This document shows, in pieces, positions 1 through 64,000 of a stretch of 64,000 nucleotides of DNA. Position 1 is the first letter of the stretch. Each line of letters opens with the position of its first letter. The position numbers were made by a program, and so were the translations under genes. Location: assembly GCA_964479165.1 (NCBI GenBank), contig CAYZJO010000002.1:265493-329492 (forward strand), written 5' to 3'. Origin of the DNA: an uncultured Dehalococcoidaceae bacterium. Lineage in GTDB: Bacteria; Chloroflexota; Dehalococcoidia; UBA2979. A model generated the notes under the pieces. The model was not told where the DNA came from. It worked only from the letters and a program-made list of their open reading frames with translations, and made no database searches.

Positions 1-490
1 ACGGCTGTGCGTCTTCGAGCTGCGTATTGTTCCCCAGGCGAGCATCCTCACTGAGCACCGTACCGTTCCCGCGGTCGGTAACCAGCGGCGTCCGGCCCGT
101 GGCCAGCTCGAGGGCGCGCCGCAGTCCTCGACGTGTCCCACGCCACCGATGCAGCTCGAGCGCCTCGCGGATCAGCCGCCCGCGCGCCTCGTGCGAGAGG
201 CGCGCGAACGGCCCCGTCGACTCCTCGCCGAGCCAGTCGCCCAGCAGTTGCTGGAGTGCCGGCGGGGCAATCACGGGGTCGAAGTAGTCGGGGAGCGTCG
301 AAGCCATCTGGCGCACCGGTGTGTGGATGTCCTCGAAGATGCGCAGGAAACGCCCGATGAACGGGTCCTGCTCGTAGATCGAGGGAAGGTAGCGCAGCAA
401 CCGGCTCGGCTCGACGTGGGTCGTCTCGAGGTCGAAGTCGGGCACGTCCGCTCGTGGTGCAGGGCCGGCTCCGGGGGCGATCGTGACCAT
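1..490 (-). CDS. Afp12 / phage tail protein I (gpI)-like baseplate protein, N-terminal part only; gene continues beyond the window start
   Basis: My own translation of the reverse strand from an ATG at 488-490 gives MVTIAPGAGPAPRADVPDFDLETTHVEPSRLLRYLPSIYEQDPFIGRFLRIFEDIHTPVRQ... with no stop down to position 1. The LLRYLPxxY...FLRxFE pattern is typical of the gpI/Afp12 N-terminus. It starts 10 nt after the baseplate J stop. It is absent from the ORF track because it runs off the edge. Confidence 0.55.
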   Translation of the reverse strand, partial: MVTIAPGAGPAPRADVPDFDLETTHVEPSRLLRYLPSIYEQDPFIGRFLRIFEDIHTPVRQMASTLPDYFDPVIAPPALQQLLGDWLGEESTGPFARLSHEARGRLIREALELHRWRGTRRGLRRALELATGRTPLVTDRGNGTVLSEDARLGNNTQLEDAQP

Positions 491-500
491 GGGCCGCCTC

Positions 501-2465
501 CTACTCCACCGTCTCGGCGAGGACGAAGCAACTCCCGAGGACGAGCAGCCCGTTCGCAGGCGCGTCCGCCCGCGACGTCTGCTGGTCGCCGACGCGCATC
601 CGGACCCGCTCGACGAAGGCAACACCCGGCAGGTTCTGCAGCGCGGCCGCGATCTGCGACTCGGTCACGCCCGAGCCGAGCTCCCACCCGCGTCCTCGGG
701 GACCGCCTACGAGCGGATTGAGGAAGCGACGGAGTGCTGCCTCGGCACGGGCGGTCATCTCCTCAGTACCAATCCCCTGCTCCACGAAGAGGTGCGCGTC
801 GATGTCGACGATGGCGTTCGCCGGCCCGACGTACTCGACGGTCGTCCCGAGGATCTTGCGCTCGTCGATGCTGGCGCTGACCTCGCGGATAAGCGCGCGC
901 GAGGGCGTCAGACCTTCCGCTGGCAGCGCGGCCTCGGGATCGCCGACATCAGGCACCACGACCAGCCTCACAACGCCGGGCGCGACGTCGAGGACGCAGT
1001 GCGCGCGGCCGACGCCGGGGATCGTGCTCGCGACGCGCTCGTAGTCGTCCTTGGTGACGACCGTCTCGGTCGTGTGCAGGACGGAAAGCGAGCGAAGTCG
1101 CGCCTCCTCGATGGACTCGCTGTCGAGCCCGCCGGTTGCGGGGCGGTAGTTCATGACCGCGCCGATGTACGGCACGGAGGAGCGCAGCTGCGTGATCGCG
1201 CCCTCACCGACGTTGCCCTCGGCGCCGCCGCCCGTGCGGTACGCCGTCATCACCAGGGTCTCCCCACGTCGCGGCGACGCGCCGAGCGTGCGCAGCGTGC
1301 CGTCGCGGCCTCGCATCGAGGAACCGAAGTGGACAACCCCGTTCTCGTAGTCGAGGACGAAGTGCAGGTCGTCGTCGCGCGACCCGCCGAAGTCGTCGAC
1401 CTCGGTCCATGTGCGCACCTCGGTGTCGCGCGTCCCCTCGATGGTGTGCGGCGTCGGGCTGCGCAGGACCGGGTGATCGCGCAGCTCAAGGACCTGCCCG
1501 GGCTCGCCATCGCCCTGCCCGAGTACCTCACCCTGCGCGAGGTAGGCGTGCCGCGCGCGCACCGTCGCAGCGATCGCGGCGGCTGCGATCGAGATGATGA
1601 CGGGTGACTGCTCATAGGCCTGGCCCGGCTTCAGCGTGTGTCGCACTCGGACCCACGTCGCCTCGACGCCGTCGACCGTCGTGCGTCGCGAGTCGATCGG
1701 GACGTGGAGGTAGAGATCGCCCGCGCGGTTGAGGCCGAGCGTCGGGTCCATGTCGCCCGGAGCGCGACGCCTCCCGGTGCCCGTGCTGTCGAGGAGGGGC
1801 AGCGACCGCCAGTCGCCGCGGTCATCCGACCAGTACTCCCACGACAGCGGCGGGTCGCGCGGATCGATGTGGGTCGCCGCGTGCAGGGCGGCGTCGATGC
1901 GCAGCTGCAGGCTCTGCCCCGCGAGATCGCCCTCGAAGCCGATGTAGAACGCGTCGCCGTCCTGCGGCTCCTCGTTGAAGATCGGCGCCTCGACGCGACC
2001 ACCGGTCGTGTACGGCAGGTAGTTCTCGAAGCCCGAACCCTGCCGCCACGCGCGCTGTGCGATGAGCACAGGCTGATCGATCGTCAGCGGCTCCATCGTC
2101 GCGAAGACAAGTGCCTCGGTGTCCTCGGTGCGGTCGGTCGCGACCTCGGTCTCTGCCGGCACGGTGAATGGACGCTGGAGCGGCGCCGACAGGTAGAAGG
2201 TGACGTCGACCTCGGCCGGAACGGGCGGGTAGCGCTTCACGCCGACCATGTCGAGGAAGCGCTCGTACATCGCGTCCGGCACGCGGTTGATCTGGTACAG
2301 CGTCATCTCGGTCATCCACGCGAATAGCTCGAGCAGCGTGATGCCGGGGTCGCTGACGTTATGGTCTGTCCACTCCGGGCAGTAGCGCGGGATCAAGCGT
2401 CGCGCCTCGTCGACGATGTCCTGGAACTCGCGCAGGTCGAGGGGCCGGTCGGGCGTCGTCACCAC
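501..2465 (-). CDS. baseplate J-like protein (Afp11-like, putative baseplate assembly protein)
   Basis: 654 aa with a GTG start. The N-terminus RYCPEWTDHNVSDPGITLLELFAWMTE matches the WTDHNxSDPGxTLLE signature of the baseplate_J / TIGR02243 family. It follows gp25 directly. Confidence 0.85.
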   Translation of the reverse strand: MVTTPDRPLDLREFQDIVDEARRLIPRYCPEWTDHNVSDPGITLLELFAWMTEMTLYQINRVPDAMYERFLDMVGVKRYPPVPAEVDVTFYLSAPLQRPFTVPAETEVATDRTEDTEALVFATMEPLTIDQPVLIAQRAWRQGSGFENYLPYTTGGRVEAPIFNEEPQDGDAFYIGFEGDLAGQSLQLRIDAALHAATHIDPRDPPLSWEYWSDDRGDWRSLPLLDSTGTGRRRAPGDMDPTLGLNRAGDLYLHVPIDSRRTTVDGVEATWVRVRHTLKPGQAYEQSPVIISIAAAAIAATVRARHAYLAQGEVLGQGDGEPGQVLELRDHPVLRSPTPHTIEGTRDTEVRTWTEVDDFGGSRDDDLHFVLDYENGVVHFGSSMRGRDGTLRTLGASPRRGETLVMTAYRTGGGAEGNVGEGAITQLRSSVPYIGAVMNYRPATGGLDSESIEEARLRSLSVLHTTETVVTKDDYERVASTIPGVGRAHCVLDVAPGVVRLVVVPDVGDPEAALPAEGLTPSRALIREVSASIDERKILGTTVEYVGPANAIVDIDAHLFVEQGIGTEEMTARAEAALRRFLNPLVGGPRGRGWELGSGVTESQIAAALQNLPGVAFVERVRMRVGDQQTSRADAPANGLLVLGSCFVLAETVE

Positions 2466-2489
2466 GGTGATGCCTCGCTCATTCCTCGG

Positions 2490-2954
2490 TTAGTCCTCGC
2501 CGATGAGGTAGAAGGGATAGACGAGCGTCCGGTCGTCCTTCGTCGCGCGGATCTGGTAGCCGATCTCGATGTCCACCCAGCCGTGCGCCGGCGTCGGCAC
2601 GATCTCGATGTTCACCACGTCGATGCGCGGCTCCCAGAACGCGAGCGCCTCTTCGACGTAGCGGCGCATGTATCCGAACGTCGTCGCGTTCAGCGGAGCG
2701 AAGACGAGCTCGTGGATCTGGCAGCCGAACGTCGGCCGCATCCGCCGCTCCCCCGGACGCGTTCCGATGATGATGCGGATGGCCTGCTCGATGTCCGTGT
2801 CGTAGCGCGCCATCGCGATGCCGCCGCGCGCACGGCTCACCGACGTCAGCTCGTAGGGCCTCCGCAGATCGACACGCACCGGGAAATGCCAGCCGACGCC
2901 GACAATCTGCTCCTCGACGTTGCCGTTCCGGCCGTTGCCGTTGCTCATCACCAT
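2490..2954 (-). CDS. GPW/gp25-family baseplate wedge protein (Afp9-like)
   Basis: 154 aa. IEQAIRIIIGTRPGERRMRPTFGCQIHELVFAPLN matches the GPW_gp25 core. Alternative start at 2948. Confidence 0.85.
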   Translation of the reverse strand: MVMSNGNGRNGNVEEQIVGVGWHFPVRVDLRRPYELTSVSRARGGIAMARYDTDIEQAIRIIIGTRPGERRMRPTFGCQIHELVFAPLNATTFGYMRRYVEEALAFWEPRIDVVNIEIVPTPAHGWVDIEIGYQIRATKDDRTLVYPFYLIGED

Positions 2955-2979
2955 CGCGGCGCGCTCCTGATCGCGTTGC

Positions 2980-4722
2980 TCATGGCCCGATCGCCACGTT
3001 GGGCGCCTTCACCTCGGTGCGGCCGCTGGCCTGCAACGTTGCGGTCGCGTTCGCCTTGAGGTTGAGCTGCGTCCCCGCCTCGACGCTCGTGGCGCCGGTC
3101 GAGCTCTTGAACGACAGCGAACCCGTTGCCTCGAGCTTGATGTCGCGGTCCGCCTTCATCTCGATCGATCCCTTGGCCTTGATCGTGACGTCGCCGTCCA
3201 TCTCGATCGTCAGGCTCTTCGCCTGCGTGTCGATCAAGAGCTTGTTGCTGCCGGTCGAGTCGACGATGGTGATGCCCGGCGAACTGCTGCTGTCGTCGAG
3301 GATGAGCGTGTGGCCCGTCCGCGACTTGATGATCCGGCGCTCCACCTGGCCGCCCGCGACGTTCTTCGAGCTCACCTCGGGCGGCTTGTCTCGCTGATTC
3401 CAGAGGCCACCGAGGACGAAGAGCTGATTGACGTCGCTCCCGACGACGAGCACTTCGTCGTCGACCTCGGGGAGGAACTGCACCCCGCGCTCGGCGCCCG
3501 CGCCCGGCGAGACGACGCGGCACCAGTGGCTCTCGACGTCCGCGCCGAGCGTCGGCAACTTCACCTTCACCCGGCCGCGGTCGCCTTCGTCGTCCTTGTT
3601 GTTCGTGACGATGCCGACCAGCATCTGCATCCCACCACCGGATCGCGGCGATAGCAGGCTGAGGACGTCCGTCGGGCGGCGTCCCGAGATGCTGAAGTGG
3701 TTGCGGTAGCCGTCCTGGCCGTAGCTGTGGGTGACGGCCGTGACGAAGTAGCTGCCGCTGAAGCGCTGCCCGGCGTTCTGGATCTTGAGCTCGCTCCCCA
3801 GGCGCAGCCGCGGATCGCCGATCGCCTCGCCCTCGGCGGTGATGAAGGCCTGCTCGAGCTCGTTGAGGGCGGCCTGTGCCAGCGCCGTCGCCTGCGTCAG
3901 GTTCACGATGTGCTCGCGGGCGATGACAACCTTCGCGCTGTCGTTGAACGACTTCTTGGCGGTGTCGCCGCCGGAAGACCGCTCCTCGACCTCGGTGGTC
4001 ACCTCGCCACGCTTCGCGGTTCCGACGATTTCTTCCTTCTTCAAGGGGTCCCAGCCGCGAACCTCGACTTCCTTCACCTGCTCGGACGCCGTGAGTTGGG
4101 CACGGAAGGACAGCAGGTTGTCGCCGTAGGTGAGATCGACCCCCTCCGCCTCAATGCTGGGCGGCGCTTTCATCACGAGCTTCTTGCCCTGCACCTGCAG
4201 CTCGAGGCCGTTGCGCTGGGCGCGGTCCTGCAGGAACTCCCAGTCCGTCCGGTTGTCCTGGAGGACGTAGGCGTGCACCGGCCTCGTGGTGGTGACCTCC
4301 GCGGTCATCCCGCGCTCCTGTGCGATCTTCCGAGCAATGTCCGCGTCGGACATGCTGTTGAAGACGCGCGTCTGGCGTCCGCGGTGCAGGCGGTAGCCCC
4401 GGTCGTAGGCACGCACGACCAGCTGCGCGACGCCGGCCATGTCGTTGTTCAGCTCGATTCCCGTGATCTCGCCGACGAACACCTCCCGACGCAGGTTGTT
4501 GCTGCCGAGTTCGATGGTCAGCTCGGCGCCGATCTTCATCTGCGTCGAGTCCGACCACTCGAAGTCGAGGTCCCCGAACGTCAGCGTGGCCATGTCCGGC
4601 AGGTGCACGCTGCTGTCGACCTCGAGCTCGAGGAGGTCGGCGAGCATCGCGTCAGGAATCGCCGCTCCGTTCGCCTTGATGAAGGCCTGTGCGACCGCGC
4701 GTTCGGCGACGTCACTCGGCAT
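2980..4722 (-). CDS. VgrG / phage late control gene D-like spike protein (Afp8-like) with C-terminal beta-helix repeats
   Basis: The ORF track extends to 4773, but an ATG at 4720-4722 (MPSDVAERAV...) removes the overlap with the upstream LysM gene. The protein has a gpD-like N-terminal region and a C-terminus with gp5-like repetitive beta strands (DGDVTIKAKGSIEMKADRDIKLEATGSLSFKSSTGATSVEAGTQLNLKA). Confidence 0.85.
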   Translation of the reverse strand: MPSDVAERAVAQAFIKANGAAIPDAMLADLLELEVDSSVHLPDMATLTFGDLDFEWSDSTQMKIGAELTIELGSNNLRREVFVGEITGIELNNDMAGVAQLVVRAYDRGYRLHRGRQTRVFNSMSDADIARKIAQERGMTAEVTTTRPVHAYVLQDNRTDWEFLQDRAQRNGLELQVQGKKLVMKAPPSIEAEGVDLTYGDNLLSFRAQLTASEQVKEVEVRGWDPLKKEEIVGTAKRGEVTTEVEERSSGGDTAKKSFNDSAKVVIAREHIVNLTQATALAQAALNELEQAFITAEGEAIGDPRLRLGSELKIQNAGQRFSGSYFVTAVTHSYGQDGYRNHFSISGRRPTDVLSLLSPRSGGGMQMLVGIVTNNKDDEGDRGRVKVKLPTLGADVESHWCRVVSPGAGAERGVQFLPEVDDEVLVVGSDVNQLFVLGGLWNQRDKPPEVSSKNVAGGQVERRIIKSRTGHTLILDDSSSSPGITIVDSTGSNKLLIDTQAKSLTIEMDGDVTIKAKGSIEMKADRDIKLEATGSLSFKSSTGATSVEAGTQLNLKANATATLQASGRTEVKAPNVAIGP

Positions 4723-4724
4723 CG

Positions 4725-5369
4725 CTAGACCACCGGCACAATCGCGAGGCGCTGCCCGGGCCGGAGCGACCACGGGTCATCGAGACCGTTGGTCTCGGCG
4801 ATGTGGTGCCAGCGCGCTGCGTCGCCGAGCTCGCGGTAGGCGATGAGGTCGAGCGTCTCGCCGGGCAGCACGGTATGACTGCGGAGCCCGCGCTCGCCTC
4901 CCGAGGTGGGGTTCTGCCCCGAGGGCTGGTCCGGCACCTCCTCGAGGCTGACCTTCACCTTCGCCCTCGCCGGCCGGCCGTCCGGGTGGAACATCGTGTA
5001 CGTCACGTCGACCGAGCTGACGAGCGACTTGAACAGCGTCTCGTTGCCCCAGCCGAACTTCACGAACTGGGGCCGCGGCTTCTTCGCGGCCCCCTCGGTG
5101 CCGCTGTCCACCATGACCAACTTCTCGAGCTTCGAGACGAAGTCGCGGACATTGCCGTCGTTCTCGTACTCGTCGACGAAGATCTCGAAGGAGAGCTTGC
5201 GCGCCTCACCGCTCTCGAACTCGAGCTTGGGGACGTTCTTGCCCTTCTGCTCGGTGCGCTTGAACTTCACGCGCTTGGCGATGGTGTATTCCTTCGGGTT
5301 GAAGGCGAACTCCACGCGCGTCTTCGCGCCATCGACTCCCTCGATGTAGGCCTTGTCCGGATTCGGCAT
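4725..5369 (-). CDS. LysM-domain tail protein (Afp7 / phage gpX-like)
   Basis: 214 aa. C-terminal LysM segment HTVLPGETLDLIAYRELGDAARWHHIAETNGLDDPWSLRPGQRLAIVP. A strong RBS (GGAGGAGG) lies upstream of the ATG at 5369. Confidence 0.8.
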   Translation of the reverse strand: MPNPDKAYIEGVDGAKTRVEFAFNPKEYTIAKRVKFKRTEQKGKNVPKLEFESGEARKLSFEIFVDEYENDGNVRDFVSKLEKLVMVDSGTEGAAKKPRPQFVKFGWGNETLFKSLVSSVDVTYTMFHPDGRPARAKVKVSLEEVPDQPSGQNPTSGGERGLRSHTVLPGETLDLIAYRELGDAARWHHIAETNGLDDPWSLRPGQRLAIVPVV

Positions 5370-5383
5370 CGCCGGTCCTCCTC

Positions 5384-7789
5384 CTACGTCCAGCGCTCGC
5401 CGCGGCCGGCGCGCTCGCGTTCGACGACGAAGCGGCGTCGCAGCCGCGTGTAGATGGCCTGCGCCAGGCGATCGAGTGCCTGCGCGTCCGGCTCGGCGGG
5501 GGCTTCGGCACCGGTGTCGGAGGCGGGCGTGCTCTCGGGAGGCTCCGCCATCTCCGCGCGCAGGACCGCAACGGGCCCCTCCGACCGTGCCTGCCGGAAG
5601 ACCTCCTCGTCGGCTGCTGGCGCGGTGGTGTGACGGGTTATCGAGGGCTGCTCGGCGCGCCGCACGGCCGCCTCGACGCGGGGGGACGGCGTCAGAGGTG
5701 GCGCACTACGGGGACTCGCCGCCCCGGGCGCAAGTCCGAGCTGCCGCGCAAGCACGTCGGCGTGCACCGTCTGAGGGCGGGCGTCAGCCGGCGCGGGCAT
5801 CGATTCGGGCGCCGGGCGGCGGAAGACGCGACGTACCTCGCTGGGCGCGGGGGCTTCGGCGCGCGGACTTCGGTGCAGCAACGTGGGGGCCGCGGGACTC
5901 GTCGGCTCCGTCACCCGTGCTGCGAGGTCCACCGCAGGCGACGCTGACGCCGGCGCCTCGATGCGAGCCTGCGCGGGCGGCGCAGCGGCCGGGGGGTCGA
6001 ACGGGCGCTCACGAAGAACGAGCTCGGGTGGTGGGGCAGCGGCTGTGCGACGGCTCTGCGGTGCAACATCCCTGATCGGCTCGGCTGGCCCGAGCGACTC
6101 GCTGGGTCGGGCCGCTGCAACCACTTTCGCGCCGGCAACCAGCGCTGCCGTCATGTGTGCTCGCAGCTGCTCAGAGTCTGGCGCGGCGCCTGCATCCATC
6201 CGAGCAGTGAGCTGCAGCGGGATCGGGCCTTCCGCGCGGGCGCGCTCCTCCTGCACCGTCGACTCGCCCGGCGCGATATCTGGTGGGGCCGCAGGTTCAG
6301 CCACAACCTCGTCGAGGTGGAACTCGTGGCGGAGGAGGAGACGCGACTCCAGCATCGGTGGCGAACTCACGGCCCTCTCAGGCTCTGAAGTCGCCGAGGT
6401 TCGCGCAGGCTGCTGTGCTCGAGCCGTCGTAGTTGTCGTCGCGGTGGTGCCTGGCTCCGGGTGTCCCGAGATACGACGAAGAACGCGCCGAACGAGCGAC
6501 GGCCCTGGCGATGCCGGCTGCTCGGACCCGACCGCAGGAGGGGCGGGCGCCGGTCCCGGCCCGAGTGCAGGCGCAGGATCGTCTCTCGCGACGGCTGGCT
6601 GCGTCCCCGGCCCCCCGGCAGCAACCTCGATGCGCGGTGCGACCGGACGAGCCTCCGCGCCCTCGCCCTGATCGAGCGGTCGGGGCACGGGGTCGGCGCT
6701 CACCAAACGCTGCACGCTGACCGCTTCCGCCGGACCAGCCTCGTGGCGCAGCTCAAGACGGACAGGCGGCACGTCGCGCGAAGGCGGCGTCTTGTCCGCA
6801 TCGTCGCGCAACGTGGGAGCACTCGGGCGTTCGTCGCTGGCCGGCCCCTCCATCACGTCCTCCCCAACGACAACGTGCGGGGTCTTCGCGGGAGGCGTGG
6901 GCTCCGAGGCAGGCTCCGCAGCGTCGGACGGAGCCGGTGCTTCGCGGCGAAACACGCGCCGAGCGAACGTGGCCAGCGGCGACGTCGCGCGCGCGGCGGG
7001 TTCCTCGGCGGTCGGATGTTCCGCGTGCTGGGTGGCCGGGGTTGCCGAGGCCGGGGTGGGCTCGACGCTGGGCTGGCGCATCAGCGCGGATGGCGAAGCC
7101 TGGAGCGACGCCTCGTCCTCATGCGCAGGGTGGCGCGCGACGAGTCGCCCCGGTTGTGTCGTGGAAGCGGGCGGCGGAGCCGACGTTCGCGCCTCGGCGA
7201 CGGGCGGAGGCTCGGAGACGACAGGTGACGCGTACCTCGATTCCGCCTCAACCGCCCGCGCGGCCATCGACCGCGGCCGTGGAGGTCGGGCGGACGCGTC
7301 GATGCCCGGCTCGGGACGCGGGTCCAGCAACCGGAAGATGCGCCGCACGAAGGGAACGCGGGGCGCGGGAGTGCTCGTGGTCTGCACCACCGGCGCGTCG
7401 ACGTCGCCGGCCTCGCCCCCGTCCGCGGGACCGAACGGCTGCGCGAGGCGCGCGAGCGACGCTGCCGTCGGCGACTGGATCGTGAGCACGGGGCGCTCCA
7501 GCCGCGTCGCCGGCTTCAACGGCTGGCGGAGCGCGGGATGAGCCTCGGGGGTGGTGAGCGTGCGCGCGACCCTCGTGCGCGCGGGACTGCGCTGCGCCTG
7601 GCGCAGCAGCGCGATGCCGGGCGTACGTCCGAGGCGTGTGCCCATCGTTGGCACGTCAGGGTTGTCGCCCCACGCGCCGGGGATCGTCAGCCCCTCAATG
7701 CGGCGCTCTGCCTCGCCATACCAGTCCCGCGAGGCCAGCCCCTCCGAAGGCGTCTTGGCTGCGCCGTTGGTGGTGTTCACGTTATCCAC
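5384..7789 (-). CDS. Pro/Ala/Arg-rich low-complexity protein; candidate tape-measure / tail length-determination protein (Afp14-like)
   Basis: 801-aa ORF with no stops, tightly packed between the second tube gene (8-nt overlap, GTG start) and the LysM gene. Its position (tube, chaperone-like gene, TMP, gpX, gpD) mirrors phage and eCIS synteny. The composition is highly biased, so the assignment is positional and compositional only. Confidence 0.45.
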   Translation of the reverse strand: MDNVNTTNGAAKTPSEGLASRDWYGEAERRIEGLTIPGAWGDNPDVPTMGTRLGRTPGIALLRQAQRSPARTRVARTLTTPEAHPALRQPLKPATRLERPVLTIQSPTAASLARLAQPFGPADGGEAGDVDAPVVQTTSTPAPRVPFVRRIFRLLDPRPEPGIDASARPPRPRSMAARAVEAESRYASPVVSEPPPVAEARTSAPPPASTTQPGRLVARHPAHEDEASLQASPSALMRQPSVEPTPASATPATQHAEHPTAEEPAARATSPLATFARRVFRREAPAPSDAAEPASEPTPPAKTPHVVVGEDVMEGPASDERPSAPTLRDDADKTPPSRDVPPVRLELRHEAGPAEAVSVQRLVSADPVPRPLDQGEGAEARPVAPRIEVAAGGPGTQPAVARDDPAPALGPGPAPAPPAVGSEQPASPGPSLVRRVLRRISGHPEPGTTATTTTTARAQQPARTSATSEPERAVSSPPMLESRLLLRHEFHLDEVVAEPAAPPDIAPGESTVQEERARAEGPIPLQLTARMDAGAAPDSEQLRAHMTAALVAGAKVVAAARPSESLGPAEPIRDVAPQSRRTAAAPPPELVLRERPFDPPAAAPPAQARIEAPASASPAVDLAARVTEPTSPAAPTLLHRSPRAEAPAPSEVRRVFRRPAPESMPAPADARPQTVHADVLARQLGLAPGAASPRSAPPLTPSPRVEAAVRRAEQPSITRHTTAPAADEEVFRQARSEGPVAVLRAEMAEPPESTPASDTGAEAPAEPDAQALDRLAQAIYTRLRRRFVVERERAGRGERWT

Positions 7790-8237
7790 TCGGGATCAGC
7801 CCCGCGTGTGCGAACTCGAGGGTCTCGATGGCCGCGTCGTTCGACGTGACGTTGAGCGCGGGACCGCTCCACTTCACGGGGAACGCGTCCGAGAAGTCCC
7901 AGCGGCGCACGGTCGCGCCCTCGGAGTCCGCGAGGATGATGCTGATCGGCTTGCGGGCCAACTCCCCGCGCGCCACCTCGAGGAACCAGTCGTACAGCTC
8001 GGTCGAGGCGAACACGGCCTGCTTGAGGCTGATGTTGTCGTAGCTCATACGGCCGGGAAACTGGTGCGCGTGCGTGTTGAGGCCGCCCTCCTCCCACTTC
8101 TCGACGGAGATCGTCGCGGTGAGGCCGCCGCACTCGGTGAAGATGCCCTGCACGCTGCCGTCGATCTCGACCATGAAGCTGAAGCCGAGGCCGATCGCCA
8201 CATCGTCGAGCGACTTGCTGTCGTAGAGGACGGCCAT
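7782..8237 (-). CDS. contractile-tail inner tube protein (Afp5-like, second tube paralogue)
   Basis: 151 aa starting MAVLYDSKSLDDVAIGLGFSFMVEIDG, homologous in pattern to the tube protein at 9137..9601 (MPQLYDSGAVSEDPLLGFAFYLDLES). Confidence 0.85.
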   Translation of the reverse strand: MAVLYDSKSLDDVAIGLGFSFMVEIDGSVQGIFTECGGLTATISVEKWEEGGLNTHAHQFPGRMSYDNISLKQAVFASTELYDWFLEVARGELARKPISIILADSEGATVRRWDFSDAFPVKWSGPALNVTSNDAAIETLEFAHAGLIPSG

Positions 8238-8451
8238 CGCCCGCTACCTCCAGCGCTCGATGCCACCGCCGCGGCGCTCGCGCTGACGCGCGAGGTCCTC
8301 GGCGAGCAGCCGGTAGACGCGCTCGGTGAGCTGGTCGAGGGCGCGCTCGGACAGGGCCGCCGGCTCTGCGGTCGGAGTCCCGGTGTTGGGCGCAGCCTCG
8401 ATGGGCTCGTTCATGCGGTCTCGGTTCCTTCGACGGCGCGGGCGTCGCGAC

Positions 8452-8714
8452 TCACGAACGCCCGGCGTTCATTCGCTCGTTGATGCGGCTGATCTCCTCA
8501 GCCCAGGCGCGGCGCTCCCGGTGCTCGAGGCGCAGCACTTCGTCTCGCGGCCAGTGGAAGTGGTACGAGACGAAGGCTGCCTCCTCCAGCAGTTGCTGCT
8601 CCGGGTAGCCGACGGCGCTCCAGTGCCGGCCGAGCCGCCGCAGCCCGAACTCGCCGAGCTCCTTGCTCAGCGTGTCATCGGCGGCAGGCCCGCCGCCGCG
8701 AGCGCCCGTTCCAG
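8452..8714 (-). CDS. -1 frame extension ORF; candidate transframe C-terminus of the upstream CxxC protein (tail assembly chaperone-like). It has no independent start codon.
   Basis: This -1 frame segment encodes a protein-like sequence (…LSKELGEFGLRRLGRHWSAVGYPEQQLLEEAAFVSYHFHWPRDEVLRLEHRERRAWAEEISRINERMNAGRS). There is no in-frame ATG/GTG/TTG after the stop of ORF 8667..9137. The only in-frame start (GTG 8823) would add a junk-like Arg/Gly N-terminus. Confidence 0.4.
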
Positions 8715-9137
8715 GAAAGGGTTCGGGGCTCCGCCGACCTCCACCGGCGCCGCCTCGGCGGCCGGCAGAGGCAACGGCGCATCGTCCTCCTCGAGCGACA
8801 TCGGGACGAAGTGCTCGCCGCACGCCGGGCAGCGGACGCTGCCGCTGTCGTCCACGAGCTCGTTGCGCTGCCGGTAGAACTCCTGGAGGAACGCGAGGTC
8901 CGTCGTGAACAGCCCCTCGATCACCCCCGTGTCGACCTGCGGCAGCGTGCCGAGCTTCGTGATCACGCGCGCCAGCAGCACCACCGTGTGGTACGCGGGG
9001 TTCTGCCGGACGCGCGGGTCGCGCAGCGGCGTGATCTCGTCCATCGCCGTCGCAAGCCGCATCGTGCCCTTGCGGTGCAGGTTGCCCGCCCGGTCGACGA
9101 AACCTCGCGGCAGGAAGAACTCGAACTCGGTTTGCAT
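8667..9137 (-). CDS. eCIS-associated hypothetical protein with a CxxC motif (RCPACGEHF); candidate tail-assembly chaperone. Zero-frame product is 156 aa.
   Basis: Its start overlaps the upstream tube gene stop (TGATG). It lies between the two tube genes. I recognise no named domain. Confidence 0.6.
   Translation of the reverse strand: MQTEFEFFLPRGFVDRAGNLHRKGTMRLATAMDEITPLRDPRVRQNPAYHTVVLLARVITKLGTLPQVDTGVIEGLFTTDLAFLQEFYRQRNELVDDSGSVRCPACGEHFVPMSLEEDDAPLPLPAAEAAPVEVGGAPNPFLERALAAAGLPPMTR
8715..8721 (-). promoter_or_regulatory. candidate -1 programmed ribosomal frameshift slippery heptamer C CCU UUC (Pro140-Phe141 of ORF 8667..9137)
   Basis: X XXY YYZ pattern in the zero frame. After a -1 slip the reading continues PGTGARGGG...LSKELGEF in the 8452..8823 frame. 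A 7-bp GC hairpin (cggcggc/gccgccg, 8679..8698) lies 16 nt downstream. Confidence 0.35.
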
Positions 9138-9601
9138 CAGCTCACCCTCTTGATGCCCTCATGCACGATGGTGATCTCCTCGACGCCGAATTCATTCGAG
9201 TCGACCTTGAGCGAGGGACCGCTGATCTTCGAGGGCCAGGCGTTCACGAAGTCCCAGCGAGCAACGGGGTTGTACTCGGAGTCCATCATCGTGATGGTCC
9301 CGTTGGTGCGGGCCTCCCTGACCTTGCCCTCGTTGACCTTCTGACGCCAATCCCAGAGTTCCATGTTGCTGGTGATGCCACGCTTGAGCGTGATGTCACC
9401 CCACTTGAGCTTCCCGGGAACCTTGAGAATGACCGCGTTCCCGTCCTTGTCGACGACCTTCTGCTCCACAACCTCGGTCTCGGCGCCGATGCCGGAGACC
9501 TCAGTGAAGAACCCACCGCCGGCGCTTTCGAGGTCGAGGTAGAACGCAAACCCGAGGAGCGGATCTTCCGAGACGGCCCCGGAGTCGTAGAGCTGTGGCA
9601 T
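9137..9601 (-). CDS. contractile-tail inner tube protein (Afp1-like)
   Basis: 154 aa. The pattern LGFAFYLDL...FTEVSGIGAETEVVEQK...PGKLKWGDITLKRG...ELWDW is typical of eCIS / T4 gp19-like tube proteins. Confidence 0.85.
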   Translation of the reverse strand: MPQLYDSGAVSEDPLLGFAFYLDLESAGGGFFTEVSGIGAETEVVEQKVVDKDGNAVILKVPGKLKWGDITLKRGITSNMELWDWRQKVNEGKVREARTNGTITMMDSEYNPVARWDFVNAWPSKISGPSLKVDSNEFGVEEITIVHEGIKRVS

Positions 9602-9656
9602 GTGCTGTTCCTTTCGCGGTCAGACCGCCGAAACGCGTGCGGCTGCGAGCCGGGCG

Positions 9657-11267
9657 CTACTCCTCGGCGCCCGGCGTGATCTGGCTGATGCGGAAGACAA
9701 CGAACTCGGCGGGTTTCACCGGCGCGATGCCGATCTCACAGACGAGGATGCCCGCGTCGATCATGTCCTGCGTGTTCGTCTCCGAGTCGCACTTCACGTA
9801 GAACGCCTCTTGCGGCGTCGCGCCGAAGAGCGCGCCCTGCGTCCACGTGCGGTTGAGGAACGCCGTCACGTCGCGGCGGACCTTCGCCCAGGTGCGCTGG
9901 TCGTTCGGCTCGAAGGGGACCCACTGCGTGCCCTGCTCGATGGAACCCTTGATGTAGTTGAAGAGCCGCCGCACGTTGAGGTAGCGCCACTCCGACGCCG
10001 CCTCGGCGAGCGTGCGCGCGCCCCAGATGCGGATGCCTCGACCCGGGAACGAGCGGATGCAGTTCACGCTCTGCACGTTCAACGTGCCGAGCTCCGCCTG
10101 CGTCAGGCTCGTCTCGAGATCAATGGCGCCCATCACCTCCTCGTTGGCCGGCGCCTTGTGCACGCCGCGCCGCGAGTCCGTGCGCGCCCATACTCCGGCG
10201 ACATGCCCGGACGGCGGGATGAACGACGCCGTCTTCGCTGCCGGGTCGTCGACCTTGATCCACGGGTAGTAGAGGACGCCGTAGCCACTGTCGCTCACGA
10301 GGTTCGCCTGCTTGCGCCAGTTCTCCATCTCCTGCGGAGACAGGCCCGGAGGCGAGTCGATGATCGCGACGCGATCCTCCATGCGCGTGCAGTGCGCGAT
10401 GAGCTGCTTCTGGACGGAGACCACGCCCTCCATGTCGATCAGGCCCTCCTGGAAGGCCTTCCACAGGTCGGGGATGGCGATCATCGTGACGTCGTCGAGC
10501 ACCTCGAGGCCGTCGATGCCCTCGCGGCGGGCGACGTCGCCCTGGAAGTCGGACGGGGAGACGGCGGTGACCGTCTCGGCGCCCTCGGCGAGGTTGTACG
10601 TGCCGACCGGCGGGACGCGGTTCGCGATGCTCACGCCGCGCGGCTGCAGGTCCTCGACGCTGATGAACATCGAGCCGCCGGACTCGGCGTTGATGACGTC
10701 GACGACGTAGCGCGCGTCGCTACGGCTGAGCGACAGGTCCTCGAAGGACTCTGCCGGGTACCCGGGCGCGCGCACGGTGATGCGGAAGCGGCCACCACTC
10801 TCGGATGCCTCGGGCGCCGGAGGCGCGTCCTCAGACGGCGCCCCGTCGCTGCCAGCGGGGGGAGCCGGCGGCGGCGCCGTTGGCTGGTCCTCGATCTCGA
10901 TGCGGACGTCGTTTCCCTGGGTGCCGGTCAGCTTCGAGGTGAAGCGGAGCGACTCCTGGGGCGATGCACGCCCCGGCAGCGCGAGCTGAGCGGGTGTGCT
11001 GTCGCCTTCACCGCCGATGCGGATGACGTAGCAGTTGCCGCCGCCGTTCATGAAGAAGCCGTACACCGCCAGCGGCGTGTACGAGCGGGTGAACCCGCCG
11101 AACGTCTCCTGGTACTGGGTCCAGTTCGTGACTCGGACGGCGCGGCCGACCGGGCCCTTCTCGGTGAACCCGACGAAGGCCGCGACCGACGTGCCGATAC
11201 CCTCGATGGGGCGGCTGCCGCTGGGGACCTCCTGCACGTATACGCCAGGCGCCTGGTAGGTAACCAT
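9657..11267 (-). CDS. contractile tail sheath protein (Afp2/3/4-like)
   Basis: 536 aa starting MVTYQAPGVYVQEVPSG..., the canonical sheath N-terminus. An RBS (GAGGAGAGG) lies upstream. Confidence 0.9.
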   Translation of the reverse strand: MVTYQAPGVYVQEVPSGSRPIEGIGTSVAAFVGFTEKGPVGRAVRVTNWTQYQETFGGFTRSYTPLAVYGFFMNGGGNCYVIRIGGEGDSTPAQLALPGRASPQESLRFTSKLTGTQGNDVRIEIEDQPTAPPPAPPAGSDGAPSEDAPPAPEASESGGRFRITVRAPGYPAESFEDLSLSRSDARYVVDVINAESGGSMFISVEDLQPRGVSIANRVPPVGTYNLAEGAETVTAVSPSDFQGDVARREGIDGLEVLDDVTMIAIPDLWKAFQEGLIDMEGVVSVQKQLIAHCTRMEDRVAIIDSPPGLSPQEMENWRKQANLVSDSGYGVLYYPWIKVDDPAAKTASFIPPSGHVAGVWARTDSRRGVHKAPANEEVMGAIDLETSLTQAELGTLNVQSVNCIRSFPGRGIRIWGARTLAEAASEWRYLNVRRLFNYIKGSIEQGTQWVPFEPNDQRTWAKVRRDVTAFLNRTWTQGALFGATPQEAFYVKCDSETNTQDMIDAGILVCEIGIAPVKPAEFVVFRISQITPGAEE

Positions 11268-11342
11268 GACCTCTCCTCGCTGCTCTCCGCTCGGAGCGCC
11301 GGCGTCCTCGCCGAGGTCTCCGCGCTGCTGCTCCTGATGCCG

Positions 11343-12222
11343 CTAGTCCTCCGACCGCTCCCCTTCGCCTTCGGAGGGTTCGTCGCCCTCCGCAGTCGCG
11401 AGATCGAGCGTGAGCACGCTGCCATCCGCGTACGCGCCGGCGGGTTCTTCCGACGCGAGCCGAAGGATGTCTCCATTGATGGCCACAAGTGCCGCCGTCG
11501 AGCCGCGGCGGACGCCGCGCAGCTCGAACGTGCCGTCCGCGCGGCTGGTCGCCGCTGAGCGATCCATCCGCACCTGCGCGCCAGCGACGGGCTCGCCATC
11601 GCGCACGAGGCGTCCGGTTATGTCGACCGGGATGTCCGGACTGACCGAGACGGGCGGCGGCATGACGATGCGCCGCTCGAGGACGAGCGGGCCCTCGCGC
11701 TGGATCTCGAGCTCGATCGGGATCGTGACCGACACCCGGATCGACGGCCGCAGGTCGTTGTCGAGGACGCTCCAGATGTCCACGATGTCCTTGATGGCCC
11801 CCGGCTGCGCGACCATCATCGGGATCTCGTAGCTCTCGGGAATGACGCCGTCGAAGGCCTCGAGGGGCAGCGTGAGGTGGCGGAAGAAGACGCGCGCCGC
11901 CCCCGTCAGCAGGCGGTGCTCGTCCTCGACCTCGTTGGACCAGGCGGTCACGAGGTACGAGCACTCGACGCGGATCGGGGGCCGCTTGTCGACGAAGCCG
12001 CCGTTCATACGCCCGGTCTCCCAGGGCGCGGGACGCAGCGTCCGGTTCTCCTGCATGTGGTAGAGGAAGAGGTTCAGCGTCGGACGCGTGAGCCTCGACG
12101 TGTTGTCGCGGCTGGGCACGTCGAAGGTAATGTCGAAGCCGCCCGCCTCGATGCGCTCGACGACGGTCGGCATCTCGGTGACGAGCAACGTACGCAGCGC
12201 GCGGTCGAGATCATCGATCATG
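11343..12222 (-). CDS. DUF4255 (Pvc16_N) tail terminator/cap-like protein (Afp16-like)
   Basis: The ORF track extends to 12506, but the conserved family N-terminus MIDDLDRALRTLLV...PTLNLFLYHMQENRTLRP begins at the ATG at 12220-12222. The upstream 95 codons are an Arg/His-rich in-frame artefact. Confidence 0.65.
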
Positions 12223-12316
12223 GCGCGCGCACCGTAGCGGCACGCGATTGCTGAATCGTTGCTTGCTCGTTGATAGGCGGGCTCGCGGCCGCCAACGGTC
12301 GCCACCCGGCCGGCGA

Positions 12317-12646
12317 CTACGTCCCGAGGACCTGCACCTGCCCCGGGTTCGCGATGATCGCCGGTACCCCCGGCGACCCGCCCATGCACAGGCCGATGCT
12401 GCTGGCGAGCAGCACAGGGATGTTGTTCACGAAGGTGCTGACGGCGGGCATCGTCCACTGGATGCTGACGCACGGCGCTGGCGCGCCCGCGATGTTGAAC
12501 ACGCATCCGGCGATCATCGTGACGTCACTCACCACGAGGACCGGGGCACCGCCGATGAGCACGGTCGGGTTGCTCGGCACAGTTGTCGCCTGCCCACCAT
12601 GAGGGCACATGATGGTCGCGGACGCGTTGAGGATCGGCGCCGGCAT
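12317..12646 (-). CDS. PAAR-like spike-tip protein (Afp10-like)
   Basis: 109 aa, Gly/Pro/Ala/Val-rich, with MCPHGGQ...VLIGGAPVLV motifs typical of PAAR-like domains. An alternative start at 12610 would give MCPHGG. Confidence 0.55.
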   Translation of the reverse strand: MPAPILNASATIMCPHGGQATTVPSNPTVLIGGAPVLVVSDVTMIAGCVFNIAGAPAPCVSIQWTMPAVSTFVNNIPVLLASSIGLCMGGSPGVPAIIANPGQVQVLGT

Positions 12647-12675
12647 TGAGGGCGCTCGGAGCTACGGGTTGCGGG

Positions 12676-13488
12676 CTAAGCGCCTGCCGCCGCGCTCGGG
12701 CCGTGCGGGCTCCGGTGCAGCGACATCTGGATACCTTCCTCATCTTCTTCCGGCACGTCTTCCCGGTGGAGCGAGGGTGCGAGCTCGGGCTCCTCTTCCT
12801 CTTCGGGAAGCTCGCGTGCCAGCGTCGAGGACATCTGCAGCTCTTCCTCAGGCAGCTCCTCCCGGGCCAGCGCCGAGGACATCTGGAGTTCCTCCTCCGG
12901 CGCTTCCTCGCGGGCGAGCGAGGTGCTGATGCTCGAGGACGGCGCGGACGCGAGCTCCTTCGAGAACGCCGACGCTTCCTGCTCCGCGGCGTCCTGCGGG
13001 CTGCTCACCCGCATGTCGCTGCCGCCGACTCCACCTTCACCGCCGCGCTGCTGCACGACGTGCGTCAGCTCGTGCGCGAGGAGTTGGTCGCCGCCGCTCG
13101 TGCCGGGCTGGTACTTGCCCTGCCGGAAGAAGATGTCCGACCCCGTCGTGAACGCGTCCGCCGACACGGCGTGGTTGAGCAAGTTCGCCTCGGAGTCGTC
13201 GTGCACGCGCACGTCGCTGAGGTCCGCGCCGAGCGCACCGCCGACACGTCGCTGCACCTCCGTGTCGAGGGAGCGACCGCCGCCCCGCTTCGACTCGATG
13301 GCATCCTCGACAGTCGAGTCGACAGCCGGATGCTCCTCGTCATGCTCGGACCGCAGCAGTCGCTGGACGGCCGCGTTACCGAGGGTCGAGACCAGCGGCG
13401 GCCGCGGGCGCGCTGCCTGGGGGCCGTCGGCCTCCGTCTCGCGCTGCCTCGCCCGTACCTCGTCCGTGAGTTCGTGGTCGAGAGTCAT
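12676..13488 (-). CDS. DUF4157 (eCIS-associated, HExxH zinc-metallopeptidase-like) protein with acidic C-terminal tandem repeats
   Basis: GRSLDTEVQRRVGGALGADLSDVRVHDDSEANLLNHAVSADAFTTGSDIFFRQGKYQPGTSGGDQLLAHELTHVVQQ matches the DUF4157 core. I prefer the start at ATG 13486-13488 (MTLDHELT, RBS AGGAGA) over the 13539 start. N-terminal TLGNAAVQRLL motif. Confidence 0.8.
   Translation of the reverse strand: MTLDHELTDEVRARQRETEADGPQAARPRPPLVSTLGNAAVQRLLRSEHDEEHPAVDSTVEDAIESKRGGGRSLDTEVQRRVGGALGADLSDVRVHDDSEANLLNHAVSADAFTTGSDIFFRQGKYQPGTSGGDQLLAHELTHVVQQRGGEGGVGGSDMRVSSPQDAAEQEASAFSKELASAPSSSISTSLAREEAPEEELQMSSALAREELPEEELQMSSTLARELPEEEEEPELAPSLHREDVPEEDEEGIQMSLHRSPHGPSAAAGA
12800..12945. repeat. 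About three imperfect tandem copies of a 45-nt unit inside the DUF4157 gene
   Basis: The DNA units (…gccagcgtcgaggacatctgcagctcttcctc… / …gccagcgccgaggacatctggagttcctcctc…) encode LAREEAPEEELQMSS / LAREELPEEELQMSS / LARELPEEEEEPE. Confidence 0.6.
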
Positions 13489-13519
13489 GATGTCTCTCCT
13501 CGATTGCCGGTTCCGACGC

Positions 13520-15712
13520 TTAGCGTCGGGCCTCTTCATACCACTCTGCGAAGTCGGCCGTCGTAACGAGGCGGCCGAGCTTCTGATACTCGCGACGCGC
13601 CGCGCGGATCAGGTGGCGCATGCCGATCGGTCCGCCGTCCGCAGCCGCGAGGAACGCCGCCAGCACGGCGATGTTGCGGATGTTGCCGCCGGCCACTCGG
13701 AACTGCCTCGCGGCGAAGTCCAGGTCGAGGTCATCGGCGAGCGGCGCGTTCGTGCGGAAGTTGAGCTCCCAGATGCGGCGGCGGTCGTCCTCGTCCGGCA
13801 CGGGGAAGTCGATGATCGCCTTCAACCGCCGCAGGAACGCGTCGTCAAGGTTGGCCCGCAGATTGCTAGAGAGCACGACGATGCCGTCGTACTCCTCGAT
13901 CTTCTGGAGGAGGTAGCTGACCTCGATGTTGGCGTAGCGGTCGTGCGAGTCGCGCACTTCGGTGCGCTTGCCGAAGACGGCATCCGCCTCGTCGAAGAAG
14001 AGGATGGCGCTCGCGCCGCTGGCCTCGTCGAATACGCGCGCGAGGTTCTTCTCCGTCTCACCGATGTACTTCGAGACCAGGCCCGAGAGGTCGATCTTGT
14101 AGACGTCGAGGCCGAGCTCGCCAGCGATCACCTCGGCGGCCATCGTCTTGCCGGTGCCGGACTCGCCGACGAACAGTGCCGATACGCCACGCCCGAGGGA
14201 CGCCTTGCCCGCAAACCCCCACTCCTCGTAGACCACGTGCCGGTGCAGCACCTGGAGCGCGATCTCTTTGAGTTGAGTGATGCGCTCTTCCGGCAGGACG
14301 ATGTCCTCCCAGCGATAGCGCGCCTCGATGCGCTGTGCCACGTCTGCGAGCCGCGGCTGCGACTGCATCCGCGCCGCCGTCTGCAAGGCCTCGAGGCCCA
14401 CGCTCTCCTCCCCGCGCCACGTACCGAGGCTGCGCGCCATGCGCGCTGCCGACTCGATGTCGGCTGCACCGAGGCGGAACGTGGCCGCGAGCTGGTCGAG
14501 GTCGTCTGTGGCGGCCGCGTCGCCGGCGGCGGCGGCCCAACGCCTGCGGGACTCCTCGTAGGTCGGCTCGTGCACCTCCATCACGAGGTCGAGTACGGGT
14601 TCGCGCGCGGGCGGACGCGGGGCGCGGCCGCCGAAGAGCACCGGCAGGGGGTGATCCTCAAGGGTGCGCGCGATCAGCCGCCCGAACGGCTCGATCGCGC
14701 CGGGCCGCTCGCCGTCGTCGTCCCAGCCCTCGAAGTAGAGCGCGAGCCCGAGGACGCAGGCGTCGCGACGCAGCCGCTGGAGTGCCCGCGGGGCGTCGGC
14801 GGGAGCGCGTTCACGCAGTGCGCCTGTATCGATGCTGGCGAGCCCAAGGCCGAGTTCGGTGCACGCGACACCGATGCGAGCACGCTTCTCCGCGACCCAC
14901 CGCCCTGCGAGGTAGACGCGCGCGTCCATGCGTCCGCGCAGCACCTCGGCGAGCCTTGCGCCGTCCGCAAGGTCCGAGGGATACGGCTCCACCTCGAGCT
15001 CGACCAGTCGTGCAATGCCCTCGAGCCGCGGGTCGAGACTCGGCGTGGCGTCATCCCTGCCGAGCAGCAGCGTCGCGACGTGAGGGTCGAGCTGCACGGC
15101 GTGGGCGAGCAACGACGGCGCGACGGCTGCAGCGTCGTCGGCGGTGGACAGCAGTTCGTACGTGATCAGGGGCGCGTTGGGCTCGAAGAGGCGGCGCAGC
15201 GCCAGCGCCTCGCGCCGCCCATCCGCGATCAGGTCGAGCACGAGCCCGACCGTCGGACGCTTCCTCGTGACATCGTCGTTCACGTAGGCGAAGACCTTCG
15301 CGTACGCCTGGTCGAGGTGCGGCGCGAGCGCGACCACGAGCGCCTGGCGTTCCTCGGGCGAAAGCCCGAACGCGGCCACGAGACGCTCAAGCGGCAACGT
15401 CACCCCGGCTGCCACGGATGTAGCAGCGCGCGCGTCGAGGTCGGCGCGGGAGGCTGCGGCTGCTCGCCGCAGTTCGGCGAGTCCCCCCGGCTGCTCGTCC
15501 GGAACCCCGAGCAGGTCGTCAACCTCCTCGTCCGAGATGTAGAGCCCACGGTAGTCGTCGGCAGGACCGAGCGCGCGACGACGCCGGCCGCGCTCCACCT
15601 CGATGCGCAGGCGGAGCGCGAGCCAGCGCAGCTCCGCCTCGAGCTGGTCGAGCGACGACGCGAAGGGCTCCGGCGCCTCGATCGACAGCGGTGGTTCCGC
15701 GGTGAGCGTCAT
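13520..15712 (-). CDS. AAA+ ATPase of the eCIS (Afp15-like)
   Basis: 730 aa. Walker A GESGTGKT, ILFFDEADAVFGKR and the SSNLRANLDDAFLRRL sensor region at the C-terminus, with a long N-terminal domain as in Afp15/Pvc15. RBS GGAGAGG upstream. Confidence 0.9.
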   Translation of the reverse strand: MTLTAEPPLSIEAPEPFASSLDQLEAELRWLALRLRIEVERGRRRRALGPADDYRGLYISDEEVDDLLGVPDEQPGGLAELRRAAAASRADLDARAATSVAAGVTLPLERLVAAFGLSPEERQALVVALAPHLDQAYAKVFAYVNDDVTRKRPTVGLVLDLIADGRREALALRRLFEPNAPLITYELLSTADDAAAVAPSLLAHAVQLDPHVATLLLGRDDATPSLDPRLEGIARLVELEVEPYPSDLADGARLAEVLRGRMDARVYLAGRWVAEKRARIGVACTELGLGLASIDTGALRERAPADAPRALQRLRRDACVLGLALYFEGWDDDGERPGAIEPFGRLIARTLEDHPLPVLFGGRAPRPPAREPVLDLVMEVHEPTYEESRRRWAAAAGDAAATDDLDQLAATFRLGAADIESAARMARSLGTWRGEESVGLEALQTAARMQSQPRLADVAQRIEARYRWEDIVLPEERITQLKEIALQVLHRHVVYEEWGFAGKASLGRGVSALFVGESGTGKTMAAEVIAGELGLDVYKIDLSGLVSKYIGETEKNLARVFDEASGASAILFFDEADAVFGKRTEVRDSHDRYANIEVSYLLQKIEEYDGIVVLSSNLRANLDDAFLRRLKAIIDFPVPDEDDRRRIWELNFRTNAPLADDLDLDFAARQFRVAGGNIRNIAVLAAFLAAADGGPIGMRHLIRAARREYQKLGRLVTTADFAEWYEEARR

Positions 15713-15760
15713 GCCCTCTCCGAACGCTACCGGCTCAGTGTGCCGGATCGAGGTTGCGAG

Positions 15761-15779
15761 GCGATTGACGCGCGATTGA
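15761..15779. promoter_or_regulatory. direct repeats GCGATTGA-cgc-GCGATTGA (11-bp period), candidate SARP binding site / eCIS operon promoter element
   Basis: Located in the 73-nt gap between the SARP gene stop (15786) and the ATPase start (15712). The SARP family is known to bind direct repeats with 11-bp periodicity. Confidence 0.3.
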
Positions 15780-15785
15780 TGGGCG

Positions 15786-16799
15786 CTAATCGAGCCCGAG
15801 TTCGCTCAGCAGCGCCCGCGTCTCCTCGGACGGCGCAACATCGAACTCGGCGCGGAGGCGCTCCTCGCAGAGGCGGTACTGCCGCATCGCCTGGGCGCGG
15901 TTCCCCAGCATGGCGTGAGCGCGGACCACCCAGCGGTGCGCGGCCTCGTCGAAGGCGTCGCGCAGCACCAGCGTCTGGCCCAGCTGCAGCACTCGCGCCC
16001 ACTCCCCGCTCGCCGCGCCGTACTCGATCAGCCGCGCGACTGCCCACTCGTAGAGATTGCCGAGTGCCAGCCGCGGCTCGCCGGTCCATTCTTCTGTCAA
16101 GTCGGACTCGAGGAAGTCGCCGCCGTACTCCGCAAGTGCCGCATCGAGGCACGCCACCGCCTCGGCCTTCCGGCCCGCCGCGAACTCCGACTTCGCGCGA
16201 CCGACCGCCTCGCGGAACTCGACGGCGTCCACGTGCCACTCGAGCCCGCCATCGAGGCGGTACAGACCCTGCTCGACGAACAGCCCGCGACTTCCGTCGC
16301 CGTCACCCAGCCCCTCGCGAAGCCTCGAGCGGACGTGGTGCACGGCAATGCTGAGGTTGTTCGCACCTCGCGCGGGGTCGGAGTCCGGCCAGAACGTCTC
16401 GATGAGCGTCTCGCGCGCGGTCGGCCGCCCCGGCGTCAGCGCGAGGTAGGCGAGCAACTGGCGCGCCTTGCGGCTGCGCCAGCGATCGACAGGCCGCCCA
16501 TCGATGCTCAACTCGAACGCGCCGAGCAGGCGCACGCGGACCTCGGGAACCGGGGGCGCGGACGCCTCGACCTCGATCACCGGCGCCTGACGGGTGGCTG
16601 CCGCCTCGAGACGCGGAGCCACCAGCGCGAACAACCTCGCCTGCTCGCTGCGCAGTTCCGCGAGCTCGGCCCGCGTCTCGACCATCAGGCTGTGTAGCGC
16701 GTCGAGGCGATCGAAGACCGCGACGGCAGCGACATCGTCGGGCGTGCGGTCGCGCAGGACGAACGGCAATTGCGGTTGAGCGGCGAAGGCGATCCGCAT
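15786..16799 (-). CDS. SARP-family transcriptional regulator (OmpR-type winged helix plus BTAD domain)
   Basis: VRVRLLGAFELSIDGRPV...RKARQLLAYLAL...RETLIETFWPD...ANNLSIAVHHVRSRL followed by a TPR-like BTAD region. Co-oriented with, and immediately upstream of, the eCIS ATPase gene. Confidence 0.8.
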   Translation of the reverse strand: MRIAFAAQPQLPFVLRDRTPDDVAAVAVFDRLDALHSLMVETRAELAELRSEQARLFALVAPRLEAAATRQAPVIEVEASAPPVPEVRVRLLGAFELSIDGRPVDRWRSRKARQLLAYLALTPGRPTARETLIETFWPDSDPARGANNLSIAVHHVRSRLREGLGDGDGSRGLFVEQGLYRLDGGLEWHVDAVEFREAVGRAKSEFAAGRKAEAVACLDAALAEYGGDFLESDLTEEWTGEPRLALGNLYEWAVARLIEYGAASGEWARVLQLGQTLVLRDAFDEAAHRWVVRAHAMLGNRAQAMRQYRLCEERLRAEFDVAPSEETRALLSELGLD

Positions 16800-16933
16800 C
16801 GAGGAGCCTCGGTCGGGGAGACCGCGGACGCCGGCACCGTCTCTGCCTCGTGCTATGGCGGCGGCGGCGAACGCGCGGCATTATACCAACCGCACGGACG
16901 CACACCCTCTTGTCGTCGAACAGGATTCCCTCG

Positions 16934-19159
16934 ATGACTCAGTCTCGCCTCGGCGACCTCGGGACGGGCGGTGGCGGTCTGCCCTGGGGCAAGATCGGGA
17001 TCGGCGCGGGCATTGTGGCGCTGCTGCTCCTCCTGTTCTTCCTCGTCACCAGGGGCGGGGACGACGAGGAGTCGCTGGAGCAGGGACCGCAGTCAGCGGT
17101 GATGTGCCTTCCCGAGGAGGAAGTCGGCGCGTCCGCCGGCACCTCGGTCGCGACGCCCGCAACCACGGGGGCGGGCGTGGGCGTCGAGGGCGCACCACCG
17201 AAGATGGTGGGCGGCGTCGAGCTCTACTTCCAGAACGATCCGCGCTGGGCCAACACGGAGTACGCCTTCTCGACTGCCCTGCCGCAAGGCAAGGACTGGT
17301 GCGGCACCACGATCGGGCAATGCGGCTGCGCAATGACCTCGCTCGCGAACGTCCTCGCCCTCTTCGACATGGTCAGCACCCCGATGGGCGAACCCCTCCA
17401 GCCCGAGAGCTTCAACGGCTGGCTCAACCGCGACGCTCAGTTCCAGGGTCAGTGCTTCATCAGCCCGGGCTACTACTGTGGCGAAGTCATCTGGACCGAC
17501 ATCCAGGCGTTCACGGCTCAGCGGCGACTGCAGGATCCGAGCCTGCCGCTCCTCCGTTTCCGCGGCCGGGGCAACGGCAGCGAGGCCGAGGTGCGCGCGG
17601 AGCTCGAGGCCGGACGGCCGGTCATCCTCGAGGTGCGCGGTCACTTCGTGCTCGCGGCCGGCCTCGAGAATGGCGAGATCGTCATCCAGGACCCGTACTA
17701 CCCCGAGCGCGATCGCTACGAGGACATCGCGCCGATGCTCATCAGCAGCCGCTTGTTCGAGGTGGCCGAGCGCGCGGGCGGCATCGTGGTCATGGCGCAG
17801 GGCGACACGCAGATCACCATCACCGACTCTGACGGCCGGGTCACCGGCACGACGATGGACGCCTCCGGCTCCGGCGAGACGCCGACCCCCGAGCCAGGCG
17901 AAGCAGAGATCCCCGGGTCGAGCGTCAACTTCGAGGACCGCTGGCGCGACCCGACCTGCACCGAGCGCGCGCCGGACCCCGACGACCCGGGCAACGTCCA
18001 GCTGTTCCTGCCGCACGCGGCGTCGGGCGACTACAACATCGACGCCCAGTTCCCCCCGGGCAGCGAACGCTGCATCGCGGTGTACTCCTACGCCGACGAC
18101 GGCACGGTCACGATCGAGATGATCTGCGGGACTGGCACCCTCGACGCAAACATCTCGTACTCCTCGGGCTCCTCAAGGTCGACTCCGACGCCGACACCGA
18201 GTCCGACCGCCACTCCGACCGCGGAAGCGACCGCGACCGCAACGCCGACACCGGAGCCCACGGAGGCACCGGCGACGGCCACCCCGACCCCGGAGCCGCC
18301 CACACCGTCGCCCACGGCCCCTCCGACGGCGACGCAGCCGCCGCGCACGCCGACCGCGGCGCCGACGCCAGTCGCACCAACGATCCAGTCGGTCACCTGC
18401 ACGCCCGCCTCGGTCTCCGTCGCCGCCTCGATTACGTGCCGCGCAACGGTCTCGGGGACGGCGACCTCGTACGCGTGGTCGTCGCAGGGCGTTCCGAGCA
18501 GCGGCGCGCAGGCCACGTTCACCACCAGCTTCCCCACGCCCGGTGCGAAACGCGTCGACTTCCGCGTGTGCAACGGAACGCGCTGCACGACGGGGTCCGC
18601 CAGTGTGACCGTGGTCGCGCCGCTCGATGCCTCGTTCAACTGCACGCCGACCAGCGTGAACGTGAATGCGAACGTGACGTGCACAGCCGCGAGGCAGGGG
18701 CAGGGGGCCTATAGCTGGAACGCAAGCGGCGGAAACCCGGCCAGCGGTGCCGGCACGACGTTTACGACGCGCTTCGGCACGGCAGGCTCCAAGACCGTCA
18801 CCCTCAACGTGTGCAACGCCTCTGGCTGTCAGCCGGCATCGAGGCAGATCACCGTGACGTCGCCGTTCACGGTCACCGCCTTCTGCAACCCGGGCCAGGC
18901 CACGTATGGGGACCCGGTCCACTGCGCAGCGCAGTTCAGCGGCGGCGTTCCGGAGACGTTCCAGTGGATCGTGGCGCCTGCCTCGGCCATCGAGTTCTTT
19001 GGCCAGGACACGCCGTCGTTCACCGTCTACTTCTACTCACTCGGCCAGTACACGGTCGCCGTGAACGTCTGCACCGAGTTCGGTTGTGCTGGAGACAACG
19101 TGATCATCACAGTCATCGAGGATGACTCCGACCCGCCGATCAACGGAACGCCTGACTGA
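16934..19159 (+). CDS. membrane-anchored secreted protein: C39-like (Peptidase_C39_2-type) cysteine peptidase domain, Pro/Thr-rich linker, three Cys-containing Ig/PKD-like repeats
   Basis: Start at ATG 16934 (MTQSRLGDL... then TM GIGAGIVALLLLLFFLV). LYFQNDPRWANTEYAF...CGTTIGQCGCAMTSLANVLALF resembles the C39_2 catalytic region. A linker TPTPTPSPTATPTAEATATATPTPEP follows. Three repeats of about 95 aa, each with CTP..V...TC.A...YSW...G..ASGA.TTFTT.F.T.G.K.V...VCN..GC. Confidence 0.55.
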   Translation: MTQSRLGDLGTGGGGLPWGKIGIGAGIVALLLLLFFLVTRGGDDEESLEQGPQSAVMCLPEEEVGASAGTSVATPATTGAGVGVEGAPPKMVGGVELYFQNDPRWANTEYAFSTALPQGKDWCGTTIGQCGCAMTSLANVLALFDMVSTPMGEPLQPESFNGWLNRDAQFQGQCFISPGYYCGEVIWTDIQAFTAQRRLQDPSLPLLRFRGRGNGSEAEVRAELEAGRPVILEVRGHFVLAAGLENGEIVIQDPYYPERDRYEDIAPMLISSRLFEVAERAGGIVVMAQGDTQITITDSDGRVTGTTMDASGSGETPTPEPGEAEIPGSSVNFEDRWRDPTCTERAPDPDDPGNVQLFLPHAASGDYNIDAQFPPGSERCIAVYSYADDGTVTIEMICGTGTLDANISYSSGSSRSTPTPTPSPTATPTAEATATATPTPEPTEAPATATPTPEPPTPSPTAPPTATQPPRTPTAAPTPVAPTIQSVTCTPASVSVAASITCRATVSGTATSYAWSSQGVPSSGAQATFTTSFPTPGAKRVDFRVCNGTRCTTGSASVTVVAPLDASFNCTPTSVNVNANVTCTAARQGQGAYSWNASGGNPASGAGTTFTTRFGTAGSKTVTLNVCNASGCQPASRQITVTSPFTVTAFCNPGQATYGDPVHCAAQFSGGVPETFQWIVAPASAIEFFGQDTPSFTVYFYSLGQYTVAVNVCTEFGCAGDNVIITVIEDDSDPPINGTPD

Positions 19160-19210
19160 CCGTCACCACCTCGCGCCCGACTCGGGGCTGGCATGGGCCT
19201 GGCTGGCGCG

Positions 19211-20371
19211 TTACGGGACGTTCCCGCCGTCCACTGAGACTTGCGCGGCGGCTTCGTCAGCTGCGATCTGGGAGCGGATACCCTCGGCCGCAGTCAGCGC
19301 TTCCTCCATGTCTTCGTCGCTCGTCCACCAACCGAAGTGGCCCTTCGGAACCACACCCAACGCCTCGAGACGCTCCTCGACGGGTGTGCCCGGCGCCTTG
19401 AAGTAGGTGCTCTCGAAGAAGATGAATGGCCCATCGCCGGGCTTTTCCGTCACCTTGAGCGTTGGCAGCCAATTCGCCCAGATGCCCCGCTCGATCTTGT
19501 CGGCGAGCGATGCCTCGTCCACCGCGGGTGGCTGCTTCATCAGTGGATTGCTCTTCAGCCAGCCGTCGAGCACTGTCTTCACGCTGGGAGGATCGATGTC
19601 GTTGAACTCCGACAACTCCCAGGAGTCGAGCTGGGTCTTTGCCTTGACGATCGTCTGCTTCACCTGACGCCATGCCGCGCTGACCGCATTCTCGATGCTG
19701 TTCTGGTATTCGAGCGGTGCGAGGTTCACCTTCTGCGCGCTCGGCGACAGCGCGGCCGTCGCAACATCGAAGCTCTTCCCTACGGCGGCCTGCAGGGCAT
19801 CTTCGAGCATCCCAGCAGTCTTAGCTCCAATCTTGGGGATGCTCGTCAGCGCCTCGCCCATGCCCCCACTCATCCCGGTTGCGATAGCACTGAACACGCT
19901 CATCACGACTGACAAGTTGAGTGCGTTCACGCGGGCTGAGGCGTTCACGGCGTCCTCGTGACGCCGGTACGCCGTCGAGTACGCGGTTCCGACGCTACGC
20001 GCGTAGATCTCCCACGCCGTCTTGTTGTCCTCGAACTGGTCGCCAGCCGTATCAATGATGCGGTACGTCTTGTTCCTCTTCTGCTCCCACTCGAACTCCT
20101 CAGCAGTGGGTCCGTCCCGCTGGAGCACCCGCGAGGTCACGGATGAGGGTGCAAGCAACCGCTGGACGTACGAGTTGCCGCGCGTCCGTTGGAGGTGTAG
20201 TACGTGCCCTGCTGAACGCCGGACGTCCGGCGGGAGAGGCGGGGTGAGACCGCCCGCGCCGGCGTGATCTCGGAGAGAGACCGCCTCGTCAGACGGTTCG
20301 GACTCGATCGGCAGACTGCGCGCGACCACGTCGGACCGAGCGTCTACGCGCTCCACGGAACCTTCGGCCAT
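19211..20371 (-). CDS. hypothetical protein, candidate eCIS cargo/effector. It carries an N-terminal LHLQRTRGNSYVQRLL motif shared with the DUF4157 protein, and an amphipathic Gly-zipper-like segment.
   Basis: The ORF track extends to 20968, but that upstream part is an Arg/Ser-rich in-frame artefact. The ATG at 20369-20371 gives MAEGSVERV... (386 aa). I recognise no enzymatic motif. The segment LNLSVVMSVFSAIATGMSGGMGEAL is hydrophobic. Confidence 0.5.
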   Translation of the reverse strand: MAEGSVERVDARSDVVARSLPIESEPSDEAVSLRDHAGAGGLTPPLPPDVRRSAGHVLHLQRTRGNSYVQRLLAPSSVTSRVLQRDGPTAEEFEWEQKRNKTYRIIDTAGDQFEDNKTAWEIYARSVGTAYSTAYRRHEDAVNASARVNALNLSVVMSVFSAIATGMSGGMGEALTSIPKIGAKTAGMLEDALQAAVGKSFDVATAALSPSAQKVNLAPLEYQNSIENAVSAAWRQVKQTIVKAKTQLDSWELSEFNDIDPPSVKTVLDGWLKSNPLMKQPPAVDEASLADKIERGIWANWLPTLKVTEKPGDGPFIFFESTYFKAPGTPVEERLEALGVVPKGHFGWWTSDEDMEEALTAAEGIRSQIAADEAAAQVSVDGGNVP

Positions 20372-20534
20372 CCGTCGCCTCCCAACCGGCGGGACGCAGC
20401 GTAGGGAGCCCCGATTGACACTCGGTTGACCGCCGATTGAAGTGAACTCGGCTGGGGCAGTCGATCGTTCGTCGCCGCGCGTCGATCGACGCGTCTTGCT
20501 TCCCAGACCAGGGTCAGGCGCGACTGGAACTCCG

Positions 20535-21674
20535 ATGACGCCAGTGGCGAGTGGTGCAGCTTCCACCTCCAGCGAGGTCCTGAGCACGCGCGCACTCAAC
20601 CGGGCACTGCTCGCACGCCAGATGCTGCTCGAGCGCGTACGGAAGCCAGCGCTCGAGGCTATCGACTTCCTCGTTGGTTTGCAGGCGCAGGAGCCGAAGG
20701 ACCCGTACGTCGGTCTCTGGTCACGGCTCGAGGGGTTCGATCCGGGGGAAGTCGAGTCGCTGCTCCTCGAGCGCCAGGTGGCGCGAGCCCCACTGATGCG
20801 CGGGACGATCCACCTCTCGACGGCGCGCGACTGCCTCGACCTGCGGCCGTTGATGAAGCCCGTGTACGACCGCGGGCTCAAGAGCAACTTCGCGAAACGG
20901 CTGCCCGGCCTGGACCTCGACCAACTCGCCGAGGCGGGTCGCGCGCTGCTGTCGGGCGAGCCGCGCACGTTCGCCGAACTCCGAGGTGAGCTCGGCAGCC
21001 GCTGGCCGGCTGCCGAGCCGCAGGCCCTCGGCTACTCGGTCAGTTACCTCGTGCCTCTAGTGCAGCCGCCGCCTCGAGGACTGTGGCATCGCAGTGGCCA
21101 GACGAAGTGGGCGACCACCGAGCGCTGGTTCGCCAAGCGGATGGCGCGACGGCCCTCGATCGATGCGATGGTGCTGCGCTACCTCGCGGCCTTCGGCCCG
21201 GCGAGCGTCATGGACGTGCAGGCGTGGTGCGGCCTGACCAGGCTGCGCGAGGTCGTCGAGCGGTTGCGGCCGCAACTGGTCACCTTCCGCGACGAGCGCG
21301 GCGTCGAGCTGTTCGATCTGCCGGACGCGCCGCGCCCCGACCCGGAGACGCCTGCACCCGTCCGCTTCCTCCCCCAGTACGACAACGTCTTCCTCTCGCA
21401 TGCGGACCGCGCTCGCATCGCTCCCGAGGAAACGCGCGGCTTCACGATGCGAGAGAACGGCTTCCTCAGCCAGTTCACCCTCGACGGGTTCATCGGGGGG
21501 ACGTGGCGTCTCAAGCGTGAGGGCAAGTCGGCTTTGCTGCGAGTGACCCCGGCCCGGCGCTGGCCCAAGCGAGACCAGAACGCCGTCCTCGCCGAGGCCA
21601 CGCGCCTCATCGAGTTCATGTCCGCCGAGGCAGCCTCGCGCGAGGTGATCCTCGAGCCGCCGATCAGGCAGTGA
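20535..21674 (+). CDS. winged-helix DNA-binding domain protein, YcaQ/DUF1006-like
   Basis: Starts MTPVASGAASTSSEVLSTRALNRALLARQMLLERV.... I recall this pattern from the DUF1006 family only loosely, from memory. Confidence 0.5.
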   Translation: MTPVASGAASTSSEVLSTRALNRALLARQMLLERVRKPALEAIDFLVGLQAQEPKDPYVGLWSRLEGFDPGEVESLLLERQVARAPLMRGTIHLSTARDCLDLRPLMKPVYDRGLKSNFAKRLPGLDLDQLAEAGRALLSGEPRTFAELRGELGSRWPAAEPQALGYSVSYLVPLVQPPPRGLWHRSGQTKWATTERWFAKRMARRPSIDAMVLRYLAAFGPASVMDVQAWCGLTRLREVVERLRPQLVTFRDERGVELFDLPDAPRPDPETPAPVRFLPQYDNVFLSHADRARIAPEETRGFTMRENGFLSQFTLDGFIGGTWRLKREGKSALLRVTPARRWPKRDQNAVLAEATRLIEFMSAEAASREVILEPPIRQ

Positions 21675-21677
21675 CTG

Positions 21678-22085
21678 CTAGCGGTTGCCTGCGGGACCCG
21701 GAGGGCCGGGCGGATGCTCACCGCTGCCCGGGGTTCGCGCAGGCGGCGGCGCCGTCATCTCACCGGCACAGCGCGTGAAGAACGGCGTCATCTGCGGCAG
21801 CTCCGCGGGGAACGCCGCGTTCACCTGCGCGGGTGCACCCGGGATGTAGATGTTCCACGTCGACTGCCGGAGGATGGCGACCACTGCCGCCTCGCATCCG
21901 CTCGCCCGCAGGTCGGTGACCAGCGTCGACGCCGCGGCGGGACCGGAGGTCACAAGGAGGCCGATGCCGCCGACCGGCGGTACCTCGCCCGTGAAGGAGG
22001 GCGTCTGCGCCTCAGCGCGCTCGCTGAGCGCACCTCCGAGGGCGAGCGTCAGGACGAGGATGCCCGTGGCGAACGCGCGTCTCAT
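21678..22085 (-). CDS. small secreted hypothetical protein (signal peptide)
   Basis: MRRAFATGILVLTLALGGALSERAEAQTP.... Last gene of the HerA-like ATPase operon. Confidence 0.4.
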   Translation of the reverse strand: MRRAFATGILVLTLALGGALSERAEAQTPSFTGEVPPVGGIGLLVTSGPAAASTLVTDLRASGCEAAVVAILRQSTWNIYIPGAPAQVNAAFPAELPQMTPFFTRCAGEMTAPPPARTPGSGEHPPGPPGPAGNR

Positions 22086-22116
22086 CGACCCTCCGTTCCC
22101 CTCCAGTGTGCGACTC

Positions 22117-22141
22117 GGCCCCGGTACTCACCACCGGGGCC
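22117..22141. terminator. perfect 9-bp GC hairpin GGCCCCGGT-actcacc-ACCGGGGCC (intergenic; terminator or attenuator candidate, no U-tract)
   Basis: The inverted repeat is seen directly in the sequence, in the 84-nt gap between the 74-aa gene and the 135-aa gene. Confidence 0.35.
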
Positions 22142-22169
22142 GCGCGGGATTCGAACCGGGCATCGCAGG

Positions 22170-22394
22170 CTAGCGGCCGAACATGCCTCCGAGGCCTTCC
22201 TTCAGCTTGTCGGCCATCCCGCCGAAGTCCGCGTTACCGTCGAGCGCGTTGCGCAGTTGACCGGCGATCGGCTCGGGCAGCTTGTCCTGCAGGGCCTCGA
22301 GGACCGCATCGATCGCGTTCTGCGCCTGCGAGGCATCGATGCCTGCTCGCTCAGTCACTTTCTTGATCAGTTCTTCCATCGGATCCTCCTTCAC
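22170..22394 (-). CDS. small conserved-looking hypothetical protein (74 aa, helical, Gly-rich C-terminus)
   Basis: MKEDPMEELIKKVTERAGIDASQAQNAIDAVLEALQDKLP.... Starts 6 nt after the ATPase stop. Confidence 0.4.
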   Translation of the reverse strand: MKEDPMEELIKKVTERAGIDASQAQNAIDAVLEALQDKLPEPIAGQLRNALDGNADFGGMADKLKEGLGGMFGR

Positions 22395-22400
22395 GGACCC

Positions 22401-24857
22401 TCACGCGGTGGGAATCCACGCGAGCGCCACTTCATCCACGCTGACATCATCGCGCTCGAGGCCAACCTCAATTCGCTCAATCCGCGCCGCGATCTCGTCC
22501 CAGTGCTCGACGAGGTCGGCCAGGTCTTCCTGTAGGTCGGCCTCGATCTCCTCGAGCTCCTCGGCGCGGCGTCCGAGCTCGTCCTCCGCGTTCTCGAGAC
22601 GCTGCTTCGTCCTCGACGTCATGCCGCGCCTCGAGGAGATGCCGCCGGCCGAGCGACCCAGCCGCCCCGCGATCGATCCCGCGGACGCCTTGCCCCCGAG
22701 GAACGCGCCCAGCACGGCCCCGATGCCGGAGATGATCTCCTGACCGCGGCGGGACTGCGTGTCCGCCTCGTACTGCTCGACGCGGTCCTCGGCCTTCGCA
22801 ATCGCGGCTCGCACCCGGTCCATCTTCGAGGCGAAGGTGTCGCGCAGCTTCGCTGCGTCGCGGTCGGCCTCGGAGCGCGCAGCATCGAGGCAGCGCTTAC
22901 GGAAGTCCTCCTCCGTCTCGCCGACGCGCGAGTAGAGCTTGAGCTCCTTGTTCGCGAAGACCTCGATGGTCTGCTCGCGCTGGAGGAGCGCCTTGAGATC
23001 GCGCTCGATGTCGCGGAAGAGTGTCGCCGTGCCGAGGTTGACGGGTGGGATGTAGAACACCGTGCCCGCGGGACGCTCGGTGCGGAGGTCGCGGGCATCG
23101 AAGTCGACCGGCCGCGCATTGCTCGCGGCGGTGCCCTCGGCGAGCGGGATGATCGCCTCCCACTCCTCGCGGTGGTCGATGCCGGCCTTCGTGTCGTCGT
23201 AGCGCAGGTGCAGGCGCGCGGCGATGACCGGCTCGAGGCGCGTGCCGCCGGCCACGGCTCCGAACTCAGCCGCCCACGGCGCAGCGGGATCGACGTAGTA
23301 CACGGGTACGCCGGCCGGGGTCGCCGGAGGCACCGGCGACTCGTTCTCGCCCACCGCTGCCGGAGCCGCCTCGGTTGCTGACACGGGCGTCGACGGCGCC
23401 GGTGGCGCCGCAGCCGTGAGGGCTTCGGAGGCTGGCGCGGCGGACGAGCCTGGTGCAGCGCCCGCTGGCGCCGTGTGGTTAGGGAGCTCCGTGAGTTGCT
23501 GGCGTGTGAGCGGGCCGCGGAGGTAGGACATCGCCCAGCGCGCCGAGAACCGACTTGGGCCGCCTCGGTCGTGGGCGTTGTGCATCACGAACTGCCGCCG
23601 GCCGAGGCCGCTGATCGTGCGGTCGATCAACGGGAGGTCGACGTCACCGCCGACGGACGACAGCGCCTCGAGGACGCGCGCCTTGTCGCGCTCCGTCTGG
23701 AGGCGGCCGATCATCCAGGTCCCGGCGTTCGACATCGCCTTGTAGTCGAGGTCCACCGGGTTCTGCGTCGCGAGCACCACGCCGACGCCGTAGGCGCGCG
23801 CCTGCTTGAGCAGCGTGAGCATCGGCCGCTTGGCGGGTGGCTCTGCCGTCGGAGGTACGAAGCCGACGACCTCGTCCATGTACATCAGCGCGCGGAGGTT
23901 GTTCGTGCCGCTCTGCCCGCGCATCCACGTGATCAGCCGCGCCAGCACCAGACTCACGACGAACTGCCGCTCGGCATCGGAGAGGTGGGCGAGGTAGAGG
24001 ATCGACGCCCGCGGGCGGCCGTCCGGGGTGTGGAGCAGCGCACCGATGTCGAGCGGCGCACCCTCGGTCCAGGCGGCGAACGTCGGCGAAGCGACGAGGC
24101 CGTTGAGCCGCATCGCGAGCGCGCGACGGTCGTCCGCCGGGAAGAACGTATCCACCTCGAAGACGCCGAGCTTGCGGAACGGCGGCTCGATGACCTGCGC
24201 GATCAGCGCCGCCAGATCGAGGTCGCGGCCCGCCGACCACGCCGTCTCGACGATGTTCGCGAGCAAGATGTGCTCGCGGCTCGCGAGCGGGTCCGCCGCG
24301 ATGTCGACGAGCGAAAGCAGGCCGCTGACGAGCGTCCCTGCCTCCTCGCGCACGGACTCGAGGTCGCTCGGGTTCGCCGGCGCGCGCAGGTTGCCGATGA
24401 TGTTCAGCGGCACCCCCGCCGTCGAGCCCGGCGTGTACACGGTGAACGCGACGTTCGAGGTGAGCGCGCGCATCTGCTCGGGCGTCACGCCCGCGCCGGC
24501 CAGCCCCTCGCGCCACGTCGTGGCCTGTTCGGTGGCGAAGTCGGAGACGCTCTTGCCGGCGTTACGCGCGTCGCCCTCATTGACCCACGGCTCGAAGTCG
24601 GCGGGCGCGAAGTCCGGGAAGTTCAGCAACAGGTTGGGCATGTCGCCCTTGGGGTCGAGGATGAGCGCCGGGATACCCGAGGCCAGCAACTCCTCGAGCA
24701 GCACCACCGCGAGGCCGGTCTTGCCCGATCCGGTCATGCCGACGATGACGCCGTGCGTCGTCAGGTCGTCGCGGTCGTAGACGAGGCGCTCGCCGGAGTC
24801 CTCGCCCGATCCGAGGTCGAGCCGCTGTCCGAGATACAGGTCCGAGACGCCGGCCAC
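22401..24857 (-). CDS. HerA/FtsK-superfamily P-loop NTPase (DUF87-like ATP-binding protein) with a coiled-coil C-terminal region
   Basis: GTG start. Walker A HGVIVGMTGSGKTGL. LILDPKGD, and a Walker B-like MYMDEVVGFV. Confidence 0.7.
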   Translation of the reverse strand: MAGVSDLYLGQRLDLGSGEDSGERLVYDRDDLTTHGVIVGMTGSGKTGLAVVLLEELLASGIPALILDPKGDMPNLLLNFPDFAPADFEPWVNEGDARNAGKSVSDFATEQATTWREGLAGAGVTPEQMRALTSNVAFTVYTPGSTAGVPLNIIGNLRAPANPSDLESVREEAGTLVSGLLSLVDIAADPLASREHILLANIVETAWSAGRDLDLAALIAQVIEPPFRKLGVFEVDTFFPADDRRALAMRLNGLVASPTFAAWTEGAPLDIGALLHTPDGRPRASILYLAHLSDAERQFVVSLVLARLITWMRGQSGTNNLRALMYMDEVVGFVPPTAEPPAKRPMLTLLKQARAYGVGVVLATQNPVDLDYKAMSNAGTWMIGRLQTERDKARVLEALSSVGGDVDLPLIDRTISGLGRRQFVMHNAHDRGGPSRFSARWAMSYLRGPLTRQQLTELPNHTAPAGAAPGSSAAPASEALTAAAPPAPSTPVSATEAAPAAVGENESPVPPATPAGVPVYYVDPAAPWAAEFGAVAGGTRLEPVIAARLHLRYDDTKAGIDHREEWEAIIPLAEGTAASNARPVDFDARDLRTERPAGTVFYIPPVNLGTATLFRDIERDLKALLQREQTIEVFANKELKLYSRVGETEEDFRKRCLDAARSEADRDAAKLRDTFASKMDRVRAAIAKAEDRVEQYEADTQSRRGQEIISGIGAVLGAFLGGKASAGSIAGRLGRSAGGISSRRGMTSRTKQRLENAEDELGRRAEELEEIEADLQEDLADLVEHWDEIAARIERIEVGLERDDVSVDEVALAWIPTA

Positions 24858-24958
24858 GCGCAGTTCCTCCTCCAGGGCGCACCTCCGCGCCGAGGCACCA
24901 GACTGCCGCTCGGCCTCGCGACTGTCTACCGGCGGGACGCCGGCTGCTCCAGTGCCCG

Positions 24959-25780
24959 CTAGTAGAGGTAGTTGGCCGCGGCGGCCTCGAGGGCGCGGCG
25001 CTCGGCGTCGTCCATCGGCTCGTACGTGCTCGCCGTCGCGACGTTCTCCTCGATGCGCGAGGGGTAGCGCGCGCCGGGGATTGCGACGGAGACGCCGGGG
25101 TTCGAGAAGACGTAGCGGAGGAGGTTGGCAGCCGTGAGGAGCCCCGCGGTCCCCTCGGCGACACGCCCTCGCATCGCGCTGGTGCGGCCGGAACCGCCGA
25201 GCGGACGCATGACGATGACGCCGACATCATGCTCGCGCGCGAGGTCGATCAGCGGCGCGGTGTCGGGGTAGTACGCCGAGTACTCCAGCATCACCGTGTC
25301 GAACTCGCCGGAGACGATGGCCTCGCGCAGCACCTCGAGGGTGTGCGACGACATGCCGATGTGCCCGATCAGCTCGCGGTACTGCGCGACCTTGAGACCG
25401 GAGAGCGCGCCTTCCTCGCTGCGCACTTCCTCGAGGACCTCGAGCGTGCGGATGTCGTGCAGCTGGTAGAGGGGGATGCGCTCGACTCCGAGCATGCTCA
25501 GCGACTTGTCGACGTCGCGCTGTGCGCCGTCCGCGCTGTGGCTGAACGTCTTGGTGGCGATGCACATCCCCTCGACGCCCCGCTCGCGCACGGCCTGGCC
25601 GATGAGGTACTCGCTGCCGGCATATTCGCGCGCGGTGTCGATGAACTCGATGCCGAGGTCGAGGGCCGCGTTCAGGGTGGCCGGACCCTCGTCGGAGGTC
25701 GGGGTGTCCATCGCGCCGAGGCCGAGCTCGGGCACCATGAGGCCGGTGCGCCCGAGTCTGCGCCGCTGCAACTCCGCCAT
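24959..25780 (-). CDS. aldo/keto reductase family oxidoreductase
   Basis: MAELQRRRLGRTGLMVPELGLGAMDT...IEFIDTAREYAGSEYLIGQAV. Confidence 0.85.
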   Translation of the reverse strand: MAELQRRRLGRTGLMVPELGLGAMDTPTSDEGPATLNAALDLGIEFIDTAREYAGSEYLIGQAVRERGVEGMCIATKTFSHSADGAQRDVDKSLSMLGVERIPLYQLHDIRTLEVLEEVRSEEGALSGLKVAQYRELIGHIGMSSHTLEVLREAIVSGEFDTVMLEYSAYYPDTAPLIDLAREHDVGVIVMRPLGGSGRTSAMRGRVAEGTAGLLTAANLLRYVFSNPGVSVAIPGARYPSRIEENVATASTYEPMDDAERRALEAAAANYLY

Positions 25781-25803
25781 CGCCAGCGTCCGATCCAGCC
25801 GGC

Positions 25804-26175
25804 CTAGCCCCCGGCGAGCTTCACGCGGTGGCCGAGCGACTCGAGCTTCGCCTGCAGCCGCTCGCGGTGATCGCCCTGGATCACGAGCACGTTCCCCTCG
25901 AGCGACCCGCCCGCGCCGCAGTGCTGCTTCAGCATCTTGAGCAGCGCATCGAGGTCCCCCTGGCTGCCCGGCAGACCGGTGATGCTCGTCACCGCCTTGC
26001 CGCCGCGACCGTGCTTGCCTCGATGGATGCGCACGACCCCGTCGTCCGGCACGGTGAGCGCGGGCCTGGCGGCCGGGCGCGATGCCTTGCGCCGCGCCGT
26101 TGGCTCCGCGCGGACGCGGCCGGTCGCTTGCGAGCCGTCGGAGGAGTAGACCAGTCGCGAGTCGCCGTCGGGCAC
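25804..26175 (-). CDS. yciH: SUI1/YciH-family translation initiation factor
   Basis: DSRLVYSSDGSQ...DGVVRIHRGKHGRGGKAVTSITGL...GAGGSLEGNVLVIQGDHRERLQAKLESLGHRVKLAGG matches YciH. I chose the GTG start at 26175; the track ORF extends further upstream. Confidence 0.7.
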   Translation of the reverse strand: MPDGDSRLVYSSDGSQATGRVRAEPTARRKASRPAARPALTVPDDGVVRIHRGKHGRGGKAVTSITGLPGSQGDLDALLKMLKQHCGAGGSLEGNVLVIQGDHRERLQAKLESLGHRVKLAGG

Positions 26176-26590
26176 CGAGTCAGCCTCCACTGTGCTGTCG
26201 CTCGACACGTCCACGATACCGCCCGCGGCGATCCCGTCGAGCGCGAGATGCGCTTTCTGAACGCGGAGGGACTCGTGGGCCGGCCCCAAGGGCCGATGCG
26301 AGGTTCATCGTCGGTACCGTCGCACGCGAGAGGACGAAGGTCCCCAGCGCAAGATGGCCAAAGGCCCTGATCGACATGTCGGAGCAACGCTAGGTTCCCC
26401 GCGATCGCAAGCTCCCGTGCCCAACAAGCGTGCTCGGAGGCAATCCACTGAGAGACATGCGGTTCCCCCGTGGCGGGCCCAACGGGTGCACATCGTCGCC
26501 TGACCTCGCTATGTGGCGACCCTCGTGCTGGCCTGCCAGCGTCGCCACCGCGGCACGAAGCCACCCTCGTCCCAACTGCAGGGAGGGGTC

Positions 26591-28627
26591 ATGGAAGCCT
26601 CAACCACGCGAGCCCTCACGCCAGCACGAATCGTCGCTCTCGTCGTCATCGCCGGCCTCGCGGCTTGCCTGGCTTACCTTCGGCTCGCGCCGGGAGGCGC
26701 GGTCACAGTGCCGGAAGGCGCGAAGGCAGGCGACCTGATCCTGACCCCCTGCGAGTTCACTGGCGAAAGCGGTACCTACGCCGCCGACTGCGGGACACTG
26801 GTCGTGGCTGAGAACTCCGGCGACTCGGGTTCGCTGCTGATTGCACTGCCGGTGATTCGCGTCCGCGCCATAACGGACGATCCAAGGGAGCCCGTGTTCT
26901 TCCTCACGGGCGGTCCCGGGCAATCGAATATCGACTACGCGTCCCAGTTCGCCGATCGGTACGTCGCGGCCCGCGACTTTGTCGTGGTCGGCTACCGCGG
27001 GGCGGACGGCTCGGTCCGCCTCGACTGCCCAGAGGTTTCGTCGGCACTCGCGCGTTCGTCGGACATCCTGAGCGAGGCGACGTTCCAAGCCTACGCGGAC
27101 GCGTACGGGGCATGCGCGAGTCGGCTCGCAAGCGAGGGGATCGATGTCACCCGCTACGGCCTCGTCCAACAGGTCGACGACATGGAGACGGCCCGCACCG
27201 CGTTCGGTTATGACCGCATCAATCTGCTGAGCGAGAGCGCGGGGACCCGCACGGCGCTCGTCTACGCCTGGCGGCATCCAGAATCGATCCACCGATCGTT
27301 CATGGTCGGAGTGAACCCGCCCGGCAACTTCCTCTGGGATGCCGCGACGACGGACGAGCAACTCGGACGGTATGCCGCCTACTGCGCCGCCGATGCCGTT
27401 TGCAGCGCGCGGACCAACGACCTGCTGGCCACTTTCCATGAGATCGCCGCTGACGCGCCCGACCGCTGGCTGCTCCTGCCGATCAACGAGTCCAACATCC
27501 GCGTCCTTTCCCTGTTTGGCCTGTTCGAGACGGCGTCCGGTCCCACCTCTGCCCCAGTGCTCATCGATGCGTGGCTGTCGGCAGCTGAAGGCGACTCCAG
27601 CGGGCTCTGGCTGGCTTCGGTCATCGGCGACGTACTCATCTCCGACATGTTCATCGCGGGGCAGCGTGCAGCGGCCGCCAGCATCGACGCAGAGGCCGCG
27701 AGGGAGTACTTCGCGGGTGGGGTCGGTGACCTCTCGAACCTCGGGCGCGCAGCCACCGCCTCCGGCTGGGCGGCCGGCTATTGGATCGACGTCTGGCCGG
27801 TCGCTGCGGAGACGGAGGCGTACCGCCAGGTTCGGCCCTCGGAGACGGAGACGCTCGTCGTGAACGGCGAGCTCGATGTGTCGACTCCACCGCAGATCGC
27901 GACACGACAGCTGATGCCGTTCCTGCCCAACGGTCACGACGTCGTCCTGACCGGAATCGGCCATACCGGCAGCTTCTTCGCAGAACAGGCAGATGCCGGC
28001 ACCCACCTCATCAACACGTTCTTCGAGACGGGCGAAGTCGACGCCTCGCACTATCAGCCGCAGGCGCCTGACTTCACGCCTACGAGGACGTTCGGAGGGA
28101 TCGCGAAAGCCATCGTCAGCACGATGCTCGGGCTGGGGGCGCTCTCCCTGTCATCGCTGGGAGTGATCGCCCTGTGCGTGCATCGCCGGGGCAGCCTTGA
28201 GCCCATGGCCAGCGCGGTGGTGCGGTCGGTCTACTCCGTGGTCCTCGGCCTCGGCGGCTGGTCGCTTGCGGCGCTGGTCGCCCTGGTGACGATGCCCAGT
28301 GTCCGTATCACCAGCGAACTGCTCGTTGTCGTCTCGGTCGCGATGCCGATCGGAATCGCCATCTACTGGGCGTGGGCACACCGGGACTCGCCAGCGAGCA
28401 CCCGGGCAACGGGGTTTGCGGCGGCGACCGGGGGAGCCCTGATCGGTGGGTGGCTTGGCTTCAATGCAACAGACGGACTCGCGAGTCTCGTCACTGCGAT
28501 CGTCGGGGCGTCCCTGGGGGCAAATCTCGACCTGATCGTCCTCGACATCACCATGGCACGACTGGGGCGTCGTCCTGCGGCTCCATCCCTCGGCGTGGAG
28601 CCGGCGCCGAATAGCGCCATCATCTAG
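26591..28627 (+). CDS. secreted alpha/beta hydrolase (TAP/prolyl aminopeptidase-like) with a C-terminal multi-TM domain
   Basis: ATG at 26591 with RBS GGGAGGGG. Signal/TM segment IVALVVIAGLAACLAYL. PVFFLTGGPGQS and LSESAGT nucleophile elbow. C-terminal hydrophobic helices. Confidence 0.7.
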   Translation: MEASTTRALTPARIVALVVIAGLAACLAYLRLAPGGAVTVPEGAKAGDLILTPCEFTGESGTYAADCGTLVVAENSGDSGSLLIALPVIRVRAITDDPREPVFFLTGGPGQSNIDYASQFADRYVAARDFVVVGYRGADGSVRLDCPEVSSALARSSDILSEATFQAYADAYGACASRLASEGIDVTRYGLVQQVDDMETARTAFGYDRINLLSESAGTRTALVYAWRHPESIHRSFMVGVNPPGNFLWDAATTDEQLGRYAAYCAADAVCSARTNDLLATFHEIAADAPDRWLLLPINESNIRVLSLFGLFETASGPTSAPVLIDAWLSAAEGDSSGLWLASVIGDVLISDMFIAGQRAAAASIDAEAAREYFAGGVGDLSNLGRAATASGWAAGYWIDVWPVAAETEAYRQVRPSETETLVVNGELDVSTPPQIATRQLMPFLPNGHDVVLTGIGHTGSFFAEQADAGTHLINTFFETGEVDASHYQPQAPDFTPTRTFGGIAKAIVSTMLGLGALSLSSLGVIALCVHRRGSLEPMASAVVRSVYSVVLGLGGWSLAALVALVTMPSVRITSELLVVVSVAMPIGIAIYWAWAHRDSPASTRATGFAAATGGALIGGWLGFNATDGLASLVTAIVGASLGANLDLIVLDITMARLGRRPAAPSLGVEPAPNSAII

Positions 28628-28752
28628 GTAGTCGGTCGCGACGGACAGCTCGGGACGTCTCCGTACGCCAGTGTCGGGCTAACGACCGACCTCCCTCGAG
28701 AGTGACGACGGCCGGAGTGCGCACACGACGCTCATCGGGTTACGTTCGATGC

Positions 28753-29319
28753 ATGAAGAACTCACTCCGACTCGTTGCTGTGGCTGCCCTCGGCCTCGCG
28801 CTTGCTGCCTGCGGTGGCGACGACGCGCCCTCGGATCCCGCGCCAACCGGCACCGCCGCGGGCGCGACGGCAACGTCGACGCCCGGCGAGCCCGCGACCC
28901 CCGAGGCGCCCCGCACGCCGGTCGCCGGCGAGCCCGATGACTTCGCGACGTCGTGCGGCTCCGCGTTCGCCTGGGGCGAGGTGCTGCCGTTCGACTTCGC
29001 GTGCATCGATGAGCCACGGCCCGCTGTGTTGCTCATCGGTCAGTTCGAGGCACATGGCTACGCCGCGAGCGCCGAGGGCGAACTCATCCTCGAGGTGCGC
29101 GACGCAAACGGGAACCCGCTCGGCTCGCAGACAGTCGAACTCGTGGCAGAGACGCCGGGCGCGCTCGCGCCGTGGGAGGCGACGATGACCGTCCCGAGGA
29201 CCGTGCCGCCGGGACCGGCGATCGTCGCCGTCTACTTCGAGACGCCCGAGGGGCCTTCCGGCGAGGCGACCTCCGAGATCTACGTCGAGCCGGATCTCGG
29301 TCCCGCTCCCGACAGCTAG
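28753..29319 (+). CDS. lipoprotein with an Ig-like (Gmad2-type) domain
   Basis: MKNSLRLVAVAALGLALAAC lipobox. ELILEVRDANGNPLGSQTVELVAETPGALAPWEATMTV. Confidence 0.55.
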   Translation: MKNSLRLVAVAALGLALAACGGDDAPSDPAPTGTAAGATATSTPGEPATPEAPRTPVAGEPDDFATSCGSAFAWGEVLPFDFACIDEPRPAVLLIGQFEAHGYAASAEGELILEVRDANGNPLGSQTVELVAETPGALAPWEATMTVPRTVPPGPAIVAVYFETPEGPSGEATSEIYVEPDLGPAPDS

Positions 29320-29325
29320 AGGCAG

Positions 29326-30069
29326 CTAGAGGTAGCGCTCGAGGAACTCCGCCTGCACCTCGAACGCCTCCGGGCCGTTGTCGACGTGCATGCCGGGGTA
29401 CGCGTGGAGGCGCTTGTCCTCGGAGCCGAGGCGGTCGTACAGGTCGAGCGCGCCGTCTCGGTCGAAGCGCTCGTCGTCCCATTGGATCGTGAACAGCACG
29501 GGCACGGTCACGCGCGGCGCGTACTCCGCAAAGTGCTTGTCGATGCCGCTGCGCGCGACGCTCGAGCCCGTCATGCCCGCCTTGCCGAGGACCGCCGCGA
29601 GGATGCGGTCGTCGCTCGCCACGAACGGCAGGCCGAACATCGTCCCCATCGAGACGCCCCAGTAGCCGACGCGCGCGCTGTCCACCTCGGGCAGCGGAGA
29701 CAACGCATCGAGGGTCGCGCGCCAGTCCTCGATCATCCCGTCGACGGCGCCCTCGCGCTGCCACATCTCGCGGTACGCGGGGGCGGTCGTGTCCTCCAGG
29801 CCGCCGCGGTCCCCGTGCACGGGGCCGTCGATGGCGGCGGCGCACCAGCCGTAGCTGCCGGCGAACAGCTGCCCGAGCATCCGCATCCGGTCGTTGCGCT
29901 TGTGGCCGCTGCCGCCGTGCCCCATCAGCACCAGCGGGAAGGGGCCGGACACGTCCTCGGGACGCCAGAAGACGCCGGGCACCGTCTGCCCATCACGCGT
30001 CACCTCGAAACCGCGCTCGAGGGCGCCGTCCTCGCTCGTCTCGTCGTCCAACCAATGGATCTCGGCCAT
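29326..30069 (-). CDS. alpha/beta hydrolase (dienelactone hydrolase-like)
   Basis: PLVLMGHGGSGHK...GYWGVSMGT nucleophile motif. Confidence 0.7.
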   Translation of the reverse strand: MAEIHWLDDETSEDGALERGFEVTRDGQTVPGVFWRPEDVSGPFPLVLMGHGGSGHKRNDRMRMLGQLFAGSYGWCAAAIDGPVHGDRGGLEDTTAPAYREMWQREGAVDGMIEDWRATLDALSPLPEVDSARVGYWGVSMGTMFGLPFVASDDRILAAVLGKAGMTGSSVARSGIDKHFAEYAPRVTVPVLFTIQWDDERFDRDGALDLYDRLGSEDKRLHAYPGMHVDNGPEAFEVQAEFLERYL

Positions 30070-30192
30070 CGCTCACCTGCCTCCCACGCCGAACACGATA
30101 GCCGCCACCACCAAGCCCACCCAACCGCTCGTCCTGAGTGCTCCCCTGAGCCTGTCGAAGGGTGTCGAAGGACGTTCCGGGCGTTCCGATTC

Positions 30193-30534
30193 TCAGCCGT
30201 CCGCCAGCGGAATCGTGGCCACCACGCACGGTTGATCGCCGTGGACGCGGGTCGTATGGCCGCGCCCGGTGATGTCCTCCACGAGGCGCGCGTCGCCGGG
30301 CCCGAAGACGCGCGTCGTGCCGTCGCCGAAGCCGATCTCGAGCGCGCCCGAGAGGATGATGACGAACTGCCTCCGAGGCGCGGGATGCCAGTCGATGAAG
30401 CGCCCGACCGGGTCCTCGCGGAACACGATGTGCGAGGTCGCAAGACCGGCCGTCCACGCCGGCGTCGAGGCGAGGTCGATCTCCTCGACGCGCGACTCGC
30501 CGCTCTCGTCGGTGAACATGCGGAACCTGCCCAT
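30193..30534 (-). CDS. cupin-domain protein
   Basis: 113 aa with a small beta-barrel pattern (WHPAPRRQFVIILSGALEI...GPGDARLVED). Confidence 0.6.
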   Translation of the reverse strand: MGRFRMFTDESGESRVEEIDLASTPAWTAGLATSHIVFREDPVGRFIDWHPAPRRQFVIILSGALEIGFGDGTTRVFGPGDARLVEDITGRGHTTRVHGDQPCVVATIPLADG

Positions 30535-30569
30535 GCGGCCTCCCTCGGAACGCGCGTGGCCTGAGCCGT

Positions 30570-31646
30570 CTAGGTGAAGTTGAAGTCGAGCCCGAGCTCG
30601 CCCTCGATCTGGCGGAACCAGTCGATCACCTCAGTGTGGTACGGGATGCCCTCCTCGAGGCGCTGGCGCTGCTCCTCGGCCTCGAGCAGGCCGGGGTAGA
30701 CGACGCGCTCGTGGCCCGGCGCGGGCTTCGTCTCCGCGAGGCCGCGCAGGAACTCGTCCATGTCACGCTTGAACTGGTCGGCGTCGATGAACGCGTCGAT
30801 GCGGTACGCCATGAGGTGGTAGCCGGGCTGCCCGGAGATGAAGCCGCCTCCGAGGCCGCTCAGCGTGCTGGCGAGGATGTCGACGACCGCCCCGAGGCCG
30901 TACCCCTTGTGCGACCCGAGCTCGCGCGTGCCGCCGAGCGGGAGCAGGTAGAACTCGTCGGGGAAGTCGATCTCCTCCATCACCGGCGTGCCGTCGAGAG
31001 TGGCGACCCAGCCCGGCGCGATCTTGGCGCCGACTCGCTGCGCCAGCCGCATCTTGTTCATCGCCACCTGCGACGTGCCGATGTCGAAGACGAAGGGGGG
31101 CATCGAGGCGGCGGGCGCGGCCCAGGCGATGGGGTTGGTGCCGAGTCGTGGCTGCGCGCCCCACGTCGGCACGACGATCGGCCGGCCGCTCGTCGACATC
31201 GCGATGCCGATCATGTCGTGCGGGAGCGCCATCATCGCGTGGTAGCCGGCGCCGCCCATGTGCCCGACGTTGTGCACGCAGACCGCACCGAGCCCCATCT
31301 CGCTCGCCTTGGAGATCGCCAGCTCCATGGCCTGTGGCGCGACGTGCAGCCCGAGCCCGCCGCCGCCATCGAGGACGGCCGTCGTTGCCGTCTCCCGCTC
31401 GACGACCACGTTCGGCCGCGCCTCAAGCGCCCCGGAGCGGTAGCCCGCGACGTACGAGCGCAGCATGTTCGACACGCCGTGCGTCTCGACGCCGCGCAGG
31501 TCGTTGAACATCAGGACGTCGGCCGCGCGCCAGGCGTCTCGCTCCCCGAGCCCCATCGCCCCGAAGATGGACTCCGCCGCCGCCCGCATCGACGGCTCAT
31601 CGACGTACACCCGCGCATCCGCTGGCACCTTGAACCGCTCGAGCAT
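30570..31646 (-). CDS. Ldh_2-family (malate/L-lactate/sulfolactate dehydrogenase-type) oxidoreductase
   Basis: NDLRGVETHGVSNMLRSYVAGYRSGALEARPN...CVHNVGHMGGAGYHA. Confidence 0.8.
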   Translation of the reverse strand: MLERFKVPADARVYVDEPSMRAAAESIFGAMGLGERDAWRAADVLMFNDLRGVETHGVSNMLRSYVAGYRSGALEARPNVVVERETATTAVLDGGGGLGLHVAPQAMELAISKASEMGLGAVCVHNVGHMGGAGYHAMMALPHDMIGIAMSTSGRPIVVPTWGAQPRLGTNPIAWAAPAASMPPFVFDIGTSQVAMNKMRLAQRVGAKIAPGWVATLDGTPVMEEIDFPDEFYLLPLGGTRELGSHKGYGLGAVVDILASTLSGLGGGFISGQPGYHLMAYRIDAFIDADQFKRDMDEFLRGLAETKPAPGHERVVYPGLLEAEEQRQRLEEGIPYHTEVIDWFRQIEGELGLDFNFT

Positions 31647-31776
31647 GGCACGCCTCCCCCTCGGCGGTGGAGGGTACTCGGTTCAAGGGGTGGGTGTGGG
31701 CTGATCCCGCGCTGATCGTCCACCAACGTCGCAACGGTCAAGGTACGCGTCACCGAAGCGCGAAAGGCGTCACGCG

Positions 31777-32211
31777 TTAGCGGCGCAGATCGCGCGCGAG
31801 TTCTTCGGGTTCGGGTAGCTCGAGGAAGATGCCGAGCATCCGCATTCGGCCATCGTCGCCCGGACCCCCGCCAGCGATCAGCGCGTCGCAGGCCACCAAC
31901 TGGCGGTGACGGCGCAGGATTGGCTGGTACGCCGCCGCATCGTCGCGCGACAGGTACCCCACCTTGTTTGAGTTGTTGACAAAGACGGCGACGGCGTTGC
32001 GGTCGTACGAGTTCTGCGGTTCAGGGACGAGGACGGCGAACACCTTGGTACGGACCTCGGTCCCGCGGGGAGCGCCTGCCACAGCCCATAATGCATCCTG
32101 GTAGTTGGACTCGCCCACCACGTGAACCGAGAGCGCGTTGTGCGACACGACGTGCGTCGCGGTAATCGTCATCTCTCGCGGCTTTGGCTTCAGAAAGTCG
32201 AGCAAGCCCAT
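31777..32211 (-). CDS. stand-alone HIRAN-domain protein
   Basis: Start at ATG 32209-32211 (MGLLDFLKPK). HVVGESNYQDAL...VPEPQNSYDRNAVAVFVNNSNKVGYL. Confidence 0.55.
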   Translation of the reverse strand: MGLLDFLKPKPREMTITATHVVSHNALSVHVVGESNYQDALWAVAGAPRGTEVRTKVFAVLVPEPQNSYDRNAVAVFVNNSNKVGYLSRDDAAAYQPILRRHRQLVACDALIAGGGPGDDGRMRMLGIFLELPEPEELARDLRR

Positions 32212-32371
32212 AGCGTGCGGGATGCTATCACGATCATTCCCCGCAGCACCTTCACGCGCAGCCACCCGTTGATCCCTTATCGAGTCGCGACGAGTGCGGC
32301 GCTGAGAGCATCGCGCTTCCCCGTCCCGCACGGTTTGACGGGAGGCGGCAAGCGTTTCGTCGCCGCAGCCG

Positions 32372-33418
32372 TCACGGTCCGTCGGCGTACTGCTCAGTCA
32401 ATTGCTCGGAGTGATCAAGGTACGCGTACGCCTCATCGAGCGTGACTACGCCCTCGAGTGCCTCGCTCAGTTCCACATCGGCAGACCTCGCCAACTGGAG
32501 AAAGTACGGGCCACCGAACGGAAATGCTTCGTCCTCGGCCTGCGACAGGTTCGTCAGCAACAAGGACCGCCGCTGTTGCTCGGGCACGATCTCGTTCCAG
32601 TACCGCTCCTCCCCGTAGCGCGCGATGTCAGACTCGACCTGCCTTCGATAGCAAACCGATCCCGGCCCAGAATCAGCCGTTCCGTCGCTGAGCGTCGAGG
32701 TAGCCATCTGGCGAGTCATCGTGACTTGGGCGGCGATCTGCTCGTCGGACGGCTCAAGGCCGCGCCGCTCCGCCTCCGCACGCGGCGCGAGCGACAGGAG
32801 CAGCCCACCCAGCGCTCTAGCTTCGCGCGAATGCCCGGTTTCAAGCCTGTCCATGAATTCCAGAGTCGTCCGTATGTCGGCCGTCTCTGAATGGTCCATG
32901 GTTTCCACCATCTGACGAAGACACACCGTCATCGGGTTCCTCGAGAATTCGCCGGCCAGCGCCTCCTCCCACTCCTCCTCCGTCACGTCGATCCCCTCGA
33001 TGACGGCGACAACACCATCATCCGCCCCACCACCGTCCGAGAACACAGCGAACCCGACGAGGACAGCCACGACCGCGACGAGCGCGCCGGCAGCGAGGCC
33101 CGCGACCTTCAGCGTCGACATCAGTACCTCCTTCGTGCCGCGTCCGAGGAACGGCAGCGCCAGCGCGTGAGCGGCGCGGCGCTCCACCGAGGTGGGGCGG
33201 CCCTCCCATTCGGCGAGGGCACGGCGGTCCGAGGCGCCCGTCTTCGCGAGGATGCTCGAGACGTGGGTGTTCACCGTCGCGACGGAGACGCCGAGCCGCA
33301 CCGCGATCTCGGCGTTGGGCCGTCCCTCGCGGACGTGCTCGAGGACGCGCCACTCGGCGGGAGTCAGCACGTCGGGGTGTGGCGGGCGCCCGCGACGGTG
33401 GCGTTTCATCCAGTGCAC
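32372..33418 (-). CDS. membrane-tethered regulator: N-terminal LuxR-type HTH, one TM helix, C-terminal extracytoplasmic domain of unknown function
   Basis: LTPAEWRVLEHVREGRPNAEIAVRLGVSVATVNTHVSSILAKTG, then MSTLKVAGLAAGALVAVVAVLVGFAVF, then about 230 aa. A single ORF with no stop. Confidence 0.5.
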   Translation of the reverse strand: MHWMKRHRRGRPPHPDVLTPAEWRVLEHVREGRPNAEIAVRLGVSVATVNTHVSSILAKTGASDRRALAEWEGRPTSVERRAAHALALPFLGRGTKEVLMSTLKVAGLAAGALVAVVAVLVGFAVFSDGGGADDGVVAVIEGIDVTEEEWEEALAGEFSRNPMTVCLRQMVETMDHSETADIRTTLEFMDRLETGHSREARALGGLLLSLAPRAEAERRGLEPSDEQIAAQVTMTRQMATSTLSDGTADSGPGSVCYRRQVESDIARYGEERYWNEIVPEQQRRSLLLTNLSQAEDEAFPFGGPYFLQLARSADVELSEALEGVVTLDEAYAYLDHSEQLTEQYADGP

Positions 33419-33570
33419 GAGGCCATGCTACGAGGCAACCCGACCGAATTACCTCATCCCTCCGGACCCCCGCCCCGCGTTACGTCGGCGATACACGAGG
33501 CGCGCCACCATCGAGTGGCGGCAAGCGCCGTGTGTCCTCGGTACGCTGGAGTCGAGCGGAGGTTGGCGGC

Positions 33571-34224
33571 GTGCGCATCCTGGTCGTCGAGGACGAGCGT
33601 GACCTGGCGGATGCGATCGCGCGCGGGCTGCGGCGCGAGGGCATGGCCGTCGATGTCGTGTTCGATGGCAGCGACGGCCTCGAGAAGGCGACCGTCAACG
33701 GGTACGACGTCATCCTGCTCGACCGCGACCTGCCGAGGCTGCACGGAGACGATGTCTGCCGCGAGCTGCTCGCGAGCGGCTCGACGGCGCGCATCCTCAT
33801 GCTCACAGCGGCTTCAGGGACGAGCGACCGCATCGAGGGGCTCGACCTCGGCGCCGACGACTACCTCGGGAAGCCGTTCGACTTCGGCGAGCTGACCGCG
33901 CGCATCCGAGCGCTGGCGCGACGCAGTCAGCCCGCGCGCGAGCCGGTGCTGCGCCGCCTCGACATCACGCTCGACCCCGCGACTCGTCGCGTCGAGCGCG
34001 GCGGGCGGCCGGTCGAGTTGACGCGCAAGGAGTTCGCGGTCCTCGAGGTGCTGCTGCGCGCCGAGGGTGGGGTCGTCAGCGCCGAGGAGCTGCTCGAGCG
34101 CGCGTGGGACGAGGAGGCGGACCCCTTCACGAACGCCGTGCGCATGACCGTCTCCAAGCTGCGCCGTAGCCTCGGCGACCCGCCGGTCATCGAGACGATC
34201 GTCGGCGTGGGGTACCGCCTGTGA
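33571..34224 (+). CDS. OmpR-family response regulator
   Basis: GTG start with RBS GGAGG. VRILVVEDERDLAD...ILLDRDLP...LMLTA...GADDYLGKPF plus a winged-helix C-terminus. Confidence 0.85.
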   Translation: MRILVVEDERDLADAIARGLRREGMAVDVVFDGSDGLEKATVNGYDVILLDRDLPRLHGDDVCRELLASGSTARILMLTAASGTSDRIEGLDLGADDYLGKPFDFGELTARIRALARRSQPAREPVLRRLDITLDPATRRVERGGRPVELTRKEFAVLEVLLRAEGGVVSAEELLERAWDEEADPFTNAVRMTVSKLRRSLGDPPVIETIVGVGYRL

Positions 34225-34243
34225 GCGTCTCGAGGCGCGGCTG

Positions 34244-35518
34244 ATGCAGCGCTGGTCGACGATCCGCGTCCAGCTCACGCTCTGGTACGGCTCGCTGTTC
34301 CTGCTCGCGGGCGCGCTCCTGCTCGGGCTCAACTTCGTCCTCGTCGCGCGCAACTTCCCGACGGGAGAGGGCAACGTGCGCACCGCAGTGCTGGACCGCC
34401 TCGGCCTCCCCGCCGAGCAGTTCGCGCCCGCCACCTCGTTCGAGTTCCGGCCGGTGGACTCGCTCCGCCTGTCGCCGGAGGCCCGCCGCGGCTTCCGCCT
34501 GGCCGACCTCGTCGACAACGTCGCCTTGGAGCTGCGCGCCGACACGCTGCGGCAGCTCGTCGTGCAGTCGCTCATCGCGCTCTTCGCGATGGCCGGCGTG
34601 TCGGTGCTGCTCGGCTGGTGGATGGCGGGCAGGATGCTGCGTCCGCTGCACGAGATCGCGGGCACGATGCGCGAGATCTCCGAGCAGCGCCTCGACCGCC
34701 GCGTCGCCCTCGACGGCCCGCCCGACGAGCTGAAGGAGCTCGCCGACCAGTTCGACGCGATGCTCGACCGCCTCCAGGTGGCGTTCGCCTCGCAGCGCGA
34801 GTTTGTGGCGAACGCCTCGCACGAGCTGCGCACGCCCCTCGCGATCATCCGCACCGAGCTCGACGTCACGCTCGCTGGCGTCGAGAGCGGCGCGAGCACA
34901 CCCGAGGACCTGCGCCACATGGGCGAGGTGGTGCGTCGTGCGATCGGCCGCACCGAGGACCTGATCGAGCGCCTGATGGTGCTCGCCCGGGCCGGCGAAC
35001 CGCTGACCCGTAGCGAGCCGTTCAACCTCGCGCAGGCCGCCGAGCGCGCCCTCGAGGCCCACCGCGCGCGCATCGAGGAGCGCGGCATCGAGACGCAGCT
35101 CGACCTCCAGCGCGCCCGCCTGACCGGCGACCCGGTCCTCCTCGACAGCCTCGTCTCGAACCTCGTGGACAACGCCGTCCGCTACAACGAGGACGGCGGC
35201 CGCCTGGTCGTTGCCACGCGCGAGGAGGCAGGAAGCGCCGTGCTTCGCGTCGAGAACGAGGGCGCCGAGGTCCGCCCCGAGGAAGTCGCGCGCCTCTTCG
35301 AGCGCTTCAGCCGCGGCGACCGCTCGCGCAGCCGCGACACCGGCGGCTACGGCCTCGGACTCGCGATCGTCCAGGCGATCGCCGGCGCCCACCGCGGCAC
35401 CGTCGACGCCCGTCCTCGCGACGGCGGGGGGCTGGTCGTGGAGGTGCGATTGCCCCTTCCTTCCCGCCCTGAGCCTGTCGAAAGGGGGCCCTCTCCCGCA
35501 GGCTCGCAGGCAGAGTGA
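34244..35518 (+). CDS. sensor histidine kinase (2 TM, HAMP, HisKA, HATPase)
   Basis: ANASHELRTPLAIIRTELDV and a C-terminal G-boxes region. Cognate to the regulator upstream. Confidence 0.85.
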   Translation: MQRWSTIRVQLTLWYGSLFLLAGALLLGLNFVLVARNFPTGEGNVRTAVLDRLGLPAEQFAPATSFEFRPVDSLRLSPEARRGFRLADLVDNVALELRADTLRQLVVQSLIALFAMAGVSVLLGWWMAGRMLRPLHEIAGTMREISEQRLDRRVALDGPPDELKELADQFDAMLDRLQVAFASQREFVANASHELRTPLAIIRTELDVTLAGVESGASTPEDLRHMGEVVRRAIGRTEDLIERLMVLARAGEPLTRSEPFNLAQAAERALEAHRARIEERGIETQLDLQRARLTGDPVLLDSLVSNLVDNAVRYNEDGGRLVVATREEAGSAVLRVENEGAEVRPEEVARLFERFSRGDRSRSRDTGGYGLGLAIVQAIAGAHRGTVDARPRDGGGLVVEVRLPLPSRPEPVERGPSPAGSQAE

Positions 35519-35602
35519 AGGGCGTGGTTCGACAGGAGATCCCCACACACAAAGAAGGCGGGCCGCTCGGCCCGCCCTCTCCGTCACCGCCGATGCGTCC
35601 CG

Positions 35603-36346
35603 CTAGAAGATCGGGTTCGCACGCAGCGCCGGGACGACACCCAGCTCGTCGTCATCGCCGACGGCCTGGCGGGCTTGCTCGATAGCCGCGTCCAGCTCCT
35701 CGACGGTCACGCCGAGCGCGTCCGCGAGGGCGGCGCGGTAGGCGTTGCGGCGCTCCTCCATCGCGGCGCGACGGTCCTCGAAGGCGGCGCGGCGTTCCTC
35801 CTGTGCCGCGTCGATGGCGGCCTGGAACTCGTCGGCGGGAATGCCGAGGGCCTCGGCGAGCGCTGCGACCTGCTCGGCGCGGTAGGCCTCGATGGCAGCA
35901 CGCTCCTCGTCGGTGGGCGGAATCGAGAACTCCGGCCGCGTCTCCGGCGGGAACTGCTCTGCGACTGCCTCCAGAGCGGCGCGCAACTCGTCACGGTCGA
36001 TGTCGAACTGCTCCATCACCTCGGGCACGACGAACGGCATCCCCCAGCGGTGCAGCCGCGGGAAGCGGTGTCCGCCGGCGCCCTGGACGAACTCCATCGA
36101 CTCCGCTGGCGCGAAGGTGAAGTCCTCCGCGGCCGCGAACTCGAACGGCCCGAACGGGCCGTGCCCGAACAGGTCGAAGGTGAACTCGTCCTCGGCTGGT
36201 GCGGCCTCCTGCGCGACGTGCTCGGAACCGGCGGTCACCGACGGTTGCCCCGACGCGGCAACCAGCGTGGGCACCGCGACCGCAGCCGTGATCGCAGTGC
36301 CCGCAAGCAGGATCCCGAGTCCTTTGCTGCCTCTGATCTCCAACAT
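35603..36346 (-). CDS. secreted hypothetical protein (signal peptide, helical Ala/Glu-rich)
   Basis: Start at ATG 36344-36346 (MLEIRGSKGLGILLAGTAITAAVA). Confidence 0.4.
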   Translation of the reverse strand: MLEIRGSKGLGILLAGTAITAAVAVPTLVAASGQPSVTAGSEHVAQEAAPAEDEFTFDLFGHGPFGPFEFAAAEDFTFAPAESMEFVQGAGGHRFPRLHRWGMPFVVPEVMEQFDIDRDELRAALEAVAEQFPPETRPEFSIPPTDEERAAIEAYRAEQVAALAEALGIPADEFQAAIDAAQEERRAAFEDRRAAMEERRNAYRAALADALGVTVEELDAAIEQARQAVGDDDELGVVPALRANPIF

Positions 36347-36483
36347 GCATCCTCCTCGTTGAACCGAACGCTCGGTGGGATGCACCGACCGTACGGAGGT
36401 ACGCATAACCTCCCCGTAACGCCGCGCGAACCCGCTACCCTGCCGCGAACGCGATTGGCCGGAGGCGCACCGAGGGGACAGCG

Positions 36484-37347
36484 ATGCGACGGATCAGCGA
36501 GCACGTCTACGCCGAGATCTACTTCTGGGGCTGCAACCCCGGCTTCGTCACCACGTCCGACGGCGTGTTCATGATCGACACGCCACAGCAGCCGCTGAAC
36601 GCCGTGCAGTGGCGCGAGCGGCTGATGGAGCACGGCGTCCCGAAGTACCTCGTGAACACCGAGCCACACGGTGACCACATCTCCGGCAACTCGTACTTCC
36701 CCGGCGTCGAGGTGATCGGGCAGCGCGGGATGGCGGCGCGCTACGAGGAGGCTGTGCCGCGGATGTACTCGGCGGAGCGCGCGGAGACGATGGCCACGAC
36801 CGACCCCGACAGCGTCTGGCTCCTCAACCACCCGATGTACCCGCCGAACCCGCCCACGCGCCTCTTCGACGACGAGCTGACGATCGAGCTCGGGGGCGCG
36901 ACCGTGCGCTGCCTCCACACGCCCGGGCACACCGCGCCGCAAACAGCCGTCGTGCTCGTGGAGGAGGGCGTGGTCTTCACGGGCGACAACGTTTTCAGCC
37001 GCTGCAAGACCTTCATCCAGGAGGCCGACCCCTGGGAGTGGCTCGGGGCGCTGGCGACGATCGGGGCGCTCGACATCGAGACGATCGTTCCCGGGCACGG
37101 CGAGCCCTGCGGCAAGGACTACCTCGCGGAGCAGGCGCGCATCCTCGAGGCGTGGATCGGCGCGGTCGAGGACTTCGTGCGGCGCGGGATGACGGAGGAG
37201 GAGGCGCTGGCGCAGCCGGCGCCGGACGTCGACCCGTATCCCATCGGCCAGCGGCTGTTCCCAGCGGTCGAGCGAGTCAACCGCTCGAACGTCAGCAACC
37301 TCTACAAGCGCATCGTCGCCAGGAACGCCGCGGTCACCGGAGGCTAG
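36484..37347 (+). CDS. MBL-fold metallo-hydrolase
   Basis: HGDHISGN, TPGHT and FTGD motifs. Confidence 0.8.
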   Translation: MRRISEHVYAEIYFWGCNPGFVTTSDGVFMIDTPQQPLNAVQWRERLMEHGVPKYLVNTEPHGDHISGNSYFPGVEVIGQRGMAARYEEAVPRMYSAERAETMATTDPDSVWLLNHPMYPPNPPTRLFDDELTIELGGATVRCLHTPGHTAPQTAVVLVEEGVVFTGDNVFSRCKTFIQEADPWEWLGALATIGALDIETIVPGHGEPCGKDYLAEQARILEAWIGAVEDFVRRGMTEEEALAQPAPDVDPYPIGQRLFPAVERVNRSNVSNLYKRIVARNAAVTGG

Positions 37348-37520
37348 GTCCGGCGCGAGGGATCGTCGGGGTCGCGAGCGCTGCCCTCGGCCCGGCGACG
37401 CTCCTGCTCGGCCTTGGTGCGGCGAGCCCTGGTCCACTCGGCCAGGAACGTCAGCACGGCCATGGCGAGGCGTGCGCGCCAGAACCACACCCCGAGCCGG
37501 AGGAGGCAACCCACCGTGCG

Positions 37521-38690
37521 CTAGTCGTTCGCAGCCGGCGGCTCGTCGACGATGGACGGCCTCGAGCGGCCGTTCGAGCGGATCGCGCGCACCGCGGCGG
37601 CCGTGATCACGGCGCCCGTGACAAGCTTGCGACCCGTCGGCTCCGCTTGGAACTCCGCGATCGCATCATGCGGGACCGCTGAGACGGGCGGCGACATCGG
37701 GCCGGTTCGTTCGTCCTCGGTGATGCGTCTCGGTGTTCCGTAGCCCCCATTCGACGTTGAGCGTGCCCGGTCCACTGCGCGCCCGTCGCGCTGCTCCTCC
37801 TCAGACTCCGCGGGAGCGCCGCGATCGCCGGGGGCGATGCCCGCTTCGGCCGCCTCGTCGGGGTGGTTGTACTGGAAGAGAACTGCGTTCAGCTCCGCAC
37901 CGACCAACAGGATGATGTTGGTGAGATAGAGCCACAGCAGGAGGACGATGACGCCACCGAGCGCCCCGTAAGTCTGGTTGTAGTTCGCGAAGTTCGAGAC
38001 GTAGAAGCCGAATGCCGCGGTTGCGACCAGCCAGCCGATGACGAACAGAACGGCGCCAGGCGAGATCCAGCGGAACGGCAGCTTCGCGTTCGGGGCAGCC
38101 CAGTAGAGGAAGGCCATCCCCACGATCAAGAGCAACACGACGATCGGCCAACGCGCCAACGACAGCACGGTTTGCTGCCAGCCGCCATCGCCGAAGGTCG
38201 TCGCGAGCCGCTCGACAAAGAACTGGCCCACGACGAGCACCAGGAAGCCGCCGATGACGGCGACCGCCATGAGCAGCGTCAGCCCGAGGGCGACGAGGTT
38301 CGCTCGCCAGAACGGCCGCGTCTCCTGTACGTCGTACGCCCGGTTTATGCCCTTGATCACGGCCTTGATGCCGCCCGAGCCAGCCCAGAGCGCGGCGAGG
38401 AGGCCGACGGAGAGCAGGCCAGGCTGTGTGCTCGAGAGCAACGAGTTCAACTGTCCTTCGATGACGCTGCGCGCGTCGGCAGGCAGCGTGTCGAGTCCCA
38501 TCGCCATGAGCTCGGCGGTGGGGTCCTCGACGCCGCTCGCCTGCGCAAACATGCTGCCTGCGGCGGCGATGACGATGAACATCGGGAAGAGCGCGAACAG
38601 GAAGCGATACGACATCTCGGCCGCGAGGCCTGTCACGTCATCCTGCATCGACTCCTGAACGACGCGCTTCCCGATGTCGAGCGCGCTCAT
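37521..38690 (-). CDS. YihY/BrkB-family membrane protein
   Basis: AAEMSYRFLFALFPMFIVIAA... with a multi-TM profile. Confidence 0.8.
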   Translation of the reverse strand: MSALDIGKRVVQESMQDDVTGLAAEMSYRFLFALFPMFIVIAAAGSMFAQASGVEDPTAELMAMGLDTLPADARSVIEGQLNSLLSSTQPGLLSVGLLAALWAGSGGIKAVIKGINRAYDVQETRPFWRANLVALGLTLLMAVAVIGGFLVLVVGQFFVERLATTFGDGGWQQTVLSLARWPIVVLLLIVGMAFLYWAAPNAKLPFRWISPGAVLFVIGWLVATAAFGFYVSNFANYNQTYGALGGVIVLLLWLYLTNIILLVGAELNAVLFQYNHPDEAAEAGIAPGDRGAPAESEEEQRDGRAVDRARSTSNGGYGTPRRITEDERTGPMSPPVSAVPHDAIAEFQAEPTGRKLVTGAVITAAAVRAIRSNGRSRPSIVDEPPAAND

Positions 38691-39268
38691 CAGCCCGCCT
38701 GATCCGGACGCGACGGATCCGAACCACTGGGGCCCGGACGAGCGCCTGCGGCGGCGGGCATCTGGCCTTCGGGGTGCTCCCCGCTCCGCTGAGACTGCCC
38801 GCTGCCGGACAGTCCGGCCAGCGCGGATGAGACGAACTCCTGGAGCTGGTCCTGGATTGGACCGAGGATGGCTACGGTCGCGGGTCCGGTCAGGCGGCTG
38901 ATCATTCCGGAGATGGCGCCATTGCTCGAGCTTTCGTCAGTACGCTGGTGGTTCATGCGCCCATCGTACGGGCCTCGCCCGTCGGACGAGCCATTACCAC
39001 GGATACTGACCGACTCGCTGAGCATGCCCAGCCCGATGCCAGCCGCGAGCCCCGCGGCCACCGTGGTAAGCGGACGCTGCTCCACCTGCCGCTCGATCTG
39101 GTGGCGTCCTGGAAGGCTGTCCACCACCGTGCTCGTGCGCTCGCGCGAGGCAGTTCGGGCCGCGGAGATGTCGTCCTTGACCCGCGCCTCAAGCCGGGTG
39201 AGCTTCTGCTCGATCAGTCGCCGCTGCTCGTGGACGCGCTGCTCGGCCTTGTCTGCTGCCGAAGCCAT
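38690..39268 (-). CDS. DUF3618/YqjD-like membrane-anchored coiled-coil protein
   Basis: N-terminal coiled coil, one TM (LTTVAAGLAAGIGLGML). Confidence 0.45.
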   Translation of the reverse strand: MASAADKAEQRVHEQRRLIEQKLTRLEARVKDDISAARTASRERTSTVVDSLPGRHQIERQVEQRPLTTVAAGLAAGIGLGMLSESVSIRGNGSSDGRGPYDGRMNHQRTDESSSNGAISGMISRLTGPATVAILGPIQDQLQEFVSSALAGLSGSGQSQRSGEHPEGQMPAAAGARPGPSGSDPSRPDQAG

Positions 39269-39711
39269 TTGATGTCCTCTCGCAAGGACCGGGCGGTGCG
39301 AGTGCCCGGGGTGACAATCTTGTTGATGTGAGAACGGCTGAGCATCGCCGCGATACCGCCGAGCAGCAGCAAGACCGCGGTCACGATCAGTGCGGACGCC
39401 CAGAGTTCGAGCACGAGGTCCAGCGCAAGCATCGCGCTCACGGCGACGAAAATGAGGCCCACGTGCCCCAGCAGCGCCGCGGCGCCCCCGAACATCGCGC
39501 CCTTGCTCGCGTGTTCCGCCGCGTCCGCGACTTCCGCGCGCGCAAGCTCCGCCTCGCGCTTCGCGAGTTCCTGCAGGTCACCGGTGATGTCGCCGGCTGC
39601 ACCGAGCAGTCGCTGCGCCTCCACGCGTCCTCGACGGAGGTCAGCACGGATTCCGCCTGTGGCTGCCCGCATGTTCTCCCGTGTGCTGGTGCGGGTTTCG
39701 GTGAGGGCCAT
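39214..39711 (-). CDS. putative Actinobacterial Holin-X-like (holin superfamily III) membrane protein
   Basis: Two TM segments after an N-terminal amphipathic region (LQELAKREAELARAEV). From memory of PF07332. Confidence 0.45.
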   Translation of the reverse strand: MALTETRTSTRENMRAATGGIRADLRRGRVEAQRLLGAAGDITGDLQELAKREAELARAEVADAAEHASKGAMFGGAAALLGHVGLIFVAVSAMLALDLVLELWASALIVTAVLLLLGGIAAMLSRSHINKIVTPGTRTARSLREDIKWLRQQTRPSSASTSSGD

Positions 39712-39716
39712 CTTCG

Positions 39717-40283
39717 CTACCTCAGCACGCGCCCGATGACGAAGCCCGCAACGATGGCTGCGGCGACCCCCTGCATCGGGTGTTCGCGGACGTAGGCCTC
39801 GATGTCGCTGCTCATGTCCGAAGCGCTGTGCTCGCGCAGGTAGCCGGCGGTGCGCTCCATGCTCATCGCGGCCTTTTCCGCCAACTCGCCCGTCGTCCCG
39901 TCGCTGGCGGCACGCTCCCGCAGCTGCTCCGCGACGCTCTCAAGACCGGAAGAGGCCTGCTCGCGCCCACGCTCCTCCATCTCCCGCGCACGCACTCCGA
40001 CGTTTCCCGCGGCTTCCCTGGCCTGGTCGGTCATCTCGTCGGCGCGCTCGCGTGCCTGATCGGCCATCTCGCCGGCCCGCTCGCGAGCCTGATCAGCCAT
40101 GTCGCTCGCCTGCTCGCGGGCCTGGTCCGCCAGGCCGCGTACCTGCTCACCCGTCCCGTCAGCGCCGTTCTGTCTCCCGTCGCGCACCGCCGACGAGTCG
40201 GAGCTGTAGTCGGGCGGGTTCTTCACCTCGTCTTCGAGACGCACGCCGGGCTGCCGTTCCATCGGATCCATCGGCTGAGTCAT
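39717..40283 (-). CDS. ElaB/YqjD/DUF883-like stress protein with (M/T)DQARE(R/Q)A repeats and a C-terminal TM
   Basis: ADQAREQASDMADQARERAGEMADQARERADEMTDQAREAAG. C-terminal MQGVAAAIVAGFVIGRVL. Confidence 0.5.
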   Translation of the reverse strand: MTQPMDPMERQPGVRLEDEVKNPPDYSSDSSAVRDGRQNGADGTGEQVRGLADQAREQASDMADQARERAGEMADQARERADEMTDQAREAAGNVGVRAREMEERGREQASSGLESVAEQLRERAASDGTTGELAEKAAMSMERTAGYLREHSASDMSSDIEAYVREHPMQGVAAAIVAGFVIGRVLR

Positions 40284-40577
40284 CGTCAGTCCTCCTCAGT
40301 CTCGGATTGCCCCGCACGGCGCACGCAACAATCCGCCATGGCCGGGACGAGCTTGAGAGCCTTGCCCCCTGGGTCGGGTATCACCCTATGTCGAGTGGTG
40401 TTGCCATCGAGTAACGCGAGAAAAGCGCCCCCTACGGATTCGTCACAACGCCACGCGCGTACTGCGCGACTGTTTGACGGAAGAGTAGTAACGACGGTCC
40501 CGCCGTTATGCGGGGGCGTCGGGGTGGTGCGTACCGTGCGACCACGACGCGTGCGACCAAGCAGGGAGGCAATCGCG

Positions 40578-41561
40578 ATGGTAAGCATCGGCTACGCGCT
40601 ATCGAGCGAAGAACACACGGCCCCGGATCTCGTCCGCTACGCGAAGGGCGCCGAGGACGCCGGCTTCTCGTTCGCGCTGATCTCCGACCACTTCCACCCA
40701 TGGATCGACCGGCAGGGCCAAAGCCCATTCGTGTGGTCGACCCTCGGCGCTATCGCTCACGCAACGGAGCGTCTGATCGTGGGCACCGGCGTCACTTGTC
40801 CCACGATCCGCACGCACCCTGCCATCATCGCCCAGGCGGCGGCGACGATGGGCCAGTTGATGCCCGGCCGCTTCTTCCTCGGAGTCGGCTCTGGCGAGAA
40901 TCTGAACGAGCACGTTATCGGCGAGTACTGGCCGACCACCGAGGTGCGCCAGGAAATGCTCGACGAGGCGATCGAGGTCATGCGCCTCCTCTGGGAAGGC
41001 GAACTCACGAGTCACCGCGGCGACTACTACGTCGTCGAACAGGCGCGCATCTACAGCCTCCCTGATCACCCCGTGCCGATCATGGTGGCGGCGGGCGGAC
41101 CGAGCGCGGCCGCCCTCGCGGCGCGCTCCGGGGATGGCCTGATAGCGACCTCGCCCTCCGAAGAGACCGTGCAAACGTATCGAGACGAGGGTGGGGACGG
41201 ACCGCGCATCGGCTCGCTGACGCTCTGCTGGGCGGAGACCGAGGCCGCCGCTCGCAAGACCGCCCTCGAGTGGTGGCCGAACGCCGCGATCGGCGGAAAC
41301 CTCGGACAGGAGCTACGCCTGCCGAGTGAGTTCGAAGCCGCGGCGCAACTCGTGAGGGAGGAGGACGTCGCAGAGATCGTTCCCTGTGGTCCGGACCCCG
41401 GGCCCGTCCTCGAAGCGCTCGAGGATTACATCAATGCGGGGTTCGACCACATCTTCATGCACCAGGTCGGCCCCGATCAGGAGGGGTTCTTCCGCTTCTA
41501 CGAGCGTGAGCTGGCGTCTAAGTTGGCGCCCGCCCCGCCGCAGTTGGCCAACGTGGCCTGA
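40578..41561 (+). CDS. LLM-class F420-dependent oxidoreductase
   Basis: ATG 40578 with RBS AGGGAGG. MVSIGYALSSEEH...FSFALISDHFHPW...GVGSGENLNEHV. The track ORF from 39780 is an upstream artefact. Confidence 0.8.
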   Translation: MVSIGYALSSEEHTAPDLVRYAKGAEDAGFSFALISDHFHPWIDRQGQSPFVWSTLGAIAHATERLIVGTGVTCPTIRTHPAIIAQAAATMGQLMPGRFFLGVGSGENLNEHVIGEYWPTTEVRQEMLDEAIEVMRLLWEGELTSHRGDYYVVEQARIYSLPDHPVPIMVAAGGPSAAALAARSGDGLIATSPSEETVQTYRDEGGDGPRIGSLTLCWAETEAAARKTALEWWPNAAIGGNLGQELRLPSEFEAAAQLVREEDVAEIVPCGPDPGPVLEALEDYINAGFDHIFMHQVGPDQEGFFRFYERELASKLAPAPPQLANVA

Positions 41562-41574
41562 CTCGAGCTCCGCG

Positions 41575-42267
41575 CTATTGATCGAGCGCCTCCACGTGGA
41601 GGCGCTCTTCCACTTCGACCACGCCGGGCACGCGAGCAGCGACCTCTTCCGCGGCTTCGACGTCGTGAAGGTCGTCGACGCGACCCTCGAGGATGACTAC
41701 GCCGCGCGCCACGGTGACTTCGATCTGCAGATGAGTGGTCGCGCTATCTTCGAGGAGTTCACGCAGCACGGCGTCGCGAATGGCGCCATCGCCGATCTGG
41801 CCGTCGGTGGAACGGGCGACCTCAACCGAGTCCATGGAACTGAGCTGCAGCCCCCCGATCACCTCGTCGCAGCGGCGGACCGGGTCGATGGGGGGTACAT
41901 AGATGGCCGACCCGTCGGCTACTTTGTCGTCTTCGATGCTGCCGCTCGGACCGACCGCCTCGTCCGGGGAGCGCAGGATTCGCTGATCGGAGAAGTCGCC
42001 CGGCTCGACGGCGTCGTCCGAAAGTGCCGCGCCGAGTTCCGATACTCCTCCACCGAGATCGTCGGGCAGGTCGCCGAGGACCTCGATGGCGTCAACGACC
42101 GCCATCTCGCCCGCCATCGAACGCGCCACATCCAGGGCAGCGACGCGCTGCGCATCGGTGTTGACGATGCCGCTCACGACGACGCCGGCCTCATCCCGCT
42201 GTACCGCAAGGATGAGGCCGGCCACCTCTTCGATCGCGCGAGCGATGGCTTCCGTTGCTTCACTCAC
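41575..42267 (-). CDS. BON-domain protein (two BON domains)
   Basis: 230 aa, acidic, with a duplicated VxVxGxVx.....A.......GV..V pattern. Confidence 0.65.
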   Translation of the reverse strand: MSEATEAIARAIEEVAGLILAVQRDEAGVVVSGIVNTDAQRVAALDVARSMAGEMAVVDAIEVLGDLPDDLGGGVSELGAALSDDAVEPGDFSDQRILRSPDEAVGPSGSIEDDKVADGSAIYVPPIDPVRRCDEVIGGLQLSSMDSVEVARSTDGQIGDGAIRDAVLRELLEDSATTHLQIEVTVARGVVILEGRVDDLHDVEAAEEVAARVPGVVEVEERLHVEALDQ

Positions 42268-42294
42268 CGCGATCTCCGTTCACTCGATGGCGGA

Positions 42295-42927
42295 CTAGAG
42301 GTCCGGCCGCCGGTTCGGGTCGTTGGTGACGCTGCTGCGGTTACCCGTCAGTCCGCCGGGTTCATTGTTCAGCAGGCTGTCGCCGTTCGAGGGATTGCCG
42401 CCCGACCGGGCGCCGCCGGTCGCTTCGGCGTCCTCGAGGCTTCCCTTGCCGCGGGTGTGGCCGCCCGGCGCGTCCGGATTCTCCAGTTCGCCGCGCCAGG
42501 CGCCGGTCTCGCTACCGCGCCCCTCGATGTACTCCTTGAACCGCTCCAGATCGCCGGCGACGCGCCGCTCGACGAATCCGAGGGCGTCCCCAATGTTCTC
42601 CAGGAGACCCTCGGGCTGGTAGCTCATCTCCAAGTGCACCCGCGTCTGTGCATCGTTGATCGGCTCGAAGGTCACCCAGCCCGCGTTCTCCTCGCCGACC
42701 GTGGAATTCCAGACGATCTTCTCGTCCGGCACCTGCTCACGGATTTCGGCTTCCCATTCCTGGACGCGCCCGCCGATATCGGCGCGCCAGAAGAGATGAC
42801 GGTCGTCGAGCTGACGAACTTCCTCGACGCCTTCCATGAACCGTGGGAATTCCTCGAACTGCGTCCACTGGTTGTATGCAGTTCGCACGGGCACATCCAC
42901 AACCATGTCACGAGCAACTCTGGCCAT
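42295..42927 (-). CDS. SRPBCC-family (polyketide cyclase/dehydrase-like) protein
   Basis: VPVRTAYNQWTQFEEFPRFMEGVEEVRQLDDRHLFWRADIGG. Confidence 0.7.
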   Translation of the reverse strand: MARVARDMVVDVPVRTAYNQWTQFEEFPRFMEGVEEVRQLDDRHLFWRADIGGRVQEWEAEIREQVPDEKIVWNSTVGEENAGWVTFEPINDAQTRVHLEMSYQPEGLLENIGDALGFVERRVAGDLERFKEYIEGRGSETGAWRGELENPDAPGGHTRGKGSLEDAEATGGARSGGNPSNGDSLLNNEPGGLTGNRSSVTNDPNRRPDL

Positions 42928-43125
42928 GATTCCCTCCTCCTGGAGTGACCTCGGTGAAATCCGACTACCCGGGCGGCGCGCATGAGGTCGCTGGGGTGAA
43001 GCCGGTTCGCCTTTGGACTTTAGGAATGAGGCCGTAGAGAACGCGCGAAGGGGGTGAAGGGCGCGTTACGGAATCGTAGAGGATCGGGTGCGGAGCCCGA
43101 TCGCGGAGCGCGAAGGGTCCCGCCG

Positions 43126-43485
43126 CTAGTTGTGTTCCGTGAGGGTTCGGACGCGCGCGATCAGCCGGTCGAGGTCGAACGGCTTCTCAAGTGCGGCGTC
43201 GGCGCCCAGTTCGCGCATCGCCTGTCGCGCGCCTACGGCGGATAGCACGAGGACGGGCATCTCCCATCCGCGTTTGCGCACCTCGCGGAACAACTCGCGT
43301 CCGTCCATGACGGGCATGGCGAGGTCAAGGACGAGCGCGTCCGGTTCGAGGCCGTCCTCCAGCAGGTGGAGGGCCTCCAGGCCGTTGTTCGCCACGCTGA
43401 CCGTGAAGTCCTCTTCGCGCAGGGTCTCGGCGACGATGTAACTGACCGCCTTGTCGTCTTCAACGACGAGCACCTTGGCTCCCAT
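43126..43485 (-). CDS. single-domain response regulator (receiver only)
   Basis: Start at ATG 43483-43485. MGAKVLVVEDDKAV...LVLDLAMPVMDG...VLVLSAVG.... Confidence 0.75.
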   Translation of the reverse strand: MGAKVLVVEDDKAVSYIVAETLREEDFTVSVANNGLEALHLLEDGLEPDALVLDLAMPVMDGRELFREVRKRGWEMPVLVLSAVGARQAMRELGADAALEKPFDLDRLIARVRTLTEHN

Positions 43486-43761
43486 GTCCTCCGGCGTTTC
43501 CTTACCCGAATGTTGGGCCGATGGACTTCGTTCCGCATCGCCTCCTGCGAGCGGTGCTCCCTCTGTCTCCGCGCCCCGGGTACGTGCCGGGCTACCCACC
43601 CGCGGAACGCTGCCATTCCGCAGTCGCCCGAACACGGCGCCTCGCGGCCAGACAATTCGATGATTCGCCCGCGAGCGGCCACGGGCGAGCGTGCGAGGTC
43701 GTCCATAAGGCGAGCGCTGGTATCTCCTGACCGGTACTCGCACCACTCCGCCCTTCGCCCT

Positions 43762-44835
43762 TCAGTCTGATCCCTGGCCCGAAGCCGCGAAGACCCCGCG
43801 CGCATCGAGGAACTCGTTCACGGCGGCGAGAAACTCATCCTCGGCGTCGATGAACGGATCTGGCCCGCCCGCGGACAGCTGGTGGGTCTCAACGCTCCGA
43901 GGTGCGGCCGGAACACTGCTGCCGCCGCCCGAGGCGCTCCGGATCACGAGCACGGGGGCCGTGATGCCCTCGGCGCGGCCCTCCAGGTCGAGCGGGCGCC
44001 ACTGCATCACCGCGGCGGCATCCGCTCTTGGCTGCAGTCCCCCACGCACCTCTCGTAGTCGCGCGCCCGCGAGTGACCACAGCGCCCAGTCCGGGGCGGA
44101 GGGCGAGTTGCGCCGCAGGATGTCGACGTACTCCTGTGCCGACCCGAAGACTCGAGTGGCCACGGCCGCCACTTCGCGTTCCGCCCGCGCATCGCGCAGG
44201 CCGCTCGCGACGACGGCGCTTGGCCTGTCACCGTTGGCTGCCGCGTACCCGAGGGCGTGGTGGGCCCCCATCGAATGACCAACGAGGATCGGCCGCTCAA
44301 GCTCGAGTGCATCGATCAGGGCGCCGAGATCCGCGATGTGGTCATCGGCGGAGTATGAGCCTCCCTTGGCGTGCGAGTCGCCATGTCCCCGCTGATCCGG
44401 CGCGATGATGTGGAAACGGCCCTGGAAGTGGGCTGCCACCCGCTGCCAATCCGCGGCGCATCCGCCGAGGCCGTGCAGCAGCACCATCGGTCGCGCACCT
44501 TCGTGCGGCCACTCGAGGTAGTGCATCGTGACGCCGGTCGCGAGCGAGACGTCCCGTTCATGCGGCCGGTCGATCGTGCCCGACTCCGCGACGGCGTCTG
44601 GATCGTCGGAGTCGGTCGCGACGAACGGCCCGGGGGCGATCGGTGTTTCCATCACCAGGCGAAGGTCGCCCTCGGCGTTCTCGCGGGCGTAGCCGTACTT
44701 CGCCTGCAGGAGCGCAACGAGAGCCTCCTGCTCCCCGTGCGTGTCGTCCAGCTCGTCCTCGGAGAGGGCGGGCCAGCGGTTGTGGAGGCGATCACGGACG
44801 GCGGGCCAATCGCTCCGACGCGCTTCGGTGGACAT
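43762..44835 (-). CDS. CsbD-like domain fused to an alpha/beta hydrolase
   Basis: Start at ATG 44833-44835 with RBS GAGGAGGGG. N-terminal WPAVRDRLHNRWPALSEDELDDTHGEQEALVALLQAKYGYARENAEGDL (CsbD-like), then MVLLHGLGG...VGHSMGA. Confidence 0.7.
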   Translation of the reverse strand: MSTEARRSDWPAVRDRLHNRWPALSEDELDDTHGEQEALVALLQAKYGYARENAEGDLRLVMETPIAPGPFVATDSDDPDAVAESGTIDRPHERDVSLATGVTMHYLEWPHEGARPMVLLHGLGGCAADWQRVAAHFQGRFHIIAPDQRGHGDSHAKGGSYSADDHIADLGALIDALELERPILVGHSMGAHHALGYAAANGDRPSAVVASGLRDARAEREVAAVATRVFGSAQEYVDILRRNSPSAPDWALWSLAGARLREVRGGLQPRADAAAVMQWRPLDLEGRAEGITAPVLVIRSASGGGSSVPAAPRSVETHQLSAGGPDPFIDAEDEFLAAVNEFLDARGVFAASGQGSD

Positions 44836-44981
44836 ACGCCATCCCCTCCTCATAGTCCGACGCGCTCTCATAGTCCGACGCGCTCCTCTCCAACGAGCCT
44901 AGATAAGCACGCGCCTTTGCCGCGTAACGCGTCCACAGAGGGGGTTGCAGCCATGTTGCAGAGACACCCACGCCCGCGGGG

Positions 44982-46694
44982 CTAGAGGAGTAGTTCCTGC
45001 CCCTTACGTCGGATCCGCAACCAGCGGTAGCCATAGCCGTCCAGCTCGATCGACGTCGGATCGACCGCCCCCGCGTTGTACACGCGGTTGCCCCACAACT
45101 CGATTACGTCACCCACCGAGCGGTCGACGACGTCCTCGATGCTGACGTTGCGCGGATCGCGGCTGAAGTTGTGCAGGGCGACTACGGCACGACCCTCCCA
45201 GTCGCACTGGTGGGCAAAGACATCGTTGTCGCCGACATCGAGGATCTCTGGCTTACCGAACCCAAACTCGGCGATCTCCTTGCGGCGGCGGATCATTCGT
45301 TCGAGCCAGTTCAGCATCGAAGACTCGTCGCGCCGTTGCGTCGCGACGTTGATGGAGTCTGCGCCGTGCGCGCCCGAGGTCGGCAGGCGACGGAACTCCT
45401 TCAGCGGAGCGGTGGAAAAGCCGGCCTTACGTCCAGACTGCCACTGCATCGGGGTTCGCACGGCAGCGCGGCCCGCGACGTTCAGGTTCTCCACCATCCC
45501 GATCTCTTCGCCGTAGAAGAGCACCGGGACGCCCGGCAGCGAGAACATGCAGCTGTACGCCATGCGGATGCGCGCATCGTCCGCCTCGAGCATGCCGGGC
45601 AGGCGCCGGCGAATGCCGCGTCCGTACAGCCGCATCCCGGGGCGCGGCGCGAAAGCCTCGAAGACCTCGTCCCGCTCGGCGGGGGTGAGCTGATCGAGCG
45701 TCTGCTCATCGTGATTCTTGATGAAGTTCGCCCACTGACAGTAGTCAGGAATCGGCGGTAGGTTCGCGACCGCCTTCCGCAGCGGATCGGGGTCCTCCCT
45801 CGCGAGCGCAAGGTACAGGTATTGGTTGACGTGAAAGTTGAAGACGAGCTGCAGTTCGTCGCCCTCTCCGAAGTAGCGCACCTGCTCCAGCGGCGGGAGG
45901 TTCACCTCACCCACCAGCACCACATCACCTCGCCGCCGATGGGCGAAAGCAGAGAGGTCGCGCAGGAAGTCGTGCGGCGCGAGTTCGCCGCCGCTGCCGG
46001 TCTGCCCGAGCTGGATCAGGAACGGCACCGCATCGACGCGGAACCCAGCGACACCCTGCTGGATCCAGTACGCCATGATCTGGTGCATCTCGCGTCGCAC
46101 CGCAGGCTCATCGGGGTTGAGGTCGGGCTGGTGGTCGTGGAAGTGATGAAAGTAGTACTGGCCCGCCTCGTCGTCGTAGGTCCAATTCGTCGTTTGCTCG
46201 CCGGGGAAGACGATCACCGGCTCGTAGTCCTCGGGCGGCTCGTCCCGCCAGACGTAGAAGTTGCGGTACGGCGAGTCCGGACTGGAGCGCGCGGCCTGGA
46301 ACCACGGATGCTCCGTCGAACTGTGGTTCACCACGAGGTCCACGATCACCTTGATGCCGTGCGCTCTCGCGAGCCGCATGAACTCGGTGAATCCTGCGAT
46401 GTCACCCAGCCGAGGATCCACCCCGTAGTAGTCGAGGATGTCGTAACCATCGTCTCGGTTCGGCGTGGGATAGAACGGCATCAACCAGATGCAGTCCACG
46501 CCGAGCCCGGCGATGTAGTCCACCCGCTCACAGAGCCCGTCGAAATCGCCGACTCCGTCCCCGTTCGCGTCGAGGAACGTCTCAACGTCGAGGCAGTAGA
46601 TCACCGTGTGCTTCCACCACAGATCGCCGGCGGGGTGCTCGGCTCGGATCTGACTCGTCCCGGCGCGTTGCAGCGGCTGCCCGGACTCACTCAT
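44982..46694 (-). CDS. GH13 alpha-amylase-family enzyme, TreS-like (trehalose synthase / maltose glucosylmutase candidate)
   Basis: GDGVGDFDGLCERVDYIAGLGVDCIWLMPFYPTPNRDDGYDI, VNHSSTEHPWF, HQPDLN, GFRVDAVPFL. Confidence 0.7.
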   Translation of the reverse strand: MSESGQPLQRAGTSQIRAEHPAGDLWWKHTVIYCLDVETFLDANGDGVGDFDGLCERVDYIAGLGVDCIWLMPFYPTPNRDDGYDILDYYGVDPRLGDIAGFTEFMRLARAHGIKVIVDLVVNHSSTEHPWFQAARSSPDSPYRNFYVWRDEPPEDYEPVIVFPGEQTTNWTYDDEAGQYYFHHFHDHQPDLNPDEPAVRREMHQIMAYWIQQGVAGFRVDAVPFLIQLGQTGSGGELAPHDFLRDLSAFAHRRRGDVVLVGEVNLPPLEQVRYFGEGDELQLVFNFHVNQYLYLALAREDPDPLRKAVANLPPIPDYCQWANFIKNHDEQTLDQLTPAERDEVFEAFAPRPGMRLYGRGIRRRLPGMLEADDARIRMAYSCMFSLPGVPVLFYGEEIGMVENLNVAGRAAVRTPMQWQSGRKAGFSTAPLKEFRRLPTSGAHGADSINVATQRRDESSMLNWLERMIRRRKEIAEFGFGKPEILDVGDNDVFAHQCDWEGRAVVALHNFSRDPRNVSIEDVVDRSVGDVIELWGNRVYNAGAVDPTSIELDGYGYRWLRIRRKGQELLL

Positions 46695-46700
46695 TCCTCG

Positions 46701-47690
46701 TCACTCCGATCGCACTCCACCACCACCGAACTCGCCATGAACCTGGGGCAGCACTTCTCGCTCGTACATCTCGATGAAGCCGCGCTGGTCGCGCGCGACG
46801 TTGTGGACGTACACCATCTCGAAACCGAGCTCGGCGTCGCGCCGCAACCACTCACGGTGTTGGGCCGGGTCCGCCGAGATGCGCACTGCACTGGCGACGT
46901 CCTCGGGCCGCGCGTTCCTCAGCGCGAGGTCGATGTCTGACGGCCTGCGCAGATCTGCGAGCAGCGGCGCCGGCAGCGCGGAGTTCCGCCAGCGCTCGAA
47001 CGCCTCAGCGAGCGCCTCCTCGTCCGTCGAGGCGTACGACACCTGTACCTGGAGGAACACGGGCTTCCCGGCGCCCCCGCCTCGGCGAAACGCCTCGAGC
47101 ACCTGCGCCATCTCCTCGTGGGGCGCGGCGACGGTCATCAGGCCGTCCGCCCAGCTCCCGGCCCACTCCGCGGTCTTCGCGGAGATCGCCGCGGCGTAGA
47201 GGGGCGGGGGTGGTTCGGCGCGAACGTACAGTCGGGCCTCCTCGACGGTGACCAGCCCTCGATGGGTAACCTCCTCGCCCTCGAGGAGCTCCCGGATCAC
47301 TCGGACGCACTCGAGGAGTCGCTCCATCCGTTCGCGCTTCAACGGCCATGGGTCGCCCGTGACGTACTCGTTCAACTGTTCACCCGAGCCGAGCGCGACC
47401 CAGAAGCGTCCCGGAAACATCTGGCCGAGCGTCGCGATCGCCTGCGCGACGATGACCGGGTGGTAACGCTGCCCGGGCGCGCAGACTGTCCCGAAGCTGA
47501 GCCCCGTGGAGGCCAGTGCCGAACCGAGCCACGACCAGGCGTACCCGCTCTGACCCTGTTGCTCGCTGAATGGTGCGAGGTGGTCCGAACACATCGCTGC
47601 GGCGAACCCGGCACGCTCCGCGAGCCGCACGTATTCGAGTAGCTCGCTCGGGGGGAACTGCTCGTGCGAAGCGTGGTAACCGACCTTCAC
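46701..47690 (-). CDS. LLM-class F420-dependent oxidoreductase (second copy)
   Basis: GTG start. MKVGYHASHEQF...AMCSDHLAPF...ALGSGEQLNEYV. Confidence 0.8.
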   Translation of the reverse strand: MKVGYHASHEQFPPSELLEYVRLAERAGFAAAMCSDHLAPFSEQQGQSGYAWSWLGSALASTGLSFGTVCAPGQRYHPVIVAQAIATLGQMFPGRFWVALGSGEQLNEYVTGDPWPLKRERMERLLECVRVIRELLEGEEVTHRGLVTVEEARLYVRAEPPPPLYAAAISAKTAEWAGSWADGLMTVAAPHEEMAQVLEAFRRGGGAGKPVFLQVQVSYASTDEEALAEAFERWRNSALPAPLLADLRRPSDIDLALRNARPEDVASAVRISADPAQHREWLRRDAELGFEMVYVHNVARDQRGFIEMYEREVLPQVHGEFGGGGVRSE

Positions 47691-47886
47691 CCTCGTACTC
47701 CTCGCGCGCGAGCCACGGAACGACGCGTGGCACGCGCCGTCGAGGCTAAAGCGGGGCGCCGATCAATCTGCGAACGGACACGTGCGAGGTATCACAAACC
47801 CGTAGCACCCGGCCTGAAGCGGAACTGCAAGTCACTCACCGCAGGCGTTACCCCTTGAAGGTGCGCCGCTCCTCTACCGTCGGGCC

Positions 47887-49485
47887 ATGACTGCCTCAGA
47901 CAGCGGGCGACCGTGGTGGAAGACGGCCGTGATCTACCAGGTGTACCCGCGCTCGTTTGCCGACTCGGACGGCGACGGCATCGGCGACCTCGCCGGCATC
48001 ATCGAGCACCTGGACTACCTCGTAGAGCTCGGTGTCGACGCCGTCTGGCTGTCGCCCATCTACCCGTCTCCGATGGCCGACTTCGGGTACGACGTCGCGA
48101 ACTACGTCGAGGTGGACCCGCTCTTCGGAACGCTCGCGGACTTCGACCGTCTCGTCGCGGAGGGACACAGACGCGGACTGCGCATCATCCTCGACTTCGT
48201 TCCCAACCACACTTCGGACCAGCACCCCTGGTTCAAGGAGGCACGGTCATCGCGCGACAACCCGTATCGCGACTGGTACCTGTGGCGCGATCCGGCGCCG
48301 GATGGGGGGCCTCCGAACAACTGGCTGAGCAACTTCGGCGGCAGCGCCTGGGAGTGGGATCCGGCAACGCGGCAGTACTACTACCACGCGTTCCTGCCCG
48401 AGCAGCCCGATCTCAACTGGCGCAACGTCGAGGTGCAGCGTGCCATGTCCGAGGTGCTGCGCTTCTGGCTCGACCGAGGCGTCGACGGCTTCCGCGTCGA
48501 CGTGATCTGGCACCTGGTGAAGGACTCCGAGTTCCGCGACAACCCGCCAAACGAGGACTACACGGCCGACCTGCCCCCCTACAACCGCTTCCGCCCGCTC
48601 TACTCGACGGATCGCCCCGAGGTGCACGAGGTGATCGCCGCGTTGCGGAGGGTGACCGACGAGTACGCGGACCGCGTGCTCCTCGGCGAGATCTACCTCC
48701 CTGTCGAGCGGCTGGTGACGTACTACGGTGCGCAGGGCGAGGGCGTCCACCTTCCGTTCAACTTCCAGCTGGTGCTGCTGCCCTGGGACGCCGAGGTCAT
48801 CGACGACGCCATCCGCGAGTACGAGGCGGCGCTGCCCTCCGTGGGGTGGCCCACCTGGGTCCTGAGCAACCATGACCGACCGCGCATCGCGTCGCGCGTC
48901 GGCGCTGAGCAAGCACGCATCGCCGCGATGCTACTCCTCACACTGCGGGGGACGCCGACGATCTACTACGGCGACGAGATCGGGATGGAGTCGGCCCCGA
49001 TCGCCGAAGAGGACGTCCGCGATCCTTTCGAACAGCGCGTCCCGGGCCTGCAGCTCGGGCGCGACCCATCGCGCACGCCGATGCAGTGGGACGCTTCGAA
49101 GTACGCGGGCTTCTCGACGGTGGAGCCCTGGCTGCCGCTGCCGCCGGACGCTGCGACGCGCAACGTCCAGCAGCAGCTCGCCGATCCGCGATCCATGCTC
49201 GCCCTGCACCGCCGCCTGCTCGCGATCCGGCGCGACCCAGCGCTCGCACTCGGGAGCTTCGAGCCGCTGCCGAGGAGGCGCGGAGTGGTGGCCTACGTCC
49301 GACGACACGGCCAAACGGCCTACGCCGCCATCCTCAATCTCGCTCCGACCCCCGACGTGTACGAACTACCCGACGGCCTTCGAGGCGAGATCGTCCTCAG
49401 CACGGCGCTGGATCGGGCCGAGGAGCCGGCTCGGGAAGAGATCAGGCTTCGGGCAGATGAAGGGGTACTAATCCGCCTCGATTGA
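47887..49485 (+). CDS. GH13 alpha-glucosidase (oligo-1,6-glucosidase / trehalose-6-phosphate hydrolase-like)
   Basis: WWKTAVIYQVYPRSFADSDGDGIGDLAGI...FVPNHTSDQHPWF...GFRVDVI. Confidence 0.85.
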   Translation: MTASDSGRPWWKTAVIYQVYPRSFADSDGDGIGDLAGIIEHLDYLVELGVDAVWLSPIYPSPMADFGYDVANYVEVDPLFGTLADFDRLVAEGHRRGLRIILDFVPNHTSDQHPWFKEARSSRDNPYRDWYLWRDPAPDGGPPNNWLSNFGGSAWEWDPATRQYYYHAFLPEQPDLNWRNVEVQRAMSEVLRFWLDRGVDGFRVDVIWHLVKDSEFRDNPPNEDYTADLPPYNRFRPLYSTDRPEVHEVIAALRRVTDEYADRVLLGEIYLPVERLVTYYGAQGEGVHLPFNFQLVLLPWDAEVIDDAIREYEAALPSVGWPTWVLSNHDRPRIASRVGAEQARIAAMLLLTLRGTPTIYYGDEIGMESAPIAEEDVRDPFEQRVPGLQLGRDPSRTPMQWDASKYAGFSTVEPWLPLPPDAATRNVQQQLADPRSMLALHRRLLAIRRDPALALGSFEPLPRRRGVVAYVRRHGQTAYAAILNLAPTPDVYELPDGLRGEIVLSTALDRAEEPAREEIRLRADEGVLIRLD

Positions 49486-49834
49486 TCGAGGCTACTCCGC
49501 GCCCGTGAGGATGCTGCCGATCGGCTTCGGGGCGACGATGTCGGCGCCCATGGCGGTATCCGTAGTGCCGAGCGATGCGCTCTCCTGCGGCGGGTACAGT
49601 CCCGCGATGCCCCAGGCGAGCAGCAGGAGGAGGACGAAGACCAACAGGGCGTTGGGAAGCGTTGGGGATGCCTCAGTGCGCCCGCGATCGGAATCGCGCC
49701 TCATATGGCCTCGATCCTGTTCCGCGATTCACCCCGTGTGGTGGCGAGAAATGGAGCGCAGGAGCCGGAATCCGGCTCCTGCGCTCTCAGACGTCGACCG
49801 AGCGGAGCTCGTGCGACTGTACTGAGCGAAGTGA

Positions 49835-50137
49835 CTATGCCCGCGGGCGACGCGAGATGGCCCACGCCCCGCCGAGGAGGCTGGCCGCGCCGAGGCCCGC
49901 GGCGATGCCGAGAGCCGTCGCGTTGCCCTGCGACGGGTCCGCGTACCCGCCGGTGCCAGTGTTGGGGGCACCAGGCGCAGCGGTCCCGGTCGTCGTGGGC
50001 GTGGGTGAGGCGGTCGCGGTGCCGGTGGCCTCTGGCGTGGTCGTCGGGGTCTGTGCGTAAGCCGGCGCGGCCGCCACTCCCGCCACGATGAGCCCTGCCA
50101 CAGCCCCTGCACCCAACCGTCTCGCAAATGAACGCAT
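49835..50137 (-). CDS. small secreted Thr/Pro-rich protein with a C-terminal hydrophobic anchor and basic tail
   Basis: Signal peptide ending AYAQTP. ...GAPNTGTGG... then LGIAAGLGAASLLGGAWAISRRPRA. Confidence 0.35.
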   Translation of the reverse strand: MRSFARRLGAGAVAGLIVAGVAAAPAYAQTPTTTPEATGTATASPTPTTTGTAAPGAPNTGTGGYADPSQGNATALGIAAGLGAASLLGGAWAISRRPRA

Positions 50138-50333
50138 GCTCAGCCTCCGGTTCTCCGACCTGTAGGCGCCGAAGGTACGCGTCGGGCAATTGCAGCCGAG
50201 TTACGACCGCCATCGGCGGGTCACGAAACCATCATGAACCACCGCACTGGGACCTCCGCTCAGCCCGCGCGCTGCTGCCTCATGCGACGATGAGTCCCGT
50301 AACCCGAGACAACTGACCAGCGCGGAAGCAAGC

Positions 50334-52277
50334 GTGACGGATACAGAAGCAGGCACCGACACCCTCTCCTCAACACCGCTGAGCAGCGCCGAGTGGACGC
50401 CACACCTCGGCGCCTGGCCAGACGGAACGGGAGTGCGCTTCCGCGTTTGGGCTCCCGATGCCGGCTCCGCGGCGGTTCGACTCGAGGCGTCCTCGGCGTC
50501 CGAGCACCCCCTCGATGCGTCCGGGGAGGGCTACCTCGAGGGCTGGATCGACGGCGTCGCGGCGGGAACGCGCTATCGCTACGTGCTTCGGCGCGGAGAC
50601 GGAGCGGCCGAGTCCTATCCCGACCCAGCGTCGCGATACCAGCCCGAGGGCGTCCACGGGCCATCCGAGGTCATCGACCCCGCCGGGTTCGACTGGACCG
50701 ACGAGGGCTGGCGCGGCATCGATCTGATGACCGGACACGCCTCGACCTACGAGTTGCACATCGGCACGCTGACACCCGAAGGCACCTTCGCCTCAGCGAC
50801 GCTGGCCCTCGAGGAGATCGCGAGCCTCGGCGTGTCGGCCGTTCAGTTGATGCCGCTCGCCGACTTCGCCGGGGAGCGCGGCTGGGGCTACGACGGCGTG
50901 CAGCCGTTCGCCCCCGCGCGCTGCTATGGCCGGCCCGACGACCTCCGCGCGTTCGTCGACCGCGCGCACGCCCTCGGCATCGGCGTCATCCTCGATGTCG
51001 TCTACAACCACTTCGGACCGGACGGCTCGTACCAGCGAGCGTTCGCCGGCGCGTACTTCACCGAGAGACACCAGTCACCATGGGGCGCCGGCATCAACCT
51101 TGACGGGCCGGGGTCACAGCAGGTCCGGGACTACTTCATCGAGAGTGCGCTGCACTGGATGCACGAGTACCACATCGACGGCTTTCGCCTCGATGCGACG
51201 GATACGCTGGTCGACGACAGCCCCGAGCACTTCCTCGCCGAATACCGGCGTCGCCTCCACGCCGCCGCGCCGCCAGAGAAGCACATCGCGATCATCGCCG
51301 AGGACGCACGCAACTTCGTGACGATCGTGCAGCGACCCGAAGAGGGAGGCTACGCGTTCGACGGCGTGCTCGCGGATGACTTTCACCATGAGATCCGCAC
51401 GATCCTCGCCGGAGATCGCCAGGGTTACTACCAGGACTTCCACGCCTCGACCAGGGAGTTGACGGCCATCCTGAAGCAGGGCTGGCTGTACACCGGCCAG
51501 CACTCGGATCACCTCGGCAGACCGCGCGGCAGCGATCCTGCCGGTGTCCCTCTTCCTCGCTTCGTGGTGTGTATCCAGAACCATGATCAGGTGGGGAACC
51601 GCGCGTTCGGGGACCGCCTCACGGACTCCGCAGCGCTGCCCGCCTACCGTGCGGCGAGCGTATTGCTCCTCACCGCTGCACACACGCCGATGCTCTTCAT
51701 GGGCCAGGAGTGGGCAGCCAGCACTCCCTTCCAGTTCTTCACCGATCACCACGAGGAACTCGGGCGCCTCGTCACGGAGGGGCGGCGCAACGAGTTCAAG
51801 GCGTGGGACACGTTCAGCAGCGACGACGTTCCCGACCCGCAGTCGGAGGCCACGTTCCTCCGCAGCAAGCTGGACTGGCCCGAGCGCGAGGTCGAGCCGC
51901 ACGCCTCGACCCTGCAGCTCTACCGCGCGCTCCTCTCACTCCGCCGCACCGAGATGGCCTTCGACTGGTCGGAGCGAGCGGGCCAGCACGCCCACGCACT
52001 CGGGGACGAGGCGGTGGCGCTCTGCCGCGATGGCGGCGGCGCGGCGACACTGGTGATCGCACGTCTCCGCGGCGAAGGCGACCTGTTGATCGAGCACAAC
52101 GCAGACCTGGTGGCGCCGCGCGGCACGCGCTGGGAGCTGGCGCTCACCACCGAAGACGAAGGCCTGGCGACCGATCCAATGCCCATCGAGGTGGACCTCG
52201 GCGAGCCGGAGTCGCCTCCGTCCGTACGCTTCCGACGTGCCGGCGCGATCGTTCTCCGCGCCATCCCGATCTCGTGA
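50334..52277 (+). CDS. treZ: malto-oligosyltrehalose trehalohydrolase
   Basis: GTG start. GVRFRVWAP...YELHIGTLTPEGTF...VILDVVYNHFGPDG. Confidence 0.85.
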   Translation: MTDTEAGTDTLSSTPLSSAEWTPHLGAWPDGTGVRFRVWAPDAGSAAVRLEASSASEHPLDASGEGYLEGWIDGVAAGTRYRYVLRRGDGAAESYPDPASRYQPEGVHGPSEVIDPAGFDWTDEGWRGIDLMTGHASTYELHIGTLTPEGTFASATLALEEIASLGVSAVQLMPLADFAGERGWGYDGVQPFAPARCYGRPDDLRAFVDRAHALGIGVILDVVYNHFGPDGSYQRAFAGAYFTERHQSPWGAGINLDGPGSQQVRDYFIESALHWMHEYHIDGFRLDATDTLVDDSPEHFLAEYRRRLHAAAPPEKHIAIIAEDARNFVTIVQRPEEGGYAFDGVLADDFHHEIRTILAGDRQGYYQDFHASTRELTAILKQGWLYTGQHSDHLGRPRGSDPAGVPLPRFVVCIQNHDQVGNRAFGDRLTDSAALPAYRAASVLLLTAAHTPMLFMGQEWAASTPFQFFTDHHEELGRLVTEGRRNEFKAWDTFSSDDVPDPQSEATFLRSKLDWPEREVEPHASTLQLYRALLSLRRTEMAFDWSERAGQHAHALGDEAVALCRDGGGAATLVIARLRGEGDLLIEHNADLVAPRGTRWELALTTEDEGLATDPMPIEVDLGEPESPPSVRFRRAGAIVLRAIPIS

Positions 52278-54928
52278 CGGCGTCGGAGGAGCGGTCGCAC
52301 CGCATCCCGCGGGCGACCTATCGCCTGCAACTGCACGCGGGCTTCACCTTCGCCGACGTCCGTCGCCTGTTGCCCTACCTCAATGCCCTGGGCTTCAGCG
52401 ACGTGTATCTCTCGCCGATTCTTGCCGCTACGCCGGGCAGCACACACGGCTACGACGTCGTCGACCCAACGACCATCTCGCCGGTCCTCGGCGGCTCGCG
52501 GGAGTTCCGTAGGCTCGCCGCAGATGTCCGGGCACGCGGGATGGGCATTCTCCTCGACATCGTGCCGAATCACCTCGGGATCGCCGGTGAGGCGAACCGC
52601 TGGTGGTTCGACGTGCTGAGGCACGGCGAGGCCTCGCGCTACGCACCGTTCTTCGACATCAACTGGGCCCCCGCGGATCCCGCGCTGCACGGGCGCGTGG
52701 TGCTCCCGGTGCTGGCGGCGGACATCGAGGACGTGCTCCGCCGCGGTGAGCTCACGCTCGAGCATGACGCGGACGGCCTGCACCTCCGCTACTTCGACCG
52801 GCGTTTCCCGGTCGATCCCGCCACCGCCAGCGGGTTGGACGCCCGTGAGATCGAGGCCATCAACGAAGCCCGAACCACGCCAGAGGGTGGTGAGCGCATC
52901 GTTGCCCTGCTCGACGCGCAGCACTACGCGCTCGCGTACTGGCGCACGGGTTCTCACGACGTCAACTACCGGCGCTTCTTCGCCATCGACACGCTCGCCG
53001 GAGTGCGCGTCGAGGACGAGCGCGTTTTCGACACCACGCATCGCACCGTCCTGCGGCTGGTCAAGGACGGAGACGTGACCGGGCTCCGGATCGACCACAT
53101 CGACGGCCTGGCGGACCCGGAGGAGTACCTCGAGCGACTGCACGAGCGCGCGGGGACATACGTCGTCGTCGAGAAGATCCTCGCATTCGACGAGGAACTA
53201 CCGCGTACCTGGAAGGCAGACGGCACGACGGGGTACGAGTTCATGAACGACGTCGCGGGCCTCCTCGTGGCCTCTGAGAACGTGCCGCGCTTCGACGAGA
53301 TCTACCGGACGTTCACCGGGCGGGAAGAGCCGTTCGCGGACATCGCGTATCGGAGCCAGCGCGCTGTCGTCGATGGCCCGCTCGCTCGGCAGGTCGACTC
53401 GGCCGCCACCGAGCTCCACGCTACCGCTGCCCGTACCGAGGCCGGCACAGTGCCGCTCGACGAGTGGATCGAGGCGACGCGCGCTTTGCTGGCGTGCCTG
53501 CCCGTCTACCGTCTCTACACGACAGGGCGCGGGCACGATCCGGAGGCGCGTCGCCTGCTCTCGGTGGCGGTGCGCGACGCTCGCGAGCGTCTCCCCGACC
53601 TGCCCGACCAGGCGCTCGAGGCAGTCGCACAGGCCATCGCCGCGCCGTCCTCGGGGGACGCGACGCGCGCCGTCATGCGGCTCCAGCAGTTGATGCCAGC
53701 GATCCAGGCGAAGGGTGTCGAGGACGCGGCGATCTACCGGCACGTCCCCCTGCTGACGCTCGACGAGGTGGGGAGCGATCCCGAACGGCCGGGGCTTTCG
53801 ATCGCCGAGTTCCACGAGCGCGCCGGCCGTCGCAACGAGGGCTGGCCTGGCAATCTCCTCTCCACGGCGACGCACGACCATAAACGCGGCGAGGACGTGC
53901 GAACGCGCCTCGCCGCGCTCTCGTCGATGCCGGAGGAGTGGGCCCAGACGATCGAGGACTGGTCGGCCGTAACGAACGACCACCTTCCCTCGCCGCCCGG
54001 TCCGGACAGCCCGTCTCGCCACGACGAATACGCGGTGTTCCAGACCATCCTCGGAGTCTGGCCGACCGAGGGCGCCGTGGCCGCCGACCGAGACCATCTT
54101 GTGGAGCGGCTCACCGAGTACGTGGTGAAGGCCATGCGGGAGGCCGGCGAGCGGACGAACTGGCTCGATCCCGACGAGGCTTATGAGGCGGCGCTCGCGG
54201 AGCTTGTACAGGCGGCGGCTCACCCCGCCGTCGCCGGGCCGATCCTCGAGGCAGCCGGCAGCCTTGGGCGGCGAGCCGCATGGCTGGGAGCGCTAAACAG
54301 CCTCGTGCAGGTGCTGCTCAAGCTCACCGCCCCCGGAGTGCCCGACACATACCAGGGCACGGAGCTGTGGGATCTCTCGCTCGTCGACCCGGACAACCGG
54401 CGAGCCGTCGACTACGCCGAGCGCGCCGCGATCCTCGAGCGGCTCGCGCCCTCCCTCGAGGAGTCCCCCGAAGGTGCGAAGCGGCGGGCGGCACTCGTTC
54501 CCGAACTGTTGCGCGAGTGGCGGGACGGCTCGGTGAAGCAGTTCGTCGTTGCCCGCCTGCTCGGGATACGCCGTCGGAACGCCGACCTTTTCGCGACTGG
54601 TCACTACCGGCCGCTCCGCATCGTCGGCGACCACGCGACCGACGCGATCGCCTTCGAGCGGCGAAGCCGCGACGCCTCCCTGATCGCCGTCGCAGCAGTG
54701 CGCTCGGCGAGCGTGCTCTCTCCGGAGGCGCTCGCGCTCGAGGCGTGGGAGCCATCGTGGGGTGCGACCGCCGTGGAACTCCCGGGAGCGGTCAGCGAAC
54801 AGGGGTATGTCGACGTCCTGAGCGGGCGGCCTGTCCCCGCGGCGTCCGGCGTGATCAACCTCGCCGACGTTCTCGGCGCGCTGCCCGTCGCGCTCATCGA
54901 ACCCGCCAAATCCCCAGCCCTGAGGTAA
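52274..54928 (+). CDS. treY: malto-oligosyltrehalose synthase
   Basis: GTG 52274 overlaps the treZ stop (GTGA). ...IPRATYRLQLHAGFTFADVRRLLPYLNALGFSDVYLSPI...DIVPNHLG. The track ORF from 51710 is an upstream artefact. Confidence 0.85.
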   Translation: MTASEERSHRIPRATYRLQLHAGFTFADVRRLLPYLNALGFSDVYLSPILAATPGSTHGYDVVDPTTISPVLGGSREFRRLAADVRARGMGILLDIVPNHLGIAGEANRWWFDVLRHGEASRYAPFFDINWAPADPALHGRVVLPVLAADIEDVLRRGELTLEHDADGLHLRYFDRRFPVDPATASGLDAREIEAINEARTTPEGGERIVALLDAQHYALAYWRTGSHDVNYRRFFAIDTLAGVRVEDERVFDTTHRTVLRLVKDGDVTGLRIDHIDGLADPEEYLERLHERAGTYVVVEKILAFDEELPRTWKADGTTGYEFMNDVAGLLVASENVPRFDEIYRTFTGREEPFADIAYRSQRAVVDGPLARQVDSAATELHATAARTEAGTVPLDEWIEATRALLACLPVYRLYTTGRGHDPEARRLLSVAVRDARERLPDLPDQALEAVAQAIAAPSSGDATRAVMRLQQLMPAIQAKGVEDAAIYRHVPLLTLDEVGSDPERPGLSIAEFHERAGRRNEGWPGNLLSTATHDHKRGEDVRTRLAALSSMPEEWAQTIEDWSAVTNDHLPSPPGPDSPSRHDEYAVFQTILGVWPTEGAVAADRDHLVERLTEYVVKAMREAGERTNWLDPDEAYEAALAELVQAAAHPAVAGPILEAAGSLGRRAAWLGALNSLVQVLLKLTAPGVPDTYQGTELWDLSLVDPDNRRAVDYAERAAILERLAPSLEESPEGAKRRAALVPELLREWRDGSVKQFVVARLLGIRRRNADLFATGHYRPLRIVGDHATDAIAFERRSRDASLIAVAAVRSASVLSPEALALEAWEPSWGATAVELPGAVSEQGYVDVLSGRPVPAASGVINLADVLGALPVALIEPAKSPALR

Positions 54929-55062
54929 TTCCCCGCTTGAGGAGGATCAACGACGGATCCTGCTCTACCCTAGTCTCGCGAGCGCAGGAGTGGCTGCCGG
55001 ACATCGGTTAGGCGCCCCCCGAGTACGGTGCCCGCGAAACGGCCCCGTGTGCAGGAGAGTGA

Positions 55063-56031
55063 ATGGCACCTCGTTACGACGATCGCGCGATGCTGCTCGA
55101 GCTGGAGCCCGTGGCAGCGAAGCTCTACGACCGCCACGACAAGGTGGCACAGGAGTGGTTCCCCCACGAGTACATCCCGTACCGCCTCGGCCGGGACTTC
55201 GACAAGGAACCCTGGACTCCGGACCAGCCTCGGCTGACCGGCGTCGCGCAGACTGCCTTCGAGGTCGGCCTCCTCACCGAGGACAACCTCCCCTCGTACC
55301 ACCGCCTGATTCACAAGATGTTCGCCGGCGGCGACGGCGCCTGGGTGAACTGGGTCGGCCGTTGGACCGCCGAGGAGGGCCGCCACGCGATCGTGTTGCG
55401 GGACTACCTCGTGGTGACGCGCAACGTGGACCCGGTGGCGCTCGAGCGGGCGCGCATGGGGCAGTTGCAGCGGGGCTACGACCACCCCACGCCGAGCATG
55501 CTGCACTCGATCGCCTACGTGACGTTCCAGGAACTGGCGACGCGCATCTCTCACCGCAACACCGGCGTCTACTCGGACGACCCGGTGGCGGACAAGATCA
55601 TGCTCCGCATCGCCACCGACGAGAACCTGCATATGGTGTTCTACCGCGACATCATGAAGGCGGCGCTCGAGATCGACCCATCGAGCGCGGTCGAGGCCAT
55701 CGTCGATGAGGTGCTCGCGTTCGCGATGCCCGGCGCCGGCATCCCCGGCTTCCTGCGCAAGGCGGCACAGATCGCCCGCGCGGGCATCTACGACATCCGC
55801 GTCCACCGGGACGAGGTGCTGCTGCCCGTCCTCAAGTACTGGCGGTTCTTCGATCTGACCGGGCTCGATGACTCCGCTGAGGCCGCACGCCGAAAGCTGA
55901 TCGCCCACCTCGAGGACCTCGACCGGCAGGCGAAGCAGTTCGAGGCGAAGGTCATCGAGTCGGGCGTGCCGCGAGTACGCGCGATCAAGAGCGAGCGCGG
56001 CGCGGAGCTGGCCGGGCGCGACTCGTCCTGA
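55063..56031 (+). CDS. acyl-ACP (stearoyl-ACP) desaturase, DesA1/DesA2-like di-iron enzyme
   Basis: RBS AGGAGAG. TAEEGRHA and DENLHMVFY di-iron motifs. Confidence 0.85.
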   Translation: MAPRYDDRAMLLELEPVAAKLYDRHDKVAQEWFPHEYIPYRLGRDFDKEPWTPDQPRLTGVAQTAFEVGLLTEDNLPSYHRLIHKMFAGGDGAWVNWVGRWTAEEGRHAIVLRDYLVVTRNVDPVALERARMGQLQRGYDHPTPSMLHSIAYVTFQELATRISHRNTGVYSDDPVADKIMLRIATDENLHMVFYRDIMKAALEIDPSSAVEAIVDEVLAFAMPGAGIPGFLRKAAQIARAGIYDIRVHRDEVLLPVLKYWRFFDLTGLDDSAEAARRKLIAHLEDLDRQAKQFEAKVIESGVPRVRAIKSERGAELAGRDSS

Positions 56032-56613
56032 CTAGTTCAGCGTAACCTCGATGCTGACGCTGTAAGCGGAGGGATCGATCGGCCGGTCCGACCGAGGTTC
56101 GGGCAGCAGGTCATAGGCTCGCAGCGTCAGACCATCGACCGTCGCCGTGCCCTCATCGGGCGACAGGACGATGCGCACTTCGCTCGCCGCACCCCCTGCA
56201 GAAGAGGCGGTGAGCACCGCCGTCGCTTCGCCGGCCCACACGCAGACCACGTCCACGCCACAGCGCGAATCGTCCTCGACCGCATCGAGCCGGAGCGTCC
56301 AGCCGCCGGCAGCGTCGGCGGTCTGCCCGATCGCGAGTCGCAGCGTGACCGACGCTTCCGCCGTAGGAGTGACAGTCGGCGTTGCCGGCCGGGGCACCGA
56401 GGTTGGCGTTGATGTCGGCGTCGCAGGCCCCGCTGTCGAAGTCGCCGCGGGCGTCGCGGGCGAGATCGTCGGTGTGGACGTCGCAGGCGGAGTCGTACTC
56501 GCGCTCGCAGTCGGAGTGACCGTCGCGTCGCGGCCCCCTGACTCGCATCCGGCGAGGAGAGCGGCCAGCAGGACCAGTAGTGGTGGCAACAGCCTCGATG
56601 TCACGCGCATCAT
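56032..56613 (-). CDS. lipoprotein (Thr/Pro-rich linker plus a small beta domain)
   Basis: Start at ATG 56611-56613. MMRVTSRLLPPLLVLLAALLAGC lipobox. Confidence 0.5.
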   Translation of the reverse strand: MMRVTSRLLPPLLVLLAALLAGCESGGRDATVTPTASASTTPPATSTPTISPATPAATSTAGPATPTSTPTSVPRPATPTVTPTAEASVTLRLAIGQTADAAGGWTLRLDAVEDDSRCGVDVVCVWAGEATAVLTASSAGGAASEVRIVLSPDEGTATVDGLTLRAYDLLPEPRSDRPIDPSAYSVSIEVTLN

Positions 56614-56656
56614 CGTATGACGCTCGGTCCACGGAGCGGGTCCGAGACTCGACGGG

Positions 56657-57889
56657 CTACGCGGCCAGCCGGGCCTCCGTCGCCAGGCGGCGCCAGGCCT
56701 CGACACGGTGCTCGAGGCCGATCCGTTGGAGGTAGGTCTCGTCGAACAGGGGCGGTGGCGGCTCGCTCGCGTCGTCCTCGAAACGCTCGTGCGCCAGCGC
56801 GTCGGCGACGTGAACGGCCGTGATGAGGTCGAACGAACGGGAGGGCGACATCGAGGGGCGATGATGGAACGCGATCGCCTCGACGATTGGAGCCGGCAGT
56901 CCCCACAGCCCCAGCAGGTACGCGCCGATCTCGCCGTGCTCCGCTCCCAGCGCCTCGACCTCCGTCTGCCAGAGCGCGACGGCGTCCTCAGCAGCCTGGA
57001 GGCGCGCGCGGCCGTACTCGGCCGGAAGGTTCACCGCGAGCAGGATGGCGCCGAGGTCGACCAGCTGGCCCGCGAGACGCGCGTCAGACTGCGTCGCGAG
57101 GTCGGCCCCCTCCGCAGCCGCGATTGAGCGGGCGATCCGGCCCGTCAGAGCGCAGTGATCGCGAATCGCCTCGAGGGAGACGGTGTCGACGTCGCCCTCC
57201 TTGTACGTCGAGAAGACGCTCTCCGACAGAACCAGGTCACGGACGACGTTCAGTCCCAGCAGCAACGTCGCTTCCTGCGCCGAGGCGACGTTGCGCGGGG
57301 TACCGAAGAACGAGGAGTTGACCATCTGCAGCAGCTTCGCGGTCATGCCGATGTCGCGCGCGATGAGATCGCCGACGCGGCGGATCGACGGCTCGGGCGA
57401 CAGCAGTTCCGTGTGCAGCTCGCGATGCAGCTCGGGCAGGCTGGGCAGCGACTGCAGTTGCGTGACGACGCGTCGCAGCGACTCGCGCCCGAGCAGGTCG
57501 CGGAGGTCGCAGGCCCGCGTCAGCGTGGAGCGCAGCGTCTCCGCGTCGCAGGGCTTCGTGAGGAACTGGTGTGTCGGACCGGCCGCGCGGAGGCGTGTCT
57601 CCTGGTCGGATTGCCCCGAGAGCACGACGCGCACCAGGTGAGGGTGCTCGCGAGCGACCCTGTGGAGCAACTCTGCCCCGTCCATGCCGGGCATGCGCAT
57701 GTCCGTGACGATCGCGTCGAACTCGGAACCCGCGAGCACTTCGAGCGCTTCGAGGCCGGATTCGGCGAACTCCATGTCCCAGTCGTCGGCCATGGTGTCG
57801 AGCAGGCGACGCAGCCCGCGCAGCAGCCGCGGGTCGTCGTCGACGAACAGCACCCGGCGTCGTCGTGAGGTCGGAGTGGCGTTGGTCAT
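56657..57889 (-). CDS. response regulator with an HDOD output domain
   Basis: VLFVDDDPRLL...IVTDMRMPGMDG...VVLSGQSD receiver, then an HDOD-like region. Confidence 0.8.
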   Translation of the reverse strand: MTNATPTSRRRRVLFVDDDPRLLRGLRRLLDTMADDWDMEFAESGLEALEVLAGSEFDAIVTDMRMPGMDGAELLHRVAREHPHLVRVVLSGQSDQETRLRAAGPTHQFLTKPCDAETLRSTLTRACDLRDLLGRESLRRVVTQLQSLPSLPELHRELHTELLSPEPSIRRVGDLIARDIGMTAKLLQMVNSSFFGTPRNVASAQEATLLLGLNVVRDLVLSESVFSTYKEGDVDTVSLEAIRDHCALTGRIARSIAAAEGADLATQSDARLAGQLVDLGAILLAVNLPAEYGRARLQAAEDAVALWQTEVEALGAEHGEIGAYLLGLWGLPAPIVEAIAFHHRPSMSPSRSFDLITAVHVADALAHERFEDDASEPPPPLFDETYLQRIGLEHRVEAWRRLATEARLAA

Positions 57890-59490
57890 GCGGCGGCCTG
57901 CTCGACCTCGTGGAGCGGCAGGCGCACGGTGAATACCGTGCCCTCGCCCGGTGTCGACTCGACCTCGATCGTCCCGCCGTGACGCTCCACCACGATCGAA
58001 CGACTGATCGAGAGGCCCTGCCCGGTTCCTCGGCCGACTTCCTTGGTCGTGAAGAACGGGTCGAAGACGCGCTCGCGCACGCCCTCGGGGATGCCGACGC
58101 CGTTGTCAGCCACCGTGATCGCGACGTGCTCGCCATCCAGGTGTGCGCCCACTCGGATCTCGCCCGGGCGCTCGATGCCCTGCGCACGCGCGTCGGCGAT
58201 GGCGTGAACCGCGTTGATCACGAGGTTCAGCAGCACCTGGTTGAGGTCGCCCGGCACGGCGGGAACGAGCGGGAGGTCGGACTCGAAATCGGTGATCACT
58301 TCCCCCACGTGCTTCCACTCGTTGCGGGCGACGGCGATCGTGCTCTCGATGGCCGTTCGGATATCCACCGGGGTGCGATCGGGTGTGCCCGGATGTGCGA
58401 AGACCTTCATCGCTCCCACGATGCGCGCCACCTGCTGCAGCCCGTCGAGTGAATCTTCGACAGCCTCGGGGACGTCGCGCAGGAGCGACTTGAGCCGCGC
58501 CCTCGTCTCCGCAGCCGCCACGGCCTCGACAAGGTCGGGAGCGAGCCCCGCGGTCTTCGCCGCCTCGACGACCGGCTGGTACGCCTCGAGCAGCGCGCGG
58601 AGCTTCTCGAACGCGTCACCGAGGTAGCGCGTGTTGTCCGTGATGAACTGCGTCGGCGTATTGATCTCGTGCGCGATGCCGGCGGCAAGGCGGCCCACCG
58701 ACTCGAGCTTCTGCGCCTGTGCGAGTTGCGACTCCAGCTCGCGGCGCAGGGTCATGTCCCGCGCCATCGCAAGGTAAGCGCTGCCACCGCGCCATGACGT
58801 CGAGACGATGCGAATCTCGACCTTACGCATCGAGCCATCGAACGCCTCGATGTCGACCTCGAACGGCTCGCGGAGGTCGAGCGGGTAGCGGAACGGCTGG
58901 CCGACCGCGTCGCTCGCGGAGAGCCCGAGCATCGCCTCGGCGGCGGGGTTCACGAACTGGATACGACCGAACTCGTCGATCACGATGATCGCGTCTGCGC
59001 TGTTGCGCACGATGCTGAGGTAGTCGCCGTAGATGACATTCGCGGCCCAGAGCTCGCGCGCGTAGGCCGCGATGAGCTGGTGCCGCTCTGCGGCGTACAC
59101 AGCCGCCCGCTCGAGGGTGCGCACCTCGAGATTCGCCTTCGTCAGGCAGTCCTGGGCGCCTTCGCTGAGCGCCTGGACGAAGAAGCGAGACTCGTGGAAG
59201 CCGGTGAGGACCACCACGGGCACCTCCGGCGCCGCGTCGCGGAACGCCCGCAGCGCGGCGAGCGCGTTGCCGTCGGGCAGCGCGACTCCCAGCAGCACCA
59301 GGGCGATGTCGCCCTGTGCGATCCGCTCGATGCCGGCGTCCGCGTGCTCAGCCCACTCGATCTCGAAGTGGACGTCGGAGGCCGCCTTCAGAAGGCGCGC
59401 GATCTCCTCGGCGTCATCCGCCGCGGGCTCCACGAGGACGATGGGCATGCGCAACTTCTGAACCCGGGCACGGTTCGAAACTGCCGTCAT
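57886..59490 (-). CDS. hybrid sensor histidine kinase (N-terminal receiver, PAS, HisKA, HATPase)
   Basis: Start at ATG 59488-59490 or 59446-59448. [14 protein letters not shown]-box. G-boxes GVGIPEGV...GTGQGLSIS. The stop overlaps the HDOD-RR start (ATGA). Confidence 0.8.
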
Positions 59491-59826
59491 GAGCGAACGG
59501 ACGACGCCGTTCACCGATCGCAGCCTCCCTCTGAATCGCCCGGCACCGAACCGGCCCGGCGACCAACCGCACGCTGAGAGTCGTCCGGGATCACACAGTG
59601 GCGCAGGCGCGGCGCTGCGAGGATCGGCGAAACCCCTCGGATACGCCGGCTTCGACGCCGATCCGCCGCCGGCGTCGGCGGGTGTCTCAGCTCTCGGTCG
59701 GGGGATTCTTGAACTCGTGTAGGGACCCGTAACAAATCGTCGAAACTCCCCCATCTTCTGTCTGAGAACCGACCGCCGTTCGAGGCGGTCGAAGGCAACG
59801 TTTGAGGCGGTCGGGGGGAGGGTGCG

Positions 59827-60579
59827 ATGCCGCTGGTTGCGGTCGTCGACGGTAACGAGGCAACTCGGCGCGAGATCGTGGAGACGCTCGCACCGGAGTT
59901 CTCCGTCTCAGAGGCAGCGGATGGACTAGAGGCGGTGCGCCTCGTCTTCGCGGAGCGCCCGGACGCGATTGTGCTCGATCTCCGGGTCCCGGGCATCACG
60001 GGCTTCGAACTGATTCGGGTGCTGCGCGCAGCCTGCGACATCCCGATCATCGCGATCGGTCTGGCTGATGACGCGCAGACCGCGGTCCGGGTGCTGGACA
60101 TCGGTGCGGACGACTTCATCCGGCGCGGAGGTGTGCAAACCGAACTGGTGGCGCGCATCCGAGCGGTCATGCGTCTGTACGAACGGCAGCCCGCAGCGGC
60201 CGCACCCGGCCGGCTCATCCGTACGGGAGCGCTCGCCATCGACCGCGACGCGCGGCTCATCACGAAGCACGGCGTGCCGATTCAACTCACCCGCACAGAG
60301 CACCGACTGATGGAAGCGCTCGCGTCGCGCATCGGCTCAGTCGCACCGCACCGCTTCCTGTTGAGCACCGTATGGGGTGAGGCCTGCGTCGACGACACGC
60401 AGTACCTCCGTGCCTACATCGGGTACCTGCGGAACAAGATCGAGGACGAGCCGTCGCAGCCGCGCTACCTCCTCAACGAGTGGGGCATCGGCTACCGGCT
60501 GGCCAACCTCCCGATTGAGGTCATCGAACAGCCCGAAACCGCCGTCGCGACCGGACGCCTGGCCCTGTCCGCCGTCTAG
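59827..60579 (+). CDS. OmpR-family response regulator with an atypical receiver
   Basis: VAVVDGNE...AIVLDLRVPG (Asp present), PIIAIGLADD (no Thr/Ser), GADDFIRRGG (Lys to Arg). Winged-helix C-terminus ...YLRNKIEDEP...GIGYRL. Confidence 0.7.
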   Translation: MPLVAVVDGNEATRREIVETLAPEFSVSEAADGLEAVRLVFAERPDAIVLDLRVPGITGFELIRVLRAACDIPIIAIGLADDAQTAVRVLDIGADDFIRRGGVQTELVARIRAVMRLYERQPAAAAPGRLIRTGALAIDRDARLITKHGVPIQLTRTEHRLMEALASRIGSVAPHRFLLSTVWGEACVDDTQYLRAYIGYLRNKIEDEPSQPRYLLNEWGIGYRLANLPIEVIEQPETAVATGRLALSAV

Positions 60580-60672
60580 CCACCGGATCCGCGCACTCTG
60601 CCTCGGCGTCGCCCGCTCCCTGACGCCGAGGCAGAGGTACACTTGCGCTCTCCCCTCCCCACGGAGTGTCCG

Positions 60673-61050
60673 ATGCCCGCTCCTGCCTGGTTCGTTCGCA
60701 ATGTCTCTACAGGTCGGTGTGTTGGAGACCAGATCGAGTACGCCCGCAGCCACTGGGCTCGGTTCCGCGGGCTAATGCTGCGCGCCCCGCTCGGAGTGGG
60801 CGGCGGCATGGTGATCGAGCCGTGTTCGTCGATCCAGATGACGTTCATGCGCTTCCCCATAGACGCGGTGTTCTTTGACAAGGACCGTCGCGTTACGCGC
60901 GTCGCCAAGAACGTGCGTCCGTGGATCGGCTTCGCCTCCGGCGGCCGCGGTGCAAAGGGTGTCATCGAGTTGCCCGTGGGGGCGGCCGAAGGCATCGAGG
61001 CCGGCCACGTTCTCGAACTCGTCGAACTGGCGACAGTGAGCCGCGGCTGA
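60673..61050 (+). CDS. DUF192-domain protein
   Basis: ARFRGLMLR...GGGMVIEPCSSIQMTFMRFPIDAVFFDKDRRV...VIELPVGA. Confidence 0.6.
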   Translation: MPAPAWFVRNVSTGRCVGDQIEYARSHWARFRGLMLRAPLGVGGGMVIEPCSSIQMTFMRFPIDAVFFDKDRRVTRVAKNVRPWIGFASGGRGAKGVIELPVGAAEGIEAGHVLELVELATVSRG

Positions 61051-61057
61051 ACGAACC

Positions 61058-62821
61058 CTAACCCAGCTCGGCGCGACGCCGCCGAGCAGTGTCGAGCGGT
61101 TCGGGTTCCGCGGTGCCGCGGCCCACGCGGGCGAGCGCCACCATCGCCTCCACGATGTCACGCAGGTGCTCGGCGTGGGCGTGCAGCTCCTCGAGTGGAC
61201 GCCGCAACTCTTCGACCTCGGTCCTTGTGCTGCGCACGCGGCGCTGTAGCGAGCCTGTCATCTCGAGCAGGTTCGAGAGCGGGCCGCGCAGCTCGTAGGT
61301 GACGAAGTCGATGAACTCGTCGCGAGCGCGCGACGCTGCATCCAGGCCGGCCTGCGCCTCGCGCTGGTCGTGTACGTCGATCGCGATCGTGAGCCAGCGG
61401 TAGATCGTGCCGCCCGCGTCCCGAAGCGGCATCGTCCGTACGCGGTGCAGCCGGTGCTCCCCGCGGCCGATGTCCCAAATGCGGTACTCGCTGTCGAAGG
61501 GCTCACCCTGCGCCAACCCGCGCTCGCGACGGGCAGCGACTACCTCCCGATCGTCGGGGTGCACGAAGGCATCATCCCCGTCGTGGGCGGTCGCGTCACC
61601 TGTGAGGTCACGCCAGTAGGCGTTGCGAACCACGGGCGCCCCGGACGCATCGAGGACAAGCGCGGCAGCCGGAAGCGTGTCCAGCATGGACTGGACGTCG
61701 TACTGCTCCTGTTCGAGGTCGGCCTGGGCGCGCTTGTGAGCGGTGATGTCGACGACCGCGCCCATCCAGCGCTCGGTCCTTCCCGTCGGGCCGACGACGG
61801 GAAGGAGGCTGGCCTCGAGCCAGCGCTCGTCGCCGTCCTGCCCCTCGAGCGGAAACTCGAGGTCCACCGGCTCGCCGACCTCGATCGCGCCGCGAAGCGC
61901 GGCCTCGACCGACGCGCGGTAGTTGGAACGCACGCGCTGCAACAGCGGCCCGATCGTGAGGCGGGAGCCCTCGGCGACGCCCCACAAGGCGGCCAAGTTC
62001 GAGGAGCCTCGTACCTCGCCGGTCGCCGGGTCGCCTTCCCACGTTGCGATCCTGCCGTGGGCAGGCGGGTGATCGCGGAGTCCCTCGGGCCGAGGCAGCT
62101 CGGAAACGCGAAGCTGCTCGCGCTGCGCCGCGACGCGCGCGAGCACGTTCGCGATCTCCTGCTCGCGTGCGGCCGGGCGCGTCGCAGTCACCGGAGTGAG
62201 CTTCGCCTTTGCAGGGAAAGCGGCCGCGAGGCGGGTCAGCGCCCGCTCGTAGATGCCGATCTCCTCAACCCACCCGTGGCGCACCGCCTCGTCGAGGCCG
62301 TACTGGAACTTCCACTCCGCCTCGGCGAGCAGACCGGCCTCCTGGAGTGCTTCGCCTTCGTGCAACCATGCGAGGCGGTCATCTTCCGGAGCGACCCCCG
62401 AGTTGCCGAAGGGCGACACCGGCAGGCGCACTGTAGGCGCGCGCAGCCGCCCGAGGCGTTCTCGTAGACGTTCTCCCATGCCAGCCGGAGGCACGACATC
62501 GGGTCCCTGGTACGGCGGAACGGGTTGTGATGGATGAGTTGTCACGGTCAGCCTTCCTGCTGGCACGCGAACCTTTCGACGGACATTGAGATCTCGTGAA
62601 CGCAAACGTCGCAGCGCTCCCCGCCCCGCGAGGAACACCAACAACCCCAGCGGCAGTGATGCGGCCGCGGCGAGCCCGTTGATCAGCACGTCGCCTTCGA
62701 TTGCGGGCAGCGAAGGCTGGCTCGCAGCCCCACCCTCGAGCGCGTGCGCCGCGAGCGCGGTTTCCGGCACGATGAGCGCCGCCACCCCGATGGCTGCTGT
62801 CAGGAGCAGGTGGCGCTTCAT
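61058..62821 (-). CDS. membrane PAS-domain sensor with a degenerate HisKA-like C-terminus (His to Tyr) and no HATPase domain
   Basis: N-terminal TM helices. PAS-like region around PLLQRVRSNYRASVEAALRGAIEVGEPVDLEFPLEGQDGDERWL. C-terminal FIDFVTYELRGPLSNLLEMTG (canonical SHELRTPL) ends about 65 aa later. Confidence 0.55.
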   Translation of the reverse strand: MKRHLLLTAAIGVAALIVPETALAAHALEGGAASQPSLPAIEGDVLINGLAAAASLPLGLLVFLAGRGALRRLRSRDLNVRRKVRVPAGRLTVTTHPSQPVPPYQGPDVVPPAGMGERLRERLGRLRAPTVRLPVSPFGNSGVAPEDDRLAWLHEGEALQEAGLLAEAEWKFQYGLDEAVRHGWVEEIGIYERALTRLAAAFPAKAKLTPVTATRPAAREQEIANVLARVAAQREQLRVSELPRPEGLRDHPPAHGRIATWEGDPATGEVRGSSNLAALWGVAEGSRLTIGPLLQRVRSNYRASVEAALRGAIEVGEPVDLEFPLEGQDGDERWLEASLLPVVGPTGRTERWMGAVVDITAHKRAQADLEQEQYDVQSMLDTLPAAALVLDASGAPVVRNAYWRDLTGDATAHDGDDAFVHPDDREVVAARRERGLAQGEPFDSEYRIWDIGRGEHRLHRVRTMPLRDAGGTIYRWLTIAIDVHDQREAQAGLDAASRARDEFIDFVTYELRGPLSNLLEMTGSLQRRVRSTRTEVEELRRPLEELHAHAEHLRDIVEAMVALARVGRGTAEPEPLDTARRRRAELG

Positions 62822-62900
62822 CTCGTTCTCTCGCGCCTCCGACGTCGGTTCAAGACGTCACCCGTACCGCGGAACATCAACCAGAATGCCAATCCGCGGA

Positions 62901-63980
62901 TCAATTTGGTGAATCAATCTCAGCATCCGTAGCAACACTATGGTCGGCCCGCGTCTCGGCCCCGCTGCGGGCCTCGAGGGCCTGCCGGCGCTCGGCGACG
63001 TGGGCGAGCGCTTCTTCATAGAGTTGCCGTTCGTCGTCCCACTCGAAGCGCTCCGCCTCCCGCAGGCCCTCCCGGAAGTGTCGTTCGGCGTCATCGAGAA
63101 GGCCGATGCGCAGCGTCTCGGTACCGTGCTTCCACCAGCGCTGGAGGGAGAGCTCACGCCGACGCTCCTCCTCCTTCCGCTGGCGGGATCCGAGCAGCCC
63201 GAGCCGTCGGTTGAGGATATCGAACGGGCCCCCGCCTCGCCGCGATCCGCCGCGTTCGCCAGTAGCCGGCTCCGCGTCCACGGGGGGCGGAGCCACGGAC
63301 GGTCGAGGGGCGCCGCTGGGCCGTGAAGCCGCCATCGGAGAAGAGGTCGCATCGATCGATGCCGACGGAGGTGCTCCGGGAGCGACCGCGGGTTCGATCA
63401 GCGACCGAGTGGGGCGCTCCGGTCGCTGCGGCACCACCGATCTTGGCGCGCGTTCGGCTGGCCTCGATGAGGGACCTCCAACGTAGACGAGCACCGGCTC
63501 GCGCGATGCTTCGGGTTCGGCGCGGGCTGGGCCGCCGAACTTCAGCCGCACCAGGGAACGGAGCACGGCGAACGCGACCGCAAGCGCCATGGCCGTCATG
63601 CTGCCCACGAGGAAGACGAAGGCGACGGTGATCCCGCTCCGAACACCGTTGTTCGTGATTCCGAATCCGGGGAGGCTCTCCCAGCGCTCGCGCACCCAGT
63701 CGAGGAGCGGGTCCCGCTCCTCCGTCTCGACCGGCGCGCGGCGTAGGGGCGCCTGCGTGCTCAGTGGTGGCGCCTCGATGAGGATGATCTGCCCCGTGCT
63801 GACCAGGCTCGCGTCCGGAATCTCGTTCCACTCCACGAGATCCGCGAGCGGCACGCCGTACTCGCTCGCCACCTGATCCAACGTCTGCCCCGCGGTCAGG
63901 ACGTGGGTCCGAGGCGCAGCCGGCGCCACGGCGGTGGCGAGCGTGTCGGGCGACCCTTCGGCAGCAGCGCGGGTCGCCAC
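62901..63980 (-). CDS. LysM-domain membrane protein
   Basis: HVLTAGQTLDQVASEYGVPLADLVEWNEIPDASLVSTGQIILIE LysM. TM ITVAFVFLVGSMTAMALAVAFAVL. Pro-rich middle. The N-terminus may extend beyond the window. Confidence 0.55.
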   Translation of the reverse strand: MATRAAAEGSPDTLATAVAPAAPRTHVLTAGQTLDQVASEYGVPLADLVEWNEIPDASLVSTGQIILIEAPPLSTQAPLRRAPVETEERDPLLDWVRERWESLPGFGITNNGVRSGITVAFVFLVGSMTAMALAVAFAVLRSLVRLKFGGPARAEPEASREPVLVYVGGPSSRPAERAPRSVVPQRPERPTRSLIEPAVAPGAPPSASIDATSSPMAASRPSGAPRPSVAPPPVDAEPATGERGGSRRGGGPFDILNRRLGLLGSRQRKEEERRRELSLQRWWKHGTETLRIGLLDDAERHFREGLREAERFEWDDERQLYEEALAHVAERRQALEARSGAETRADHSVATDAEIDSPN

Positions 63981-64000
63981 GGGAGTCGTGGCGCCGGAGA

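Follow-up and report, generated by a model that had tools for sequence, protein, structure and literature searches.

Two proteins encoded at one eCIS locus, a small core DUF4157 protein and an otherwise unrelated 386-aa protein, share an N-terminal motif of the LQRTxGNxxVQRLL type, referred to here as the box. Judged from comparisons of sequences and predicted structures, the box is probably a cargo tag and the 386-aa protein a new cargo, because the box is common to these two eCIS-side proteins and to hundreds of variable toxin-like proteins of other microbes. With moderate confidence we take the box for an N-terminal targeting module that stays constant among the polymorphic eCIS cargo of the DUF4157 type, and 19211-20371 for the gene of one such cargo.

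The window, by which we mean the whole 64-kb stretch of DNA that was analyzed, contains an eCIS island (Table 1). Its structural operon encodes a DUF4280 (PAAR-like) protein, a Pvc16_N cap, a sheath, two gp19 tube proteins, a DUF6760 protein, an 801-aa protein without Pfam match, a CIS_tube+LysM protein, a VgrG-like spike, gp25 and baseplate J. The spike lies at 2980-4773 and the tube initiator at 4725-5369. The DUF4157 gene sits between the AAA+ and Pvc16_N genes, the same slot as in many other loci. The AAA+ ATPase is a candidate reader of the N-terminal tag, by analogy with the role described for Alg15 and Pvc15 in the literature. The operon is headed by a BTAD/SARP-type regulator; BTAD regulators have been noted as eCIS-associated (PMC8213781). 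The 386-aa protein is encoded at the island's edge, with 3.5 kb between its gene and the AAA+ gene, and thus beside an eCIS cluster with an AAA+ ATPase. The order of this gene and the eCIS is retained in an 82%-identical relative, and gene calls on 19-21 contigs include a protein (P0001) identical to the 386-aa protein. A search for an immunity gene found no small same-strand gene downstream of the 386-aa gene in the 64-kb window. Two homologues elsewhere are followed by a CxxCxxCC gene, which the window lacks.

Table 1. Features of the eCIS island and of its two box proteins (positions in the window).
Feature	Position	Strand	Basis or remark
eCIS structural operon	501..12646	-	Pfam scans
Core DUF4157 protein (PF13699, 'eCIS_core'), small, 270 aa	12676..13488	-	Pfam, E 1.8e-31
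PF13699-matched stretch with HELTH, residues 91-167 in the 287-aa form	13039..13269	-	Pfam
Box of the DUF4157 protein, PLVSTLGNAAVQRLL	13354..13398	-	Residues 48-62 of the 287-aa form; GNAAVQRLL at nt 13354-13380
AAA+ ATPase of the eCIS (WHD plus AAA; Afp15/Pvc15/Alg15-type)	13520..15712	-	Pfam
BTAD/SARP-type transcriptional regulator, operon head	15786..16799	-	Pfam
386-aa candidate eCIS cargo: leader, LQRxxGNxxVQRLL box, short linker, all-alpha C-terminal domain	19211..20371	-	ORF
C-terminal domain of the 386-aa protein, residues 88-381: helical plus small beta hairpin, without known relatives	19229..20110	-	
Hydrophobic Gly/Ala/Ser-rich helix, residues 151-175, family-conserved	19847..19921	-	Family consensus, Kyte-Doolittle
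Box of the 386-aa protein, VLHLQRTRGNSYVQRLL	20153..20203	-	Residues 57-73; invariant in orthologues
Leader of the 386-aa protein, residues 1-52, poorly conserved, net acidic, predicted disordered	20216..20371	-	Orthologue comparison, pLDDT, composition

In a six-frame translation of the window, GNxxVQRLL and looser versions of it occur exactly twice, once in each of the two proteins. Since composition predicts 1.1e-4 occurrences, the probability of two or more is about 6e-9, and chance similarity of the two boxes is rejected. In the 386-aa protein, residues 56-73 read HVLHLQRTRGNSYVQRLL, and nt 20153-20194 encode LQRTRGNSYVQRLL. When this protein is compared with the DUF4157 protein by BLASTP, the box alone aligns (8 of 11 residues identical), and hhalign against an alignment of 45 DUF4157 sequences pairs residues 47-87 alone. 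The sequence-only reading had proposed that a shared motif joins two proteins that are unrelated outside it. Both parts of that proposal are borne out, as the folds also differ and the two domains co-occur in single polypeptides (see below).

The core DUF4157 protein is read from an ORF of 287 aa (12676-13539, reverse strand), in which gene callers start at M18. It matches PF13699 with 108.6 bits and has HELTHVVQQ, an instance of HExxHxxQ. The box lies about 30 residues N-terminal of the PF13699 match and outside the Pfam model. In the AF2 model, the fold is alpha+beta zincin-like and is confident at residues 52-150 and in a helix at 167-181 (pLDDT >90). The box forms a helix at residues 38-46 with pLDDT of about 56, N-terminal to the confident fold that starts near residue 52.

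The 386-aa protein has no match in Pfam (E <= 0.01) or NCBIfam, and a sequence-profile search of the PDB gave nothing significant. It lacks HExxH, as had been read from the sequence, and neither a PF13699 match nor a zincin-like alpha+beta fold was found. The structure prediction that had been proposed for it gave an all-alpha protein with one small hairpin, unlike the DUF4157 fold. The box is modelled as a low-confidence helix (residues 48-63) that is unpacked against the C-terminal domain. In front of it, residues 1-43 have pLDDT <50 and are modelled as disordered. Orthologues with 83% identity diverge in this leader but keep the box and the C-terminal domain. The protein thus has the disordered, hydrophilic N-terminus of about 50 residues seen in AlgoCIS- and PVC-type cargo, but its net charge of -4 (10 D+E vs 6 K+R in 56 residues) is unlike the slightly positive signal described there (PMC11297309). 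For box carriers elsewhere, the median net charge of the leader is +3. The earlier description of the leader as acidic and disordered holds for this protein, but the acidity is local and no trait of the family; the acidic leaders here, set against mostly basic ones elsewhere, were counted against the cargo-tag reading. The hydrophobic segment that had been pointed out is present at residues 151-175 (LNLSVVMSVFSAIATGMSGGMGEAL). Its Kyte-Doolittle mean over 19 residues reaches at most 1.52, and the family consensus is SIAFGVLTA..GALGW.GEA; pLDDT is lower there (55-75). Membrane activity of this helix may be envisaged, and one member of the family of the C-terminal domain matches the Pfam SctB2 translocon model (E 7e-6).

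The box extends well beyond this locus. It is present in 106 of the 120 closest DUF4157 homologues, 102-106 residues ahead of HExxH, and its GN is invariant in the 45-sequence alignment of the family. The box regularly accompanies DUF4157 throughout the family and is no coincidence of this locus. The concern that the motif is just the DUF4157 family profile was thus justified as to its occurrence but not as to its nature, the box being outside both the Pfam model and the fold. A metagenome scan by DNA pattern, which was blind to DUF4157, yielded 123 distinct box ORFs with the box at a median of 44 residues from the start (mode 38). The pattern reported for the matches is (I/L/V)LxLQ(R/Q)(T/S)(I/V)GNxAVQR(L/M)L, from which the box of the 386-aa protein, compared by hand, departs at two defined positions; conservation also extends to flanking positions on which the search pattern set no constraint. 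DUF4157 is present in 57 of the 106 assessable ORFs (54%), at a variable offset of 16-187 residues from the box, and there is none in the other 49 (46%). The 39 complete box proteins without DUF4157 fall into 36 unrelated C-terminal clusters, and show the constant N-terminus and variable C-termini by which polymorphic toxins are recognized. Domains identified in DUF4157-less box proteins include barnase+barstar (RNase), Hcp, PG_binding with a C39-like peptidase, DUF922, DUF4329, TPR and OmpA. Box genes occur in clusters, often with near-identical boxes (loci L044, L059, L065, L106, L125, L166, L010 and L172).

The C-terminal domain of the 386-aa protein is also modular. A word-indexed search with the protein returned 3 close relatives only, and it was an exhaustive HMMER search that revealed a family without annotation, with 131 cluster representatives. 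The domain is found behind box and DUF4157, behind DUF4157 alone, behind the box alone, or by itself. At least 13 of the 131 representatives have the box without DUF4157. The PVC-metallopeptidase, missing from the 386-aa polypeptide, is in the same polypeptide in at least 41 of them (PF13699, with HExxH N-terminal to the match of the C-terminal domain), and one protein with box, DUF4157 and C-terminal domain (P0130) is encoded inside an eCIS operon. These fusions, one of them within an eCIS operon, nominate the 386-aa protein as cargo. The closest outgroup homologue (P0124/P0255, 50% identity) is an orphan, with no eCIS genes within 10 kb, and a search with an alignment of 8 C-terminal domains found 3 loci in named genomes, none with eCIS genes within 10 kb; these homologues would therefore need to be orphan cargo. 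No adjacent immunity gene was found, and PDB profile and NCBIfam searches gave no fold or family support for toxicity of the domain.

The genomic surroundings of the carriers are mixed. When the proteins of the window were used in tblastn searches, eCIS structural genes were found near DUF4157-less carriers on 1 of 13 long contigs and on one short operon fragment. At L065, a DUF922 carrier without DUF4157 is directly upstream of core DUF4157 and Pvc16_N genes. The search for the motif elsewhere, as had been suggested, thus found carriers inside eCIS operons (L065, L166), but most DUF4157-less carriers on long contigs have no eCIS genes nearby. The low count of 1 in 13 and the orphan homologues were counted against the cargo-tag reading; the missing neighbours are weak evidence, because contigs are short. 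In viral contigs, the strict DNA pattern of the box had no match. The 9-mer pattern GNxAVQRLL had 29, of which 28 are unrelated (the 'ALGNVAVQRLLGKGTV' family and others) and one, L044, is a true carrier; the bare 9-mer turns up by chance in unrelated phage proteins. These chance matches, together with the failure to find an immunity gene or a toxin family, were also counted against the reading. A tblastn search of plasmids with the consensus leader gave no match, and a full-text literature search that included 'AVQRL' found no earlier description of the motif. As a whole, the proposal of a packaging signal and a novel effector gains from the separable N-terminal module, the DUF4157 fusions and the member in an eCIS operon, but carriers lie mostly off eCIS loci, and loading is something that we infer.

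Other explanations of the box have been considered. It may be a site at which the DUF4157 metallopeptidase-like domain docks or cleaves, and not a signal read by the loader. It would act in cis where box and domain are fused; for effectors that lack the domain it would act in trans, by way of the small core DUF4157 protein. That protein would then connect effectors to the spike and the tube initiator, as an adaptor, chaperone or processing peptidase. This explanation overlaps with the cargo-tag reading and agrees with the strong co-occurrence of box and DUF4157 (106 of 120 homologues, 57 of 106 ORFs) and with the presence of small DUF4157 proteins among the core operon genes. It has precedents in Streptomyces lividans, where Sle2 (DUF4157) binds both the N-terminal region of DUF4157-less Sle1 and the tube initiator (bioRxiv 10.1101/2025.11.06.686954), and in the autoproteolytic releasing role proposed for the PVC-metallopeptidase (Zhang et al. 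2012, PMC3482391). We nevertheless consider it unlikely. The box helix is unpacked on the DUF4157 domain in the AF2 model (pLDDT of about 56 vs >90), its offset from the domain ranges over 16-187 residues, and 46% of carriers have no DUF4157 in cis. In AlgoCIS, moreover, loading needs the N-terminal domain while DUF4157 is dispensable (bioRxiv 10.64898/2026.05.27.728243).

It is less probable still that the box marks a broad group of polymorphic toxins or surface proteins which are exported by a different route or not at all. Its place beside this eCIS would in that case be incidental, a by-product of DUF4157 ancestry, with the 386-aa protein not among the cargo. Most DUF4157-less carriers and many large DUF4157 proteins do not adjoin eCIS genes, housekeeping genes surround orphan homologues of the 386-aa protein, and an orphan DUF4157 gene is found on a Streptomyces plasmid, all of which such a route would explain. 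It fits poorly with the leaders, which when inspected by eye had no N-terminal hydrophobic segment of the Sec/Tat kind, with the carriers inside eCIS operons (L065, L166), and with the high specificity of DUF4157 for eCIS (odds ratio 2614; PMC8213781). The least credible explanation, which we regard as refuted, takes the 386-aa protein for a DUF4157 homologue that has degenerated and no longer has HExxH, with the shared box as residual family similarity. The box is indeed a normal part of DUF4157 proteins, but the profile-profile alignment covers residues 47-87 alone and the C-terminal domain is all-alpha, as opposed to alpha+beta zincin-like. In at least 41 family representatives, moreover, an intact DUF4157 precedes the C-terminal domain, and the two are therefore distinct domains.

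Short conserved N-terminal motifs head polymorphic effectors of the T6SS (MIX, FIX and RIX) and have let orphan effectors be found; they belong to a different system, with unrelated sequences and a different adaptor logic. Among eCIS, AlgoCIS of Algoriphagus machipongonensis is close, and its gene set is also that of the window. Its cargo Cgo1 and Cgo2, encoded in the eCIS cluster, have a disordered N-terminus, DUF4157 and a variable C-terminus (PMC8894135), whereas the 386-aa protein is entirely without DUF4157. A disordered N-terminal domain upstream of DUF4157 and the AAA+ protein Alg15 are required in AlgoCIS for loading cargo into the tube lumen (bioRxiv 10.64898/2026.05.27.728243). The separability of the box and the DUF4157-fused homologues of the C-terminal domain fit these experiments. 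The same authors describe no motif and find the loading sequence not conserved between systems, whereas the box is defined and conserved across phyla. For PVC and Afp (Pdp1, Pnf and Afp18, with Pvc15 or Afp15), a hydrophilic, disordered N-terminal tag of about 20-50 residues is described that brings heterologous proteins into an eCIS, with participation of an AAA+ ATPase (PMC11297309, PMC11495950). No specific conserved sequence was detected in these signals (PMC11297309), in contrast to the strict motif here, and those effectors are without DUF4157. PVC-metallopeptidase polymorphic toxins likewise join a constant N-terminus to variable toxin C-termini; an adjacent immunity gene is often absent and copies per genome are many (Zhang et al. 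2012, PMC3482391). Their constant region is the metallopeptidase domain, while the box is further N-terminal, and about half of its carriers have no metallopeptidase. In S. lividans, too, a small DUF4157 core protein (Sle2) has as its partner a DUF4157-less helical effector (Sle1), whose gene lies beside the CIS (bioRxiv 10.1101/2025.11.06.686954). For Sle1 a hydrophobic helical hairpin is predicted whose remote similarity is translocon-like, by which description Sle1 resembles the 386-aa protein, but it binds Sle2 through a 440-residue tape-measure-like coiled coil in place of a short leader and box.

On the cargo-tag reading, the box would be the conserved core of an otherwise disordered N-terminal module of about 60 residues, at a nearly constant distance of some 40 residues from the N-terminus. 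The module would be followed by the DUF4157 metallopeptidase-like domain and a variable toxin domain, or directly by the toxin domain. In the window it would head the core DUF4157 protein and a DUF4157-less member of a helical effector family. We infer recognition, loading and effector activity as follows. The box may form a short amphipathic helix within the flexible leader, to be recognized by the loading machinery, either the Afp15/Alg15-type AAA+ ATPase or the DUF4157 core protein with the tube initiator, or both. The recognized protein would then enter the lumen of the tube by threading. Once it is injected, its C-terminal domain would act on the target; the buried hydrophobic helix of this domain may direct that action to membranes. 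The most specific form of this proposal is tentative, possible rather than probable: that the box is a sequence-defined cargo-recognition element, a helix of about 17 residues that is necessary for loading and sufficient together with the leader, and that the C-terminal domain founds a new family of membrane-active effectors.

eCIS are being engineered into programmable protein-delivery devices, and cargo recognition is an open question in the field. Recent papers know of no conserved eCIS signal sequence (PMC11297309) and report that loading sequences lack conservation from one system to the next (bioRxiv 10.64898/2026.05.27.728243); a sequence-defined recognition element, if confirmed, would contradict the current statement that none exists. 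The box is a candidate minimal tag, and its GN, being invariant, is a concrete target for mutation. It is also a search key for cargo without DUF4157, which make up about half of the carriers in the metagenome sample. If the reading is true, orphan eCIS cargo could be found genome-wide, about half of it without the DUF4157 marker in current use, and a likely role would be assigned to a family without annotation of at least 131 protein clusters, that of the C-terminal domain of the 386-aa protein.

The sharing of a short N-terminal box, with the consensus (I/L/V)LxLQ(R/Q)(T/S)xGNxAVQR(L/M)L, between the small DUF4157 (PF13699) protein and a separate 386-aa protein is confirmed. Both copies lie at the positions given by the sequence-only reading, and across all six frames of the 64-kb window GNxxVQRLL and looser forms of it occur exactly twice. 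From composition, 1.1e-4 occurrences of GNxxVQRLL are expected, which puts the chance of at least two at about 6e-9. BLASTP of one protein against the other aligned nothing beyond the box. The earlier description of the 386-aa protein also held: it has no HExxH core, nor any Pfam or NCBIfam match; its acidic leader is net acidic and modelled as disordered over the first 43 residues; and its hydrophobic segment is a Gly/Ala/Ser-rich, moderately hydrophobic helix (residues 151-175).

By Pfam, a complete eCIS operon occupies the minus strand of the window, which has a G+C content of 69%. The regulator, ATPase and small DUF4157 genes are followed by those for a DUF4280 PAAR-like protein, a Pvc16_N cap, the sheath, two gp19 tube proteins, DUF6760, an 801-aa protein, CIS_tube+LysM, a VgrG-like spike, gp25 and baseplate J. 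The position of the 801-aa protein, which has no Pfam or NCBIfam match, suggests a tape-measure-like protein. The C39-like/PKD gene is kept in relatives, and its product lacks the box; at another locus (L158), a PG_binding+C39-like pair is the payload of a box protein. Identical contigs and an 82%-identical relative show the gene arrangement of the window as well.

Features of the window and of metagenome loci (L-numbers)
Feature	Position	Strand	Remarks
801-aa protein	5384-7789	-	between tube and CIS_tube+LysM genes
Small DUF4157 protein	12676-13488/13539	-	
Acidic C-terminal tail repeats	12676-12930	-	in small DUF4157 protein; ..(A/I)xRE(E)xPEEEELQ(M/T)S..
DNA tandem repeat	12811-12920		period 48 nt, 2.3 copies
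(P)GDxYEQEADRVAxxV	~12955-13000	-	second short conserved element
AAA+ ATPase	13520-15712	-	winged-helix domain; Pfam
BTAD/SARP regulator	15786-16799	-	first in transcription order; Pfam
C39-like peptidase + PKD domains	16850-19159	+	membrane-anchored; between eCIS regulator and 386-aa gene
386-aa gene	19211-20371	-	beyond C39-like/PKD gene; AlkZ-like glycosylase gene next
PF03692 CxxCxxCC gene	L013 1842-2498; L014 2195-2860		57% identity between loci
(P)GDxYEQEADRVAxxV	L044 1839-4400; L166 7262-7903		
Box + Hcp protein	L118 1012-1740	+	243 aa
Box + ribonuclease + barstar ORF	L089 584-1441	-	

The possibility that the 386-aa protein is a diverged DUF4157 protein lacking HExxH, which the sequence-only reading had raised against itself, is rejected. 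Profile-profile alignment is confined to residues 47-87, the model is all-alpha with one small hairpin, and the C-terminal domain (residues 88-381) sits behind an intact DUF4157 in many homologues. A word-indexed search found only three near-identical relatives of the protein; when 1.84 billion cluster representatives were searched exhaustively with HMMER, 131 matched at E <= 1e-3, every one of them over residues ~90-365. The family of the C-terminal domain has four architectures: box, DUF4157 and C-terminal domain; DUF4157 and C-terminal domain; box and C-terminal domain (at least 13 representatives, the window protein among them); and C-terminal domain alone. Some members of the last kind are truncated gene calls, the ORF of the homologue P0003 having a leader and box upstream. 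Directly behind two different family members lies a gene of ~220 aa with a PF03692 CxxCxxCC domain, absent from the window, which may be an immunity or accessory gene.

To scan metagenome contigs independently of DUF4157, [LF]Q[RQH]xxGNxA[VLIM]QR[LMI][LF] was turned into a degenerate DNA pattern, which carries an estimated ~41 bits, so that few chance matches are expected. The scan returned at least 120 contigs and at least 123 distinct ORFs. Among the matches listed, the distance from the longest-ORF start to the box has a median of 44 residues and a mode of 38, and positions left free by the pattern are conserved (I/L/V in 85% at -3, T/S in 65% at +3, I/V/A/L in 89% at +4). DUF4157 follows at an offset of 16 to 187 residues in 57 of the 106 assessable ORFs listed and is missing from the other 49. 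The 39 complete DUF4157-less proteins listed fall into 36 unrelated C-terminal clusters; C-termini recognised by Pfam include barnase-type RNase+barstar, Hcp, PG_binding+C39-like peptidase, DUF922, DUF4329, TPR and OmpA. A constant N-terminal module with variable C-terminal payloads is a polymorphic-effector architecture. Box genes also occur next to one another, and the boxes of such neighbours are often nearly identical (L044, L059, L065, L106, L125, L166, L010, L172).

Several individual loci deserve mention. At L118 the box precedes an Hcp (T6SS tube) domain, which would make the product a tube-like protein with a cargo-type tag. The L089 ORF joins the box, a barnase-type ribonuclease and barstar, toxin and inhibitor in one frame, and could represent a genuine fusion or an artefact of assembly or frameshifting. 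One sub-family (L049, L057, L078, L084, L102, L115, L120 and others), with or without DUF4157, begins M(R/Q/H)T(F/Y/I)AQK(P/Q)K..Q, has a box starting at residue 38 in nine of ten cases and shares its whole N-terminal 55 residues, so that conservation in this lineage extends beyond the box. Unrelated large phage ORFs on viral contigs (L021, L024, L027, L032, L035, L040, L042, L043), up to ~800 aa in read-through translation, contain ALGN(V/I)AVQRLLG(K/R)GTV, and the bare 9-mer GNxAVQRLL is thus not diagnostic without the LQR half.

Whether the box is merely part of the DUF4157 family has a divided answer. Of the 120 closest DUF4157 homologues, 106 have GNxx[VLI]xx[LM][LIV], always 102-106 residues ahead of HExxH, and in a 45-sequence alignment its G and N are the sole invariant residues N-terminal to about residue 64, upstream of the PF13699 stretch. 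The box is, however, outside both the PF13699 match, which begins ~30 residues past it in the core protein, and the confident AlphaFold2 fold (residues 52-150 and helix 167-181, pLDDT >90); it is modelled as a low-confidence helix (pLDDT ~56) in the flexible N-terminus. The acidic tail repeat type is present in most DUF4157 homologues in variable copy number. The (P)GDxYEQEADRVAxxV element comes after HExxH in small DUF4157 proteins, where it forms the confident helix 167-181 and probably supplies the third zinc-ligand Glu; it lies directly behind the box in some box proteins that lack DUF4157.

On the best-supported reading, cargo of DUF4157-type eCIS carries an N-terminal targeting module with the box as its conserved core, and the 386-aa protein would be such cargo without DUF4157. 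The module would target cargo to the eCIS, a functional step borrowed from experiments in other systems. In AlgoCIS, loading into the tube lumen depends on a disordered N-terminal domain upstream of DUF4157 and on the AAA+ protein Alg15, and DUF4157 itself can be dispensed with (bioRxiv 10.64898/2026.05.27.728243); in PVC, N-terminal signals act with Pvc15 (PMC11297309). In a rival explanation, which partly overlaps this one, DUF4157 would dock at the box or process it, in cis or in trans. [quoted passage not shown]

Given short contigs, box proteins may instead leave the cell by some other route, with eCIS adjacency in the window incidental. Linkage is mixed for DUF4157-less carriers. Small DUF4157 proteins, with the domain ~23 residues past the box, lie between AAA+ and Pvc16_N/sheath genes in many contigs, as in the window, and on a Paraburkholderia megaplasmid the DUF4157 gene of an eCIS carries a diverged form of the box, LLKLQMRYGNQFVGRVI. 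The 386-aa gene adjoins eCIS genes in the window and in the 82%-identical relative; the homologue P0130 (box, DUF4157 and C-terminal domain) lies within an eCIS operon and is followed by a second box gene; a DUF4157-less box+DUF922 gene is directly upstream of core DUF4157 and Pvc16_N genes (L065); and another such carrier (L121) has a baseplate gene ~10 kb distant. On the other 12 of 13 long contigs with DUF4157-less carriers, tblastn with window proteins found no eCIS structural genes. In the C-terminal-domain family, the closest outgroup homologue (P0124/P0255) is an orphan, as are three genome loci (Actinosynnema, Solirubrobacteraceae, Isosphaeraceae), and orphan DUF4157 genes are common too, for example on a Streptomyces plasmid, so eCIS adjacency is not a family-wide rule. 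The earlier proposal of a packaging signal and a novel effector is partly supported: the modular tag and candidate effector pass every computational test applied; the box, however, is general to the DUF4157 world and not peculiar to this locus, linkage of DUF4157-less carriers is uneven, and loading is putative.

N-terminal eCIS signals as such are already established, as are polymorphic "PVC-metallopeptidase" toxins (Zhang et al., 2012, PMC3482391) and DUF4157 as an eCIS marker (Geller et al., 2021, PMC8213781). No specific conserved sequence was detected in these signals by Danov et al. (2024, PMC11297309), and the 2026 AlgoCIS preprint describes the loading sequence as lacking conservation from one system to another (bioRxiv 10.64898/2026.05.27.728243). 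The box is modelled by neither Pfam nor NCBIfam, and full-text literature searches for the motif string found no relevant prior description. What appears new here is a candidate N-terminal cargo marker defined by its sequence, and with it a candidate effector family.

Follow-up and report, generated by a model that had tools for sequence, protein, structure and literature searches.

[quoted passage not shown] The locus considered here raises this question in a concrete form, i.e., whether a regulator gene that directly precedes an eCIS operon controls that operon, and through which sites in the DNA. The whole stretch analysed, referred to below as the window, is 64 kb long. Judged by its gene content, the cluster at 501-15712 is a bona fide Afp/PVC-like eCIS: sheath, tube, gp25, baseplate J, spike, a Pvc16/Afp16-like cap, an Afp15-like ATPase and DUF4157 are found in one cluster (Table 1). 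The 109-aa DUF4280-like protein encoded with the ATPase is also conserved in orthologous loci.

The initial annotation had described the regulator as a SARP with an OmpR-type wHTH and a BTAD, co-oriented with the eCIS operon and ending 73 nt before its first gene. The ORF coordinates confirm this arrangement (the SARP gene ends at 15786 and the ATPase gene starts at 15712, both on the minus strand), and Pfam, PDB profile and Foldseek searches agree on the domains. Trans_reg_C (PF00486) exceeds its cutoff of 26.2 bits with a score of 30.4 over residues 109-162, and BTAD (PF03704), directly after the wHTH, exceeds its cutoff of 22.1 bits with a score of 75.6 over residues 190-333. In the AlphaFold model (pLDDT 86.8), the wHTH, at about residues 86-190, consists of beta-strands and three helices, residues 142-164 being the recognition helix. 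The PDB profile search recovered EmbR (2fez, 1.3e-17) and AfsR (8hvr), spanning profile positions 87-339 only. Foldseek matched the model to EmbR (2ff4, E 3.5e-12) and to AfsR (8k60/8hvr, E ~6e-12 to 7e-11, target-normalised TM 0.77-0.78). With a wHTH, a BTAD and three-dimensional similarity to solved SARP domains, the 337-aa regulator is a SARP (Streptomyces antibiotic regulatory protein) by domain content and modelled fold. GerE (PF00196), the 'conserved eCIS transcriptional regulator' of Geller et al. 2021, was absent from the proteins scanned around the locus.

Outside this core, the protein departs from its characterised relatives. It carries a conserved, family-specific N-terminal extension of 95 aa, predicted to form a coiled coil, and no domain C-terminal to the BTAD. 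Residues 1-19 are predicted to be disordered and bear an LPFVL motif that is invariant in the family alignment; residues 20-68 form a single long helix with heptad periodicity, the hydrophobic periodicity having its maximum at 3.5 residues. Because this conserved extension is present and C-terminal extras are absent, the protein fits neither the 'small' architecture (SARP domain only) nor the 'large' one (additional C-terminal NOD/TPR). EmbR of Mycobacterium tuberculosis (PDB 2fez, 2ff4), the best match to the wHTH and BTAD module in both sequence and structure, has a C-terminal FHA domain that takes kinase input, whereas the eCIS SARP has none and an N-terminal coiled coil instead.

Table 1. 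Features of the eCIS locus, in window coordinates; promoter and operator entries are predictions
Feature	Position	Strand	Basis or remark
Structural eCIS genes downstream of P2	501..12221	(-)	Pfam
Baseplate J	501-2465	(-)	Pfam
gp25	2490-2954	(-)	Pfam
VgrG-like spike	2980-4773	(-)	Pfam
CIS_tube/LysM	4725-5369	(-)	Pfam
801-aa protein	5384-7789	(-)	
Tube gp19, two genes	9137-9601 and 7782-8237	(-)	Pfam
Sheath	9657-11267	(-)	Pfam
Pvc16_N	11343-12221	(-)	Pfam
P2 -10-like hexamer TACGGT	12231..12236	(-)	9 nt before ATG at 12221
P2 operator, predicted: TCAACGAG caa GCAACGAT tca GCAATCGC	12244..12273	(-)	Pattern scan, conservation
109-aa DUF4280-like (PAAR-like) protein, last gene of P1 unit	12317..12646	(-)	DUF4280 21.7 bits, below the 26.3 cutoff
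eCIS_core (DUF4157) protein	12676..13539	(-)	Pfam PF13699, 1.8e-31
AAA+ ATPase with N-terminal winged-helix variant domain, Afp15/Pvc15-like, first eCIS gene	13520..15712	(-)	Pfam WHD 4.6e-46, AAA 7.5e-25
P1 -10-like hexamer CACACT	15737..15742	(-)	Same offset in all orthologues
P1 operator, predicted, three 11-bp-phased boxes	15750..15779	(-)	PWM top match, pattern scan, conservation
P1 boxes TCAATCGC; TCAATCGC; GCAACCTC	15779-15772; 15768-15761; 15757-15750	(-)	
SARP-family regulator gene (337 aa)	15786..16799	(-)	Pfam Trans_reg_C + BTAD
Probable SARP-gene promoter, extended -10 TGGTATAAT	16880..16888	(-)	Conserved at the equivalent place in L012-L019
Membrane-anchored C39-like peptidase/PKD-repeat protein, divergent from SARP gene	16934..19159	(+)	Pfam
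Cargo/effector candidate (386 aa)	19211..20371	(-)	P3 box upstream, N-terminal motif
P3 -10-like hexamer TACGCT	20398..20403	(-)	A 26-nt leader with GGGAGG follows
P3 operator, predicted: TCAATCGG cgg TCAACCGA gtg TCAATCGG	20411..20440	(-)	PWM second-best match, pattern scan

In the 73-nt gap, GCGATTGA had been reported to occur twice with 11-bp periodicity. Both coordinates and sequence are exact: the copies lie at 15761-15768 and 15772-15779 of the plus strand and read TCAATCGC on the gene strand. Taken alone, this two-copy repeat was rejected as evidence because it stands at chance level; the window has 2 exact 8-mers repeated at an offset of 11, where Markov-1 simulations give 3.8 +/- 2.8, and 3 copies of GCGATTGA, for which 2.2 would be expected. 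The significance comes instead from a third copy, from two further sites, and from specificity and conservation. The third phased copy, at 15750-15757, gives an arrangement on the gene strand of TCAATCGC-n3-TCAATCGC-n3-GCAACCTC, followed by 7 nt and the -10-like hexamer CACACT; that is, the hexamer lies 7 nt past the third 8-mer, or 8 bp past the heptamer. This third box is degenerate. Transcription from P1 would start at about 15729-15731, with a leader of some 18 nt that contains GGAGAGGG. A scan of the gap detected no terminator-like site, and some eCIS transcription may therefore be read-through from the SARP promoter.

Two more sites share this arrangement. In P1, P2 and P3 alike, three 8-mers recur every 11 bp and are followed, after 7 nt, by nAnnnT; the consensus box is TCAAYCGC with an invariant CAA core. 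P2 is predicted to be an internal promoter ahead of the Pvc16/sheath structural genes; because its hexamer lies so close to the ATG, its transcript would be leaderless or nearly so. P3 adjoins the 5' side of a cargo candidate for which no Pfam family was found, and whose N-terminal region contains GNSYVQRLL, similar to GNAAVQRLL of the eCIS_core protein. A search for the repeat at other genes, which the initial annotation had proposed, thus succeeded at the cargo candidate, with a triple box upstream, and failed at the divergent C39/PKD gene, where neither the PWM nor the triple-CAA scan of the window placed a box. The same two scans found no boxes upstream of the SARP gene itself. There, about 80 nt 5' of the SARP ATG, we found the extended -10 sequence TGGTATAAT, with counterparts in L012-L019 reading TGCTATGAT, TGCTATCAT or TAGTATCAT; it is probably an activator-independent promoter of the SARP gene.

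The triple arrangement is highly specific. When both strands of the 64-kb window are searched, NCAA-n7-NCAA-n7-NCAA is present at exactly 3 places, where 0.01 would be expected; each of the three lies on the gene strand, directly 5' of an eCIS-related start codon, and in loci L001-L020 the pattern is confined to equivalent positions. A PWM derived from five orthologous loci alone (SARP identity 54-59%), with the window's own sites left out, ranked P1 first (15750-15779, 34.5 bits) and P3 second (20411-20440, 24.1 bits), the maximum over 30 random windows being 17.6 bits. A further match at 22242-22271 (13.7 bits) lies inside this null range and was discounted. Metagenome contigs were also scanned for TCAATCGN4TCAATCGN5CAA, which gave at least 120 loci. 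The 28 high-GC loci that were inspected yielded mostly 11-bp tandem microsatellites, with L035 and L026 the only eCIS promoters among them; this pattern is too permissive, since tandem repeats match it.

Conservation of the repeat in orthologous loci, on which the initial annotation had staked its reading, was observed. Eight further lineages, in which the SARP is 54-88% identical or the ATPase 57% identical, retain the boxes: those of P1 in L012, L013, L014, L016, L017, L018, L019, L021 and L035, and the P2 geometry in L012, L013, L014, L016, L017, L018, L019 and L035. A site homologous to P3 lies in L013 (4388-4417), upstream of a gene whose product is 51% identical to the cargo candidate. 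At 54-59% SARP identity, conservation is 0.80-0.84 in the box columns as against 0.53-0.60 in the upstream and downstream flanks, and 0.76 in the P2 spacer. Depending on the lineage, the boxes lie 7 to 41 nt from the SARP stop codon, and between 3 and more than 100 nt from the start codon that follows. In the -10-like hexamer, A2 is present in 16/17 orthologous sites and T6 in 15/17; at P2, the hexamer is TAnnnT in 6/7 lineages (TACGCC in L016), with a start codon 3-10 nt away. The gene order SARP, AAA, eCIS_core, Pvc16, sheath is retained in 8/8 contexts with at least 54% SARP identity, and SARPs with 36-38% identity are also eCIS-linked. In most related loci (L012-L016, L019 and L023, by Pfam), the C39-like/PKD gene adjoins that of the SARP. 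Genome contigs yielded only distant SARP relatives, at no more than 47% identity. Within the SARP itself, the densest run of family-invariant residues falls within 142-164 (R144, N147, N148, L149, S150, I151, A152), i.e., the recognition helix, whose invariance fits an unchanging DNA motif.

In published SARP promoters, direct repeats are 11 or 22 bp apart and the 3' repeat lies 8 bp from the -10 element (PMC10936776). P1, P2 and P3 fit this rule exactly, their -10 elements and starts being predicted. The earlier view that the repeats have the spacing of SARP sites over a -35 region therefore holds, in both the 11-bp phase and the 8 bp between 3' heptamer and -10-like hexamer. A scan for consensus sigma-70 promoters found no promoter-like site in 12000-21000, with the proviso that this consensus may not be that of the host lineage; the P1, P2 and P3 box regions contain neither a consensus sigma-70 promoter nor a terminator-like site. 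The closest parallel is AfsR on the afsS promoter of Streptomyces coelicolor (PDB 8hvr, 8k60, 8jke), where the same wHTH and BTAD fold likewise occupies 11-bp direct repeats over the -35 region, the 3' repeat being 8 bp from a suboptimal -10 (CACTGT, with a poor -35; PMC10936776). AfsR differs in that it has two repeats and, C-terminally, NOD and TPR domains, whereas the eCIS SARP combines three repeats with the N-terminal extension and lacks any C-terminal domain. AfsR also targets a metabolite pathway, whereas the eCIS SARP, ~22-24% identical to it and paired with the TCAAYCGC box, would target a phage-tail-like machine. ActII-ORF4, DnrI and RedD are cluster-situated activators of similar core size that act on several promoters per cluster via heptameric repeats. 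In contrast to these, the eCIS SARP has an N-terminal extension and belongs to a non-metabolite cluster in an uncultured lineage. Those of its relatives that bear names are MAGs of Chloroflexota, not actinomycetes. The assignment of the window to Chloroflexota was taken from the names of more distant homologues, the neighbouring metabolic genes being undiagnostic.

Taken together, these data lead us to predict, with a probability of about 0.8, that the 337-aa SARP serves the adjacent eCIS as its dedicated activator of transcription. In silico, the initial annotation's reading is thereby supported, and it is widened: the site has three boxes where two had been seen, and three promoters carry such boxes where one had been named. 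Its suggestion that eCIS activation is gated by development or stress is pure conjecture. In the mechanism we propose, the SARP gene would be expressed from its own extended -10 promoter, and SARP protomers would sit side by side, one per helical turn, on the three direct boxes. These boxes would fill the -35 region of three promoters, each of which lacks a -35 element and has only a weak -10. As with AfsR, the bound SARP would then stand in for the -35 contact of sigma region 4 and recruit RNA polymerase. DNA binding, activation rather than repression, the transcription starts and oligomerisation through the N-terminal coiled coil are what we infer. The targets would be the ATPase, eCIS_core and DUF4280-like genes (P1), the Pvc16, sheath, tube and baseplate genes (P2), and the unlinked cargo candidate, 3.6 kb away on the other side of the regulator (P3). 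Because boxes front all three units, assembly factors, particle and payload would switch on together.

Whether the boxes could instead be a real operator of another factor, with the adjacent SARP acting elsewhere, was considered. OmpR/PhoB-family response regulators also bind direct repeats about one helical turn apart, and a two-component system lies a few kb upstream in L019 and L020. In addition, L035 and L026, in which the ATPase is 57% identical, carry boxes before the ATPase gene and no SARP gene within the 14.7 kb examined, so that adjacency of SARP and boxes is not universal. The ORFs upstream of the L035 boxes appear to be non-coding. Against a foreign regulator, however, the SARP is the only regulator conserved beside the boxes in eight lineages, while the two-component system is not conserved. 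The recognition helix and the CAA core are both invariant, and it is specifically SARP sites that cover the -35 region and place their 3' repeat 8 bp away from the -10 (PMC10936776). We consider it unlikely that another factor is the cognate one.

A SARP that binds the boxes might also repress and, until released by a signal, occlude the promoters or stop read-through that starts at its own promoter. The boxes do overlap the core promoter, a position that repressors use too, and the gap between SARP and ATPase genes is free of terminators. However, the target promoters lack a -35 and have weak -10 elements (CACACT, TACGGT, TACGCT), as against TGGTATAAT at the regulator's own promoter, and this combination is typical of activator-dependent promoters, which argues against repression. 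Characterised SARP domains activate from exactly such a position (PMC10936776), and road-blocking is irrelevant to P2 and P3, given where they lie relative to the SARP gene. Repression is, in our assessment, highly improbable.

The odds are lower still that the repeat arose by chance or as a mutational duplication and has no function, the eCIS being transcribed by read-through from the SARP promoter. The offset-11 count in the window and the short, terminator-free gap would allow it; the triple-box architecture at three promoters, the top ranking of P1 and P3 by the orthologue-only PWM, and the retention of boxes down to 54% SARP or 57% ATPase identity while flanks diverge speak against it, and conservation in particular largely refutes it already. 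The notion that the gap, an intergenic region between co-oriented genes, is an RNA element (attenuator, terminator or riboswitch) with the repeats in its structure can practically be dismissed, as its folding energy is like that of shuffled sequences (z = -0.42), no Rfam match was found at E <= 0.1 in 11500-21500, the gap holds no terminator-like site and direct repeats form no stems.

Within the preferred reading, i.e., activation by the adjacent SARP, a more specific and doubtful proposal concerns the N-terminal module. The protein might represent a distinct, eCIS-dedicated SARP subfamily in which LPFVL and the 49-residue coiled coil set stoichiometry and receive a signal. Such a module would, for example, give a SARP trimer matching the three boxes, with the switch perhaps controlled by the divergent membrane-anchored C39-like/PKD protein. 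If true, SARP and C39-like/PKD protein would be a new sensor-activator pair that times the building of injection particles with their cargo, in a cell that probably lyses to release them.

BTAD regulators have been listed as eCIS 'shell' genes and proposed as eCIS regulators (Geller et al. 2021, PMC8213781; review PMC12961389). In the accessible text of these papers, they are described by genomic association only, with no operator, promoter architecture or regulon, whereas a three-box operator is predicted here at three promoters, including that of a cargo gene. As far as that text goes, a BTAD regulator beside an eCIS was already noted, and the operator and regulon prediction is new. The locus offers concrete handles: one cluster-situated activator and a short, sharply defined operator, located 8 bp from the -10 and made of three TCAAYCGC boxes in 11-bp phase. 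The predicted regulon, which ties assembly genes and structural genes to an unlinked cargo gene, is a testable switch. Overexpression of the SARP could awaken the eCIS, as is practised on silent antibiotic clusters, and box scans of genomes of this lineage are a route to effectors encoded away from the cluster. If the prediction is true, the 'sigma-adaptation' promoter architecture of SARPs reaches past secondary metabolism, and probably past Actinobacteria.

The minus-strand genes that follow the SARP gene encode, judging by their Pfam content, an extracellular contractile injection system (eCIS), as the initial annotation had proposed. Past the ATPase gene come eCIS_core (DUF4157), a small DUF4280-like gene (a weak match that misses its Pfam cutoff) and Pvc16_N; the sheath, a pair of gp19-type tube proteins, CIS_tube/LysM, a VgrG-like spike, gp25 and baseplate J follow. 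The gap ahead of the first of these genes is indeed 73 nt (15786 versus 15712), and GCGATTGA, or TCAATCGC on the gene strand, occurs in it twice, 11 bp apart (15761-15768 and 15772-15779), as described. By itself, this two-copy repeat is not above chance: the window holds 2 exact 8-mers repeated at offset 11, versus 3.8 +/- 2.8 expected for a window of the same composition. With mismatches allowed, a search added a degenerate third copy at 15750-15757, in phase with the other two, and a second triple site, P3, which on the gene strand is TCAATCGG cgg TCAACCGA gtg TCAATCGG. A third site, P2 (TCAACGAG caa GCAACGAT tca GCAATCGC), emerged before the Pvc16_N gene when the intergenic regions of the eCIS were inspected. 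The pattern NCAA-n7-NCAA-n7-NCAA occurs exactly 3 times on both strands of the 64-kb window, versus 0.01 expected; all three sites are intergenic and on the minus strand.

Regulator, neighboring genes and predicted promoters
Feature	Coordinates	Strand	Remarks
SARP-family regulator	15786-16799	-	337 aa; Pfam matches: Trans_reg_C, 30.4 bits, exceeding its cutoff; BTAD, 75.6 bits
AAA+ ATPase with winged-helix variant domain (Pfam)	start 15712	-	first minus-strand gene after SARP
Cargo candidate	19211-20371	-	386 aa; no Pfam match; downstream of P3
C39-like/PKD gene	16934-19159	+	divergent from SARP gene; product membrane-anchored
P1	15750-15779	-	ahead of ATPase, eCIS_core and DUF4280-like genes
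P2	12244-12273	-	ahead of Pvc16_N, sheath, tube and baseplate genes
P3	20411-20440	-	ahead of cargo candidate

Seven nucleotides past each triple box lies an nAnnnT hexamer (CACACT at P1, TACGGT at P2, TACGCT at P3), followed by a start codon after 24, 9 and 26 nt, respectively. With its start codon just 9 nt away, P2 would give a leaderless or almost leaderless transcript. A PWM derived from only five lineages at 54-59% SARP identity ranks P1 first (34.5 bits) and P3 second (24.1 bits) in the window, against a maximum of 17.6 over 30 random windows. A weaker match at 22242-22271 (-), with 13.7 bits, is inside the random range and probably due to chance; a HerA/DUF87-like ATPase gene (22401-24857) precedes it, and an ORF for a 135-aa protein that looks secreted (21678-22085) follows about 157 nt further downstream. 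Of the neighbors considered in the initial annotation for a recurrence of the repeat, the cargo candidate is thus preceded by a triple box and the divergent C39-like/PKD gene is not; nor did the PWM and the NCAA pattern detect one in the window upstream of the SARP gene itself. A promoter scan found no consensus promoter in 12000-21000, and a terminator scan found no terminator-like site in the P1 gap.

About 80 nt upstream of the SARP start codon is a conserved extended -10, TGGTATAAT (16880-16888, -), with TGCTATGAT, TGCTATCAT and TAGTATCAT as equivalents in orthologous loci; the 80-nt leader is GC-rich. This element shows sigma-70-type -10 elements to be in use in the lineage; next to it, the box-bearing promoters are weak. 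The protein encoded downstream of P3 is a plausible cargo, because GNSYVQRLL in its N-terminal region resembles GNAAVQRLL of the eCIS_core protein. Divergent from it is an AlkZ-like DNA glycosylase gene (20535-21674, +), with P3 in their common intergenic region; this gene is conserved in L012, the closest related locus, and seemingly broken in another, L013. A C39-like peptidase with PKD repeats is the divergent SARP neighbor in most related loci (L012-L016, L019, L023), and this membrane-anchored protein might work together with the SARP. Elsewhere in the window, 39780-52277 carries a gene for an F420-dependent LLM-class oxidoreductase as well as trehalose genes of the TreS/TreZ type, a content that would suit a Chloroflexota host and an Actinomycetota host alike.

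The regulator proved to be a SARP in all computational tests: domains, profile matches and fold agree with the original assignment. Its family profile matches EmbR (1.3e-17) and AfsR in the PDB, over positions 87-339 only. Its AlphaFold model (pLDDT 86.8) can be superposed both on EmbR and on the SARP domain of AfsR as solved in transcription-initiation complexes (Foldseek E ~1e-12), with a target-normalised TM-score of 0.77-0.78 for AfsR. Residues 1-95 (16515-16799, -) form a family-specific extension, absent from EmbR and AfsR; because this extra module is N-terminal, the architecture is neither 'small' nor 'large'. Residues 1-19 are predicted to be disordered, with P12, F13 and L15 invariant (LPFVL motif), and residues 20-68 to form one long helix of 49 residues, which is coiled-coil-like in that conserved hydrophobic positions show a 3.5-residue period. 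Possible roles of the extension are oligomerisation or signal input. The family's longest invariant run (R144, N147-A152) is in the recognition helix, 142-164, which would fit the invariant DNA core of the boxes.

A protein search identified 55 SARP relatives; most of the best 35 of 55 align near full length, and alignments among these 35 include the N-terminal 95 residues, down to ~35% identity. Those carrying names are Chloroflexota, Dehalococcoidia and Thermomicrobiales MAGs. In eight relatives whose gene contexts we examined (54-88% SARP identity), the common order is SARP, ATPase, eCIS_core, the small ~108-aa (DUF4280-like) gene, Pvc16 and sheath, with a divergent PKD/C39 gene ahead of the SARP wherever the contig reaches so far; L017 is without eCIS_core and small-gene calls. 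L016, and likewise L021, a locus additional to these eight, have lost the ATPase gene and kept the P1 boxes. These two (L016 9063-9610, L021 11177-12105) look like decaying eCIS clusters; in L021, two IS481-family transposase genes (2941-3894 and 16405-17358) flank the region.

The initial annotation had regarded a lack of conservation in orthologous loci as a refutation; the boxes are kept across lineages. A triple box with hexamer is found in the SARP-to-ATPase gap of every one of the eight contexts, e.g., TCAATCGC ccg TCAATCGC gga ACAACCGC tcaggcg CACACT in L014 and TCAATCGC cgg TCAATCGA gca CCAAGCGC gatcgcg CACAGT in L017. P2 with TAnnnT is likewise found in all, except for the hexamer TACGCC in L016. 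The box consensus is T/G-C-A-A-T/C-C-G-C (n=51 boxes), with AA invariant and C2 in 48/51; in the hexamers, A2 is present in 16/17 sites and T6 in 15/17. When sites are aligned on the boxes, column conservation reaches 0.80-0.84 for box positions and 0.81-0.86 for the P1/P2 hexamers, compared with 0.53-0.60 for the flanks on either side; the 7-nt spacer scores 0.55 at P1 and 0.76 at P2. The distance from SARP stop to boxes varies from 7 to 41 nt across related loci, and that from hexamer to next start codon from 3 to >100 nt. These conserved boxes and hexamers, amid diverged flanks and varying distances, are a phylogenetic footprint. The P3 site also occurs in L013, upstream of the cargo homologue, and box and cargo gene seem to move together. 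In L012 (88% SARP identity), the cargo slot (3562-3800) is occupied by a different gene, for an OmpA-domain protein, which is without SARP boxes but has a promoter-like TTGACG-n17-TACTCT.

In SARP promoters, direct repeats are 11 or 22 bp apart, with 8 bp between the 3' repeat and the -10 (PMC10936776). In the AfsR complex, two protomers sit side by side as a dimer on a box that overlaps a poor -35, where they give sigma region 4 another place to dock; at afsS, the -10 (CACTGT) is suboptimal (PMC10936776). P1, P2 and P3 resemble this system in their 11-bp phasing, absent -35 element and weak -10. With the box defined as the heptamer TCAAYCG, the distance to the hexamer is exactly 8 bp at all three. 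From this distance, the phasing, the lack of a -35 and the weak -10, we conclude that the SARP probably binds the boxes and activates P1, P2 and P3 (probability about 0.8); the binding itself, the direction in which it regulates, the transcription starts and the stoichiometry are inferences.

That another repeat-binding regulator occupies the boxes is improbable, at a level that still merits attention. Its support comes from a DNA-first scan of metagenome contigs, in which most of the high-GC matches inspected were 11-bp microsatellites and one further eCIS lineage was recovered (contigs L035 and L026; ATPase 57% identical). Here a triple box with hexamer, TCAATCGT ctg TCAATCGC agg CCAATCAC tgccctc TAGTCT, precedes the start codon of the ATPase gene by 6 nt and a P2 site occurs too, with no SARP gene in the 14.7 kb of L035 examined. 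The ATPase boxes are themselves preceded, at ~80 bp and on the opposite strand, by a second triple box, GCGATTtgcac GCGATTGAcat TGCATTGA, with TAACAT following on that strand (L035 ~4016-4048 and ~4126-4155; L026 ~903-935 and ~1013-1042), an arrangement that suggests back-to-back divergent SARP-type promoters. Repression by the SARP, rather than activation, is quite unlikely, since weak promoters that lack a -35 are hard to reconcile with it. More unlikely still is a repeat without function, which the conservation and recurrence of the boxes contradict, and an RNA element in the gap is hardly credible given a folding z of -0.42 and no Rfam match.

More distant SARP relatives, at 36-38% identity, occur in Dehalococcoidia and Chloroflexia MAGs (L004, L006, L007 and L008, ~12.7-13 kb; L023, 4624-13563), where they adjoin the 3' end, not the 5' end, of an eCIS converging on them. 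L023, with its eCIS in the opposite arrangement, also has the C39/PKD neighbor. Between late genes, a conserved intergenic sequence recurs, GATTGAG-GCAACCGC-TCA-CCAAC..-GCTTTAGCA (L023 ~8447-8481, L006 ~10895, L007 ~10797).

Geller et al. (PMC8213781) already list BTAD as an eCIS 'shell' domain and propose that a BTAD regulator controls the eCIS operon beside it, a point repeated by a 2026 review (PMC12961389); a further article draws a BTAD regulator in a predicted interaction network of Streptomyces clavuligerus phage-related (CIS) genes (PMC13102240). The accessible full-text literature, that is, outside subscription journals, yielded no operator, promoter architecture or regulon of an eCIS BTAD regulator. 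The dedicated activation suggested initially gains support and a sharper form, with three boxes at each of three promoters, one of them that of the candidate cargo, and conservation across lineages. SARP activation would co-induce assembly ATPase, particle and cargo, and the operator prediction for an eCIS SARP is useful and directly testable.
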